In this document: in pieces, positions 1 through 64,000 of the stretch
Position numbering within the stretch: the stretch's first letter is position 1
How the letters are laid out: every line of letters starts with the position of its first letter
Assembly (NCBI GenBank): GCA_000004695.1
Contig: CM000153.2
Coordinates: 2,016,001 to 2,080,000, forward strand
Direction of reading: 5' to 3'
From: Dictyostelium discoideum
Taxonomy: Eukaryota
DNA: 64,000 nucleotides
The notes under the pieces: model-generated
What the model was told of the DNA's origin: nothing
The model's input: only the letters and a program-made list of their open reading frames with translations
Database searches by the model: none
Program-made: the position numbers and the translations under genes

Positions 1-356
1 GATTTGCAATTCTACCAAGTAATGTTAATTGTGGGAATTTACAAGAATTATTAATTTCTGCAATAGTTAAATCCTTATGATATGATTGTTCAACCAAGTA
101 TTGATATCTAAACATTGTTTGAAAGAATTGATTTCTAATTGGTAATTTATCATTAAAATTACGACCATAATAATTTTGTGGAGAAATTGTTAATTGATAA
201 ACATCACAAAACATACTACTCATTGTATTCATTTCCATATCTTCCCAATTAACTAATGGTAATACTAAACAACCAATAAATTGTGATGGCCAAATACTTT
301 TAAATAAAATATTAATTGTATTATCAATTTTAAAATAATATGTTAATATCTATTAT

Positions 357-407
<51 letters not shown>

Positions 408-1626
408 TAATAATTTATTTTATTTTATTTATTTATTTATTTAATTATTTATTATATGTTTATACATACACATAAAATTTTTGAAATTAAAATTGATAAT
501 CTTATCATATTCTTTGAAATTGATAAAGTTAAACCATTTTGAAGTGGTGTATATAATTTATCAATTATATTTAAATTTCCAAAGTCATTACTATTGATGG
601 TATTTAATTTTGTGAAATCAATTTGTAATAAAAGATTTACATATTGTGTTTCTGTTAATATTCTATTATTATTTGGATTAAATAATTTAATTAACCAATC
701 CTTTTTGAAAATATCAAATAAACTTGGATGAATTAATGTATATCCCCATTCTAAAAAATCTGGATCTAAATTATCTTTTAATGATTTTGTAAAGTTTTCA
801 ATCTCTTTATTGATAACACTATCTTCACTATGATGATGATGGTCATTACTACCAATATCTATTGATTCAACACTTAATAAATCATTAAATAATGTCATAC
901 CTCTAACTCTTTGTACTGGTGCTCTACCTCCCCCCTCAATTATTTCACCATTTTCTATTAGCTCAGCATATTTAAATAAATACATTGATAATTGATTTAC
1001 AATAGTTTGTAAATTATCTGGTAATGTAAGTTGTTTAAATATTTTAATTACTGATTCTAAAATTATTATTATATTTTGTAATGATTCTAAATTTGGTTTT
1101 ACATATTGTTGTTGTGATTGTGATTGTGATTGTGATTGTTGTGAATTATTAAATGATAATGATTGTTTTAAATTATCAATATCAATAAATTTATAGATAT
1201 AATAATTTAAACGATGTTGATTTAAAGTTTGTGTAAAGAAACTTGCAATAACTTCAGTGGTATTATAAGAGTGATTTTGAGTAAAGATTGAAGCCAATTG
1301 TTTTGCAACATTTTCATTAATAGTATAATATTGATTTGAAATCGTATGTTTCAATAATGAACCACATGGACAATAATCTTGAACTTCTACAGGTACATCA
1401 TTAAATCTCCATAGGTTTTTATATAGATCTCTAATCTCTACTTCATTCTTTAATTTCTCTGATTGAATTGCACTCTGAATCACTGTAGAATCTAATAATT
1501 CCATTAATAATCCTTCAAACTTTTCAACATAAAATCTATTCTCTTCAATATTATGAATTTCATTTAAAATTTGTTGTTTTTCTTTTTCTTGTTGTTGATA
1601 TTGTTGTTGTTGTTGTTGTTGTGGAT

Positions 1627-1658
<32 letters not shown>

Positions 1659-1917
1659 CGTTGTTGTTGTGAATTTGATGATGGTGATAATAAAGACTCT
1701 ATATCATCAAATGGATTAAAGTGATTGAAATGTTGTGTTTGTGTTTGTTGTGGTTGTAGTTGTGTCTGTTGTGTCTGTTGTGTCTGTTGTGGTTGTGTTT
1801 GTTGTGGACTTAAAAATCCATTAAAAAATGCATTTGCTTCTGTAATATTATTGGTTTGTCCTGCATTTGAAGTTGTGGTTGTTGTAGTTGTTGTAGTTAG
1901 GTTTGTTTGGTTTGTAC

Positions 1918-1948
<31 letters not shown>

Positions 1949-1993
1949 GCCCTTATTATTAGGGCTATATGGATCAAAGTCGAATAGATCCAT
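1..1993 (-). CDS. Poly-Q/poly-N-rich protein of unknown function (partial; C-terminal part runs off the window start). Exon 1 470..1993 (ATG at 1993), intron 350..469 (GTATGT donor, contains A44 run), exon 2 1..349
   Basis: ORF 452..1993 (-) read by hand. The listed stop lies inside a GTATGT intron (donor directly after ...SKILC). The frame re-opens at acceptor TAATAG|ATA (plus 349) and stays open to position 1 (ILTYYFKIDNTINILFKSIWPSQFIGCLVLPLVNWEDMEMNT...). Moderate-GC coding composition against an AT-rich intron. Confidence 0.55.
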
Positions 1994-2068
1994 TTCTCTG
2001 TTTTGTTAATGGAAAAAAAAAAAAAAAAAAAATGAAAAAAAAAAAAAAAAATAATTAAAAAAAATTTT

Positions 2069-2141
<73 letters not shown>

Positions 2142-2522
2142 AAAAAAGAAAAAAAAAAGAAAATAAAAAAAATTTAATTTAATTTAAAAAAAAATGGGTT
2201 GGGACTGGGTAAAACAAAAAAATTATTAGGTGCTAAATATCAATACTGTTACAACGACGTTTTTTCAAATAAGAACATTATTAAAAAATGAATAATTTTT
2301 TTTTTTTTTTTTTTTAGTTTTTTTTTTTTATTTAATAATCATTATTTTATTTTTCTTATTTGTTGAAACTCTTTTTCCTTTTTTTTTGTTTTATTTTATT
2401 TTTTATTTTTATTTTTATTTTTTTTTTTTTTTTTTTTTTTTTTTTGATTGTAAAAAATTTTATTAGGTTTTAATAAAATAAAATTTCTCATCTAGATGAA
2501 AAGCAAATCTTAAAAAAAAAAA

Positions 2523-2568
2523 AAAGATATTTTTATTATAAAAAAAAAGACCATGCTCCAAAAATAAA

Positions 2569-2608
<40 letters not shown>

Positions 2609-2667
2609 GGTGTAATTTTTTTTTTTTTTTTTTTTTTGGTCTTTTTTTTTATAATAAAAATATCTTT
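2523..2667. repeat. Perfect 30-bp inverted repeat (AAGATATTTTTATTATAAAAAAAAAGACCA / TGGTCTTTTTTTTTATAATAAAAATATCTT) flanking an A-run/T-run spacer, 50 bp upstream of the ankyrin-like gene ATG
   Basis: Arms at 2523..2552 and 2638..2667 are exact reverse complements. The spacer is itself quasi-palindromic (poly-A then poly-T). Confidence 0.8.
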
Positions 2668-2713
2668 TTTTTTTTTTATTTGTATTTAAACCACCCATCA
2701 AAAAAAAAAAAAA

Positions 2714-4655
2714 ATGACAAATAATAAAAACGAAAATGAAAGTAATAATCAATTGGAATCAAGACATACAAAAAAAAAACAAAAAACTAATCACAATGAA
2801 ACAAAAGAAACAATTGATGTTATAATTGAAAAAACAACAACAACAATTCACAACTTAGAAAACCTCAATATAGAAGAATTGAATAAATTTAAACAAATTG
2901 AATTATTAGAAATTGTAAAATCATTTTCAAAGAAAACTAATAATAGAAAAAAGAAATCAGAATTAATTGAAATTTTAAAAGAAGAGATTGAGAATCGTAA
3001 ACTATTAATACAAGAAAATGAAAATAAAATTAAAAATAATAACCCATTTAATAAAAACTTTAAAGAATTATTAATAAAAGATGTTGATAATAATGAATTA
3101 TTATTTTGGAAAATTTTTAGAAATAAAGTTTTATTTAAAAATATAATATCAAAATTTGAATTTAAACATTTTTCACAAAATTATGATTCAATGATATCAA
3201 TTCATAATTTACTAGCAAATGATAAAATTTCAATTGTAAAAGATAAAGTAAACAATAATAGTAAATACCTTGTATTTACTCCATCATCATATGGTACAAA
3301 TGGTACATCAACTACAATAACAACAACAAATCTTTATCAAACTTTTAGTATTATATTTTCAAAATTTCAAACTGATGATCTTGATACTTATAATTTCTTT
3401 AAAAATTTATTTAAAAATTATGGTAATAAATTCATTGAAGAATTAAAATATATTAAATTTATAAATGGTGATGGTGATGGTAATGGTAATGATGATAGTG
3501 ATGATGATAGTGATGATGATAGTGATGATGATAGTGATGGTAATGGTAATGATGATAGTAATGATGATAGTGATGATGATAGTGATGATGATAGTGATGG
3601 TAATGGTAATGGTGATGGTAATGGTAATGATGATAGTGATGATGATAGTGATGATGATGGTGATGGTAATGGTAATGGTGATGGTAATGGTAATGATGAT
3701 AGTGATGATGATAGTGATGACGATGATAGATATTTTTGTTCAACTGATTTTATTAGGACTATGATAATTTATAATTGTGTGCCAGCAGTGAAGGTATTAA
3801 TGAATGAATTTAATTTTATTCCAACTGTTGATAATTTCTTTAAAAAAGTTGTTGGATATGGTTCATTAGAAATTTTAAAATTTTTATTAATTAATGATGA
3901 AAATCAAGAAAGAAGAAATAAATTAATTTCTCAATTGAAATCAAAAAAAAGTCATTTACAAATTTGGAGAGAAATTTCATCATCAACTTTATTTCAAGGT
4001 TTTTATGGTCCATTGAATATGAATTATAAAATAGAGAAATTTAAAACAATTTTATTTTTACTTGAAAATAATTATTTAAAAATTCCTCAAAAAAATGAAG
4101 ATTTAAATGATATTAAAGTATCATTATATTCAACTTCACCAATTACAAATTATTTATTATTAAAAGATTTAATATTAAGTTGTAAATTATTAAATCAATT
4201 ATTAAATAATAATACAAATAATAATAGTTATTATGATGAAATTATTAAAAAATTTACAAATAAACAATTAGAATCAATGTTAAAAGATTTAATTAATTGG
4301 GAACTAAATGAAAATGAAAATAAACAGATTATAAAAGATTTATTAAATTATTGGTATAGGGAAAGTGGTACTTCAAAAATTGATTATGAATTTTATTTAT
4401 GTTTTGATAAACTAGAGAATGATAAAGAAATAAGGTCAGTTCATAAAACAAACTTTATATTAGCATTACAATATGGAAATTTTGAAATTCTAATGAAATC
4501 AGTCCCAAATCAATTTGGTTTAAAGGAATTTGAAAGAACTGTAATAACATATGATATCGATATTCAACATAAACCAAATTATCTATTTACTCATTGTCAT
4601 AATAAAGAGAAACAAAAGGAGTTTATTTCATCTTGGATTCAATATATTAGTATTG

Positions 4656-4704
<49 letters not shown>

Positions 4705-5851
4705 TAGTAGTGGTGGTGGTTTTTGTTTAAATTATTATTATTATTATATTTTACTTATTTTAATTCAAAATGACGATATTGAATTATTAAAATTTTCAAT
4801 TAATAAGTTACCACTTGATAAATTAATTATAAATTTTGAAAAACATAATAATATTATAATTTCAGATTATATAAAATCAGTTGAAATGTTAGAATTCCTT
4901 TATAAAGAATATGGTTCAAATAATATTTTAAAACCTTGTTTACAAATATTTCTTTTACATCTTTCAAATTTAGAATTATTAAAATGTTTTGAAAAATTGG
5001 AAAATTTATCATCAAAAAGGAGAATTGTTTTATTAGAAGATAATGTTAAAAAATGTGTTTTCAATTTACCAATGGTTTCTCATATTATTAAAAATGTTGA
5101 AAATATTTATGAAATTAAAGAATTTGCATTTAAAGGAATATTTAATGATATTGATAATAATCATGAAAATCAAATAGATGAATTAATTAATTTATTACAA
5201 TATATAGTTAAATTTACAGATATTAAAATTAATACATTTTTAAATTATTACTATACAAACTTTATATTATTCACTAAAATACCAAATTTTAAAATTTTAA
5301 AATTTATTGATTGGTTAATTTCAATTAACTATTCAATTATTAATGATGGGTTTTTTTGTGAAAATAAATTAAAAATATTAAAATATTTAGTTGGTAGAAT
5401 TCAAGAAATTGATGAATTCTTTCCAGACAAGTGGATAAATTCAGGTGGTGGTAATATTTACCCTTTAGCTAAATTTATAGTTTTAAAATGTGATTTAGAT
5501 GCATTGGATTTAATAATGAAAGAAATTAATAATTCAAATAAAGCTATCAAAAATGATGATATATCAAATTTCATTTTCATTCTGTTAGGATTTGCATGTG
5601 AAATTGGTCAATTAAAAATTTTAGAACATATTAAATTACACCATTGTCAACTATTTAATAAGAAATCAAAAAGTGGTGGTTGGTTCTCTCAAATTCAATT
5701 AAACTCTTTAATAAATAAATCAATTATTTCAAATCATATCAATTGCACTGAATTTCTATTACAATATTCAACTATATCTCAATCACAATTTAAAAAAATT
5801 ACTGCTAAATCTGGTATTTCTTATACTTATTTTAAAAATAAAATAAAATAA
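2714..5851 (+). CDS. Large ankyrin-repeat-like protein (repeated G-x-LEIL/K-x-L motifs: GNFEILMKSV, GSLEILKFLL, GQLKILEHI) with an internal acidic (GDGNGNDDSDDDSDDD)n repeat insertion and a poly-Asn tract; Dictyostelium-specific family, function unknown
   Basis: Single 1045-aa ORF starting at ATG 2714. Ankyrin-like helix-turn motifs and N-terminal LFWKIFRNKVLFKNII signature. 9/18-bp periodic coding minisatellite 3465..3740. Confidence 0.6.
3465..3740 (+). repeat. Coding minisatellite (gatgatagtgatgatgat / ggtaatggt units) encoding a DS/GN acidic repeat inside the ankyrin-like protein
   Basis: Direct reading of 9- and 18-bp periodicity. The antisense HHYHH.. and MVMVM.. ORFs (3459..3764) are artefacts of the repeat. 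Confidence 0.8.
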
Positions 5852-6055
5852 AATGTTTTTAAAAAAAAGAAAAAAAAAAAAAGATATATTCATTTTTTTT
5901 ATTTTTTATATCATTTTGTGTATTTTTGGGAGATGAAAAATAAAATTAAATAATTGTTTAAAAAAAAAAAAGAAAATAAAAAATAAAAATAAAAAAATGA
6001 AAATTTTTTTTTTTTTTTTTTTCGTGTAAGATTTGAATGCTTTTAATCTTTTAAT

Positions 6056-6093
<38 letters not shown>

Positions 6094-6586
6094 AAAAATT
6101 ATGGACAAAAATAAAAAAAAAAAAAAAAATAATTATAATAAATAAATAAAAAAAAAAAAAAATAAATGATGAATAGTTCAAAAGTACTGAAGTATGTGAT
6201 TGTGATTAAATAATTATTTAAACACCACCACAAAATTGTGAGTTGATAAAAAAAATATTTTTACTTTTTTTTTTTTTTTTTATGTAAAAATGATAATGTA
6301 TTATTATAATAGAGTTTTGAATAATTTTTATTATTTTGTAATTTTATTCAGAGAATTTCAAAAAAAAAAAAATAATAATCTGAATGTAAAAAGAAACTTT
6401 CTTTAAATAACAAGAAATAAGTTATTATCATTTTTTTAATTTTGTTTTTTTTAATAAAAAATGATAAATACACATACAAAAATTAAAGTATAAATAAGAA
6501 TGAAAATTATAATTTTTAATCATTAAATATTCAAACAAAAAAATAATAAACAAGCAAATAATTATATTTTTAAAAAAAAAAAAAAA

Positions 6587-7366
6587 ATGAAATCAATTAG
6601 TATAGTATCTTTATTAATTTTATATTGTATAATAAGTTGTGGTAATGTTGTTGTAAATGCAATAAATGGTCAAGTAACATATTATAATGATCAGGGCTAT
6701 GGCTCCTGTGGTACTTTGATTGATGCAAATACCCAATTTTTAGCAGCAGTTCCACCAGGATTTTGGACAACAACAAATCCAAATTTAGATCCAGTTTGTG
6801 GTAAACAAGTAAAATTAACATATAATGGTAATTCAATTACACTTCCAGTACGTGATAAATGCCCAGGTTGTCCAAATAATAATATTGATATTAGTGCTCC
6901 TGCATTTATTCAATTAATTGGTAGTCTTGGACCTGGTAGAGTTAGTGTAACTTGGGAATTTGTAGGTAGTAGTTCAAGTGGTGGTAGCACAACCGGAACA
7001 GTTTCAACAACAAATGGTAATAGTGGTACTTGTCCAAGAAAAGCATCAGTTAGTGTAGGTCAAGGCTGTTATGATGTATGGGTATCAAAATGTAACAATG
7101 CTTGGGATGAGAACCAATTATACGCTGCTAATCCAGGTGTATCATGTACTTCTCTTCAAGTTGGTCAACAATTATGTTGTGGTGGTAGTACAACTGGTGG
7201 TAGTGTTACTTGTTCAAGAAAAGCATCAGTTAGTGCAGGTCAAGGTTGTTATGATGTATGGGTATCAAAATGTAATAATGCTTGGAATGAGAACCAATTC
7301 TTTGCTGCAAATCCAGGTGTTTTTTGTACTGATCTTCAAGTTGGTCAACAATTATGTTGTAATTAA
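6587..7366 (+). CDS. Secreted DPBB (double-psi beta-barrel; expansin/RlpA/barwin-like) domain protein with Ser/Thr/Gly linker and two C-terminal ~50-aa Cys-rich repeats; tandem paralogue 1
   Basis: Signal peptide MKSISIVSLLILYCIISCGNVVVNA. Motif GQVTYYNDQGYGSCG...CGKQVKLTYNG...RDKCPGCP is the expansin/RlpA-type DPBB signature (TYY..G.GACG). Two copies of C-x5-VS-x-GQGCYDVWVSKCNNAW(D/N)ENQ-x-(Y/F)AANPGV-x-CT-x-LQVGQQLCC. Confidence 0.65.
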   Translation: MKSISIVSLLILYCIISCGNVVVNAINGQVTYYNDQGYGSCGTLIDANTQFLAAVPPGFWTTTNPNLDPVCGKQVKLTYNGNSITLPVRDKCPGCPNNNIDISAPAFIQLIGSLGPGRVSVTWEFVGSSSSGGSTTGTVSTTNGNSGTCPRKASVSVGQGCYDVWVSKCNNAWDENQLYAANPGVSCTSLQVGQQLCCGGSTTGGSVTCSRKASVSAGQGCYDVWVSKCNNAWNENQFFAANPGVFCTDLQVGQQLCCN

Positions 7367-8270
7367 TCAATCATTAATCATTTTCAATAATATTCTAAAA
7401 CTATAATTATTTATTTATTTAAAACTTTTATTTATTAATAAATGTAAATTTATTTTTTATTTCAAATTTTTAAAAAAACTGTTAATTTCTTTTTAATGGT
7501 TGAAAAGTTGTTATTTTTTTTTTTTTAATTAAAATTATTTGAACATTAAAAAAGAAATTCAAATTTCTTCGATTTTTTTATTTAGATTTAAATTATTTTT
7601 TTTTTAATTTTTTTTTTTTTAAAAAATCGAAATGTCAAAACCAAAAAAGAATGCGTGCGACGTGGCTTTTTTTTTTAATTATTATAATAATGAATCATTT
7701 TTAAGATTCACCCGAATGGTGAGAATAGTGAATTTAAATTTCGTACACAGTTATATAAGGTTGGATATTTTAAAGTCTTTTTTGTTTGTCTATGGACTAG
7801 ATATTTTTTTTTTTTTTAATAAAATAATGTCTTTTTATTAAATAAAAAAAAAAAAAATTTCCTTAATTCGTGATTGGTTAAAATAATTTATGATTAGATC
7901 TTATTGGGGGGTTCGGATAATTATTATTTTTGAATTCAAAAATAAAAAAATTAAAAAAAATTAATAAATTCAACGGTTTATAATAATAATAATGATGTTG
8001 ATGACTTCTGGTCTTGTTCTTTTTTTTTTTTTGAAAAAATCTTATTTTTCTAATAATGTAATTTTTGCTACCTCTTAAAAAAACTATAGATCTAATTCTT
8101 TATGGTATTAGGATCTATGCCTGATATTTAATTTTTTTATAATAATAATAGTTTATTGTTAAATTTTTGTTTAAATAGCAATTTAATTTTTTTTTTTATA
8201 AATCATTAAAATCATAAATTAAAAAACAAATAAAAAAAAAATAAATAAATATATATATAAAAAAAATAAA

Positions 8271-9047
8271 ATGAAATTAATTTTAAGTTTATTAACTTTA
8301 TCAATTTTATATTGTGCTAATACTGTAAATGCAATTAGTGGTCAAGTAACATATTATAATGATGTAGGTTATGGCGCCTGTGGTACTGCTATTGATGCAA
8401 ATACACAATTTTTAGCAGCAGTTCCACCAGCTTATTGGACTACAGCAAATCCAAATTTAGATCCAGTTTGTGGTAAACAAGTAAAATTAACATATAATGG
8501 TAATTCAATTACACTTCCAGTACGTGATAAATGCCCAGGTTGTCCAACTAATAATATTGATATTAGTGCTCCTGCATTTACTCAATTAGTAGGTAGTCTT
8601 GGACCTGGTAGAGTTAGTGTAACTTGGGAATTCCTTGGTGGTAGTTCAAGTGGTGGTACAACAGGTACAGTTTCAACAACAACTGGTGGTAGTGGTACTT
8701 GTCCAAGAACTGCAACAGTTAGTGCAGGTCAAGGCTGTTATGACGTATGGGTATCAAATTGTAATAATGCTTGGGATGAGAACCAATTCTACGCTGCTAA
8801 TCCAGGTGTATCATGTACTGCTCTTCAAGTTGGTCAAAAATTATGTTGTGGTGGTACATCATCATCATCTTCAACAACTGGTAGTGCTTCTTGTTCAAGA
8901 AAAGGTACTGTTGATGCAGGTCAAGGTTGTTATGATGTATGGGTATCAAAATGTAATAATGCATGGAATGAGAATCAATTCTATGCTGCAAATCCAGGTG
9001 TTGTTTGTACTGATCTTCAAGTTGGCCAACAATTATGTTGTAATTAA
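8271..9047 (+). CDS. Secreted DPBB-domain protein with two Cys-rich repeats; tandem paralogue 2 (~85% identical to 6587..7366)
   Basis: 258-aa ORF with signal peptide MKLILSLLTLSILYCANTVNA. Same domain order and near-identical mature sequence. Confidence 0.65.
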   Translation: MKLILSLLTLSILYCANTVNAISGQVTYYNDVGYGACGTAIDANTQFLAAVPPAYWTTANPNLDPVCGKQVKLTYNGNSITLPVRDKCPGCPTNNIDISAPAFTQLVGSLGPGRVSVTWEFLGGSSSGGTTGTVSTTTGGSGTCPRTATVSAGQGCYDVWVSNCNNAWDENQFYAANPGVSCTALQVGQKLCCGGTSSSSSTTGSASCSRKGTVDAGQGCYDVWVSKCNNAWNENQFYAANPGVVCTDLQVGQQLCCN

Positions 9048-9135
9048 TAATTTCAAATTAATAATTGATGAATATTATTAAGATAAAATAAAAACAATAT
9101 TTTTTGATAGCAAAGGGTTAATGATGTAAGATTTT

Positions 9136-9173
<38 letters not shown>

Positions 9174-9453
9174 CAAAAATATTAAGAGAGAGTGGTTGAT
9201 ATAGTACTATATCATAAATTAATTTCAATGGTAATCATACCCCAAACATTATTATTAATGTTAATGGGGTGTTTAAATTATTGATTTAAAATTGATATTA
9301 TATCTGTTATTCATTTAAAATTAATTTTTTAAAACTAGAGAATTAATTTATTTAGTTTTTAAAATAAGTATAAAAAATACCAGATTTAGCAGTAATTTTT
9401 TTTTCTGCAACAAAACCCATTTTAATTATTTTTTTATTTTATGTGTTTCTGAA

Positions 9454-9497
<44 letters not shown>

Positions 9498-10184
9498 ATT
9501 AACTATTTAAAGGGGTTAAAATAATAGTGATATTCTCAAAATACTTCAAAGACGATTTTATTGTTATTTTTATAACACTCTTTAGAAAGGTATTATAATT
9601 TATATGATTTTTTTTTTTATTCAAAGATTTTTTTTTTTTTTTTTTTTAATACTAACCATTTTTAATAAACAAATATTAATAAAAAAGATTAAATAAAAAA
9701 AAATAAAAAAAAAATTCAACTTTTGAGAAATGAAAGAGAAATTTCTAAAGCATTATTTAAAATGATTTTTAGATCAGTACCAACAATTACAATAAATAAT
9801 AAAAAGTTTAAATTTTTAAAAGATGGTCAATTTGATTTTATTGATATATCTTATAAATGTGGAATTGATAAAAAAACTAAATACATTCGAAATGTAAGTC
9901 AACCATTTCTAAATTCAATAAAACAAAAAGAATTTTTATTTACATTAATATTTTATTAGAAACTATCAGATATATTAATAAACACATAGATTGTGTCGTT
10001 ATCCACAAAGGTTGCAAATTGGAGTATTTCTATGAATTTTATGAAAACTTTAGAGGTTTTTTCAAGGTTTTTTATTATAATAGAAACATAATTATTACCT
10101 CTATTCCGGGTATCGCTCGTTTTACAGCTGGATTATGGTTTAACACTGCCACTTGTAAATATTCAGAATTTGGCCATAATATAG

Positions 10185-10728
10185 TTATATCACCACAACG
10201 TTCCAGGCATTAGGCTAGTACTCTTTGTCATAGTAGGTGCAAGAGATCCGATCAATGGTTCATGGAATGGGTTTGCCTTTAATAGGTCAGTTAGCATTCA
10301 ATATCCAACTGCTGCAATTTCATTTGGTACGAGAGCGTCCACCATCAGAAATGAAAATAAAGTTTTAAATCTTACAGGAAACCAATCACAACTCAGTGGT
10401 TCCACTTCAACAAACAACAAACAACAAGCCAATTTAATTCCAAATAATCCACCATTCTTTATTACTGTAAGTGTGTGTTTGATAACAAATCACTTTTATT
10501 TATTGATCATTTTTTTATTAACTAAATTGATATTAAACAACTTTAATATTACCAAAAATTAGATTCCATCAGCTATCCTCTTAAGTGGAGTTGAACCTAT
10601 TAAAATTGATCCCCAACCCCAAAATTTCGTATTTGATCTTTTTCTTTTGAAAAATAGAATAGATATACTTCCAAATTTCTTTCAAAGTGGCCATAATATT
10701 TACATTGAACCCAATTAAAAATAAAAAA
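10185..10728 (+). CDS. Candidate small unannotated gene: exon ~10185..10468 (PGIRLVLFVIVGARDPINGSWNGFAFNRSVSIQYPTAAISFGTRASTIRNENKVLNLTGNQSQLSGSTSTNNKQQANLIPNNPPFFIT), GTAAGT intron 10469..~10569, exon ~10570..10728 (..ILLSGVEPIKIDPQPQNFVFDLFLLKNRIDILPNFFQSGHNIYIEPN*); start not found
   Basis: Moderate-GC island in a 2.3-kb stretch with no other gene. Open frame interrupted by a canonical GTAAGT...AG AT-rich intron. No ATG for the first exon (a further upstream exon may exist around ORF 10019..10213). No homology recognised. Confidence 0.2.
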
Positions 10729-10752
10729 AATAATAATAAAAATAAAAATAAA

Positions 10753-10783
<31 letters not shown>

Positions 10784-11106
10784 ACAAATATAATTATGCT
10801 ATTATACTAAACAAATTTTAATCAAAAAAAATAATTAAAATAAAATATTATAAAATAAAATAAAATGATTAGATTCATTTTTTATTTTCTATATCATTTT
10901 TGGTATATTCCAGAGCTCTCAATTTTGAAAAATTAAAATTTTTTTTTTTTTTTTTTTTTTGTGTGTCAGATTCGAATGTTAATACAAAAAAAAAAAAAAA
11001 GATAATAATAAATATCATCAATAAATAAACAATTAAATTATATATTCAAATGAAAATAAAAAAATAAATGATGACGTTGAAATTAAGATATTTTTTGGAA
11101 ACGATA

Positions 11107-11149
<43 letters not shown>

Positions 11150-11372
11150 TTTTTTTTTTTTAATTTTTTTGAATTTTAAAAAAAAAAAAAAATAAAAAAA
11201 ATTGAAATTTTTTTCACCTTAAACAGTGTTTATATATTTAATTTTAGTTTTTTTTATTTTATTTTATTTTTTATTTTTTTTGTAAAAAAACTAAAAACAT
11301 AATTAAATTAGATTACTATATATATATATATGTATAATATATGAATAAAAAAATATTATTAAAAACATATTA

Positions 11373-11425
<53 letters not shown>

Positions 11426-11461
11426 TTATTATTTATATATATTTATAAATAAATAATAAAA

Positions 11462-13157
11462 ATGACACTAATTCAAAATGAACATCCAGAAATTAGTAAT
11501 ATAATAAATAATATTCAACAAAATCAAAAGAATAATAAAATCAATGATTTGAAAAATTTTTTAGAGAATTCAAAACATTTTGGTGATTTTAGAAAATACT
11601 TAATTGAAAAGAATAAGTATTCATTGGCATCAATGTTACAATGTTATGAATCGATTCAATCATTTAAACAATCATTTTTAGTAGATAATCCACCATTTAA
11701 TTTAAAATTAGCAAATGATATCATATCAACCTTTTTAATTAAACCAACAAATTCAAACGTTTCACCAAACTCGAGTAATTCAAATTTATTTTCAAATAAT
11801 AATAATAATAATAATAATAATGGAACAGGATCATCATCATCATCATCATCACCACCACAATCACAACAACCATCATCATCTTCATTTTATATTGGTTTCA
11901 TTGATGCAAGTGTTTATAATAGTTTAAAAGCTTTATTAGATCCATTGTGGCAAAAACCAACTTCTTCAATTTCTTTAAATAGTTCTGTTAATACAACAAC
12001 AACAACAGCAGCAACAACAACATCTAATAACCCATTATCAACATCATCATCAAGTATTGGTGCTGGTGGTTCATTATTTGATTCATCACCATTAGATTCT
12101 GATTCTGATTTATTTGGTACCCCAACAACACCAGTACCAATACCAACACCAACAAAAACAACAACAACATCAACAGTTGAGGATCCAGAAGAACCAACTA
12201 AAGAACAAATAAATAAACAAAAAGAGATTAAAGATGATTTATCAACACATGTCACCCATAATTTATTCGATATATTAATTGAATTCTTAATATTCAAATT
12301 AGAGCCTGAATTTAGAAAATATATGGCCATAATTACTCCAAATGTATGTTTTTAATTTATCCTTATTATTATTATTATTCTTTGTTTTAAATTTATATAT
12401 ATTTTTTTTTCATTTTTTTTATTTGAAAGTTTTAAAAAGTTGGATCCTTTTTGGAAGATCCTGGGAAAGGCCAAAAAAAAAAATAAAAATAAAAAAAAAA
12501 ATAAAAAAAAAAGAAAAGAAAAAAAAAAAAATAAAAAAAAAAGAAAAAAAAAATTTTATAATTTGACCTAAATTTGCTGATTTTCATATACTGACCTTTT
12601 TTTTTTATTACTTTTAGAACGAACAAAGTTTTAACCCATTAAATAGTAATAATAATAATAACAATAATAATAATAATACAAATACAAATTCAAATATGGT
12701 ATTTGAATCACCATTAACACCAAAGAAAGAGGAAGTTGCAGCCAATTTTTATATAAATAATTTAAATAACAGTAGTAATAGTATAAACTATAATAGATTA
12801 GAAGGAGAGAATAGAATAGTATGGTTTGGAGATCAAGATCATATTCCAGTTTACTATGTGGATCATTTAGGTGGTGCAATAATTCAAGCATTACTATATA
12901 TAACCGAATTTAGATTCCTATTCATTAGTAAACTAACTATGACCGAATTAACATGGATACCATTAGCAACAGTTTATCGTATTGAAAGAGTAACAAGTTT
13001 TAGGTTTGACAGTGCAATTTCAATATGGGGTAAAAATTTTAGGAGGATTGAATTTCATATTGATCCAAAAGAGTTTAAACAACAATCATTTAATACATTA
13101 GGTGGTATTTCTGTAAATAATAATAATAATAATAACAATAGCAATAATAATAATAAC

Positions 13158-13188
<31 letters not shown>

Positions 13189-14822
13189 TGAATAATGGTA
13201 TGAATAATGGTTCACCTTATATTAATGGTGGTAATAATGGTGAATATATTGGTGATATCACTCAACCAATTATATTTAGAATGAGAATATTTGCTTTTCA
13301 AGATGTATCAAATTTATTTGCATTCAAATATTCACCAAATAAATCACAATTACAAGATGGTTGGAGAATATTAAATGATTTTGGTGAATGGTTACGTCAA
13401 GGAATTCTATCAGAGACAGCAGGTTACAATATGAAATGGCGTTACTCTGAAAAGAATATTGAATATATTAATCCAACCTATCCAAAATGGTTGGTTGTAC
13501 CACATAATATTTCCGATGAAGAAGTTGGTATTTGTATGAATTTCCGTTCAAAAGGTCGTATTCCAGCATTATCTTGGATAAGTAGAGATGGTGTACCTTT
13601 GGCACGTTCATCACAACCAATGGTTGGTATCACTAGACAAAAGAGTGTTGTTGATGAAAAGTTGGTGGATTCAATTCGTATGGCTTGTCCAAGTGGTAAA
13701 TCATTATTCCTATTGGATGCTCGTCCAAAAGCAAATGCAATTGCAAACGTTGCAAAAGGTATGGGCTATGAATTGAATTACAATTGTGATATTGAATTCC
13801 TTGGTATTGCAAATATTCATTCAATGCGTGACTCTATCAATAAATTGGAACAATTTTGTCAATCAAATAACGATGAAAATTGGTTAAGTGGTCTTAATGA
13901 AACTCGTTGGTTAGATCATATTCGTACACTTTTATTAGGTGTAGCCAGAGCAGTCAGTCTCATCAATAAAGGTCATCCAGTTTTATTGCATTGTAGTGAT
14001 GGTTGGGATAGAACTTCTCAACTCTCCTCTCTAACTATGATCATTCAAGATCCATACTTTCGTACTATTGAAGGTTTCCAAGTTTTAATCGAAAAGGAAT
14101 GGTTAAGCTTTGGTCATTGCTTTATGAATCGTGTAAGACATGGTGATCGTAATTGGTACTCTGATAGTCAACGTTCACCAGTATTCCTTCAATTTATCGA
14201 TTGTGTTTATCAATTAATGAATCAATATCATGACTACTTCCAATTCAATGAAAACTATTTAATTACAATCTTGGATGCCCTTTACTCTTGTCAATTTGGT
14301 ACATTCCTTTGTAATAGTGAAAAGGAAAGACAAACTATTAAAAAGGATACAGTATCACTTTGGAGTTATATAAATTCAAATCCATTGACTCCCTATCTAA
14401 ATCCATTCTATATTTCCTATGAACATGAAACATCAAGAGCTTTCCATTTACCAGAATGGAGAAGTGAACATATTACCCTATGGAAAGGTTATTACCTTCG
14501 TTATTGGAGAAATCCATTAAAGGAACCAATGGATTGGCAAAAGGTCTCCATTGGTTTAAAACTTAAAAACAATCATCTCTTACGTCAAATCCAAGATTTA
14601 ATACTTCAAAATCAACAATTAACATTGGATAATTTATCATTACAAGAAGAAAAGTACAAACAAACTCAAGAAGTTGAAAATGAGAAATTAGAAAATCAAG
14701 AAAAAGAAAAAAGTGATCATAGTAAAAAATTAAATCAAGAAAATGATATCACCATACCACTCAATAATGAAACTATATTAAACGAAAGTGAACCTGTTGT
14801 AGAAAATGAAATAAATCAATAA
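11462..14822 (+). CDS. Myotubularin-related phosphoinositide 3-phosphatase (GRAM/PH plus active PTP domain with CX5R motif HCSDGWDRT). Exon 1 11462..12343, intron 12344..12617 (GTATGT..TTTTAG), exon 2 12618..14822
   Basis: VLLHCSDGWDRTSQLSSL catalytic loop and surrounding myotubularin homology. Both exons are phase 0 and join in frame (..IITPN|NEQSFNPLNSNN..). N-terminal exon has a weak RGS-like signature (FGDFRKYLIEKNKYSLASMLQCYESIQSFK). Poly-Asn tract. Confidence 0.85.
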
Positions 14823-14961
14823 ATTATATTAATTATTAATTTAGTAAACAATTCAAACAAACAAACAAAAAATAAAATAAAATAAAATAAATAAATAATA
14901 AAAATAAAAAATCGATATATAAATACAAATGACAATAACAAGTTTTTAATTTTTATTTATT

Positions 14962-15441
14962 TTAAAATTTAAAATAAAAAGAACTTGGATAAACCATTGG
15001 TATTTTAATTAGACCATTCAAAACTTGATCTAAAAATGATATTGGATTTGTTGTTGATGATGATGATGACGATGATGATGGTATTGAGTGTTGCTGATTT
15101 AATTTCTTTTGAATAAATTCACAAAATTTAAAAAGTGGGAAATAGTTTATAAGTTCTTGATTTTGTGATTGTTGATGTTGTTGATATCTTTGTTCTTGTT
15201 GGTGATTAATACCATTTGCATTGATATTGTTATTGTTATTATTATTTTTATTGATTACTATTAAATCTATTAATTTAACAATTAAATTACAAGAGAAAAT
15301 AAAAGATTCCAATATTTGCTTTGTATCTAAAGGAACTGTATGGTTGATAGATTTTGATTGAATATTTAAAAGTAATTGATATTTTTGTTCTAATTGTCTG
15401 AAAATTAATGATTTACTTAAAAATCTCTTTAATAATATTTC

Positions 15442-15519
<78 letters not shown>

Positions 15520-16697
15520 GCCATCATCGTTGCATTCTAATAAAAATGATTTCAAATTTAAAATATTAAATAAATATTTCTCATGTAATAATATAAAATC
15601 TTCTTGGAATTGAAGTGATCTTTCTTGCTGTGAACTTGCTTTTAGAGAAACAATAGATGTATGATAATTTGATAATTGATTTAATATCTTTGAATTATTA
15701 TTATTATTGTTATTATTAGTGTTGTTTTTATTGGTGGTGATGCTATAAATTGAAATTTCATTCTCTAAAGTTGCAATAGATAATAAACCTTTTAACCAAA
15801 GGTAATTACATTCAGATTCAACTTTATGAATTAAAGTTGAATAAATAACCATTGCGATCTTATGAAATCCATGACGTTGTGATAATTGTGCTAAATTATA
15901 ACAACTCCATAATTGATCAGGTTTTGGATTCTCTAAAATATATTGTATCAATGGTAATAGTTGCTCTGTTATCTCTTGAATCTTTTGATTATTTTCATCA
16001 AATGTTTTAAATATACACATAAAAATTGACATCTAAAATAATAATAATAATAATAACAATAATAATATATTAATAAATGTTTTTTTAAAAATTTAGAATT
16101 AAAATTAAAATTTTTTTAATACATACAGGTATTGAATATTTACAATCTTGCTTATTTATTCCATTACTAATACCATTGTTATTTCTATTAATGATGTTAT
16201 TATTATTATTGTTACTATTATTATTATTATTATTATTATTATTGAAATTATTGTTTATTAACTGTACACTATTTTCTTTAATAATTAAATTATTTAAATA
16301 ATCTAATATTAATTTAAACCAACCATTTTGATTTAAAACCGATTTATTCATTGGTATACACATTGATAGACAATGGAATAATGATTTTAAAATTGAATCT
16401 TTAATTTATAAAAAAAAAAAAATTAGTAACAAACAATAAATAAAAAAAAATGGAAAATAAAAAAATAATACATACAAGGTATTTCATTTAATAGTGATAT
16501 AATTGTAGTTGTAATTGATTTTAATGGTTTTGGATCCTTTTTAATTAATCTAATTATTGATTTTAAAAAAACTGATGTTTTATTTAATGTTGATTTATTT
16601 TCATTAATATTAGTATTGTTATTTGTTGATGTTGTAAATTGAGTTTTTAATATTACACATATATTATTCACTGTTTGATTCAATATTGATTCTATTA

Positions 16698-16793
<96 letters not shown>

Positions 16794-17573
16794 CAGTTGA
16801 TTCAACTATAATATTAACAAGAGTTTGAATTGATAATTCAGATAGTTTAAAATCATAATCTAATGAATATTGATAAAGAATATCAATTAAATCATTATCA
16901 TTTGCTTGATTCAATTCCAATATCTTTGTATATTGGGATTGAGATAATATTGAAAGTAATAATAATGCATTATATTTTATCTCTCTATAAGATTTGGATG
17001 GTGTCTCCTTTATGATATTGAATATTTCAATTATTGGAAATTGTGAATGTGGTGATGTTATTGCTAATTTTTGTAAACATTTTAATGCTATAACTTTAAC
17101 TACAACTCTTGAATCTGAAAATCCATAATTCTTTAAAAATTTAATCTATAAATAATAAATGAATTAGTATTAATTTTTTTTTTTTTTTTTCTTTTTTTTT
17201 TTTTAAAAAAAAATACATACATGATCATCAATATAAAGGATATGTTTTAAAGATAAATTTGTTAAAGTATCTAAAATTACAGAAACGAAACCAACAGAAG
17301 GATATAAATCCAATAAACCAACTAACATCTCTTTAGATTGTGTTGCAATTGAATGACTATGATGCATATGTCTAAATAATCTGGTATACTTTAATTTGGT
17401 TATTGGTGGTGTTTCAACATTTTGAATAACTGTATGAATTTTTTCAATAATACTATCTGAAAATAATGGTGATATTTCACATAATTTATCCATTATAAAA
17501 ATTGTTGCTTCTAATTCAACTTGATCATGTGATTGCATACATGTTCTAATACTGTATTATTATTATTATTATA

Positions 17574-17666
<93 letters not shown>

Positions 17667-18452
17667 TGAGAGATTAATATTTTTTATTTAGATTTTTAAA
17701 AGTATAAATTTGAATATTTACCTATGATGAATATAAAGTTTATCAGCAATTAAATGAGGTACACTACCTAATACTCTTAAAGATAATGAACGTGCTATTG
17801 GGTCATTGGATAGAATGACAGAATGAATTCTTTTTAAAACCTCTTCAATATTTGAAACTTTATGAATCTCTGATGAACATTCTTGAAATACTTTTAATAT
17901 ACGATATTTAACAGTGTTACTTGTAGTTCTAAAAATATCGGATAAACGTGTTATAACTGAATTTACAATTAAAGGTGATGGATGAAATTTAATTAAATGA
18001 CTAAAGAAAAGTATTGATTCAATTTGTTCACCTAAATTACCACTTCTAATACCTTTATTGATCTCCATTAATATTGTGCCACATTCTTTATCATCCTCTT
18101 TATTAGATTCAATCACTACTATATTACTATTAGTTGGTGTTGTTGTACCACCACCACCACCAACTACTGATGATGCTGATGATGTTGATGATCCAGCTGT
18201 TTGTATACCACCACCACCACTTACAGTATTGTTGGTAGTAGGTGATGGTGTTGAAATACTTGATGAAGGTGGTTGAATAGTTACTGTAGTTGGTGTAGTT
18301 GTTGATTGTTGATTATTGGTTGAAAATAAATGAAATAATGAATTTGGTGGTAATTGATTTGATATACCTAAAACTGATGATCCATTTGATAATGATGGTT
18401 GTCTAACCCCTCCTTGATCATTTAATAGACTTGAGTTTTTATATTTACTCAT
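14962..18452 (-). CDS. ints7: Integrator complex subunit 7 (INTS7) homologue; about 5 exons: ~17722..18452, ~17208..17542, ~16423..17150, ~16090..16365, 14962..~16032. Introns include GTAAAT and GTATGT donors and an (AAT)n-filled intron 17543..17721
   Basis: N-terminal block GIRSGNLGEQIESILFFSHLIKFHPSPLIVNSVITRLSDIFR..KRIHSVILSNDPIARSLSLRVLGS aligns to human INTS7 (GLRSGKLGEQCEAVV..NSAFLKLADVFR..KRIFSVIHSNDPVARAITLRMLGS). Second block SHDQVELEATIF..LKYTRLFRHMHH..LDLYPS matches SHDNVEVEAAVF..LKLIPILQHMHH..TSYPS. Exon joins read on the minus strand. Confidence 0.75.
17556..17667. repeat. (ATT)n ~37-unit microsatellite inside an ints7 intron
   Basis: Direct reading. Confidence 0.9.
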
Positions 18453-18778
18453 TATCTATTTAATTAAATATTTCAATTAGTTAAATTAAAAATGAAAAAT
18501 TAAAAAAAAAAAAAAAAAAAATGAAAAAGTGAAAAAAAAGTGAAAAGTGAAAAAAAAAAAAAAAAAAAAAATTAAAAAATGAATAAAAAAAAAAAACAAT
18601 ATAATTAAAACAATTCCAAAAAAGGAAAGAAAATGATGAAAAAATTAAAAAAACAAAATTATTAAAATAATTCTTTAAAAAAAGATCTAAATAAAATCAT
18701 TCCAAAATTTTATTTTTTATTTTTTACATATTAAATGAGTCAATAAACCCTTATTTATTTTTTTTATTATTATTTTTT

Positions 18779-19915
18779 TTAAAGTGGAGTAACATATGAT
18801 GCAGTTAAACCACCATCAACTAAAAATGTTGAAGCTGTTACGTAAGATGACTTTGGAAAATAAAAAAAGAAACAAAAAAAATAAATTAAATATTAGTTTC
18901 TATAAAATTAATATTAAAATTTAAATAATTAATATTAATAATTACCTCATCACTTGCAAGGAACAAAGCACCATTTGCGATTTCATTTGCCAAACCAAAT
19001 CTACCCATTGGAAGATGAACTAAACGACGATTTCTCTTTTCTGGGGTATTTAAGAATTTATCCAATAATTCAGTTCTTAATGGGCCTGGACAAAGTGCAT
19101 TTACTCTAATATTTTGTCTTGCATGAATAATTGCTAATTCTCTAGTCATTGCTAAAACACCACCTTTACTTGCAGTGTATGCTTAATTAATTTTAAAATA
19201 AAAAATATTTATTAATAATTTATTTTTATTTTTATTTTTATTTTTAAAAAACACACTTACCAATTTGTGGAGTTGCAGCACCCATTATTGCAACAAAACT
19301 TGCAGTATTGATTATAGTACCACCACCAGCTCTTAATAAAGCAGGAATACCAAATTTACAGCCTAAAAAAACACCTTTTAAATTAACATTCATTGTTTTA
19401 TCCCAAACTTCTTCAGTTGTATTTACAGAGTCATCATCTTCAGAGATCATAATACCAGCATTATTGAAAAGGATATTTAATTTACCAAATGTTTTTTCTA
19501 CAGCATCTATCATTTCTTTAACATCGGATGCTTTACTAACGTCAGCTCTAAAAAATGATGCTTCGCCACCTGATGATTTAATTAATGATTCTACTTCTTT
19601 ACCTTTAATATCATTTACATCAACTAATAAAACTTTAGCACCTTCTTTTGCAAATAATAATGAGGATTCTCTTCCAACACCATCTGCTGCACCTGTAATT
19701 AATGCTACTTTACCATCTAATCTACCTTTTTCTAATTTTAAAAAATTATAAAAATTAAAATTAAAAAATTAAAAAAATTAAAAATTAATAAATTATTATT
19801 ATTATTATTATTATTTTTTTTTTTTTTTTTTTTTTTCAATATACTTACTTATAGTTGAATAAAATCTAATAGAGGTTGATCCAATATTTTGTATTTTTTT
19901 AAAAGATGAAAACAT
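18779..19915 (-). CDS. Short-chain dehydrogenase/reductase (SDR) with predicted N-terminal mitochondrial presequence; exons ~19853..19915, ~19244..19744, ~18954..19189, ~18779..18846
   Basis: GKVALITGAADGVGR NAD(P)-binding motif, NAG, catalytic YTASKGG (YxxxK), ..CPGPLRTEL.., C-terminal FLVDGGLTASYVTPL*. GTAAGT/GTAATT donors. Start MFSSFKKIQNIGSTSIRFYSTI. Confidence 0.8.
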
Positions 19916-20065
19916 TTTATTGTGAATAATTTAATGAAAATAATAATAAAAAAAAAAAAAAAAAAAAAAATATTTTATCAAAAAAAAAAAATTATTTAAA
20001 AAAAAATTAAATTAAATTTAATAATTAAAAAAAAAAATTAAAAAATTAATCTTTTTTGTAAATTG

Positions 20066-20105
<40 letters not shown>

Positions 20106-20302
20106 AAACCAACAATTTCACACAAACCATCATAAAAAAAAAAAAAAAAACTCCTTTTATAATATTTTTTTTAAAATCATTAAATTTCTTTTAAAAAGAA
20201 TGTGAAAGGAAGTTTAAAAAAAATAGATTCAATTTATTTCTAATAAATAATTTAATTTTTTTTTTTTAATTTTTTTTTTTTTTCAAAATTATTTCTGTTT
20301 CT

Positions 20303-20338
<36 letters not shown>

Positions 20339-20412
20339 ACTGTTTTAAAAAAAAAAAAAAAGTAATTATTTAAAATTTTTTAGGTATAAAACAAACAAAG
20401 AACAATTAAAGA

Positions 20413-21216
20413 ATGGAAGATTTAATTAACAAAAAAAAATATTTTGATAATATATTAGGATGTATATATGGTCAGTGTTTAGGTGATGCCTATGGATTAA
20501 GTACAGTTTGTAAAATGAAACATCATGTTGATAGATGGTATCCAAAAGTCAATGAAAATTCATTCATTGATTTTCCAAATTATAAAATTGATGACTATAT
20601 GGAAGGTGGTCATACACACGATAGAGGTGATTGGGGTATAGATTCTGATAATATGATTTTATTATTACAATCTATTATAAAAGTTTTTCAACACACAAAT
20701 GATGTCAATAGTAATAATAGTAGTAGTAGTAGTAGTAATAATAATGATGAATTATTTTTTAAAGTTTATAGAAATATATTTTTAAAAAATAAAATTTGGG
20801 ATTATATTAGAATTCAAGAAGAAGAAGAAGAGGACGATGCAATTTTAAAGATTTTTATTAAAAAATTAAAAGTTTATTATACAAAAAAAGGATTTCAAGA
20901 ATTAGGAGATTGGGATAAAAATTGGTTTTCATTTTGTAGAGGCAGACAAACAACACAACTTGTGGTTCGTAATGATGAATTTTTAAAAGACCCAATGATG
21001 GTTAGTAAATACTATTATTTAATAGAATCAACAAAATATCCAAATGATACAGGAGCATTAATGAGATCATCAATTATACCATGTATGAACTTTTTAAATG
21101 AAAAACAACAATTAATAAATACTGTTAATTTTTCAAAGGTTACACATTATGATCCAAGATCAGTAACTTGTTGTATAATTCAAAATAATTTAATTACAAC
21201 AATTTTAAATTATTAT

Positions 21217-21274
<58 letters not shown>

Positions 21275-21999
21275 TTTCAAATTTATTATTAAAACTAATT
21301 AAAATTATATATGAAGATAAGAAAATTGAAAAATTACAAAATTATTATAATGAAAAAAATGGAATGTTTGAAAATGAAATTGATAAAAGAAGGAAAATTG
21401 GGATTTCAAATTATCTTATTTATTCAGCTCGAGATTGGGGACATTTAAATTTGGAGAGATCTTTACAAGGTGGATTTAGTTTGAGTGGTTTGAGTAGTTC
21501 AATTTATTCATTAAAAAAATTTAATCAATACTTTAATCAAGAAAAAGAAAAGTTAATTAATTCAGGTTGTAGTGATGGTTTAATTAATTTATCATTCTTA
21601 TTTAGAAAGGTTTTGGATGAATTAATTAGAGAGGGTGGTGATAATAATGGTGCAAGTACAGGTGCATTATTAGGTTCAATTATTGGTTACTCAAATTTAC
21701 CAAAGGATATGTTACAATCAATGCCTAATAAACAATGGCTAGATGATCAAGTTATTCAATTTATAAAACTATTAGATGAAAGAATAACCAATGGTAAAAT
21801 AATACCTTTTACAATCTCTGATGACCAAGAACAAAATATATATAGTTCAATAGGTCATAATAATGGTGAAACTCAAAATTATCCTTTTGTAAATTATGAA
21901 AATAATAATAATAAAAATAAAAATAAAAATAATAATGATAATAATGATAATAATAATAATAATAATAATAGTAATAGTAGTAAATGTATCATTCAATAA
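20413..21999 (+). CDS. ADP-ribosylglycohydrolase (ARH) family protein with long poly-Asn insertions
   Basis: N-terminal ILGCIYGQCLGDAYG (ARH fold G-x-L-G-x-A-x-GDA-x-G) and C-terminal GGDNNGASTGALLGSIIG (GGDTD..AG.L.G motif). Single 528-aa ORF. Confidence 0.65.
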
Positions 22000-22110
22000 A
22001 TTATTGTAGTAATCCATTTTACTTTTTTCTCTTTTTTTTTCAAAAAATTAAATTCATAAGTGGGAAAACTTGAAAAAAAAAAAAAAAATTTATTTTTAAT
22101 TTTTATAAAT

Positions 22111-22195
22111 AGACACAATAATCACACCACACACACTCACACACGCACACATACTGACCTATATATATCATGTACACTCACACAAAATTACAGAA
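22111..22195 (+). promoter_or_regulatory. CA-rich block (CACACCACACACACTCACACACGCACACATAC; G/T-rich on the other strand) ~300 bp upstream of the PDK1-like ATG; candidate G-box / GBF-type developmental element
   Basis: A run of C/A dinucleotides stands out in AT-rich intergenic DNA. GBF is known to bind G/T-rich (CA-rich) elements in post-aggregative promoters (established knowledge; binding here not tested). Confidence 0.3.
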
Positions 22196-22478
22196 TAAAG
22201 GTAAAAATAAATTAAATTACCACTAAACAGTTGTTTTTTTTTTTTTTTTTTTTATATTTAAATTTTCAGACACAATAATTATTTTATTTGGTTTTGTTTT
22301 TTTTTTATTTTTTTTTATTTTTAATTATTAAATAAAAACCACAATAACTGCAGCCAATATAAAATTTAGTCCGTGTGTATGTAAATAATAATAATAATAA
22401 TAAAAAAATAACAATAACATCTATTTTTTTTTTTTTTTTTCCAAAAAAAAAAATTAAAAATAAAAAAAAAAAAAAAAA

Positions 22479-22645
22479 AATGATAAATGGTCGTTACCAA
22501 AAAGAAGATGTTGTTAATAATAACAACAATTTAAATTTAAATTTAATTGAAAAAACTTTAAATGATTTAACAATCAAAAATAATACAAATATAAATAATA
22601 ATAACACTAATAATAAAAATACCAATTATTATAATAACAACAATT

Positions 22646-22696
<51 letters not shown>

Positions 22697-22738
22697 TTAA
22701 TAATAATAATAACAATAATAAATATTTAAATAATAGCC

Positions 22739-22811
<73 letters not shown>

Positions 22812-25297
22812 AATAAATAATAACAATAATAATGTATTATCTCATTCATCATTAAGTGGAAAAGGTGGTTCAACAACCTATGAAACAACATCATATACAA
22901 CAAGTATAACAAGTAGTAGAGATACTGGAACAATTTCGACATCTTATGAAAGTTCTTCATCATCTTCTTCGTCATCATCTTCTTCATTATATGATGATGA
23001 TGAATATTCAGATTATTCAGATAGTAGTGATAGTATCGATAGTTATGTAAATCATAGACAAGCTTTATCTAAATCTCAACAACAACAACATTTACAACAG
23101 CAACAAGATCAACCACAACCATTACATTCATCAATGGGTGCAATATCTAATGAAAAACCTCCTTCTCCAACTAACCAACAACAACAACAACAACACCATC
23201 ATCCGAAACATAATATAGAATTACCAAAAACATCATCATTTGGATTGCAACCAAATTCTTCAATACCTCATAAAAAATCAAGATCAGATTTCGATTTCAT
23301 TAGAACAATTGGAAAAGGTGCATATGGTAAAGTGAAACTTGTAATTGAAAAAGAAACTCAATTAATATTTGCATCGAAAATTTTGAATAAAAAACTTATA
23401 ATTAAAGAAAAAAAAGCGAAATATGTAAATACTGAAAAAACTATATTAGATTCTTTGGATAATCCAAACATTGTAAAATTATTTTATACTTTTCAAGATG
23501 AAAATAATTTATGTAAGTCATTTTTTTTTTTTTCATCCCAATATATTTATTTTAGTTTCTTCAAAATGTTAATTTTTTAATTTTTATATTTTTATATTTT
23601 TAGATTTTATATTAGAATATTGCCCAAATGGTGATTTATTAGGAGCATTAAAGAAAGCAGGTTGTTTTTCAATTGATGTAGTTAGATTTTATGCTGCAGA
23701 AATATTAATTGCATTAGAATATTTACATGGAAAAGGTATAGCACATAGAGATTTAAAACCAGAGAATATTCTGTTAGGGAAAAATCAACATTTGAAATTG
23801 AGTGATTTCGGATCAGCAAAACAATTAAGTATAGGAAGTCATCATAAAGGTAGTAGATCAGGTTCTTTCTGTGGTACTGCAGAATATGTTTGTCCAGAGT
23901 TATTAACAGAGAAATCTGCAGGTGTTGAAGCTGATATTTGGTCCTATGGATGTTTGCTATATCAATTGGTAAGTGGGAAATTACCATTCAAAGGTTTCAA
24001 TGAATATCAAACATTTCTATTAATTACCAAAAGAGAATTTTCATATCCTGATAATTTCGATAAATGTTGTATGAATCTAATCGATCAACTATTAGATTTA
24101 GATCCATATAAAAGGCCGACAATTAGTGAAATTAAAAATCATGAATTCTTTTCATCCATTCAAGATTGGTCGAGTATACCATCACAAACTCCGCCACCCA
24201 TTGAACAAATGGTACCACAATCACCATTCCCTTCACCAAACTCTTCATTAAGATTAAAAAAGAGATCACTTTCTGTTGGTTCACCAATTAATAGTTCTTT
24301 AACTTATTTATCACAACCACCAATAAAACCATTAAATTTAGATAATTCAAATATTGATTATAATGATTTTGAAAATAATCAAATAATAAGTAATAATAAT
24401 AATAATAATAATAATACTACAACTACAACTACAACTACAACTACAAGTGCAAATACTAGTGGTAGTACAAATAATACATTATATTTTACTTCTCCAAATG
24501 TAACTAGTCCACCTACATCAATGTCTTCTAATAATACTCCAAGATATATAAATCCATTACCAACTCAATCAACAACAACAACAACAACTAAACCAGCATA
24601 TAGTTCAACACCAAGTTCAACAATTTTAAAATCAACTCCTCCACCTCCAATTTTATCTTCATGTTCATCAAATAATTTATTAGGTAAATCATCAAATCAA
24701 CAATATCAACCATTTCAATTCCACCAACAGCAACAACAACAACAACAACAACAACAAAGAGAAAGATCATCTACAACTACACCATCACCAACATTTTTAT
24801 CAAATCATCATAATCAACATCAAAAAAATTTACAACAATCATTCTCATCAATTGATAAATCGTCATTTTCAACATCATCACCAATGAGTTCACCAAGAAT
24901 TCTATTGAAACCTACAGAATTAGTATTGATGGATAAGGATAGAAAAAGAAATATTAGAGAACAACAACAAATTGATCAATATCAATGGAGTAGGTTCCTT
25001 TTACCAAATGATGAAATCATATTAGCATGTGGTATAACAGAGAAAAGATCAGGTTTAATTACAAAAAAAAGACAATTAATAATCACTGATACTCCTAGAA
25101 TTTTTTATGTTGATCCTGTTAAAATGACTCAAAAAGGTGAAATTACTGTCGATGGTTCATTATCTGCTCAACAAAAATCTTCAAAACATTTCATTATAAA
25201 CTCAAAAGGAAGATCAAGACATTTCTATGATTTAGATGGTCAATCGAAATTATGGGTTGATTTAATAAATGAATTAAATATGTTATCATTTAAGTAA
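22479..25297 (+). CDS. 3-phosphoinositide-dependent protein kinase 1 (PDK1) homologue, probably the longer Dictyostelium paralogue (pdkB-like): N/S-rich N-terminus, AGC kinase domain, C-terminal PH domain. Exon 1 22479..23512, intron 23513..23603 (GTAAGT..TTTTAG), exon 2 23604..25297
   Basis: DFDFIRTIGKGAYGKV..ILNKKLIIKEKKAKYVNTEKTILDSLDNPNIVKLFYTFQDENNL|YFILEYCPNGDLL..HGKGIAHRDLKPENILL..LKLSDFGSAK..CGTAEYVCPELLTEKSA aligns along its length to human PDK1. C-terminal RFLLPNDEIILACGITEKRSGLITKKRQLIITDTPRIFYVDPVKMTQKGEI matches the PDK1 PH domain. Splice phase checked (T + AT = TAT). ORF-track starts 22375 (GTG) and 23792 (TTG) are alternative-start artefacts; the real ATG is 22479 (MINGRYQKEDVV). 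Confidence 0.85.
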
Positions 25298-25402
25298 TAA
25301 TAATAATAATAAATAATAAATAATAAATAAATAATTAATAAACAAAATTGTATACAATATTACATTTCTTTTTTTTTTTTTTTACTTTTAGTAAAACTTT
25401 TT

Positions 25403-28400
25403 TTATTTTTGAGGATTACATCTTTTACAAAATTGACTACCATTTGTTGAAATTGGTGAAAGTGGTATATCAGGTAAACCAGGTATAACATTTTTATAAA
25501 TATCTTGTAAATCATTATAAACTTCATTAAAGGATTGTTTTCTTTGTGATTGTTCAGCCAATAAAGAGGCGATTAAAGTTTTGATACGGATTGGAATATA
25601 TTGGAAATCAGTGGTTAGGAAATCACGATGTAATGGAGTTGGATGTTTATATTGATATCTATGTTTTGTAACCATTTCAAAGAATGTACAACCAAAGGAA
25701 TAGATATCAACCTTTTCACCATCGTATTGGAATCTACCATACTCTTCGGGAACATAGTCATCTGTATGAAAAGTTGAAGTGAAATTATTATCATGCACTA
25801 ATTCCTTTTGAATTGATGCACCTAAATCTGTGATTTTACAAATTAACCCACCAAATTCTCTTTGACGTTCATCATTTTCATCGGAAGCTTCAGAACTATT
25901 GAAATTTTCAAAGACAAGGATATTATCAGGTTTTAAATCACGATGGATGATTTGACATTTATGAATATCAATCATACCTAAACAAATATCCATCATAAAT
26001 CTAATTACCAACTTCCAGGATCTGTACTCTAATAAATTGGTTTTCAATGAACCCGCAGTGGCACACTCTAATAACATACCACGTTTGTTTGGATTATCAT
26101 CAGAGATTGCAGGCATTTTAATGATATAATCAGAGAATTGTAAACGCTTTAATTTATCCACCTCTTCATAGAATAATGTCTCTAAAGATTTCTTATCAGT
26201 TTGCTCAACATTACTAAAATTGTATTTGAAATTGTCAACTGATTCACCAGTTTTATAAGTTTGATAAATTTTCTCTTCATACATTTCCCTTTCAATATCT
26301 TCTTCCAATTGAAGTGAATCTTTTGTCTCTATAAATTGTTTAAAAACATAAGAACCCTCTGGACAATTTGATAACATTGGCCAATCAATATGTTTAACCA
26401 TATAAATATTTGCTTGACCACCCGATGCAAATGGTTCAATTTCTGTTTCTATACATGATGATGGTATCTTTAATGATTGTTCAATATCAATGGAACTTTC
26501 TATAACATTTAATATAAATTTATCAATATTCCATAAAATTGGATTTTCAACTGTAACAATACTATTATTATTAATAATTTTATTATTATTATTATTATTA
26601 TAGTTATTATTATTATTATTATAGGAATATTCATTATCACTATTATTATTTCTACTATTTGTACCACTACCTGTACTATTCTTTCTATTGTTATTATTAT
26701 TATTAAATTTATTATAACTTCCACCTGTGTTACTATTACTATTACTTCCACCTGTACCACTACCACTTGTGTTATCATCTGACACAACTTCAACACTATT
26801 ATTATTAAAATTTCTAGCAATAGCATGTTCTAATAAACTACCACCACTATGATGATGATTATTTAATGGTGTTAATGGTGATACAGTTGGTGGTGATTGT
26901 GGTCTTGATGAAGGTTGAGTTGGTGGTGGTGGAACTTCTTTTTGATCGATTATATAATTTGATAAAATAAAATTCATTAATAAACGTAAAGCAATTATTA
27001 AACTATAATCATCAAATATTTGAATTTCTTTAGTTTGAAAAGGATTTTTACAATTTGGTAAAACCAAATGAAAATTGTACAATTTAGTTTTATGTAACTT
27101 ATAAGTGAATCTATCTTTTGGTGATATAACTGAATCTCTTTCAAAACGATCCTGATAAAGAGTATTCATAAGATCACGAAATGAATATGACCTTAGTAGC
27201 ATATAGATTAATCTTGGATATTTTCTATCCTTTAATTTTACAACCACCTCTAATGGTATGAAATGTTGTTGCTGTTGCTGTTGTTCATTACCAGATACTT
27301 TGTCAACTTTGAAATAACAATTCCAACAGACTTTATTCACTGAACATAAATCACAAATCATTTTACATTTACAATAATTACAAAAACTTATAAATTCTGA
27401 TCTAAATCTGCATATATAACATTCTTTATCCTGTTCAATAATTTCACTACCAAATTCAAATTGATTATTAAATTCTTTATTAAATTCATTTTCTTCATAA
27501 TCACTATCATCTTCATCATTATTATTATTATTATTATTACTATTATTGTTATTATTATTATTATTATTTTTTATAATTTCATTCATTGAATTAATTGTTT
27601 TTTTATCAATAACTTTAGACATTGATAAAATATTATTATAAACTGCTAAAACTATTTTTGGATTTATATCTTTTGGTCTATGATGATTAAATTTAATTTT
27701 TGGTATTAAACCACTATTACTATTACCACCTGAATTATTTATCAATGAATTACTTGAACTATTATTATTGGAACTATTAGAATTATTAGAACCACTATTA
27801 CTATTTCCAGAATTATAATTTGAGGTCGTATAAAATATTAAATTTTGAGTTTCAATACCTAAACTATTATTTGGTAATTCTGCTGGTCTTAATGTAAATT
27901 CATTATATGAATAATATCTTTTTGAATATTTTAATTCTTTTTCTGAAAATTCAAATATTTTAATATTATTTATAATATTATTATTATTATTATTATTAGT
28001 ATTACTATTATTACTATTATTATTAATAATACTATTATTATTACTAATACTAGTATCGTTACTATTTATATTGCTATTTAAATTATTATCATTATTAAAA
28101 TTACTATTACTATTATTATTATTATTTAAATTATTATTACTATTATTATTATTTAAATTATTATCATTATTATTATTTAAATTATTTAAATTATTATTTG
28201 AATTAATTTCAACAAAATATTTTAAAATTATTTCTTTTTTAGTTGGTTGATAATAAAGGTTATTTAATTTTAATTGTAATTGAAATTCTTCAATTGATTT
28301 AATATGTAAAGAATATTCTTTTAATAAATGTAAAATCTCTTGATTCTCTGAAGCATTTGAAGATTGACGATTAATTTCACCAATTAATTTAATGATTCTA

Positions 28401-29127
28401 ATTACAATTATTAAATAAACATATAAATTTAATAATGAAAAACTATGAAATAATTTATATTCTACAGGTAAAGTACATGATTTATCAATTAAAATCTCTT
28501 TATTATCAATACAATAAATTCTTTTAATCTCTTCTACTGTTGGTACATATGATTCAAATGATGATAAAAATTTAAAACTATTCTCTTTATTTTCATTCTT
28601 TCTATTATTTATTGCATCCAATACACTATTTTTATTGAATGAAATAATTGGTATTTGTGTTGTTGTTGTCGTCTGTGATATTGGTGATGATAACTTTTCA
28701 AAATCATTTGCAATTGATTGAAACAAATTAATTATTTCATAATATCCTTTTAAATAACTATTTCTATATTTGGATTTTAATCCCATTAATGATTTTTCCT
28801 AAAAATAAAATAATATTAAATTAATATTAATATTAATATTAATAATATATATAAAAAATAATTAAAAAATATTAATAAACTTACAACTTGATTATATTCA
28901 ATTGAATTTGAATAATAATTATTTAAATCATAAAGATGTGTCCATAGATTTTGAAGTTCCTCATCTTTTGGTGGAATAATATTATATTGAAGATCTCTAT
29001 AGATTTCACTTATAGATTTCAATGATTGGTTTCTTGATGTTGAAAATAAATTTGAATTTAATTTAAAACTGGTCATCCATTTTAATAATGGAAGATTAAT
29101 TTCTGCTGATAAAATATAATCTGACAT
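25403..29127 (-). CDS. Large Asn-rich protein kinase with central Cys-rich putative zinc-binding module and C-terminal Ser/Thr-type kinase domain (HRDLKPDNIL; atypical DLG instead of DFG). Exon 1 28885..29127, intron 28799..28884 (GTAAGT), exon 2 25403..28798
   Basis: Kinase subdomains: FASGGQANIYMV (Gly loop), IIHRDLKPDNILVFEN, KITDLGAS, DDYVPEEY, DIYSFGCTFFEM. Cys cluster CYICRFRSEFISFCNYCKCKMICDLCSVNKVCWNCYF. Exon 1 (MSDYILSAEINLPLLKWM...EYNQV) joins exon 2 (EKSLMGLKSKYRNSYLKGYY..) in phase 0. Confidence 0.75.
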
Positions 29128-29764
29128 TTTTTACTTAATTTTTTTTTTTTTTTTTTTTTTTATTATTATTTTTTTTACAAAGAAATATCAATATTATACA
29201 TATTTTATAAATAAAACAATAAAAAATAATAAAAAAAAAAAAAAACGATCACTTTTGCCTTAAAATAATAAAAAAAAAAAAAAAAGTCTCGCAGTTTTTT
29301 ATCGCACGAAAAAAAAAAAAAACCTAAAAATAAAATATCCAATTTTCATTTTTTTTTTTTTTTTTTTTTTTTTTTATTATTTTTATCCTTAATAAAAATT
29401 TTAATTAAGTTTTGAAAAACAAAATTAATAATGTCTTTAAATGGTTTATTATAAATTTAAATCCGTTTTTTTTTTTTAGGTTTTATTAAAATATGATTTT
29501 CTTTATTTTTTTTTAATGATTAAAAATGAAAAAAAAAAAAAATGAAAAAAACACAACAGTTGCATTCATTTTTTATATATTTTATATGATTTTGTATTTA
29601 TGAGGGCTCTATTTATCTATACTAAATCCCTATTAAAAAAATTTTTAAAATACCAATATTTAATGACTGGTCGATCGAACAAAAAAAAAAAAAAAAATAA
29701 AAAAAATAAAAAATAAAAAATAAAAAAGAAAATCACTATTTCAAAGAAAAAAAAAAAAAAAATG

Positions 29765-29796
<32 letters not shown>

Positions 29797-29832
29797 GATT
29801 GATATTTTTTATTATTTTTTTTTTTTTTTGGA

Positions 29833-29866
<34 letters not shown>

Positions 29867-29895
29867 CCACAAAACACGCACAATATAAACTAAAA

Positions 29896-31208
29896 ATGGA
29901 AGAATTATTTGAAAACGATTATTTTATCATTATTGGAACAGTGACTGATAAAGATAGTTTAACAGATTCCATTGATCAATCAGGTGGTATCTTCTCAAAA
30001 ACTTTAAATAAAAAAGTAAGAAATATCACAATATTAATAAAAAAAAATTTTAATATCCATTCATACATACTAATAATTATAATAATTATAATAATAATAA
30101 TAATAATATAAATTTTTAGACAACATTAGTAATTTGTAATGATATTGATGATGAAAATAATAAAAAAGAATTAGAGAAAGTAAAGAGTGATTTAAAGATT
30201 ATTGGTGAACAATTCATTACAGAATCAATTAAAGAAAAGAAAAGATTAAATGTTGATGATTTTATAACCAAATCAAAGAGTGGTGGTAGTGGTAGTGGTG
30301 GTAGTGGTGGTAGTAATGATTCAGATGAACAACAGCCAAGTAAAAGATTAAAAGTTGATTCATTACAAGTTGGATCAACATGGATGGGAGCATTATTTTA
30401 TGTGAATACAAGTGAAAGTTATCCATTCTCATTGAATATTGAATCAAGAGTTGATGATATAAACACCAATGAAAGTAAATTAGAAGGTACAATCGATTGG
30501 CCAACATTAGAGGATGCAAAAACTGCATTCCGTGCAACTTTAAAAGATGATGATTTAAAGATTGAAGAGCATACACAAATCACAAACACTGATCAAGTTT
30601 CATTACCAAATAATTATGAAGCAAAAGTTATCAATGGTAATAGACCTTCAATTAAAGGTACAATCGTTTATAGTGATCCTACTGATTCCGCAAATCCTGA
30701 TTTAAAAGCAAGTTTTAATTTAACTTTTAAACCATCAACTACTCCATCTTCTTCAATCTCATCTGCAACATCAAATTCAACATCAACTACATCATCATCA
30801 TCATCATCAAATTCAAATGGTACAGGATCATCTGCAAATTCAACACCAAAATTAGATTTAGATTATTTAATTGCAGGTAATCAATTTAAGGGTGATTTTG
30901 AAATACCATATAAATTTAATGTTAAAATTACTTCAAGAAAGAATCAACAAGATATTGAAGGTATAGTTGATTGGGTTGATTTAAAGACAAAAACAAAATT
31001 AAAGGGTACTTTAAATGAAAAAGATTTATCAATTACTTTAACTGAAACTGATATCATTAGTGGTAGTGGTGTTGAATTACCAATCGTTTATACTGGTACT
31101 CTTACCTCTTCATCCGATCCAAAAACTTTGGATTTAATAACTGGTCAATATAAAGTTGATGGTAGTACACCTTCAACTGGTAAATTTAAATTAGAATTAA
31201 ATTGTTAA
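29896..31208 (+). CDS. BRCT-domain protein with basic NLS (PSKRLKVD), Gly/Ser linker and C-terminal triplicated ~60-aa repeat (EGTIDWP.. / KGTIVYSD.. / EGIVDWVD..). Exon 1 29896..30015, intron 30016..30119 (GTAAGA..TTTTAG), exon 2 30120..31208
   Basis: Spliced N-terminus YFIIIGTVTDKDSLTDSIDQSGGIFSKTLNKK|TTLVICNDIDDENNKKELEKVKSDLKIIGEQFITESIKEKKRL has the BRCT pattern (hydrophobic core, GG, conserved W-less variant). Phase-0 join verified. ORF 30384..31208 is the in-frame continuation. Confidence 0.55.
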
Positions 31209-31441
31209 AAAAAAAGAAAGAATAAAAGATTTTAAAAATTGTTTATAAAAAAATAATAATAAAACACATATTACATTATTATTATAATTATCATTATTAT
31301 TATTATTATTACTACTATATTACTATTTTCTTTTTATTTTTTTTTATTTTTTTTATTTTTTTTTTATTTTTTTATTATTTTATATTATTTTTTTTTTTTA
31401 AAAGGTGTACCTAAACTTTATTAAGGTAAAGTCAAACTTAT

Positions 31442-33154
<1,713 letters not shown>

Positions 33155-33368
33155 TCTTTTTTATTTTTTTTTTTTATTTATTATTATTAAATCACCCAAT
33201 TAAATATTATGTAGTTTTTTTTTTTGTATAGTGCTTTATTTGTGTTATTACTATAGTTTTATTTTTTTATTTATTTTTTGATGTCTTTAATATATAAATA
33301 AAAAAAAACTAAATAAACTTTTTTTTTTTCAATTGAGTTTTCAAAAATCAAAAAAAAATAAAAAAAAA

Positions 33369-33403
<35 letters not shown>

Positions 33404-33764
33404 ATTTTTAATTTTTATTTTTATTTTTTTTTCAATATTTTTAGGGAAAAGATTGGAAAACGATAGTCCGGATTTGAAACATATGAAATAAATGTTATCG
33501 CTTTGAAAAAAAAAAAAAAAATTTAAAAAAAGATCGTGTATTTAATAAAATAAAAATAAAAATAAAATAAAATAAAAGTAAAAATATAAATAAAAAAAAA
33601 TAAAAATCGATTAGTTATTAAAATAATAAAATCAAAATTTAAAAAATATTAATTCAAATAATTTTAATTAATAACAAATTTGAAATTTATATCTATTTAA
33701 TTTTGAATTATTAACAACACAATTTTCAATGTTTAAAGTTTTTAATTTTTTTTTTTTTTTTTTT

Positions 33765-33803
<39 letters not shown>

Positions 33804-33995
33804 CTTAACAAATTTTATTAATAAAATAAAAAAAATATTTTTTCGTTTTGTTTTTATCGTTAATTTAAATTAAACTTAAAATAAATAATTTGCCTCATAA
33901 AAAAAATATCTACCAGGAAAATATATATACGTCGGAAAATTGTGGCTCGATAAATTAAATGTGATAATTTTTTCTTAAGGAACATTTTTTAAAAA

Positions 33996-34021
33996 ATTCC
34001 AATCGAACGTTCCATTGGAAT
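33996..34021. promoter_or_regulatory. 26-bp near-perfect palindrome ATTCCAATcGAACGTTCcATTGGAAT (nested GAAnnTTC core flanked by inverted CCAAT/ATTGG boxes) in the ragC / 34510-gene divergent intergenic region
   Basis: Reverse complement differs only at the two c positions flanking the central GAACGTTC. Contains the HSE-like unit GAAcgTTC and TTCn5GAA spacing. Confidence 0.5.
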
Positions 34022-34070
34022 GAGAAATTTTAAATAATAATTTTTTTATAATTCTATAAACAGTAAAATC

Positions 34071-34200
34071 ATTTTTTTCCGGGGTTAATTCAATAGGTTA
34101 AAATTAAATTTTTTACCACTTCAATTTTAATAATATATAATATTATAAATTCAATTAAAATTTTATTTCACTCTTTAATTTTAATTAACCCCGGAAAAAA
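34071..34200. mobile_element. MITE-like 130-bp element: perfect 20-bp terminal inverted repeats ATTTTTTTCCGGGGTTAATT (34071..34090) / AATTAACCCCGGAAAAAAAT (34181..34200) around a 90-bp AT-rich core. Related solo-end-like motifs at 34237 (TTTTTTTTCCAGCCC), 34296 (CTGCCCGGAAAAAAA..) and 34378 (TTTCCGGTTTTTTTT)
   Basis: Exact reverse-complement match of 20 bp including a GC-rich CCGGGG core, very unlikely by chance in ~80% AT DNA. CCGG is otherwise almost absent from non-coding parts of the window. Confidence 0.4.
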
Positions 34201-34509
34201 ATAATATTAAAATATTTAAAATAACTAATAATATTTTTTTTCCAGCCCACAATTGAGATGAAAATTCATTTCGAATATTCTATTAGAAGAAACTCTGCCC
34301 GGAAAAAAAAAAAAAAAAAAAAAAAAAAAACCCAAAATCTTATTATTAAGCAAATATCCAAAACTAAATTTTCTCCTTTCCGGTTTTTTTTCTTATGTTT
34401 TTACTTTTTTTTTTTTGGTATAAATTAAGTCTTTTAAAATTTTATTTTTTTTATTTTATTTTATTATAGTTATTTTAAATAATAATAAAATTAACAAATA
34501 AAAGAAAAA

Positions 34510-35124
34510 ATGGTTGAAAAAAGATCTTTTGTTTCTTCAAATAAAAAAGAAGAAGTTTTTACCAAAACAATTGAAATTATTGAAAAAGATAGAAAACATT
34601 ACAAATACACTATTGATAATATGCAAACTTATGCACATGCAATTCAACCTCATTTTACCATGTGGGTTAATGCAATGCATATTTTAGGAATTGGTGGTGA
34701 AATTACAGAAGAGAATTGTAGAGATGAAATGTTTGGTCTTAGAGACGAAGGTAATCATTCAATTTTATGTTTAGATTATTTTTCACAATTGGGTGAATTC
34801 AAATTACATCATTATGCCAACGGTTACAAAATTGCCAAACAAGTTTACCAAAATTTAAAAAAGCCAATGGTAATCTTATCATTTTTAATTGCCAATGAAT
34901 TAAACTCTGGTGTTGTTGAAGATCTTGAAAATGCTTTATCAGTACTCGGTGTCAAAGACACAACCTACGTTGACGTCCATAAAGAAGCCGATTCCATAAC
35001 TTCTGAAGATGGTCATGCTATTAAACTTTTAAAAGTATTAGAAATGGAGAATGCCACTGTTGAAGACATCAATTTAGGAATTCAATTATACAGAGATTTT
35101 TACAATGACATCTTTTTAAATTAA
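34510..35124 (+). CDS. Hypothetical 204-aa protein (single exon), no recognisable family
   Basis: Clean ATG-to-stop ORF with coding-like composition and codon usage (third-position A/T, balanced amino-acid content). No motif recognised. Confidence 0.45.
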   Translation: MVEKRSFVSSNKKEEVFTKTIEIIEKDRKHYKYTIDNMQTYAHAIQPHFTMWVNAMHILGIGGEITEENCRDEMFGLRDEGNHSILCLDYFSQLGEFKLHHYANGYKIAKQVYQNLKKPMVILSFLIANELNSGVVEDLENALSVLGVKDTTYVDVHKEADSITSEDGHAIKLLKVLEMENATVEDINLGIQLYRDFYNDIFLN

Positions 35125-35267
35125 CCAAATAAAATAAAATAAAATAAACATATTTATTTATTTATTCATTAAAAACTTGTTGTTGTTGTAGTTGTAAATA
35201 TGTAACTTTTTTTTTATTTTTTTTATTGTTTTTTTTTTTTTATTTTTTTTTTTTTATTTAATTTTAT

Positions 35268-38200
35268 TTATTTCTTTTTACCAACTTGTTTATCTTTTTT
35301 ATTGAAAACAGTTCTATGAACTTTCGAAACACCATCAATAAATTTAGTTTCAAATAAAACATTTGCATTTGTAAACATACCTTCTTTAAGAGATACAACG
35401 ATGAATTGAGAACTTGTGAAATGTTGTTTTAACATCATACCGATATTTTGAGTATGTGAAAGATCGAGAGCAGCATCGATTTCATCTAGAATATACATTG
35501 GAGCAGGTTTAAAGAGTAATAATGAGAGAATTAAAGAGAGTGCTAATAAAGATTTTTGACCACCACTTAACTCTGAGAGGGTTTCTTTCCAAACGTCACC
35601 AAATGCAACTTTAACTTCAAGACCAAATAATTCATTTTGACCTTCTGGTGGCTCCAATTTTGCAGAGGTACCAGGTAAGAGAGTTGAAAATATTGAGCCG
35701 AAATCTTTATTTACCTTTTTCCAAGTGGTACGAAGTGATTCATTCTTTTTCTCATCCAATTCTCTAATTACATGTTCAATTTTACTCTTATCATTTTCAA
35801 TGATTTTCTTTTTTTCCATCAATTCTTGATATTCTTGTTCGGCTTTTTCAAACATACTCATTACCTTTCTATTGATAGTTTTGGAAAGTTTCTCTTGTTC
35901 CTCTTGAAGTTTAATATATTCAGAGTTTGCTTTGGATGGATCTGTAGCATTGAAATCGAAATCACTACCAGGTCTATTGAATAGTTGTTTCTCATTCTTT
36001 ATCCAAGTATGCTTTTTAATTGCAGCTTCTAACCATTTCGAAGCCTCTTGACGATCTTTATCTACACGATTCATTCTACTCTTGAGTTTCTCTGTTGACA
36101 TATCGATTTCAGTGATTTCTGATTGAATTTTCTCCAATTCTTGATGTAGTGAACGAATTGCATCATTCTTTTGTGCCATATCTTTTCTAATTTCAGAGAG
36201 GGTTTCTCTAATGTCTTGAATTTGTTTATTGGTTTCCGATATTGAACGTGCCAATGTATCAACATCTTTTCTCATCTTTGAAATGGTACCTTGATTGCCT
36301 TGAGTCTCCTTTGAGAGATTCTCCAATTCATTATCCATCTCTTGAATTTCCAAATCTAATTTCTCAATGAATACTTGTTCACCTTTTACGATTTTATTTG
36401 ATTTTATACATTTCTCTTTAGTGATTTGAATTTTCTTTTCAAGATCTTTCAATTGACTCTCTCTAATCGATTGAAAATCGTTAACTTGACTCTCTAATTG
36501 TTTAACTTTTTCCAATGCCTCTTTTTCTTTAATCATTGAGTTGGTGATTAATTGAGTATCGGATTCAATGGATTTCTCCATCTCTTTAATTGATTCCAAT
36601 AATTGATGATGTGGATTCAATTGGAAACGTTGGGCAATCAATGATGCTGCATGTTGTTTAATATTGAGTTGTTGTTCCAATTGTTTGAATCTATCAGTTA
36701 CAGATTTAAGTTGAACCAACTCAAAGTTAATATGTTCCAATTGGGATTGATTCTCTCTAAGACAACGATTATTTTCATTTAAACGTTGAATTTGTGTTAG
36801 AATTGAACCAGAGGGTGGTCTACTACCACCAGTTAAAGAACCTGCAGGATTATATTCATCACCTTCCAAAGAGATGGTTCTAACCTTAATCGATGAATCA
36901 AATGCCGCTTTTTGAGCATACTTTTTATCGGTTGCAATAAATGTTGAACCAAATACAAAGTTCATTGCAGGTTGCAATTCTTTATCGTACTCAACAAACT
37001 CAATAGCTGGTTTAACTGCACCATTTGGTGCAATCTTTTGTGCATTCTTAATCTTTTGTGGATCAATAGAACGACCCTCGACTTTATTCAATGGGAGAAG
37101 TGTTACCCTTCTCTTCAATTGACCCTTTGAGAGTAACGCTTTACCAGTTTCATCATCTTCGATTACAATATTATAAAGTTTACCACTTGCACAAATTTCC
37201 AAAGCAGTTGCAGTTTCAACATCTTTAAGTGTGATTAAATTTGCAACGATACCTTTAACCTTACTTCTATCGAATGATTTTGAAGGATCGGTATAGTTGA
37301 ATTCTAAACCACTCAATTGTGCAGAGGCATTACCAACCTCTTCACGTAATTTCGATACCAATGGTTCCAATTGACGCTTTTTCTCAGTTAATTCTTGTTG
37401 TTTACTATTATCCAATTGAAGCTCTTGAATTGAACGTGTTAATTGTTGGATTTCTCTCTCTACTAGCTCTTGCTCTGCTTGTAATTTCTTATGATCTGTT
37501 TGTTCTTGTGTTATTGCTTTTCGTTTTGCAATTAATTCACTTTGTAAATGTTTAACACGAAATTCCGCTTGTTTATATTCAGATGCAGCATTTACTGCAG
37601 TTTTTTTAGCTTCCATCAATTGTTCAGTGTATGAACCATCCTCTGCAGCTGAACTACCATCGGCACCCGTTGAAATACCTGTGGTCATTGTATTGTGTTT
37701 ATTTTGTAAAGTTTTTAATTCTGCATTGATTTGTTGATTCTCTTCAACGATTGATTGGATTTTCTTCTCCATTGATTGTTTTTCTTTTTGTTTTTGTTGA
37801 ATCGATTGTTTAATCTCCTCACGAGTATTGGCTAAATTATTGATTGCACCCTCTTCCTTATCCAATGATTCCTTTTGATGTTTATGTGAAGTTTGATATT
37901 TAACCAACTCTTTTGAAAGTTTTTGTTCCTGTTGGTCCATTTCCTCTAGATTGGTCTCTTTCTCTCTTTGTTTTGCCAATTCACTAATCTTAGCCTTCAA
38001 ATCGGTTGATTTCAATGTTAAATCTTTCTTTCTCTTTTGTCCCTTATCAATCTCTGCTTTAAATGATTCAAACTCTGATGATTCTAATTTCTTTTCATAT
38101 GTATAATATTCATAGGCAATGATAAAACGTTGAAGACGGTCGATTAAAGTTTGATTATTTGTAAATTTCATATAACTTGTACGTTCACCTCTGAGTTTAT

Positions 38201-38927
38201 CCAATGTCGGTGTAATCTCCTCCGCTAATACTTTAGTGATTTCATCAACTTTCTTTTGTTTCTTTTCAATTGTATTCAATGCTGAATTCTTTTTCATTTC
38301 AAACATTCTAGTACCTGCCGCTTCTTCTATCATTGCTAAAATCTCTGGTGGTTTCATATTCAATACTTTTGTAATACGACCTTGCATAATTAAAAAATGT
38401 GGATTATTTACATTTAATTGTACTGAATGAAATAAATCTTGTACTCTTGATAATTGTGCATTATGACCATTAATTAAATATTTATTACGACCACCAATTG
38501 CAACCTTTTTTTAAAAATTTAAATAAAAAAAAAAAAAATTTTATTATTATTAATATTTGTATTTTTTTTTTTTTTTTTTTTTTTAAAAATAATAATAATA
38601 AAAACATACTTGTCTTGTTACAGTTATTTTATCTAAATGTTCATAACCAGCTGGTGATTGTTTTTTATCAGAATTATTAAAAGTGATGGTAACACTTGCT
38701 TTGGTTATACCAGCTTGACCTTTTTTATAAACCAACTCTTGAAGTGAATCAACTCTAACTTGTGATAAATTTGAAATACCAAGTACAAAACAAATACTAT
38801 CTAAAATATTACTTTTACCACTACCATTTAAACCAGTAATTGCATTAAACGTTGGATCAAAACCTTCTATAACTGTTCTATTTGCATATGATTTAAATCC
38901 ATCAATAATAATATCTTCAATATACAT
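35268..38927 (-). CDS. smc2: Structural maintenance of chromosomes protein 2 (condensin subunit SMC2). Exon 1 38610..38927, intron 38505..38609 (GTATGT..AAAAAAAG), exon 2 35268..38504; ~1184 aa
   Basis: N-terminus [98 protein letters not shown]|[67 protein letters not shown] is near-identical to human SMC2. C-terminal [55 protein letters not shown] (signature and Walker B). Long coiled coils and hinge in between. Confidence 0.92.
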
Positions 38928-38989
38928 ATTTCTTTCTTTTTTCTTTTTTTTTTTAATCTAAATAAATAATAGTAATAAATAATGATAAC

Positions 38990-39134
<145 letters not shown>

Positions 39135-39452
39135 TATACAATTTACACCTTTCTTAATGAAATACTAAAAAAAAAAAAAAAAAAATTAAAAATTTGACCC
39201 TCCTTTTTTTTTTTTTTTTTATTTTAAAAGTTTTTTTTTTTTTTTTTTTTCACAAAAAAAAAAGCGCGAAAAAAAAATAAAAAATAATATAATTCAGAAA
39301 ATTCCCATGGAATCGGTAAATTAATTTATGTTTTGTTTTTTTTTTTTTGTAAAAACCTTGATTTTAAAATGATTAATAAAAAAAACAAATAAAAATTTTT
39401 GATGGTTTTAATTAATAAAAAAAAAAAAAATTAAATTTATATTTTATTTTAT

Positions 39453-40850
39453 TTATATTTTATTTAATTTAATTTTAAAATAATTTGAAGGTAAACAAAC
39501 TTCATTGATTGGTTTATATTTTAAATTTTTAAATGGTGTTACACCAGATTTTAAAAGTTGATAATGTCTTAACATTGCACATTCAAATTCACGAATTATA
39601 AAACCAGGTTTATAAGGATAATTATTTACACCTTTCCATTGCTCAATTGCAGTTTCATTTGTTCTCCAATTGAGAAGGATTTTATTATACTCATCATCAT
39701 TTTGATCTAAATAAATTAAATGATTTGCTAATTCCTGTGTAGAGTTAAAATCACCAACGTATATATAAGAATTGTATGGTAAATATTTGATAGTACTTGG
39801 ATGACCCATAAATATTGGTACGGAACCAGCAGTCAATGCATCCAATACTTTCTCAGATACGTAATCTTTACAAATTGAATTCTCAAAAACAATTGTAAAT
39901 TTATATTTTGTTATTACTTCTTTCTTTTTTGCAAAAGGATCATTTGATAATCTTTTTAGTATTTCTTGTGTTGGCATATTATTTAAACAGTGGCCATACG
40001 AATCGATAACTATATATTTCATTAATTCTTGAACGTATTCTAAACGATTAGATCGTACATCTTGACAATTTGAGCAGAACCAATTCGCCAATGGGAGTGA
40101 TGGTATTTGGTGAGGTTGTAGTGCACTTAGATTAGTGGTTTTCATAATTTGGTAATCTTTTTTAAATTGATTTTTAATTTCTACCATATCGCGTGCTGGT
40201 ATGAAATTATATGTTTTAAATGCGCTGGTTTTATGTGTATCGAATCCCGTTCTAATATCAGATTGTGCTTCGTAGGATACTTTAAAATTGAAAATTTTAT
40301 AACAAGTTTGATTGAATGAACAATGTCTGAGATGTGGTGGCTCTAATGCAATTATCATTCTTGGTATGGACTGGTTGTACTCTCTATCGGGGTACTGAAA
40401 TTGTATGCCTGAATCATTGTATATCTCCATGTCCACTGTTTGGTTTGGGTACATTGGTTTCTTTATTAAATAGTACCATCTTTTGTCGTCAATTCCTCTA
40501 CATCTTCTTGCTATATTATCATCTGTTGGCCTGTCAAATGATCCTAAAAATTTCAAATACACTAAATCCGATGGTACACCATCTGGCACCTGCTCAAGTG
40601 GTAGGTCGTCCTCACCTGCAAGTATATTATTTTGATCTTGAAAATCATTATCTAGATTATAAATATTATGGTGATATTTTTGATGTTCTGGACTATAAAT
40701 ATCAACCTCATCCTCAGATCCATAAAAAAATACATTTGCATCATCATCATCAAATAAACTATATTTTAAAATATTAAATCCTATAATAATTAATATTATA
40801 TAAAAATAAATTATTAAAAGTTTTCTTGAGAATGGTTTTATCCTTTTCAT
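39453..40850 (-). CDS. GT10-family alpha-1,3-fucosyltransferase-like type II membrane protein (paralogue 1 of 3)
   Basis: N-terminal signal-anchor LLIIYFYIILIIIGFNIL. C-terminal GT10 motifs ..KYKFTIVFENSICKDYVSEKVLDALTAGSVPIFMGHPSTIKYLP..YVGDF..LANHLIYLDQNDDEYNKILLNWR (FucT motif YKFxLAFENS..DYVTEK...AG.VPVV.G). Single 465-aa ORF. Confidence 0.75.
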   Translation of the reverse strand: MKRIKPFSRKLLIIYFYIILIIIGFNILKYSLFDDDDANVFFYGSEDEVDIYSPEHQKYHHNIYNLDNDFQDQNNILAGEDDLPLEQVPDGVPSDLVYLKFLGSFDRPTDDNIARRCRGIDDKRWYYLIKKPMYPNQTVDMEIYNDSGIQFQYPDREYNQSIPRMIIALEPPHLRHCSFNQTCYKIFNFKVSYEAQSDIRTGFDTHKTSAFKTYNFIPARDMVEIKNQFKKDYQIMKTTNLSALQPHQIPSLPLANWFCSNCQDVRSNRLEYVQELMKYIVIDSYGHCLNNMPTQEILKRLSNDPFAKKKEVITKYKFTIVFENSICKDYVSEKVLDALTAGSVPIFMGHPSTIKYLPYNSYIYVGDFNSTQELANHLIYLDQNDDEYNKILLNWRTNETAIEQWKGVNNYPYKPGFIIREFECAMLRHYQLLKSGVTPFKNLKYKPINEVCLPSNYFKIKLNKI

Positions 40851-41781
40851 TTTTTATTATTATTATTATTTTTATTATTATTTATAGTACAACTATTATT
40901 ATTATTATTATTATTTTACTATTACTATTATTATTTATTTTTATTTATTGTCATATATTAATTATTTTTTGTTTTTTGTTTTTTTTTTTTGTAAGCATCT
41001 TGAAAAATAAAAAAATTAAATTAAAAATAAATTAAAATTTGGTTTATCATTTTAAAAAAAAAAAAAAAAGTGCAATGTGTTTTTATTTTTTTCTTTTTTT
41101 TTTCTTTTTTTTTTTCTATATTTTTTTTTTTTTTGTTTTTTTTTTTATTTTAAAAATGAAATGCTCAAATGCCATATTTTTTATTTTTTTGAGATTTGTT
41201 TTTCTTTTCCCTTTTTTTTTTTTTTTTTTTTTTTAAAAACAATGGTTTTTGGATTTTTTTGGTCTTCCTTTTTTTAGAATTTTCCTTTTTTTTTTTTTTT
41301 TTTTTTTAAAAACAATATATCCAACTCATATTTAATCTAATATTATTTTTATTATTATGATATTGATGAGAGGAAAAAAAAAAACTAAGCCAAACTCCAA
41401 AGTTTTCAAAGAAATAGGAAGGTCCAAAAAAAGAAAAAAAAATATATGATTTTATATAAGGTAGAAAATTTATCACTTACCAAATTTCTTTTTTTTTTTT
41501 TTTTTTTAATCCAATTTAATTGAACTGAATCTTGATTTATTTTAAAATAATAAGTAAAAAAAAAAAAAAAAAAACAATTGTAAAATTTGAATTTATTTTT
41601 TTTTTTGTATTTTTTTTTTGTTTTTATTATAATAATTATATGTATGTTTTTATTTAACTCGATTAATCAGTGAGATATTAATTAGTGAGATAAGTTGAAA
41701 AAAAAAAAAAAAAAAAATAAAAAAAAAAAACCATTACCCAAAAACTTTTTTTTATTTTTAAATTTAAAAATAATTTTTTTT

Positions 41782-41824
<43 letters not shown>

Positions 41825-41884
41825 ACGTAGCCATAATATCTTTTTTTTAGTTTTTAAATAAATAATATAACTATTGTAACATTA

Positions 41885-41919
<35 letters not shown>

Positions 41920-42105
41920 CAGTAAATAATAATTTTTACAAACTATTAATAAACTTCTAAAATAACTGTACTATAAATAAATATATAACCAAATAAAAAC
42001 CCCCACTACCACCATTTTTTTTTTTTCCAAACCCAAAAAAAAAAAAAAAAATAATAAAAAAAAAATACAAAAAAAAAACAAAAATAGAACATAAAATAAT
42101 AATAA

Positions 42106-42146
<41 letters not shown>

Positions 42147-42244
42147 TAATATAATAATAAATAATAAATAATAACGAAAATAGTTGAACCAAATAAAATA
42201 ATATATAATAAATAGATACTCATATAAAATATTAATTAATTAAT

Positions 42245-45200
42245 ATGAGTACTGGTTTAAAATGTTCGTCATGTGGTGCTTCAAATAGTAGTACATCAAA
42301 GTTTTGTACATCGTGTGGCAACAAAATGGCGGTGACAACAACGGCGGCATCGTCACCAACAGCACCATCAAAATCATTTTTAGCGCCAACGATTTCAAAA
42401 GTTACAGTTACCACAACTACAACAACTTCAAGTAGACCAGCATCAACAATAGTTAAACCATCACACTCAACTACAACAACAACAACAACAAGTAGACCAG
42501 CGTCAACAATTGTTAAACCAACAACAACCACAACAGCATCAACAGCATCAACTACACCAACAAAATCGATTTTAAAACCAACCACACATGTAACATCACC
42601 ATCAACAACAACAACAACAACAACAAATAATAATACAATCCCATCAAAATCAATTTTAAAACCAGTTTCTACAACTGTGTCTACACCTAAAACAACAGAA
42701 CCTTTAACAAGACCAAAATCTCACACAATTTCAGTTGGTACAGGTAGTAAGCCAACCACCACCACTACCACATCATCACCATCATCAACATCATTTGTAA
42801 AAATGGCAGCAAAGAGTAGAGAAAGTTTAGATAATCAAGCACAAAGAGATACAATGGTACTTCAAGGTTCTACATCAACACCTTTACCATCTTCAAAAAG
42901 TACTTTACAAATTAAGAAACCAACAACAACAACAACAACAACAACACCACCAACAAGTAGACCAGCATCAATGTCAGTATCAGTATCAACACCAAAACCA
43001 ATTCCATCCACCACCACTACAATCAATAAAACGACAGCAACAACAACAACAACACCGAATAAAACAAGTTCATCACCATCATCACCATCATTAATTGATA
43101 AACAAAAAGAGGCGGAAAGATTAGAAAAACAAATTCAAATTGAAAAAGAGAAATTCCATCAAAAAGAGAGAGAAATTGAACAAAATCGTCAACAGCAATA
43201 TGAAAAAGAGAAACAAGTTGAACGTGAAAAACTTGAACGTGAAAAAGAGAAACTAATTCAAATTGAACGTGAGAAATTCGAACGTGAAAAACAACAACAA
43301 CAAGACAAAGATGAACGTGAAAAACATAAACAACATGAAAAAGAAGAGCGTGAAAAACATAAACAACATGAAAGAGAAGAACGTGAACAAGAAAAACTAC
43401 ATCAAAAACAATTGGAAAAAGAACGTGAACAAGAAAAGCTACATCAAAAACAATTGGAAAAGGAAGAGAAAGAGAAACAACATCAAGAACGTGAAAAATT
43501 AAAACAATTTGAAAAAGATGAAAAAGAAAGAATTAGAAAATTAGAACGTGAAAAATATTTTTCAACACCACAACCACAAACAACCAGTAATTCAATAAAT
43601 CCAACACCATCATCACCATCAATTTCTTCACCATCATTAATTGCTAGTGGTGGTAGTATTAACAACGGCAACAACAACAACAGTCACAATGATAGTGGTG
43701 ACGAAGATTCAACAACTACAATCGCAACAACAACAACAACAACAACAACAACAACCAATAAAAAGAAAAGAGATAAAGAAAAACAAAAATCAAGAATATT
43801 TTCATTATTTTCCAGAATAAAAGATGATGAAGAAAATGATGAAGATGAATTAGTAATATCAAGTCCATCATCACCACCACCACCATCATCACCTACAGTA
43901 TCACCAACACCTGATAATCCAAACCAATCATCATTTAATATTTATGAAAAGGATAGTGGTGATATTAGGGATAGTGGTGATTTTTCAAATAATGGTGGTA
44001 CTATTGGTGAAGGTCAATTAAGAAAATGGGCTATTAAAAGGAATGAATTACAAAAATCTGAAGGAAATTTATTTGCACCATCATCACCATCACAAACCTC
44101 ACTTTCTGGTGCAGGTTTCCCAATTGGTTCACATAGTCCAAATAGTAGTAGTGGTTCATTGAATTTAGCATTAAATGGTAATGGTAATGGTTGTAGTAAT
44201 AATAATTTGGGAGCTACTACATCACCATTACCAATATCATCATTTATACCATCATCATCACCAATGGTTGGTAATAATAATAATTCACCATCAGGATTTC
44301 AAATGGGAACATCACGTATATCATCACCAAATCCACCACCAGATTTACCAAATAATTTACCACAAGCCATTGAACAACGTGATCGTGTAATTGAAGAGAT
44401 TATAGTGACAGAAGCCGATTATATTAGAGATTTAGAGATTATGGTTTGGTTAAAGAAAGAGATGACAATTCATGACAATGATACAACCAAAGGTAGTACA
44501 TTGGAAGAAATTAATTCATTATTTAGTAATGTTGAACAGTTATTATTGGTAAATAAAGAATTGTATAAAAAGTTTTGTAATTTTGATAATTCATTCAATA
44601 CAAAGGTTGAAGATGGTGGTGATGGTAGTGAAAAACCATTGTCATTTATAGACCATATTGCAAGTGGATTCGTTAGTATGGCAGATTTCTTAAAGTCTTA
44701 TTTCGTTTATTGTAGTAATCAACAAAAGGCGTTATCAACATTCTCTGCATTAAAGGGTAAAAATTGTACATATTTAGCATACCTATTGACAAGAAGAGAA
44801 TGTAGGTCATTACCATTCGATAGTTTCTTAATTAAACCAGTTCAAAGAGTTTGTAAATACCCATTATTAATTAGAGAGCTAATTAAAACCACACCACAAG
44901 ATTCCAAATCCTATGAGAATTTAATTAATGCTCAAAGTAAAATTGAGAGTATTGTATTCGCTGTCAATGAAAAGAAGAGAGAATTTGACTCACAAATGAA
45001 AATGCTTGACATTCAAAATGGAATCATTGAGTCTGGTGACACCACCACAAAGATTCTATCACCAAGTAGAAAGTTAATAAAAGAGGGTTCCATACAAAGT
45101 TGGGGTTCAACCATACCAACTGGTACACGTGATTTCATTTTCAAAAAGAAGAATAAAGAAGGTTACTATTACCTCTTTAATGATCTTTTTTTATATGCTG

Positions 45201-45757
45201 AAATTAAAAATGATAATTCAATTAAAGTCAAATCTGAAATACCTTTTGAACATTCTGTAATTTGTGATACATTACTCGATAATTGTGCATTTGATATTAA
45301 AAACAAAAATCTATGGTGTATGTTCTCTTTAGAAACCCTTGAAGAAAAACAATTAATTTTTAAAGAAATTGAATCTCAAATGTTATCTTATCAAGGTCTA
45401 TTACAAGAATATCAAAAATATGTTGATGATAGAAATTGTACTTCTGGTAGTAGTAGTAGTAGTAGTAATAATAGAAATTCAACCATTTCAAATAATGGCT
45501 CCACTGCTTTAACCAATGGTACTAGTAGTAGTAATTTATCATTATCTTCAAATTCTATAACTTTAAATGGAGCTTCATCTTCATCATCTTCCTCTGAATT
45601 ATTATCAATTGAAGAATGGAAATTATTAGTTAAAAATAAACCGTTACCTGCATTACCCACAACTTCAAATAATAATAATAGTAATAATAACTCGCCATCA
45701 ATATCCAGAATTAATAAAGCATTACCAACTCCTCCTCCACCACCATCAAAAAATTAA
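42245..45757 (+). CDS. Rho guanine-nucleotide exchange factor (DH-PH) with N-terminal RanBP2-type zinc finger (C-x2-C-x3-N-x6-C-x2-C), Thr/Ser-rich low-complexity region and an E/R/K-rich charged single alpha-helix segment
   Basis: KCSSCGASNSSTSKFCTSCGNK at residues 6-27. EREKLEREKEKLIQIEREKFEREKQQ..EEREKHKQHE.. ER/K tract. DH domain AIEQRDRVIEEIIVTEADYIRDLEIMVWLKKEM..LFSNVEQLLLVNKELYKKF..QQKALSTFSAL, followed by a PH-like region. Single 1170-aa ORF. Confidence 0.75.
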   Translation: MSTGLKCSSCGASNSSTSKFCTSCGNKMAVTTTAASSPTAPSKSFLAPTISKVTVTTTTTTSSRPASTIVKPSHSTTTTTTTSRPASTIVKPTTTTTASTASTTPTKSILKPTTHVTSPSTTTTTTTNNNTIPSKSILKPVSTTVSTPKTTEPLTRPKSHTISVGTGSKPTTTTTTSSPSSTSFVKMAAKSRESLDNQAQRDTMVLQGSTSTPLPSSKSTLQIKKPTTTTTTTTPPTSRPASMSVSVSTPKPIPSTTTTINKTTATTTTTPNKTSSSPSSPSLIDKQKEAERLEKQIQIEKEKFHQKEREIEQNRQQQYEKEKQVEREKLEREKEKLIQIEREKFEREKQQQQDKDEREKHKQHEKEEREKHKQHEREEREQEKLHQKQLEKEREQEKLHQKQLEKEEKEKQHQEREKLKQFEKDEKERIRKLEREKYFSTPQPQTTSNSINPTPSSPSISSPSLIASGGSINNGNNNNSHNDSGDEDSTTTIATTTTTTTTTTNKKKRDKEKQKSRIFSLFSRIKDDEENDEDELVISSPSSPPPPSSPTVSPTPDNPNQSSFNIYEKDSGDIRDSGDFSNNGGTIGEGQLRKWAIKRNELQKSEGNLFAPSSPSQTSLSGAGFPIGSHSPNSSSGSLNLALNGNGNGCSNNNLGATTSPLPISSFIPSSSPMVGNNNNSPSGFQMGTSRISSPNPPPDLPNNLPQAIEQRDRVIEEIIVTEADYIRDLEIMVWLKKEMTIHDNDTTKGSTLEEINSLFSNVEQLLLVNKELYKKFCNFDNSFNTKVEDGGDGSEKPLSFIDHIASGFVSMADFLKSYFVYCSNQQKALSTFSALKGKNCTYLAYLLTRRECRSLPFDSFLIKPVQRVCKYPLLIRELIKTTPQDSKSYENLINAQSKIESIVFAVNEKKREFDSQMKMLDIQNGIIESGDTTTKILSPSRKLIKEGSIQSWGSTIPTGTRDFIFKKKNKEGYYYLFNDLFLYAEIKNDNSIKVKSEIPFEHSVICDTLLDNCAFDIKNKNLWCMFSLETLEEKQLIFKEIESQMLSYQGLLQEYQKYVDDRNCTSGSSSSSSNNRNSTISNNGSTALTNGTSSSNLSLSSNSITLNGASSSSSSSELLSIEEWKLLVKNKPLPALPTTSNNNNSNNNSPSISRINKALPTPPPPPSKN

Positions 45758-45933
45758 AAAATTTTAAAAATAATAATAATAATAAAAAAAGACTTTTAAA
45801 AATTTATATAATTATAATTAAATTAGAATAGAAATTAAAGTATATTTAAAGTATACTTGATGTTTTATTTAAAATTTTACTTTATTATTTTTTTTTTTTT
45901 TTTAATTTTTTTTTTTTTTTTTTTTAGAAAAAT

Positions 45934-47304
45934 TTAATTATATTTATCACCATTTTTAATATATTCAATATCTTTAGCAACCATTTCTTTAACGAGTTCA
46001 CCAAAAGAAGTTTTAATTTGCCATTGTAATAATTTCTTTGCTTTATTTGGATTACCAAGTAAAAGATCAACTTCAGTTGGTCTGTAATATTTCTCATCAA
46101 TTTTAACGTAAACTTTACCAGTCTTTTCACAGTAACCTTCTTCTTTTTCTGCTTCACCTCTCCATTTGATGATGATATCAATTTCTTTGAATGATTTTTC
46201 AACAAATTCACGAACTGAATGAGTTTCACCAGTGGCAATAACGAAATCTTCTGGCTTCTCTTGTTGTAACATTAACCACATTGCTTCAACGTAATCTCTA
46301 GCGTGACCCCAATCACGTTTAGCGTTGATATTACCCAAGTAGAGAATTTCATCTCTACCACATGCAATACCAGCAACGAAACGAGTGATCTTTCTAGTTA
46401 CAAAAGTTGGACCTCTACGTGGTGATTCATGATTGAATAAGATACCATTACATGCATACATATCGTAAGCCTCACGATAGTTTACAACGATCCAATAGGC
46501 ATATTGCTTTGCGACAGCGTATGGTGAACGTGGATAGAATGGTGTGGTCTCTGATTGTGGAATCTCTTGAACTTTACCATATAATTCAGAGGTTGAAGCT
46601 TGATAATATTTAACCTTTTTCTCCATACCACAACTACGAATTGCATCCAATAAACGAAGACAACCTAAACCATCAACATCACCTGTATATTCTGACATAT
46701 CAAATGAAACTTTAACATGACTTTGTGCACCTAAATTATAAATTTCAGTTGGATTAACTTTTGAAACAATACTATGTAAATTCTATTTAAAAAAAAAATA
46801 TATATAGTATTTTTTTTTTTTTTTTTTTTTTTTAAATCTAAAGATTTACGTACACTAGCATCTGTTAAATCACCATAATGTAAAGTAAGTGATTCTTTTT
46901 TTAAAAAAATGAAATAAATAAATAAAAATTAATAAATTTGAATAATTTTTGATTAAAGTAAAGTATTTTAAAATCAATATATGTGTGTGTGTGTGTGTAT
47001 TAAGTTACTTTTTCCTTCAACATGTCGATCTTGATATAAATGTTTTTTACAATGGTATTAAAATGATGAAAGATCTTCTGAATAATACCATGAACATAAT
47101 AGCCCTTACTAATAAGGAACTCTGTTAAATATGAACCATCTTGACCCTAATTTTTTTTTTTTTTTTTTTTGGTCGATTAGTATTTTTAAATTTTTTTTTT
47201 TTTTTTGATTAAAAAAAAAAATGAAAAATAATAATAATAATAAATAAATTAAAAATATTTACAGTAATACCAGTAATTAATGCTACTTTACGTTCTTCAC
47301 TCAT
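45934..47304 (-). CDS. gmd: GDP-mannose 4,6-dehydratase (first enzyme of GDP-fucose synthesis); exons 47263..47304, 47009..47146, 46854..46894, 45934..46782. Phase at the exon 2/3 junction could not be reconciled with canonical sites (1-nt discrepancy)
   Basis: [14 protein letters not shown]|[22 protein letters not shown]...|[14 protein letters not shown]|[136 protein letters not shown] matches GMD end to end (Rossmann TGxxGxxG, YxxxK, NHESPRRG). Confidence 0.88.
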
Positions 47305-48095
47305 TGTTATTTATATATATATATATGTATTTATAATTATTGTTTGTTGAAGGGTGAAATTCAAAACAAAATTAATTTAAAAAAAAAAATAAAAATAAAA
47401 AATGAAAAATAAAAAAAAAAAGAAAAAAAAAAAATAAAAAAATTATTTTTTCAAATTGTTGTTCTAAAAAAAAAAAAAAAAAAAAAATGATGAAAGGTGG
47501 CAAATGGTTGAAATTTTTTTTTGACCCTAAAAAAATGAAGTTTTTTCCACTCTCCTAAATTTTTTTTTTAAAAAATATAAAAAACAAAAGCTTTTTTAAA
47601 AAATAAAAAAAAGACATCAGCAACGACAGCACTCGCCAAAACAAAACTTATTTCTCTAACAAATAAATAAATTTTGCTTTTTTTTGGTGAAAAAGGTAAT
47701 AAAAAGAAAAAAAAAAAAAAAAAAAAATAAAAATAAAAAATAATAAAAGATTTAAGCAATTTACCCAAAAAAAAAAAAAAAAAAAACTGCCCATATCCAA
47801 AAAAACTAAAAATAAATAAAAAAAAAAAATAATAAAATAAAAAAAAAATAAAAATTTTGAAACACTACTCAAATTTTTTTTTTTATTTTATTTTAATTTT
47901 TTTTTGTCAAATTTTTTTTTTTTTTTTTTAAATCCCTTGCCATAGCCCAACACCCAACAAAAGAAATAATAAAATAATAAAATAATAAAATAAATATAAT
48001 AATTGTAGAAGTAATAGTAGTTGTGGTAGTAGTAATAATAATAATAATAATAATTGTAATAATAAAAACTAATAATAATAATAAAAATAATAAAA

Positions 48096-49487
48096 ATGAA
48101 AAATTTTGCTTCACCATTAAAAAAAGTTTTTATACTATGTTTTATATTAACAATAATAATAATAGGATATAATATTATAAATGAAAGTATAGAATTTACA
48201 GATGTTTTTTATTTTCAACAAAGTAAAAGTTTTGAACAAACTAGGGATCCAAACCAAGTTGAAACAATATATACAAAATATAATGTAGATGGTGATGATA
48301 CGACAAAGAATTACCTTTACGAGGGTGAACATGTAATTGAAAATTATAAAAGTTTAAATATATCCTCAGAGTATTTGGTACTGTTCAATTATATTGGATA
48401 TTTTGAATATAGAATTCCAAATGATGCAGCATTCAAATGTCAAGGACTCGACGACAACTTTTATTATGTCGTCCCTTTGGATAACTCGACAGCAAACATC
48501 GGACACCAACTACCACCACCATCACACCCACCAGTTGATATGGAGATCTATTTCGATATTAAAAACTCATTCCAAATGATAGACGACAGTTCACCAAATC
48601 ATGTGCCAAGAATGTTGATCACATTGGAGCCTCCACCATTTAGAGGATGCGAATTTGAGAAATCATGTGTAGAATCATTTAATTTCAAACTTTCATTCGA
48701 ATCAAAATCAGATGTTAGATTAGGTTTCGATTCAAAAATAAGTCCATTTGAAGAGTTTAGAAAATTACCTTTGTCATTGATTTTGGAAACTCAAAATCAA
48801 TTCAAGAATGATTATGAACAAAGGAAATTAAATAATTCATTACTAGCTCACCAAACATCATTCCCAATGATAGATTGGTTTTGTTCAAATTGTGAAACAC
48901 AATCGAATCGTATTGAATATGTAAAGGAATTAATGAAATATATGGTTGTGGATTCGTATGGAAATTGTCTTAAAAATATGCCAACACCTGATTACCTAGC
49001 CAGAAGATCGGTTGACCCTTTCACTAGAAAGAGACTATTTATTACAAAATATAAATTCACAATTGTTTTTGAAAATTCATTATGTAAAGATTACGTATCT
49101 GAGAAGGTATTGGATGCATTATCGGCTGGTTCCGTACCAATCTTTATGGCTCATCCAAGTACTATCAAATATTTACCATATCAATCTTATATATACGTTG
49201 GTGATTTTGACTCTGCAGAGGAATTAGCAAATCATTTGAAATATTTAGGTGAAAATGATATCGAGTATAATAAATTTCATGCATGGAGATCAAATGAGAC
49301 TGCAATCGATCAATGGAAAGGTGTAAATAATTATCCAAATAAACCTGGTTTTAAATTACTTGAACTTCAATGTCCAATTCTAAGACATTTCCTACGTTTA
49401 AAAACTGGTAAAATACATTTAAAAAATTTAAAATATAAACCATTTGATGAAGTTTGTTTACCATCGACTTATTTTAAAGTAAAATAA
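48096..49487 (+). CDS. GT10-family alpha-1,3-fucosyltransferase-like type II membrane protein (paralogue 2 of 3); divergent from gmd across a ~790-bp shared upstream region
   Basis: 463-aa ORF; signal-anchor VFILCFILTIIIIGYNII. ..KYKFTIVFENSLCKDYVSEKVLDALSAGSVPIFMAHPSTIKYLP..YVGDFDSAEELANHLKYLGENDIEYNKFHAWR. Same architecture and ~55-60% identity to the 39453 and 50316 genes. Confidence 0.75.
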   Translation: MKNFASPLKKVFILCFILTIIIIGYNIINESIEFTDVFYFQQSKSFEQTRDPNQVETIYTKYNVDGDDTTKNYLYEGEHVIENYKSLNISSEYLVLFNYIGYFEYRIPNDAAFKCQGLDDNFYYVVPLDNSTANIGHQLPPPSHPPVDMEIYFDIKNSFQMIDDSSPNHVPRMLITLEPPPFRGCEFEKSCVESFNFKLSFESKSDVRLGFDSKISPFEEFRKLPLSLILETQNQFKNDYEQRKLNNSLLAHQTSFPMIDWFCSNCETQSNRIEYVKELMKYMVVDSYGNCLKNMPTPDYLARRSVDPFTRKRLFITKYKFTIVFENSLCKDYVSEKVLDALSAGSVPIFMAHPSTIKYLPYQSYIYVGDFDSAEELANHLKYLGENDIEYNKFHAWRSNETAIDQWKGVNNYPNKPGFKLLELQCPILRHFLRLKTGKIHLKNLKYKPFDEVCLPSTYFKVK

Positions 49488-49720
49488 ATAAATAAAAAAA
49501 ATAAATAAAAAATAAATAAAAAATTATATTTATAAATTCTCAAAAAAAAATGAAAAAAAAAAAAAAAAAAATGAAACAAATCGTGCGATTTGTTTCCTAA
49601 ACCACTGTAACAGTAAAACAAAAATTTTTTTTTTTTTTTTTCTTATTAATATTATTATTATTATTAGTATTATTATTTTTTTTTACTTTTTTTTTTTTTT
49701 TTCTTATTAATAATATTATT

Positions 49721-49756
<36 letters not shown>

Positions 49757-50102
49757 TCAAATAGTCTCTTTTCCATTTTTTTTAATTTTTCTTTTTTTTC
49801 AAGCTATGGCCACATAAGACATGTCGATTTTTTTGGGTTACATTGAAAAATAATTTTTTTTTTAAAAAGTTTTTTTAAAAAGTTTTTTTAAAAAGTTTTT
49901 TTTTTTTTTTTTTTATTTTCTTTTTATTTTCATAAAGACATTTATTAGGTTGGGTTATCAAAATTATAATTTATTTATTAAAAATAAAAAAAAAAAAAAA
50001 ATAAAAAAAAACAATTTAAATTGTTTGAAAACACACAAAAAAATAAAAAATCAAAAAAAATTAATTTGTTTTTAGGGTGTGTGCTAAAAATAAATAATAA
50101 CA

Positions 50103-50136
<34 letters not shown>

Positions 50137-50315
50137 CAATGTGTTTTTATTTTAATATTTTATTATTATTATAATTATTATTTATTTATTTTCACCAACC
50201 AATTTATTTATTTATTTATTTTTTATTTATCTATACAATTTTTTAAATCTTTTTTTTTTTATTATTTTTTTTTGAAAAAAATAATAATAATAATAATAAT
50301 AAAAAATAAAATAAA

Positions 50316-51704
50316 ATGAATTTAAATAAAACATTATTTAAAAGAGTTTATGCATTATGTTTTTCACTCTTAATGATAATAGTTTCATATAATAATTTTT
50401 ATAATAATTTCCTTGGTAATCCAGGTGTTTATTTCTATCATAAAGATATTGAAAGAGCAACTTATGGGAACTATTATAATAATGACGCAAAATATCATAA
50501 CAATTCCAATAAATTTAATGTGGATAATGATGATCCATACAAACATACAAATATTGAAGGTGAAGGAGTTATAACTCGAGATGCTATTAAAGAATTAAAC
50601 ATTTCAAATGATCAATATTTTTATTTTAAATATATTGGAAGAGTTGATACGAGAAAATTAGATCGTGATACAATTATTAGATGTAAAGGATTAGATGATA
50701 AATTTTACTACATAGTAAGGAAACCATATTACCCAAACCAAAAACTTGATATGGAGATATGGAGTGATTATATCGTTGATTTTGAAGCACCAAAAAAGAA
50801 GCTATCATCTAGAAATGTGCCAAGAACATTGATATCGATGGAACCTCAACCCAATAGAACTTGTGAATTTGATAAGGACTGTTTTGAATTTTTCAATTTT
50901 AAAGTTTCATTCGAATCTCAATCTGATATAAGAATGGGATTTGATACACCATCATCAAGTGCATACAAATTGTATAATAAATTAACAATTGATGAAATTG
51001 CTAAAATTCAAACTCAATTCAAATTGGAATATCAAGTAATGAAACACAACAATACTTTACAACCTCACCAGAAATCGATACCATTGGCCAATTGGTTTTG
51101 TACAAATTGTAATTCTCATTCGAATCGTAATGAATATGTTCAGGAATTAATGAAATTCATTGTGGTGGATTCTTTTGGTAAATGTTTGAAAAACATGCCA
51201 ACTTCTAATTTCCTAAGTAGAGGTTCTGGTGACCCATTCGAAAGAAAGAGACTATTTATAACTAGATATAAATTTACAATTGTTTTTGAAAATTCAATTT
51301 GTAAAGATTATGTATCTGAAAAGGTATTGGATGCATTAATTGCTGGATCCGTACCAATATTTATGGGTCATCCAAGTACTATCAAATATTTACCACTCAA
51401 TTCTTATATATTTGTTGGTGATTTTAAAAATGCTGAACATTTAGCAAATCATTTGAAATTTTTAAGTGAAAATGATAATGAATATTTTAAACTTCATACA
51501 TGGAGAACAAATCAAACTGTAATCGATCAATGGAAAGGTGTAAATAATTATCCAAATAAACCTGGTTTTAGATTCCGTGAAGTTCAATGTCCAATTCTAA
51601 GACATTATCAACGTTTAAAAACTGGTAAAATACCATTAAAAAAATTAAAATATAAACCAATGAATCAAGTTTGTTTACCTTCAAACTATTATAAAATTAA
51701 ATAA
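50316..51704 (+). CDS. GT10-family alpha-1,3-fucosyltransferase-like type II membrane protein (paralogue 3 of 3)
   Basis: 462-aa ORF; signal-anchor VYALCFSLLMIIVSYNNF. ..RYKFTIVFENSICKDYVSEKVLDALIAGSVPIFMGHPSTIKYLP..FVGDFKNAEHLANHLKFLSENDNEYFKLHTWR. Confidence 0.75.
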   Translation: MNLNKTLFKRVYALCFSLLMIIVSYNNFYNNFLGNPGVYFYHKDIERATYGNYYNNDAKYHNNSNKFNVDNDDPYKHTNIEGEGVITRDAIKELNISNDQYFYFKYIGRVDTRKLDRDTIIRCKGLDDKFYYIVRKPYYPNQKLDMEIWSDYIVDFEAPKKKLSSRNVPRTLISMEPQPNRTCEFDKDCFEFFNFKVSFESQSDIRMGFDTPSSSAYKLYNKLTIDEIAKIQTQFKLEYQVMKHNNTLQPHQKSIPLANWFCTNCNSHSNRNEYVQELMKFIVVDSFGKCLKNMPTSNFLSRGSGDPFERKRLFITRYKFTIVFENSICKDYVSEKVLDALIAGSVPIFMGHPSTIKYLPLNSYIFVGDFKNAEHLANHLKFLSENDNEYFKLHTWRTNQTVIDQWKGVNNYPNKPGFRFREVQCPILRHYQRLKTGKIPLKKLKYKPMNQVCLPSNYYKIK

Positions 51705-51734
51705 AATATATAAATATATTTTTTGTATAAATTT

Positions 51735-51789
<55 letters not shown>

Positions 51790-52242
51790 TTATTTAATTA
51801 ATTAATTTTTTTTTTTTTTAATTTTTTATTTTATTAATTTTCAAAAATATTTTTAAAATCATTAAAAAATGTTTTAATCACAAATTTTCAAATTAGTTAT
51901 AAATAAAAAATTAACACATTCTTAAGAATTTTTGTTTTTTTTTTTTTTTAAATAAACTGTTTAATTTTTATTTTTTTTAAAAATTAAAGGTAAATTAGTG
52001 GACAAAATAAAAAATTTAAATTAAATTATTACCCTTTTTTTTTTATTTTTATTATTAGTATTTTTAATTTTTAATGATTACATTCATTTTTTTTTACATT
52101 TCGAATGATTTTGTATATTGCAATATACTAAACCCATATTAAAAATAAATAAAATTAAATCATTTAAAATAATAAAATTAAAAATAATAAAAATAAATTA
52201 TTTTTTAACTTTCAAGTCTGACAATATTTCAACAATTACAAC

Positions 52243-52279
<37 letters not shown>

Positions 52280-52356
52280 AAAATTTGAAAATTGAAAAAT
52301 TTTTTTTCATTTACTTTTAATTTGATATGTACATTTAAAAAATAAAAAAAAAAACA

Positions 52357-54234
52357 ATGGATACGACATTAACTGAAACTATCCAAAATAACAATAATAT
52401 TAATAAATCAATAAATAATAAAAAAAAATTAAAACATCAAAAGAAAAAAGAACAAAAAAAGAAACAAAAACAACAAAAAAAAGAAGAGAATATATTTCAA
52501 CAAACTAATAATAATAATATAAAAGAAGAAATAAAACTTGAAAATAATGATGAAAATAATGATGAAAATAATAATAATAATGATGATGATAAAATAACAG
52601 CACCAATTGATGGATTTTCAATTGATGAGAATGATCCATCATTTGAATTATTTTCGAAATTAGTTAAACATTTTGATAACCCATATGAAGATCCAAAAGA
52701 GATTGAGAGAAAAGAACAAGAAGAACAAGAAGAAAAAGAAAGAAAAGAAAGAGAGGAAGAAGAAGAAAGAAAGAAAAAAGAAGATAATGAAGACGATGAT
52801 GATGATAATAACGATGATGATGATAATAATAATGATAATGAAGACGAGGATTCAAAGAAATTATCAAATAAAGAGAGAAAAAGACAAAGAAAATTACATT
52901 TACCAATTTTAAAACAGTTAGTTGATAGACCTGATGTTGTAGAGTTACATGATGTAAATTCACCAAATCCTGGCTATTTGATCGCAATGAAGTCCTATAG
53001 AAATACAATACCTGTGCCAGCACATTGGTGTCAAAAAAAGAAATACCTTCAAGGTAAGAGAGGTTTCGTTAAACCACCATTCGAATTACCATCATTCATC
53101 GCAGCGACAGGTATCACTAAGATTAGGGAGGCAATATTGGAGAAAGAGAAAGAGATGAAATCAAAACAAAAACAACGTGAAAGAGTTCAACCAAAAATTA
53201 GAAAGATGGGTATAGATTATGAAGTTTTACGTGACGCTTTCTTTGTTCATCAAACTAAACCAAATCTATCCATTCAAGGTGACCTCTACTATGAAGGTAA
53301 GGAATTCGAGGTTAACCTAAAGAACAAGAAGCCTGGTGTTTTATCCGACGAATTAAAGCGTGCACTTGGCATGATTGAGGGTTACCCACCACCATGGTTG
53401 ATTTATATGCAAACTTATGGTCCACCACCATCTTATCCAAATTTGAAAATACCCGGTGTTAACTCACCAATTCCAGAGGGTGCTCAGTATGGTTTTCATC
53501 CTGGTGGTTGGGGTAGACCAGTTTTAAATGAATTTGGTAAACCACTTTATGAAAATGTAAATAATAATAATAATAATATAAATAATAACGGAGATCAACA
53601 ACAGCAGCAACAACAATCACATCCAACTAGAGAATATTGGGGTGAATTATTACCAGAATCTGAAGATTTTCAAGAAGAAGAGGAACAACAAGAACAACAA
53701 GGTACTGAAGAAGATGAATTACAACAACACCAACTTGAAGATGATGAATCGATTGGTGATGGTATTTCAAGTGTACCAAGTGGTTTGGAAACTCCTGATA
53801 TTGTTAATATTAAAAAATCAAGATATGACCAACAACAACAGCAACAACAGCAACAACCAAGAGAATTATATCAAGTTATTGAACAACAAAATAAAAACTC
53901 ATCTTCTGGTGGTTTAATGGAATCAGCTCATCGTTATAATATACCATCAGTAATTAAACAACAACAGCAACAACAACAACAACAAAATTCATCTAGAGTA
54001 GATGTAATTAAATCTCAACGTTCTGCACCTGTAGAAATTACATTAAATCCATCAGAGGTTGAAAATGGTCAAGAAATTGATGAAGAACTTTTGAAAAAGA
54101 AATATGAACAAGCAACACAAGCATTACAGAAACAAAGACCAAAAGAAGACATTAGTGACATCATCGAAGAACAAAATAAAAAAAGAAAAAATCAATTACA
54201 AAAAGAAGAAAAACAAAAGAAATTCAAATTTTAA
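52357..54234 (+). CDS. sf3b2: Splicing factor 3B subunit 2 (SF3B2/SAP145/Cus1) homologue: basic/acidic low-complexity N-terminus, DUF382 and PSP (proline-rich) domains
   Basis: ..YLIAMKSYRNTIPVPAHWCQKKKYLQGKRGFVKPPFELPSFIAATGI.. and GVLSDELKRALGMIEGYPPPWLIYMQTYGPPPSYPNLKIPGVNSPIPEGAQYGFHPGGWGRP are the conserved SF3B2 blocks. Single 625-aa ORF. Confidence 0.8.
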   Translation: MDTTLTETIQNNNNINKSINNKKKLKHQKKKEQKKKQKQQKKEENIFQQTNNNNIKEEIKLENNDENNDENNNNNDDDKITAPIDGFSIDENDPSFELFSKLVKHFDNPYEDPKEIERKEQEEQEEKERKEREEEEERKKKEDNEDDDDDNNDDDDNNNDNEDEDSKKLSNKERKRQRKLHLPILKQLVDRPDVVELHDVNSPNPGYLIAMKSYRNTIPVPAHWCQKKKYLQGKRGFVKPPFELPSFIAATGITKIREAILEKEKEMKSKQKQRERVQPKIRKMGIDYEVLRDAFFVHQTKPNLSIQGDLYYEGKEFEVNLKNKKPGVLSDELKRALGMIEGYPPPWLIYMQTYGPPPSYPNLKIPGVNSPIPEGAQYGFHPGGWGRPVLNEFGKPLYENVNNNNNNINNNGDQQQQQQQSHPTREYWGELLPESEDFQEEEEQQEQQGTEEDELQQHQLEDDESIGDGISSVPSGLETPDIVNIKKSRYDQQQQQQQQQPRELYQVIEQQNKNSSSGGLMESAHRYNIPSVIKQQQQQQQQQNSSRVDVIKSQRSAPVEITLNPSEVENGQEIDEELLKKKYEQATQALQKQRPKEDISDIIEEQNKKRKNQLQKEEKQKKFKF

Positions 54235-54280
54235 AAATTATCAAAACGTTTTGAATAATATCAAATAATAAATTTTTTAT

Positions 54281-55515
<1,235 letters not shown>

Positions 55516-55612
55516 TAACCTTTTTTTTTATTATTTTATTATTTGTATCTTTTATAATTAATAAAAAAAAAAAAAAAAAAAAAAAATGAAAAAATAAAAA
55601 CAAAAACAAAAC

Positions 55613-55646
<34 letters not shown>

Positions 55647-55985
55647 TTTTAAACAAAATAACTAATTTCTTTGAAATTATTTTCTTATTTCTTAAATCGT
55701 GCCATTGACACAACCTTTAAAAAATAAAAACAAAACTTTTTTTTTTGAAATAATTTAACTTTATATAATAATGAAAACGCTTCGCTAAACTAAATTAACT
55801 ATTGTCTATTTTTTTTTTTTTTTTTTTATTATTATTTTTTTTTTTTTTTTAATATAAGATTTTAAAGATATTATTAAAATCATCTAAAATTATTTTATTT
55901 CCAAAAAAAAAAAGTTTTCACACACCTTGAGGTTTTTTTAAAAAAAAAAATCAAAATTATTATTATATTATATTATTTAAATTGT

Positions 55986-56320
<335 letters not shown>

Positions 56321-56790
56321 CTGGATTATTTAAATAAAAATTATTGTTATTATTATTATTATTCATACATTCTACTCAAATCCGATATTGATAGATAAAA
56401 AAACCAGTACATACTATTTATTTATTGTGTGCTTTTTATATTTAGAGAATGAGAAAAAAAAAAAAAAAAATTTTAATCGAAAAAATAAAAATAAAAAAAA
56501 AATAAAAAATAAAAAAAATTGAAAATAAAAAATAAAAATAAAAAAAAAAAATGTTTTGTTTTTTTGATTTGTTAAAAAGAAAATTTTCTTTATTTTAAAA
56601 TAACTAGTTGTAATAGTATTTAAATTTTTACAATTGTTTTTTTTTTTTTTCCAAATAAGATTTAAAATATTAAAATATTAAAAGATTAAAAGATTAAAAG
56701 ATTAAAAGATTGATTGATAGTTTTTTTTGAATTAAAATAAATATAAATATATATGTGTATTAAATATAGTCGCCCAATTTGAGATCAAAT

Positions 56791-56975
<185 letters not shown>

Positions 56976-58059
56976 CCATTAAAAACACTAGAGAGAGACT
57001 AATTTAAGACACCCTGTGATGAGAAAAATATGATAGCCGCGAGAAAGAATTAAAATTTGAATTTATAAGTTGGTATTACAGAATTAAAAAAATAAAGGTT
57101 GATTTTTCACTTTTTTTTTAGTCCCTTAACACTAATTTCTAAAAATAGAAAAAAAAAAAAAATGTTAGAAATTTATAAATAAAAATAAAGCTATATTAAT
57201 AATTAAAAAAACTTACACCTTCTCTTTTAATGGAATTTCTATTACTATTTTTAAAAGAAGTTCTTTTTTTATTTCCCAATGGCTTTGAGGTTGGGAGAGT
57301 AATTAATAAAAATGGTAAAACATCCCACATTATGTTGATTTTATTATTATTATTATTATTATTTATAAAAATTAAAAATGTAGTTTTTAAAAAATACTAT
57401 TATTATTATTTTGAAGTGATTAAAATAATTTTTTTTTTTTTTATGATTTAATAAAAAATATTTAAATAATTTAAATAAATAAATAAAAATTTATGAAAAA
57501 AAAAAAATAAAGAAATTTAATTATAATTATTATTATTATTAATATTAATTATTATTATAATAAAAAATTGATTGTAGTAATATGAAAGTAGTAAACCGAT
57601 GAATGAAAATTAATTGAATATCGTTTTTTTATTATTTAATTGAAATAATAGTTTATTTTAATTTAATAAAAATATTAAAATTTATATATATAGTTAATTT
57701 TAATTATTTTAAAAAAATGGTTATTGTTATTTAGAAAAATATAAAATAATTTTATTTTGTTTTGATTAATTTTTTTTTTATTTAAGAAATTATTGAAAAT
57801 ATAATTTTTTAAATATTATATATTAAAATAATAATTAATATTTGGTATATATTTGATGATGTTGATGATGACGATTATTAATAATTAAATTCAAAAAATT
57901 ATCAATTAAATAATAATTATTAATTTAATAATTTTTTTTTTTTTTCTTTTTTTTTTTTTTTATAATGATTTAAAATATTATTATTATTATTATTATATTT
58001 TTGTTTTCTTATTAAATTTTTTAATAATTATTATTAGTATAAAAAATATCTAATATAAT

Positions 58060-58222
58060 TGTATTTATATGGTGGGGTCTGTGGTGAGTTTGTGTGTATT
58101 TTGAATTAAAAAACAAAAAAAGTTTTTGATTGAACCAAATAAAGATAATTTATAAATTAAAAAACTAAGAGGCACAAAAAAAAAACAATGATTATAAATA
58201 ATATTAATAAATAATTTTAAAA

Positions 58223-58274
<52 letters not shown>

Positions 58275-58950
58275 ATATATATATTTGTTAATGTTTTGTT
58301 TTATGATAAATGATTTATTTTTTTTTTTTTTTTTTCTTTTGATTGATTTAAATAGAAAAAAAAAATTAATATTAATAAGGGATTGTGTGTATGGTTAGTA
58401 TTAATTAAAAAAAAAAAATATATGAAAAAAAAATTAATGCGTGATATTGGTAATGAAAATCAATATGGTGTGAAGGAGAGAGAGAGAGTATGTGTTTGTG
58501 TTTGTGTGTGTGGTTAGAGTGAGAGAGTTTGGGTGTTATTTGTGGAGTTAATGGGTTATTTATAGCCTATGATATTTTTGTCAACTCACACAACAACCCA
58601 AAAAAATAAAAAATTAAAAAATAAACCACATGACTAAAAATTCATTTAAGATTGTGTGTGATTACAAATTTTTGATTTTAGTTGGTTAAAAAAAAAAAAT
58701 TAAAAAAAAAAAAAAAAAAAAAAAACAATTATAATTACAAAGTCAAAATGTATATTTTAAAATAATATATTAAAATATAAATATTTAAGATTAGAAAGTG
58801 GGTTTGGTGTCTTTTTAGGTTTGGGGTGCTATGTATATTAATTTTTTTTTTTTAAAAAAAAAAAATTTATCGTGCTCTATGTATGTTTTTTAACTTAATA
58901 ACTGTATTTTAGTGTCTTTGTGTCTGCCCAAACTGGATTTTGTGTTAAAT
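58060..58950. promoter_or_regulatory. Cluster of G/T-rich islands (GGTGGGGTCTGTGGTGAGTTTGTGTGT; GTGTTTGTGTTTGTGTGTGTGG with (GA)7; GGGTTTGGTGTC..GGTTTGGGGTG; GTGTCTTTGTGTCTGCCC) inside a 3.4-kb gene-free AT-rich tract
   Basis: GT-rich islands stand out against >85% AT surroundings. Resembles G-box elements (established GBF targets) or could be exons of an unrecognised transcript. No ORF support. Confidence 0.25.
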
Positions 58951-59050
58951 TTTTTTTATTTTTTTTTTTAAAAAAAAAAATAATCAAAAAAAAAAATTAA
59001 AAAAAAAAACAAATAAATTACACATCTAAAATACTATTAAAGAATTAATA

Positions 59051-59081
<31 letters not shown>

Positions 59082-59161
59082 GTTTTATCATTTTTAACCG
59101 TTAAATCAAACTATTATTTTTTTATTGATTTGTATATACAGGTTTTATTATTATAATGATT

Positions 59162-59199
<38 letters not shown>

Positions 59200-59228
59200 T
59201 TGAATGGAATTAAAAAGAATTTACTTTA

Positions 59229-59260
<32 letters not shown>

Positions 59261-59517
59261 TGATTAACAAAAAATTGTATAATCTGGTCTTTTTCAGATA
59301 TTTTAGAACCAAAAACAGAGATATTGGGTGATTGATATGTGGTGGGAGAGTACTTGTTTATTAATAAAAAACAAGCATAACCCCAACTACCCACACTACT
59401 ACTACTACAAATAACCACTTTGTTTATTTTACTGTATACTATTAGTTTCACAGGATATTTCTTAATTATATATGATTATTAATCTGCATCTGATTTATTT
59501 CTTTTTTTACTATACTA

Positions 59518-59548
<31 letters not shown>

Positions 59549-59740
59549 CTGCATCTTTTTTTAAATCAAGATTCTACTACTTGTTTTTTTTTTTTTTTTA
59601 TTTTTTTTTTCTTTGTGATTATTGACGATTTCTAAAAATAGTTTTTTACAACGATTAAAAGTTATTATTGATTTTTCTTTGTGATTTGATTTTTATTAAT
59701 TAATAAACCGAAATGAATGATTAATTAATTAATTATTTAC

Positions 59741-59945
59741 CTATCAAAATTATAATCAATCTTGATTTTTTTTTTTATGTGAATTTAATTTAAATTTTGT
59801 TTTTCAAACATTTTTTGCTTTTCTTTTAAAAATAAACCAATAATTAGCCAATCGACTAACGTTTAAAAATATTTTTATTTTTATTTTTATTTTTATAATA
59901 ATAAAAAAGGAGTTTTGTTTTTAAATTTTTTATTATTTATATTTC

Positions 59946-59978
<33 letters not shown>

Positions 59979-60476
59979 ATATAAAATAAAATAAATAAAA
60001 TAAAAATTACCTGACTTAAAAATGTAAAGAATTGTGTTTATTGTCCAAATTAAAAAAGTGATATTTTTTTTTTATTAAAATTATTTTCTTTTTATTTTTA
60101 AAATAAAGATACAATTAATTTAAAACAAAAAGAGGAAGAAATTGGGAAGGGTTCAAGATTTTCATAAAAATTTTAAAATAAAATAAATATTAAAATTTTT
60201 TTTTTATTTTTTTTTGAATCTGACAATTGGTAACAACTTTTTTTATATTTTTTTTTATTTTTTTTTATTTTTTTTTATATATTATTTGATTCACAGTTAA
60301 AGCTTCTTTTTTTTTTTATTTTTTTTTTTTTTTCTTTTTGTGTACTATCAAAGTTGATTGGGTTTTTTAACCAATCACAACGTGATGGTAGTGGCAATAT
60401 AAAACAAATTTTTTTTTTTTAGTTTAATAATTTAACACTTTATAAAAAAAAAAAAAAAAATCATCACATACTTTTA
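59741..60476. repeat. Copy A of a ~750-bp direct repeat (about 95% identical to 62800..63668). Carries CCAAT (AACCAATCAC), TATAAAAC and an oligo-T run near its 3' end; its first ~50 bp (59741..59790) are inverted relative to copy B
   Basis: Long co-linear identity read directly, e.g. CCAATAATTAGCCAATCGACTAACGTTTAAAAATATTTTTATTTTTATTTTTATTTTTATAATAATAAAAAAGGAG.., ..AAAGAGGAAGAAATTGGGAAGGGTTCAAGATTTTCAT.., ..GTGTACTATCAAAGTTGATTGGGTTTTTTAACCAATCACAACGTGATGGTAGTGGCAATATAAAACAA. Confidence 0.85.
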
Positions 60477-61505
60477 TGAGAAAAAAAAAAAGATACATAA
60501 AATTTAAAATGAGTAATAAAATAGCAAACCAGAAAAGTTTGATGAATATTGGCAATGTTTTCACTTAAAAATGGTACAAAAAAAGAATGGAAGAGGTGAA
60601 GGTAATGTTTATTTTGGTTTAAAATTGTATAGTTGCAATAAATGTGACATAAAGAGATGTGTATACCGCCATCTCCACCTGAACACACTTTCAATTCAAC
60701 AGTATTATTCATAAGATACTATATAGAGAAAAGATTAATCTCAAATCACATAATAATCAATAATAATAATAACTAATAATAATGACCAATAATAATAATA
60801 ATAATAATAACTAATAAACTACATTAAAGTTTAAACAAGTTAATTCAAACTATGTAATCAGTTTTATTTTATAGAATTATTATTCTTCATCTAAATTTAA
60901 TTTAATTCTGTCATTGATTTCAATTGATAAATAAAATTTTAACATATCACACCAAGTGTTTTTTTTATTTTTTTTTTTTTTATTTTAATAATGCCAATAT
61001 TATTTTATTCTTATACTTGGCAACCTTCTCAAAGAACGCCAATCCCAAGTTCATCAACTGGTTAAGAAAGGTATCTGATCTTTGCATACCAATCGGTGGA
61101 ACCATTATACGTTTTGCATTTAGTAATATACTTTGGTATGGAATGAAAAACTTTTATAAAAAGCATGGTTTTTAAAAAAAAAAAAAATCTTTTTTTTACA
61201 AAAAAAAAAAAAAAAATGAAAAAACGAAAAAATGGTTTTAGCTCGCATTTTTAAAATATCATGATTTTTTTTTTTCTTCCATTTATTCTTTATGTTTTTT
61301 TCCCTCGTGGATTTATCTTCGATCGAACCGTCACATCTCTTTTATTTATAATAAAAATAACAAAAATTATTTTACCATCATTTGTCATTTTAAAAATAAA
61401 TATAAATAAACATAAACATTAAACAAACAACAACAATAACAATAACAACAACAACATAATATAATCAATATAATTTTAATATATATATATAGATAATAAA
61501 TAAAT

Positions 61506-62422
61506 ATGAAGATAATAAATAGTTTTCTTATTACATTAATTTTTGTTCAATTAATTTTACAAATTAATGGTATAAATGAAAGTTTATTTAATCAAAACAG
61601 ACAAGTTAGAAAATCAAATTTAGAAGATGATATACCATTATACTTTTCAGTATTACCTTTTGCAAGAGGTAATTTTTAATCAACATTATATATTTATAGA
61701 ATACACAATTTTTTTTACATCAATATTAACATCATCATCATCATCATATTAAATATATATAATTATTTATTTTTTTACATATTATAGGTAATTATTCATG
61801 CTCATTTGGTGGTATTTATGGAATTGGATTCCTTGGTTTAATAAATCAATGTGTCAATGATCCATATAATCCAGATTATAATTATTACATTTTCTTACAA
61901 GAGCAAGGTTCAGATAATGAACAAATTGTGTATCAATTACATAATAAAACCGATACCGATTGTACTGGTGAACCACCATTTTCAAATTATCATTTCATAA
62001 ATAGAGAGGGAACATGTGATGCCGCCCCTAACTTTATCGGTTTAGAGGATCAAATTGTAGATTTATACAACGAAAATAATGGTCAAAGATATCTCTATGA
62101 TGAACCTGCCTTTATAACTGTTTCCGATATGCCATATTCTGCTCATAACTCTGTATTCTTTGCTCTTTATAATCAAAGTTTTTGTAGTTCTGAAGCTCAA
62201 TATCCACACTATGCAAAAGTTTTTTCAATTGGTTTACAAATGTTAACTCAAGAAGGTGTCACCTATTTCTATTCATGTGATCCACATACTTATCTTCCAC
62301 AAATTACACTCTGTAAAAGTAAGGATAATTGTGAAACTAAAGCTTTAGATAATAGTTGTTCACTTGTAGATGGTACAGAAGATGTTTATCAACAAATCTT
62401 CTGTTCCCCAAGTTTTCAATAA
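61506..62422 (+). CDS. Secreted Cys-rich protein of unknown function. Exon 1 61506..61668 (signal peptide MKIINSFLITLIFVQLILQING), intron 61669..61786 (GTAATT..TTATAG), exon 2 61787..62422. The reading frame changes by 1 nt between ~61844 and ~61940 (frameshift or unconventional splice)
   Basis: Exon 1 and the start of exon 2 (GNYSCSFGGIYGIGFLGLINQCVNDPYNPDYNYYIFLQEQGSDNE) are in one frame. The long conserved-looking C-terminal ORF (..VYQLHNKTDTDCTGEPPFSNYHFINREGTCDAAPNFIGLEDQIVDLYNENNGQRYLYDEPAFITVSDMPYS..CSPSFQ*) is in the +1 frame. Each frame hits a stop outside the ~100-nt overlap. Confidence 0.45.
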
Positions 62423-62471
62423 ATAAATTAAATTTTTGAAATCACTATAAATTATATATTATTATCATTTC

Positions 62472-62508
<37 letters not shown>

Positions 62509-62799
62509 ATTGTTGATTCATTATCATTATAACTACTATCTTATGATTGAGTATTTATCTATTTCATTCTCTAATTGTTGTTGCCTATCAATTTATTATT
62601 AGTTAAAATGCTGTATGACGAAGATGATAATAATAGAGATAAAAAAAAAACTTTTGTAATAAATTTTCAAAAAAACTTAAATGAATGAGTTATGGGGTTA
62701 AAGACATTTTAATAAACAACATTACAACACACATTAAAATAATGAATAATTCATTAAAGATAATATCTTTATTTTTCATTATCTATTTATCTATTGATA

Positions 62800-63294
62800 A
62801 ATTCACATAAAAAAGAAAATCAAGATTGATTATAATTTTGATAGGTAAATAATTATTTAATAATAAATAAATTTTGTTTTTCAAACTTTTTTTGCTTTTC
62901 TTTTAAAAATAAACCAATAATTAGCCAATCGACTAACGTTTAAAAATATTTTTATTTTTATTTTTATTTTTATAATAATAAAAAAGGAGTATTGTTTTAA
63001 AATTTTTTATTATTTAAATTTCCAAAAAAAAAAAAAAAAAAAAAAAATAAAAATAAAATAATATAAAATAAATAAAACAAAAAATTACTTGACATAAAAA
63101 TGTAAAAAATTGTGTTTATTGTCCAAATAAATAACAAACAAAAAAAAAAAATAAAAGTGATATTTTTGTTTTTATTAAAATTATTTTCTTTTTATTTTTA
63201 AAATAAAGATACAATTAATTTAAAACAAAAAAGAGGAAGAAATTGGGAAGGGTTCAAGATTTTCATTAAAAAATTAAAAATAAAATAAATATTG

Positions 63295-63325
<31 letters not shown>

Positions 63326-63335
63326 AAAAAAATTT

Positions 63336-63409
<74 letters not shown>

Positions 63410-63668
63410 AATCAGACAGTTGGTAACAACTTTTTTTATATTTTTTTTTTTTTTATTTTTTTATTTTTTTTATATTATTTGATTCACAGTTAAAGCTTTT
63501 TTTTTTTTTTTTTTTTTTTTTCTTTTTTGTGTACTATCAAAGTTGATTGGGTTTTTTAACCAATCACAACGTGATGGTAGTGGCAATATAAAACAAAATT
63601 TTTTTTTTTTTAGTTTAATAATTTAACACCTTTTATGAAAAAAAAAAAAAATCATCACATACTTTTAT
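62800..63668. repeat. Copy B of the ~750-bp direct repeat; ends ~170 bp upstream of a gene start at 63841
   Basis: See copy A. Small indels in homopolymer runs and a longer internal T-run (63330..63410). Confidence 0.85.
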
Positions 63669-63795
63669 AAAAAAAAAAAAAAAAATATTTTTTTAAAATT
63701 TAAAAAGAAGAATAGATATTCAATCAAAAATTTATTTATTAAAACAATAATAATAATAATAATAAAATAATAAACAAACCAAATTTAAAGCAAAA

Positions 63796-63828
<33 letters not shown>

Positions 63829-63840
63829 GAACAGGCAATA

Positions 63841-64000
63841 TGGCAACAACTCCTTCATCAATAATAAATACAAATAATACAAATACAAACACAAATACAA
63901 ATAATAATAATGATGATACATCACATTTTTCATCTTATAAATATTCAATAGATAGTTGGAAGAATTTAAATTATTTTAAAATATTAAAGTTAAATCAAGA
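63841..64000 (+). CDS. Start of a gene running off the window end (MATTPSSIINTNNTNTNTNTNNNNDDTSHFSSYKYSIDSWKNLNYFKILKLNQ...)
   Basis: ATG in A-rich Kozak-like context (aacaggcaatATGg) ~170 bp downstream of repeat copy B. The frame stays open to the window end. No similarity recognised. Confidence 0.3.

Follow-up and report, generated by a model that had tools for sequence, protein, structure and literature searches.

In the colanic acid and O-antigen loci of E. coli, gmd, fcl (wcaG) and fucosyltransferase genes are clustered, and the human genes FUT3, FUT5 and FUT6 form a tandem GT10 cluster. In brown algae, there exists a conserved cluster of FK-GFPP, which serves the salvage of GDP-fucose, with a sulfotransferase and a hydrolase gene, and this arrangement is found across orders (PMC11468063).

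The locus described here, which lies in a window of 64,000 nucleotides (the whole stretch analysed) from chromosome 4 of Dictyostelium discoideum AX4, is a genuine and new case of a eukaryotic gene neighbourhood with a common function. An ORF search of the window returned three intronless ORFs exactly at 39453-40850 (minus strand), 48096-49487 (plus) and 50316-51704 (plus), which match AX4 proteins exactly and correspond to fut4 (DDB_G0284551, UniProt Q54PK3, 465 aa), fut6 (DDB_G0284503, Q54PK0, 463 aa) and fut5 (DDB_G0284505, Q54PJ9, 462 aa), as named in Table S16 of PMC3188802. Between fut4 and fut6 lies gmd, the gene of GDP-mannose 4,6-dehydratase (45934..47304, minus; DDB_G0284553, UniProt Q1ZXF7). 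The earlier note had proposed that gmd is accompanied by three GT10 type II membrane proteins, and these identities hold with regard to Pfam matches, alignments and topology. Each of the three ORFs matches the GT10 C-terminal domain PF00852 (E 1e-35 to 4e-37; 1.5e-35 for fut4), and further copies of fut4-6 were not found within the window. The divergent transcription of gmd and fut6 over about 790 bp was also borne out, since their start codons at 47304 and 48096 stand head-to-head with a spacer of 791 bp (47305..48095).

As in the bacterial clusters, a gene of GDP-fucose synthesis adjoins GDP-fucose-using transferases. However, the Dictyostelium genes are separate, lie on both strands and do not form an operon, gmd contains introns, and co-expression with gmd is not seen. 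Moreover, only one synthesis enzyme is present per dictyostelid locus, namely gmd in D. discoideum and GDP-fucose synthase (GER) in Tieghemostelium lacteum. With the brown-algal cluster the locus shares the eukaryotic microsynteny of a GDP-fucose-producing gene with enzymes for fucose-containing glycans, but the algal gene serves GDP-fucose salvage instead of de novo synthesis, and it is partnered by a sulfotransferase and a hydrolase gene, not by GT10 genes. The algal cluster is also widely conserved; the dictyostelid linkage, by contrast, occurs patchily, and the pathway gene involved varies by lineage. The human FUT3-FUT5-FUT6 cluster is similar in that it consists of tandem GT10 alpha-1,3/4-fucosyltransferase paralogues diverging in specificity and expression, but it has no embedded gene of nucleotide-sugar synthesis.

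On formal alignment the GT10 catalytic motifs, whose absence the earlier note had named as a refutation, proved to be retained: both the residues for donor binding and the putative catalytic Glu are intact. Fut4-6 gave profile matches to the structures of human FUT9 (8d0o), FucTA (glycoprotein 3-alpha-L-fucosyltransferase A, 9s6a) and H. pylori FucT (2nzw), with which they have the C-terminal donor-binding domain and the key residues in common (for features of the GT10 family see PMC12717137). Asn195, Arg202, Asn246 and Lys256 of FUT9 align with the invariant residues N265, R272, N327 and K337 of Fut4-6. In the N-domain, the motif FNxxxS/T(F/Y)xxxSD and the preceding catalytic Glu also align with those of the three characterised enzymes. 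The putative catalytic Glu178 (LEPP) corresponds to LESP of a canonical two-domain GT10 protein (hhalign probability 99.4%), and no significant match of Fut4-6 to PF17039 was obtained. At phmmer level, the similarity to characterised GT10 enzymes is limited to about 150 residues, and the literature contains no demonstrated activity for any Dictyostelium GT10 enzyme. Fut4-6 further differ from the human enzymes in having a long stem and N-terminal region, about 40 additional residues between the two domains, and a signature motif that reads SEK rather than TEK. Each of the three Fut proteins possesses a single N-terminal hydrophobic segment as signal anchor (residues 4-34 in Fut4), and this type II topology suggests a Golgi location. 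Outside Dictyostelia, the top named GT10 matches are springtail proteins; other matches come from metagenome contigs.

fut4, fut5 and fut6 are fast-evolving, locally duplicated GT10 genes. Their pairwise identity is 50-58%, and their identity to the copies in D. firmibasis is 71% or does not exceed 52%, compared with 92-97% for SMC2, gmd and the Rad51 paralogue. The dN/dS values against the same species are 0.22-0.44 for the fut genes (0.22 for fut5, which is 71% identical to its orthologue) and 0.03 for gmd. fut6 is more polymorphic than the other two paralogues, with 7-13% amino-acid differences among assemblies labelled D. discoideum. A lineage-specific expansion by local duplication, as suggested before, is supported by a neighbour-joining tree and by the published observation that D. 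discoideum has a much larger GT10 family than D. purpureum (PMC3188802).

Our overall reading is that gmd lies among duplicated GT10 genes, that this linkage is probably not accidental and that a tightly shared promoter is unlikely; we regard the chance of this reading being correct as somewhat better than even. gmd encodes the cytosolic enzyme that carries out the committed step in making GDP-fucose de novo, and Fut4-6, judged by their family membership, are predicted to be inverting alpha-1,3/4-fucosyltransferases that use the GDP-fucose whose synthesis gmd starts. On this reading, the array arose around gmd in the D. discoideum species complex, through tandem duplication of the birth-and-death kind. 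The most likely benefit of the linkage would be co-inheritance or a common permissive chromatin or regulatory neighbourhood.

A possible, though less probable, explanation is that gmd and a GT10 gene became neighbours by chance and that ordinary tandem duplication did the rest, so that close relatives simply inherited the order and similar findings elsewhere are coincidences without selective meaning. The distribution of the arrangement speaks partly in favor of this. Conservation was confirmed in close relatives, as D. firmibasis shares the gene order of D. discoideum and adjacent locus tags occur in D. citrinum, D. dimigraforme and D. cf. discoideum, but not in D. purpureum or in groups 1 and 2. 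No GT10 gene was found within 10 kb of gmd at the gmd locus of D. purpureum, H. album, A. subglobosum, C. fasciculata and T. lacteum, nor near GER of D. purpureum, and in dictyostelid groups 1 and 2 those GT10 genes that carry names are on other contigs. In AX4 itself, GER (DDB_G0270184), whose position the earlier note had proposed to check, is on a different chromosome record and thus unlinked. Head-to-head gene pairs are also common in compact genomes, and the finding was picked post hoc. Against mere chance, two more lineages pair a GDP-fucose synthesis gene with GT10 genes within a few genes. In T. lacteum, GER (E 1e-102 against human GFUS) is located inside an array of five GT10 genes, and in Polysphondylium violaceum, gmd (CYY_001533) is separated from a GT10 gene by only 110 bp. 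This neighbour belongs to a different subfamily with only 22-28% identity, which again fits a coincidence; the P. violaceum gene most closely related to fut4-6, CYY_001539, is found six genes from gmd on the same 80-kb contig. Both loci have no other genes in common with the window. Since the flanking genes differ in each lineage's pairing, the linkage of GDP-fucose synthesis genes with GT10 genes is probably non-random, and its recurrence in such unrelated contexts would probably not be accidental. Other gmd copies adjoin further genes, namely GMPPB in the case of another P. violaceum copy and phosphomannose isomerase (PMI) in C. fasciculata, which likewise counts against chance adjacency. 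With about ten GT10 genes in AX4 (fut2-fut11; PMC3188802) among about 13,000 genes (PMC8327917), the chance is around 0.007 per context of +/-10 kb. Two hits in eight further contexts, with the discovery case excluded, therefore correspond to a Poisson P of about 0.0015, which is a rough, post hoc and analytic estimate and not a genome-wide permutation.

The idea that a bidirectional promoter with a GC-rich element switches gmd and the fut genes on together appears improbable. The head-to-head start codons 791 bp apart and the spore-enriched profile common to fut5 and fut6 would be consistent with it. According to published data, both genes fall into the same spore-specific k-means cluster. 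Expression of fut6 reaches 203.6 TPM in spore cells versus 5.3 TPM in stalk cells, with a roughly ten-fold spore peak. fut5 is almost silent in vegetative cells (0.7), is induced from 4 h of development, and shows values of 45 in prespore versus 16 in prestalk cells and 50.8 TPM in spores. Both genes may therefore be mainly active in the prespore/spore lineage. In contrast, the GMD protein occurs in all life-cycle stages as part of the published 'continuous expression proteome', with its maximum in vegetative cells, and gmd is absent from published cell-type-specific gene lists. The proposed co-regulation was thus not seen, and because fut5 and fut6 are spore-enriched and developmentally regulated while gmd is expressed continuously, tight co-regulation is unsupported and a tightly shared promoter is unlikely. 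The lack of co-expression, together with the failure to find a conserved regulatory element when comparing the spacers of D. discoideum and D. firmibasis, also agrees with chance adjacency. The orthologous D. firmibasis spacer is more than twice as long (about 1.8 kb), and only about 85 bp beside gmd can be aligned. The GC/CA-rich element GACATCAGCAACGACAGCACTCGCC does exist, as a 25-mer at 47613-47637 and not ending at 47640 as had been noted. The D. firmibasis spacer lacks it, Rfam and tRNA searches gave no match for it, and six GC islands as strong as this one occur in 22 kb of non-ORF DNA of the window. Very unlikely, finally, is the view that the cluster is what remains of an O-antigen-type cassette, acquired horizontally from bacteria, that brought in gmd and a fucosyltransferase together, even though bacterial polysaccharide loci often combine gmd, fcl and fucosyltransferase genes. 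The three spliceosomal introns of gmd and the native composition (approximately 24% GC) argue against it, as do the springtail affinities of the GT10 proteins and the nearest named non-dictyostelid relatives of gmd, which are eukaryotic (chytrids and other fungi, 71-74% identity).

The inverted repeat 3' of fut6, GAAACAAATCG-tg-CGATTTGTTTC, is likewise real, but its position had been given 11 bp off. It occupies 49574-49595, or 49573-49596 with 11-bp arms, and begins 86 bp beyond the fut6 stop codon. Three loci have G/C-containing hairpins with 10 bp or more, versus 1.25 +/- 1.26 in simulated sequences, so the repeat is within chance, and it is not conserved in the orthologous D. firmibasis spacer. 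As both small DNA elements are unconserved in D. firmibasis and statistically unremarkable, there is no sign of a function.

The reference sequence of AX4 contains a patch in gmd exon 2 that breaks the frame. From the splice sites, the exons are 47304-47263, 47146-47009, 46894-46854 and 46782-45934, the last including the stop codon and matching PF16363 (E 3e-110). When joined at the canonical GT-AG sites, the coding sequence of the window amounts to 1067 nt and is out of frame. DNA alignment to D. firmibasis revealed two surplus bases in exon 2, where the patch lies at 47042..47080 (minus strand). One of these bases is a C inserted at 47080 and the other a T that lengthens the run 47071-47069; part of the patch is also scrambled, and it takes the place of a conserved loop of 12 residues. 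The AX4 gene model P0140 (356 aa) is garbled. Its counterpart P0136 (355 aa) is canonical and scores 607 bits on TIGR01472 (cut-off 415 bits); it comes from another D. discoideum assembly, whose Fut proteins are identical to those of AX4. In all likelihood the patch is a mistake in the AX4 reference, probably of sequencing.

The gmd/fut locus is a real neighbourhood, in which gmd, the gene of GDP-mannose 4,6-dehydratase, lies beside a locally expanded and fast-evolving array of genes of the alpha-1,3-fucosyltransferase family GT10. The three fucosyltransferase ORFs were recovered exactly where the earlier note had placed them and are residue for residue identical to the AX4 proteins DDB_G0284551 (fut4, 39453-40850, minus strand), DDB_G0284503 (fut6, 48096-49487, plus strand) and DDB_G0284505 (fut5, 50316-51704, plus strand); the gene names were taken from the supplements of two papers. 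Their pairwise identity is 50-58%, and no further GT10 copy or fragment was detected by tblastn in the 64 kb. The gmd gene (45934-47304, minus strand) consists of four exons (47304-47263, 47146-47009, 46894-46854 and 46782-45934), and its start codon and that of fut6 are oriented divergently with 791 bp between them. Together, gmd and the three GT10 genes span 12.3 kb with one unrelated RhoGEF gene interposed, and non-homologous genes of one pathway are physically adjacent here. Pfam scans of the remaining long ORFs of the window revealed no other gene of the GDP-fucose or GDP-mannose pathway.

The GT10 membership of fut4, fut5 and fut6 is well supported by sequence and profile comparisons. 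All three proteins match PF00852, the C-terminal GT10 domain, with scores (122.9 bits for fut4, 128.1 bits for fut6 and 124.4 bits for fut5) far above the Pfam gathering cut-off of 23.9 bits. The reference signature of alpha-1,3-fucosyltransferases, (Y/F)xFxxxFENSxxxDY(V/I)TEK, is present as YKFTIVFENS(I/L)CKDYVSEK, which is invariant in the family alignment and in which the replacement of TEK by SEK represents a conservative Thr-to-Ser change. This motif aligns with FUT9, FucTA and H. pylori FucT. When the PDB was searched by sequence and by profile, four GT10 structures were retrieved that match in the donor-binding domain, namely human FUT9 (8d0o, profile E 1e-26), glycoprotein 3-alpha-L-fucosyltransferase A (FucTA; 9s6a, 1e-23), a fucosyltransferase (7yro, 1.5e-22) and H. 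pylori FucT (2nzw, 7e-17). A 2025 review (PMC12717137) names Asn195, Arg202, Asn246 and Lys256 of FUT9 as donor contacts and Glu137 as its likely catalytic base. In the HMMER alignment to 8d0o, where the FUT9 residue number equals the chain index plus 37, these four donor contacts correspond to N265, R272, N327 and K337 of fut6. In the 10-sequence family alignment, the latter three residues are invariant and N265 is found in at least 90% of the sequences.

The N-terminal GT10 domain PF17039 was not matched by fut4, fut5 or fut6 up to an E-value of 10, and some relatives match it weakly (T. lacteum copy c with 2e-7, T. lacteum copy b with 3e-5 and the D. purpureum protein P0274 with 0.011). An hhalign comparison with P0011, a canonical two-domain GT10 protein (PF17039 and PF00852), resulted in a probability of 99.4%. 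Here, FNFKxSFESxSD pairs with FNWTMTYRTDSD of P0011, and the invariant E178 (in LEPP) is placed opposite LESP, which we take to be the position of the catalytic Glu137 of FUT9; E178 is the putative catalytic-base glutamate of the fut family. An AlphaFold2 model of fut6 based on the 10-sequence alignment was too poor to use (mean pLDDT 41.6, pTM 0.31). A type II membrane topology is predicted for fut4, fut5 and fut6, each of which possesses one hydrophobic segment (residues ~4-34, Kyte-Doolittle 19-residue maximum 1.7-2.45) after a short basic N-terminus. Under proper alignment, the GT10 catalytic motifs are retained with regard to the signature, the donor residues and the aligned glutamate. 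Most likely, Fut4-6 would be alpha-1,3/4-fucosyltransferases of the Golgi and would consume what the pathway starting with gmd produces. According to a 2025 paper, gpt is the only one among the N-glycan-related homologues discussed there, including the GT10 genes, whose biochemical function has been specifically proven. Among the top non-dictyostelid matches to the fut4-6 profile we also observed two multi-domain GT10 proteins of the springtail Orchesella (P0277 and P0280), which contain 2-3 GT10 domains each and outrank other animal FUTs.

The identity of gmd is evident from the match of its exon 4 to PF16363 (E 3e-110) and from the score of its counterpart from a second D. discoideum assembly, P0136, on TIGR01472 (607 bits, cut-off 415 bits). 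However, the gmd sequence of the window does not possess an intact frame through the conserved exon 2 loop. A patch of exon 2 (47042-47080, minus strand) has two surplus bases, a C at 47080 and a T in the run 47071-47069, and includes a stretch that is scrambled relative to D. firmibasis. The CDS joined via the sole available GT-AG sites has a length of 1067 nt and an early stop. The AX4 model Q1ZXF7 comprises 356 aa with a garbled segment of 26 residues, whereas all other assemblies encode a canonical protein of 355 aa, including a second one of D. discoideum with Fut proteins equal to those of AX4. Since all these assemblies are canonical and since proteomics detected the GMD protein in all stages of the life cycle, the anomaly is probably a local error of the reference sequence and not a real lesion. 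The apparently erroneous segment in the AX4 reference and UniProt entry Q1ZXF7 should be corrected before structural or mutational work on GMD is undertaken.

With regard to the proposed co-regulated fucosylation, the available expression data set fut5 and fut6 apart from gmd. In a published compilation of expression data, fut5 and fut6 are spore-specific and belong to one k-means cluster. The values for fut6 are 11 (hr00) and 20 (veg cells) in the vegetative state, 13-36 during development from 4 to 24 h, 10.5 and 6.9 in prespore and prestalk cells, 204 in spores and 5 in the stalk. For fut5, the corresponding values are 0.7 and 1.8, 28-47, 45 and 16, 51 and 3.5. Because of these expression profiles in common, the adjacent genes fut5 and fut6 can be said to behave alike, and both enzymes would act mainly in the spore lineage. 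In contrast, gmd was not seen to switch with them: neither gmd nor fut4 appears in the cell-type-specific lists of the compilation, and the proteins GMD and GER (GDP-L-fucose synthase, the second enzyme of GDP-fucose synthesis) have been assigned to the 'continuous expression proteome', with GMD being highest in vegetative cells. The evidence thus leans against a co-expression of gmd with fut5 and fut6, although this is an imperfect comparison of protein (gmd) with mRNA (fut) data.

A similar picture emerged for the spacer between gmd and fut6 (47305-48095), which had been regarded as a shared bidirectional region. The two genes are indeed arranged head to head at a distance of less than 1 kb, but the patterns seen for GMD protein and fut6 mRNA differ and no conserved element was found between the two genes. 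The D. firmibasis spacer is about 1.8 kb long and can be aligned above low-complexity noise only over ~85 bp beside the gmd start, and a search for G-box or CA-element motifs found none in the spacer of either species. Two small elements had been highlighted by the earlier note. The GC-rich element of the spacer is a 25-mer at 47613-47637, and the inverted repeat 3' of fut6 is located at 49574-49595, 11 bp off the position reported before, and forms in full a palindrome with 11-bp arms (49573-49596). Both are missing from the corresponding spacers of D. firmibasis. In the window's non-ORF DNA (22 kb), six comparable GC islands were counted, and three loci form perfect G/C-containing hairpins of 10 bp or more versus 1.25 ± 1.26 expected from Markov simulations. 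As the whole window gave no match in Rfam (at the gathering thresholds) or in a tRNA scan, the two elements do not represent known RNA genes. Their classification as functional elements is unsupported.

The arrangement of the locus is conserved in the closest relatives. The gene order in D. firmibasis is identical (SMC2, GT10, RhoGEF, gmd, GT10, GT10, SF3b145), and locus tags indicate the adjacency in D. citrinum, D. dimigraforme and D. cf. discoideum. Since these species are close relatives, we consider the conservation within the D. discoideum complex as background synteny. In a neighbour-joining tree, the GT10 copies of the D. discoideum complex all cluster together and four of the five from T. 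lacteum form one clade (89% bootstrap), which indicates separate local expansions, in agreement with the lineage-specific expansion by local duplication that had been proposed. Orthologs of fut4 are present in D. citrinum and D. dimigraforme, and fut6 occurs in D. discoideum and D. cf. discoideum only. In D. firmibasis, the GT10 gene that takes the place of fut4 (10001-11383 of its locus) falls into the fut5 lineage (93% bootstrap), which suggests turnover in the array by birth-and-death or gene conversion.

There are also substantial differences in the rate of divergence. Between AX4 and D. firmibasis, the identity amounts to 97% for gmd exon 4 (dN/dS 0.03), 94.6% for SMC2 and 92% for the Rad51 paralogue, 71% for fut5 (dN/dS 0.22), and at most 52% for fut4 and fut6 to any D. 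firmibasis copy (dN/dS 0.35-0.44). With dN/dS values of 0.22-0.44, the fut genes appear to evolve fast or in a relaxed manner while purifying selection prevails overall, and a pervasive positive selection was rejected. In a comparison of the assemblies that carry the label D. discoideum or cf. discoideum, the amino acid sequence of fut6 diverges by 7-13%, with indels, and that of gmd by about 1-2%, which makes fut6 unusually polymorphic within this locus.

Outside the D. discoideum complex, the linkage is not universal. By annotation and by tblastn alike, gmd has no GT10 neighbour at a distance of up to 10 kb in D. purpureum, H. album, A. subglobosum and C. fasciculata, and the same applies to the gmd locus of T. 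lacteum and to GER of D. purpureum. In species of groups 1 and 2, the named GT10 genes are located on contigs other than that of gmd, and the closest D. purpureum homolog of the fut genes lies on a separate 35-kb scaffold. In AX4, GER itself is found on a different chromosome record from gmd: DDB_G0270184 appears to be unlinked, judging from its gene ID and from its 4.92-Mb record versus the 5.45-Mb record of gmd. Thus, the conservation in other dictyostelids that the earlier note had asked about exists within the D. discoideum complex and fails in D. purpureum and groups 1 and 2, and analogous arrangements are present in T. lacteum and P. violaceum. In T. lacteum (LODT01000013.1, 276-12536), five GT10 genes are located within ~12 kb around an SDR gene of 316 aa (6961-8034). 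This is a GDP-L-fucose synthase, so named by NCBI and matching human GFUS with E 1e-102; a first reading as gmd, based on Pfam labels, was rejected because tblastn with GMD gave no match. GRAB-domain and AD-domain genes are interposed in the T. lacteum array. In P. violaceum, gmd (CYY_001533) and a convergently oriented GT10 gene are separated by 110 bp, and CYY_001539, the closest relative of fut4-6 in this species, is six locus tags away on the same 80-kb contig. Aside from gmd and GT10, the T. lacteum and P. violaceum loci have no genes in common with the window or with each other.

These two cases make it probable that the gmd/GT10 linkage is non-random. Given ~10 GT10 genes (fut2-fut11) among roughly 13,000 genes in AX4, a rough analytic estimate of the chance of a GT10 gene per ±10 kb context is ~0.007. 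With the discovery locus excluded, two hits in eight contexts correspond to a Poisson P of ~0.0015, which is a rough, post hoc value and not permutation-based. The main rival explanation is a chance adjacency of gmd and a GT10 gene that was followed by duplication. The absence of the arrangement from D. purpureum and groups 1 and 2 fits such a history, whereas the recurrence in T. lacteum and P. violaceum speaks against it, and we regard it as rather unlikely. A bacterial horizontal transfer can be rejected on the basis of introns and phylogenetic neighbours.

It is conceivable, if tentative, that dictyostelids repeatedly assembled or selectively retained 'fucosylation islands', in which a gene of the supply route from GDP-mannose to GDP-fucose stands beside its partners. 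For the D. discoideum complex and for P. violaceum, the supply gene would be gmd, and for T. lacteum it would be GER; the partners might be fast-diversifying GT10 arrays or further supply-route genes (GMPPB in P. violaceum, PMI in C. fasciculata). The pathway gene involved differs between lineages, and there is no shared promoter logic that explains the linkage. If such islands exist, they would form a eukaryotic counterpart to the surface-glycan loci of bacteria, and their diversifying transferases could yield variable fucose epitopes on the spore or cell surface with relevance for interactions with other amoebae, predators and microbes. A real recurrent association of supply genes and GT10 would also offer an uncommon and experimentally tractable example of genes being selected for functional clustering in a eukaryote that is neither a fungus nor a plant.

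Known systems offer partial parallels. The closest analogues are bacterial loci that join gmd, fcl and fucosyltransferase genes, a brown-algal cluster of FK-GFPP, sulfotransferase and hydrolase genes (PMC11468063) and the tandem array of the human genes FUT3/5/6. The fut genes and the expansion of the GT10 family were known before. In the 2011 D. purpureum genome paper, the GT10 family was described as much smaller in D. purpureum, and the D. discoideum-specific GT10 genes were proposed as candidates for the core alpha-3-fucosyltransferase. The location of fut4-6 beside gmd within 12.3 kb and the enrichment of fut5 and fut6 in spores narrow the choice of candidate genes for the fucosylated glycans of Dictyostelium. 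We found no report of gmd/GT10 clustering or its recurrence in the searchable literature: a full-text search with the four gene IDs yielded nothing, and one with fut4, fut5 and fut6 no paper on clustering.

Some further observations concern gmd in other dictyostelids. A second P. violaceum gmd copy (AJWJ01000041.1, 8540-11160) is a gene-sized duplicate of 1.2 kb that is 90% identical at the DNA level to the copy beside GT10, and it lies 295 bp downstream of a GMPPB-like GDP-mannose pyrophosphorylase gene on the same strand. The C. fasciculata gmd (GL883006.1, 6749-11143) is arranged head to head, with a spacer of 338 bp, with a gene model that contains type I phosphomannose isomerase domains. 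Downstream of the intact gmd of H. album, partial gmd-like fragments (GL290989.1, 14352-14828 and ~17250-17411) are scattered among Kelch/B-box genes. They include a gene model of 114 aa with a GDP_Man_Dehyd match and are probably the pseudogene debris of a local duplication. A supposed synteny of the gmd contexts of D. purpureum and T. lacteum, both flanked by a giant gene and a gene of ~260 aa, was rejected, since the flanks are not homologous, and therefore the ancestral position of gmd cannot be inferred from them.

The window as a whole has a GC content of ~22% and coding tracts of poly-N, poly-Q and poly-T. According to Pfam, the products of its other long ORFs include two LysM/DPBB proteins, a myotubularin, INTS7, an SDR, an ADP-ribosylglycohydrolase, kinases, a Rad51 paralogue and a member of the CfaA/B/C family; SMC2, RhoGEF and SF3b145 were named via the Pfam labels of their D. 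firmibasis orthologs. The LysM/DPBB genes (6527-7363 and 8223-9044, plus strand) are tandem paralogues, the products of which look secreted and combine DPBB domains (lytic transglycosylase/expansin-like) with LysM domains. A non-coding CA-rich island, CACACCACACACACTCACACACGCACACA (22122-22150), separates the ADP-ribosylglycohydrolase gene from a kinase gene as part of their intergenic DNA and is conspicuous against a background of 14% GC. The region 55600-61700 has a GC content of 14-17% and is without an ORF of at least 130 aa, and it contains short GC-richer pieces at ~56011, ~57275 and ~60664 that resemble small exons.

Follow-up and report, generated by a model that had tools for sequence, protein, structure and literature searches.

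Comparison of a window of Dictyostelium discoideum DNA (AX4 type, 64 kb) with four further D. discoideum-clade assemblies (among them L004, D. cf. discoideum), D. citrinum, and D. firmibasis revealed a direct repeat that most probably arose in a single lineage-specific event, an ordinary local rearrangement that doubled the promoter and 5′ end of one gene (gene B) around an insertion of ~2 kb. In each of the four further D. discoideum-clade assemblies, the two copies occupied matching syntenic positions. D. citrinum and D. firmibasis each contained one copy, directly upstream of the gene-B ortholog, and the homology between the copies in L004 extended into codon 10 of gene B. These three observations together point to one lineage-specific duplication event. 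Copy A lies 3.1 kb upstream of copy B, beyond the CfaA/B/C-family gene DDB_G0284511. Copies in the window are called AX4 copies below, and the features of the region are as follows.

59470 to 59723, + strand: left extension L, kept in AX4 beside copy A only
59724 to 59787, + strand: edge segment X, ancestral orientation, as in the single copies of D. firmibasis and D. citrinum
59791 to 60518, + strand: copy A, putative paralogous relic of the gene-B promoter, all conserved blocks retained
60354 to 60430, + strand: predicted core promoter of copy A (sequence, 39-mer same as in copy B, positional rule of PMC3371697), with TTGATTGG at 60354-60361, CCAATCA at 60371-60377 (CCAAT dyad), TATAAAAC at 60398-60405, and T12 at 60409-60420
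60519 to 60786, + strand: AX4-lineage-only segment with ORFs of 19 and 47 codons, absent from L001, L003, and L004
60787 to 60835, + strand: possible gene-B 5′UTR remnant, (AAT)n ... TAATAAAC ... TTAAAG, weak low-complexity homology
61506 to 62422, + strand: CfaA/B/C-family gene DDB_G0284511, putatively encoding a secreted protein, intron 61669-61787 (splice model)
62798 to 62861, − strand: edge segment X, inverted (derived state), left end of copy B
62868 to 63716, + strand: copy B, putative gene-B promoter region, orthologous to the single copy of the sister species
63543 to 63620, + strand: predicted core promoter of copy B (sequence, block conserved in D. citrinum and D. firmibasis, rule of PMC3371697), with TTGATTGG at 63543-63550, CCAATCA at 63560-63566, TATAAAAC at 63587-63594, and T13 at 63599-63611
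63717 to 64000, + strand: 5′UTR and start of gene B, ATG at 63841, MATTPSSIINT...

Extent and content of the repeat pair

MAFFT and local alignment paired copy A (59791-60518) with copy B (62868-63716). The direct repeat described in an earlier note on this DNA is thus real, and its homology extends to ~60518 and ~63716, past the right ends given there. The identity of about 95% proposed in that note was reproduced (95.6% over well-aligned columns; 4.4% mismatches, 632 columns). The differences had been described as limited to homopolymer lengths, and this proved incorrect, with ~28 substitutions, a 21-bp indel, and a ~50- to 100-bp indel in the central A/T tract. A blastn search with deliberately permissive settings gave the A-B match 685 bits, compared to at most 155 bits anywhere else in the 64-kb window; permissive scoring, or dust filtering switched off, flooded the blastn output with AT-rich noise. 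The 39-mer AACCAATCACAACGTGATGGTAGTGGCAATATAAAACAA, which spans the CCAAT and TATA motifs, occurred exactly twice, at 60369 and 63558, and was matched in none of 100 shuffles.

Homology between the copies was longer in L004, covering 1.23 kb (copy A, 8131-9364; copy B, 11415-12640; local alignment) from ~250 bp left of X, through the 5′UTR, to codon 10 of gene B. The copy A relic in this assembly, ..ATATTACAACAACTCCTTCATCAATAATAA, aligned unambiguously with the ..ATATGGCAACAACTCCTTCACCAATAATAA of copy B across UTR and ATG. Whether the duplication had once included coding sequence had been raised as a check, and the first ten codons of gene B are indeed covered. L was found in L004 beside copy B too, in direct orientation and on the far side of X (local alignment).

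The inverted edge reported earlier is a genuine small inversion of 64 bp (59724-59787 versus 62798-62861; 96.9% identity), within which a 32-mer is found at 59738-59769 on the + strand and at 62816-62847 on the − strand. X is flanked by AT-only near-palindromic sequence, TAATTAATTAATT ... AATTTAATTTAAATT. The comparison with other strains that had been recommended recovered both copies and the inverted edge in all five D. discoideum-clade assemblies, with X uniformly forward at copy A and reversed at copy B. X in D. citrinum and D. firmibasis has the orientation of copy A.

The proposal that a promoter region had been duplicated was borne out at the level of predicted promoters, with a CCAAT/TATA/T-tract core shared by the two copies. 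[quoted passage not shown] The promoter-like order noted previously, in which TATAAAAC as the TATA box precedes a T tract of 12 to 13 nt, is roughly consistent with this rule in both copies, and TATAAAAC matched the consensus at seven of eight positions. Starts are predicted at ~60422-60430 for copy A and ~63613-63620 for copy B. Both copies resemble the canonical Dictyostelium Pol II core promoter (Kimmel & Firtel 1983; Chang et al. 2012, PMC3371697) in the TATAAA-type box and in the T tract of at least 12 nt just before the expected start. They differ from it in a C, rather than A/T, at the eighth TATA position and in a tract end ~20 bp, rather than ~27 bp, after the TATA midpoint, a geometry that is roughly right.

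The putatively inserted DNA between the copies carries DDB_G0284511 as its cargo. The product of this gene was identical to AX4 protein XP_638537 and matched Pfam family PF11912 (98.4 bits; cutoff, 28.6). Its N terminus, MKIINSFLITLIFVQLILQING, contains a signal-like hydrophobic segment, consistent with secretion. No mention of DDB_G0284511 was found in the literature. The product of gene B is 1529 aa long (L002 annotation), of low complexity, and contains a fibronectin-III-like region; its best named relative was a “Fibronectin type-III domain-containing” protein of T. lacteum. The search with the gene-B protein yielded two distant matches only and was swamped by low-complexity words, and matches to Pfam were of low complexity only. 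The genes that flank the copies are not paralogs; paralogous and unrelated genes had both been considered in the earlier note. No Rfam match was found at an E value of ≤1 in 56000-64000, and no tRNA genes were found in 50000-64000.

The ORFs reported after copy A exist, one of 19 codons beginning at 60511 and a Cys-containing one of 47 codons at 60571-60714, and had no Pfam match. They are restricted to the AX4 lineage, and copy B alone precedes a conserved gene; the view that each copy drives a gene was therefore not upheld. In L001 and L003, the segment at ~60519-60786 was deleted between two ATCACATA motifs. The 250 bp found in AX4 only had no match among the loci compared. The alignment score of the possible UTR remnant in AX4 was reached by 1 to 3 of 500 shuffles with the (AAT)n run and by 13 of 500 without it, and the remnant is collinear with the unambiguous UTR-plus-ATG relic of L004.

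Comparison across strains and sister species

The interval between the Rad51 paralog and gene B measured 4.8 to 5.0 kb in D. citrinum and D. firmibasis, compared to 8.3 kb in AX4, and the copy A side and the copy B side of AX4 both mapped to one D. citrinum stretch. Neither the CfaA-family gene nor the insert DNA was found in the syntenic loci of these two species. Mismatches between copies A and B (4.4 to 9.9%) were fewer than those to D. citrinum (15 to 19%) or D. firmibasis (23 to 26%). The pair thus shows what is expected of a segmental duplication, namely, two copies versus one in the outgroups, conserved flanks, and lower divergence between paralogs than from the outgroups. The duplication had been called recent; it is younger than the D. 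citrinum split, yet it is common to all five D. discoideum-clade assemblies, including D. cf. discoideum, and so predates their divergence.

The CfaA-family protein had no relative beyond the D. discoideum-clade cluster in a word-indexed search of a database that includes D. citrinum and D. firmibasis proteins. A phmmer search of 1.84 billion representatives returned only its own 57-aa fragment and one weak, unrelated match. No paralog or donor of the ~2-kb insert was found in the window or in any of the six loci compared with it, those of L002, D. citrinum, and D. firmibasis included.

Conservation of copy B and erosion of copy A

Constraint was examined in 362 columns that were invariant across four B copies and both outgroups. 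In these columns, the A copies carried 5 to 18 substitutions and 11 to 49 deleted columns, whereas the B copies in the reciprocal test carried 2 to 3 substitutions and 0 to 1 deleted columns. No B copy had more than one mismatch in the CCAAT/TATA 39-mer, whereas copy A had three in L004 and, in L003, one substitution together with a 2-bp insertion. The CCAAT-dyad/TATA block was also nearly invariant before the gene-B orthologs of D. citrinum and D. firmibasis, within surrounding DNA that differs by 15 to 26%. A conserved position upstream of a gene was found for copy B only, and copy B is probably the working promoter of gene B. The 22-mer GAATCtGACAaTTGGTAACAAC of copy A (60216-60237) contains two changes in an otherwise invariant block. 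Since GAATCAGACAGTTGGTAACAAC and the CCAAT dyad with its TATA box are invariant in copy B and the two sister species and broken in copy A, they are candidate regulatory elements of gene B.

Faster evolution of copy A, as judged by substitution counts, was considered and rejected. A relative-rate test of substitutions only showed no excess in A over B in AX4 (8 versus 10) or L004 (18 versus 16). Tajima-type counts, which were alignment sensitive around the indels of the A copies, showed an A excess in L003 (28 versus 5, D. citrinum as the outgroup) that was marginal in L001. Because AX4 and L004 had no substitution excess, the claim of decay is limited to indels and changes in conserved blocks. 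On these sequence grounds, copy A is probably a relic; it is eroding in some of the strains, but in AX4 its core is still intact, so that it may still fire into nonconserved sequence. AX4 copy A was closer to B copies (3.5 to 5.2%) than to other A copies (6.7 to 9.7%), and at 3 to 6 sites the A and B copies of a single genome agreed in state, compared to 2 to 3 plainly homoplastic sites, a hint of gene conversion between the copies.

The intact AX4 core raises the possibility that copy A is a second functional promoter, either of a new transcript (the 47-codon ORF or a noncoding RNA) or, distally, of the CfaA-family gene. The CCAAT dyad, TATA box, AGTTTAATAATTTAACAC, and ATCATCACATACTTTTAT of AX4 copy A are identical to those of copy B, the T tract differs in length alone (T12 versus T13), and the relative-rate test showed no excess change. 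This reading is nonetheless unlikely, given that L001, L003, and L004 lack the downstream ORFs, that L003 and L004 have a damaged core, that the CfaA-family ATG lies ~1.08 kb past the predicted start with many ATGs between, and that all four annotated assemblies are free of gene calls between copy A and DDB_G0284511. Were AX4 copy A to fire into the AX4-only DNA, which is similarly doubtful, it would either be creating a transcript specific to this strain lineage, a candidate de novo gene at birth, or act as a distal second promoter, in which case the newly arrived CfaA-family gene would be regulated like gene B.

Origin of the duplication and related systems

In the proposed sequence of events, the ancestor would have had a single promoter, arranged as L, X, distal blocks, CCAAT dyad-TATA-T tract, and 5′UTR, directly upstream of gene B. 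After the D. citrinum split, but earlier than the divergence of the D. discoideum-clade strains sampled, ~2 kb containing the CfaA/B/C-family gene would have been inserted, and the insertion would have come to be flanked on each side by a ~1.23-kb stretch reaching from L into codon 10 of gene B; the net result would be a tandem duplication whose junction contains inserted DNA. The 64-bp X, with its AT-only near-palindromic borders, was inverted in copy B, either in the same event or soon after, and has been fixed since. Copy B would have retained gene B and remained its working promoter. Copy A, stranded without a gene, would have lost its UTR and ATG part by strain-specific deletions, and its conserved promoter blocks have changed in some strains.

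The same arrangement could have been produced if the duplication and the CfaA-family gene predated the D. firmibasis and D. citrinum splits and both sister species had lost one copy and the gene by pop-out deletion. Pop-out would leave the observed outgroup state (left flank of A, X as in A, and right flank of B), and the few sites shared by A and B in one genome hint at homogenization, which can keep old paralogs alike. That signal is weak, however (3 to 6 sites versus 2 to 3 homoplastic sites), and the A-B divergence is far below that from either sister species. Ancient duplication would also involve one gain and two independent losses, compared to one gain; no relatives of the CfaA-family protein were found outside the D. 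discoideum-clade cluster by the word-indexed search, and no close relative was found by phmmer. This history is accordingly quite improbable.

Much less probable still is that the repeats belong to a dispersed family or represent the two LTRs of a nonautonomous LTR element, a repeat-family origin having been entertained in the earlier note. LTR retrotransposons of Dictyostelium include Skipper and DGLT-A. Direct repeats of 0.7 to 0.85 kb around a 2.3-kb interior do superficially resemble LTRs or solo-LTR pairs, in which two sub-kilobase repeats enclose a few kilobases. The window and each 21-kb locus contained only two copies, however, whose ends varied by strain (homology of 0.73 to 0.85 kb in AX4, but of 1.23 kb in L004, reaching the gene-B 5′UTR and ten codons). 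The supposed LTR contains a host promoter, UTR, and start codon and corresponds to the single-copy, positionally conserved gene-B upstream region of two other species. The interior is an intron-containing PF11912 gene, without retroelement domains and with no tRNA genes or RNA families nearby. The defined termini, target-site duplication, gag/pol interior, and multiple copies (here two per locus) that characterize LTR and TRIM elements were not found.

Tandem duplication of a unit consisting of the CfaA gene and its promoter was also rejected; a tblastn search of 56300-61500 with the CfaA-family protein was empty, as was a tblastx comparison of 56300-61500 with gene B. A second, unrelated micro-inversion (24 bp, between a T run and an A run) was found in L004 only, which suggests that such inversions arise sporadically by mutation and not through a dedicated switch; two independent micro-inversions with AT-only inverted borders hint that extremely AT-rich DNA may be prone to this kind of mutation. 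The short X, bounded by imperfect inverted AT-rich sequence and present in both orientations inside one genome, is scarcely credible as an invertible element that flips to alter promoter output, as its orientation at each copy was the same in five of five assemblies, both orientations at one locus were not seen among them, no recombinase gene lies nearby, and the L004 micro-inversion points to sporadic mutation.

With lineage-specific duplication as the preferred origin, masking the pair as a repeat family would be inappropriate, as would annotating the short ORFs that follow copy A as genes. The locus provides a dated and polarized example of a lineage-specific, putatively secreted-protein gene entering a Dictyostelium chromosome with the promoter of its neighbor doubled, and four strains serve as independent replicates of promoter fate after gene loss. 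The case is ordinary in kind and leaves current understanding unchanged.

Among known systems, the pair resembles partial (5′-end) gene duplications with an orphan promoter, in that the promoter, 5′UTR, and first codons are present twice and one copy keeps the gene while the other is stranded and eroding. It differs from them in that the copies are separated by ~2 kb of foreign DNA with an intact gene, instead of lying head to tail, and in that one copy has a fixed 64-bp inversion. In human genetics, complex rearrangements that combine a duplication with inserted or inverted junction sequence are attributed to replication template switching (FoSTeS/MMBIR), of which microhomology at each breakpoint between acceptor and donor templates is the defining feature. 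The duplication, the junction insertion from elsewhere, and the small inverted segment by the breakpoint are alike in this respect, but the inversion here may have arisen later and independently. Duplications in D. discoideum laboratory stocks have reportedly been described by Bloomfield and colleagues in 2008 (Genome Biol 9:R75; cited in PMC3371697); those are likewise segmental and in the same species, whereas the present one is ~1.2 kb and common to five assemblies, including D. cf. discoideum. As in other lineage-specific segmental duplications, the duplicated state is found in one lineage only, and the sister species are single copy.

Gene order and the repeated segment

Judged by its genes, the window (G+C content, 22%) is AX4-type D. 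discoideum DNA. At 90% identity, the spliced product of 61506-62422 clusters with XP_638537/DDB_G0284511, the 265-aa AX4 protein, and the chromosome-level assembly L002, which carries exactly this protein, was 99.7% identical to the window across 11.9 kb. DDB_G0284511, encoding a CfaA/B/C-family protein predicted to be secreted, is a clear PF11912 member, and no close relative of it was found by word-indexed search or phmmer.

Gene order around the repeat pair (window positions)
52357-54234, + strand, SF3b2-like gene
54281-55515, - strand, RAD51C-type paralogue
about 56060-56320, - strand, TMA7
between TMA7 and the CfaA/B/C-family gene, ~5 kb without called genes
61506-62422, + strand, CfaA/B/C-family gene
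ATG at 63841, + strand, gene B, large and of low complexity

The two copies, A at 59791-60518 and B at 62868-63716, were alignable end to end, with mismatches at 4.4% over 632 robustly aligned columns and several indels, including one of 21 bp and a difference of ~50 to 100 bp in the central A/T tract. The match scored 685 bits versus ≤155 bits for the AT-rich background. The repeat described in the earlier note is thus real, although its differences are not confined to homopolymer lengths as had been stated, and the inverted edge was borne out: segment X matched on opposite strands (59724-59787, plus; 62798-62861, minus) at 96.9% over 64 bp. A 39-mer bearing CCAAT and TATA motifs occurred only at 60369 and 63558 (chance expectation, none); the count of only two copies covers the 64-kb window and six 21-kb loci. 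In copy B of the window, the central A/T tract (63296-63408, including a run of ~75 T) exceeded that of the near-identical L002 by ~40 nt; either the homopolymer is unstable or the assembly is uncertain at runs of this length.

Within the stretch without called genes, a short ORF (MWDVLPFLLITLPTSKPLGNKKRTSFKNSNRNSIKRE...; 57196-57330, - strand) was identical over residues 1 to 37 to the product of a D. firmibasis gene predicted at 67 aa (L006, 8227-8430), and the DNA around it was only ~70% identical between the two species; either a small gene or a noncoding element may be conserved here. At 56779-56982, (TAT)n/(ATT)n repeats form a long tract that reads as poly-Tyr or poly-Ile ORFs; its match (~92%) to (AAT)n runs within L002 gene B, on their reverse strand, reflects a simple repeat and not homology. 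Two islands of raised G+C upstream of copy A (58400-58700 and 59200-59450; 27 to 31%) were still alignable to D. citrinum and D. firmibasis and yielded neither ORFs nor RNA-family matches.

Extent of the duplication and its inversions

Syntenic 21-kb loci of four further assemblies (L001, L002, and L003 from D. discoideum, and L004 from D. cf. discoideum) were retrieved via the CfaA-family protein. Each of the four carried copies A and B at the corresponding positions, with X always forward in the former and reversed in the latter, so that neither a misassembly nor an element that actively flips can explain the arrangement. The most informative locus was L004, in which A-B homology spanned 1.23 kb (A, 8131-9364; B, 11415-12640). 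On its left side the homology extended ~250 bp beyond X, and this extension was in direct orientation; X was therefore inverted in place within a longer direct duplication and does not mark a junction with unrelated DNA. On the right, the homology crossed the 5' UTR and took in gene B coding sequence as far as codon 10 (copy A, ..ATATTACAACAACTCCTTCATCAATAATAA; copy B, ..ATATGGCAACAACTCCTTCACCAATAATAA), so the duplicated unit comprises the upstream region and 5' end of gene B.

In AX4, L001, and L003, the left part next to copy B was deleted, and the UTR/ATG part next to copy A was lost or overwritten by different routes. In L001 and L003, a shared deletion of ~0.3 kb (L001, 9144; L003, about 9149; window, 60470-60800) is bordered by two ATCACATA motifs, which constitute microhomology at its ends. 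The AX4 segment at ~60519-60786 was absent from L001, L003, and L004 and had no match elsewhere in the window or the compared loci. The 19-codon and 47-codon ORFs of the earlier note sit inside this segment and had no Pfam match; they are not conserved genes, and the proposal of two promoters serving two genes falls with them. L004 has ~165 bp of G+C-richer sequence (~11230-11414; window, about 62775; ..AACACCTATACACCTCAACTATAAC..GATAGCAATGGATG..) that separates the left part of copy B from the downstream region of the CfaA-family gene; this piece and the adjoining left part (~0.42 kb altogether) are missing from AX4, L001, and L003.

X is flanked by AT-only near-palindromic sequence (left, TAATTAATTAATT; right, AATTTAATTTAAATT) that can pair in inverted orientation. 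A second inversion of 24 bp, independent of X and found only in L004, occurred in the copy A flank (L004, ~8243-8290; window, 59600-59625), converting CTTTGTGATTATTGACGATTTCTA to its reverse complement TAGAAATCGTCAATAATCACAAAG between a T run and an A run. With two micro-inversions in ~1.2 kb, inversion appears to occur sporadically between short AT-rich tracts that lie in inverted orientation.

Conserved promoter blocks and erosion of copy A

Five blocks were nearly invariant in a multispecies alignment of four B copies and both outgroups, D. citrinum and D. firmibasis.

Conserved blocks
TAAATTTTGTTTTTCAAACC
AAAGATACAA.TAATTTAAAAC..AGAGGAAGAAA.TG.GAAGG
GAATCAGACAGTTGGTAACAAC
TATTTGATTCCACAGTTAAAGC
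TGTGTACTATCAAAGTTGATTGGGTTTTTTAACCAATCACAACGTGATGGTAGTGGCAATATAAAACAAA (most notable)

These blocks are under constraint, since the surrounding DNA differs by 15 to 26% between species. In the last, a dyad-symmetric pair of CCAAT boxes (TTGATTGG ... CCAATCA) precedes TATAAAAC. [quoted passage not shown] Starts predicted from that layout fall near 60422-60430 and 63613-63620, in line with earlier estimates.

At the 362 columns that did not vary among B copies and outgroups, A copies carried 5 to 18 substitutions and 11 to 49 deleted columns; reciprocally, B copies carried 2 to 3 substitutions and 0 to 1 deletions. Copy A of L004 has lost the CCAAT and TATA matches (AAACAAT..., ATACAAAA), that of L003 lacks AAAGC and carries a 2-bp insertion in its core, that of L001 has an insertion within the invariant 22-mer, and that of AX4 has two substitutions in this 22-mer, with the core promoter untouched. 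Copy A is eroding, unevenly among strains, through indels and hits in conserved blocks; the claim is limited to these because a relative-rate test on substitution counts was not significant (AX4, 8 versus 10; L004, 18 versus 16). That copy A of AX4 is a live promoter is possible but rather unlikely.

Outgroups and history of the locus

The D. citrinum (L005) and D. firmibasis (L006) loci, retrieved via the neighboring RAD51C-type protein, had 4.8 to 5.0 kb between the RAD51 paralogue and the gene B orthologue, versus 8.3 kb in AX4. The sequences of both contained one copy, directly upstream of ATGGCAACTACTC..., and neither locus contained the CfaA-family gene or insert DNA. The copy A side of AX4 (to ~60518) and the copy B side (from ~63020) mapped to one D. 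citrinum stretch. X had the copy A orientation in both outgroups, so the inversion at copy B is the derived state. A-B divergence within the D. discoideum clade (4.4 to 9.9%) was close to the B-to-B distance between AX4 and L004 (5.4%) and far smaller than the divergence to D. citrinum (15 to 19%) or D. firmibasis (23 to 26%).

The simplest history places one event between the split from D. citrinum and the divergence of the sampled strains, shortly ahead of the latter. In such an event, ~2 kb bearing the CfaA-family gene would have been inserted upstream of gene B, with ~1.23 kb of target duplicated, one copy on each side of the insert; X may have inverted during the duplication, as in template-switch rearrangements, or afterwards. 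An old duplication from which each outgroup later dropped one copy by A-B pop-out recombination predicts the same outgroup structure but is quite improbable, as it takes three events rather than one and requires strong homogenization to account for the low A-B divergence, and the A-B conversion signal found was weak. A repeat family, the other option of the earlier note, is rejected, as is a mobile or LTR-type repeat: the ends vary, the "repeat" includes the UTR and the start codon of gene B, both outgroups have the orthologous site in single copy, and the interior is an ordinary PF11912 gene. No tRNA or Rfam family was found in the repeat region, nor any decayed CfaA-like or gene-B-like coding sequence upstream of copy A.

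The duplicated-promoter reading was essentially right: in one lineage, the promoter and 5' end of gene B were duplicated locally, on either side of an inserted gene, and a micro-inversion became fixed. The locus provides a fresh, tidy, and well-resolved example of an already known kind of event.
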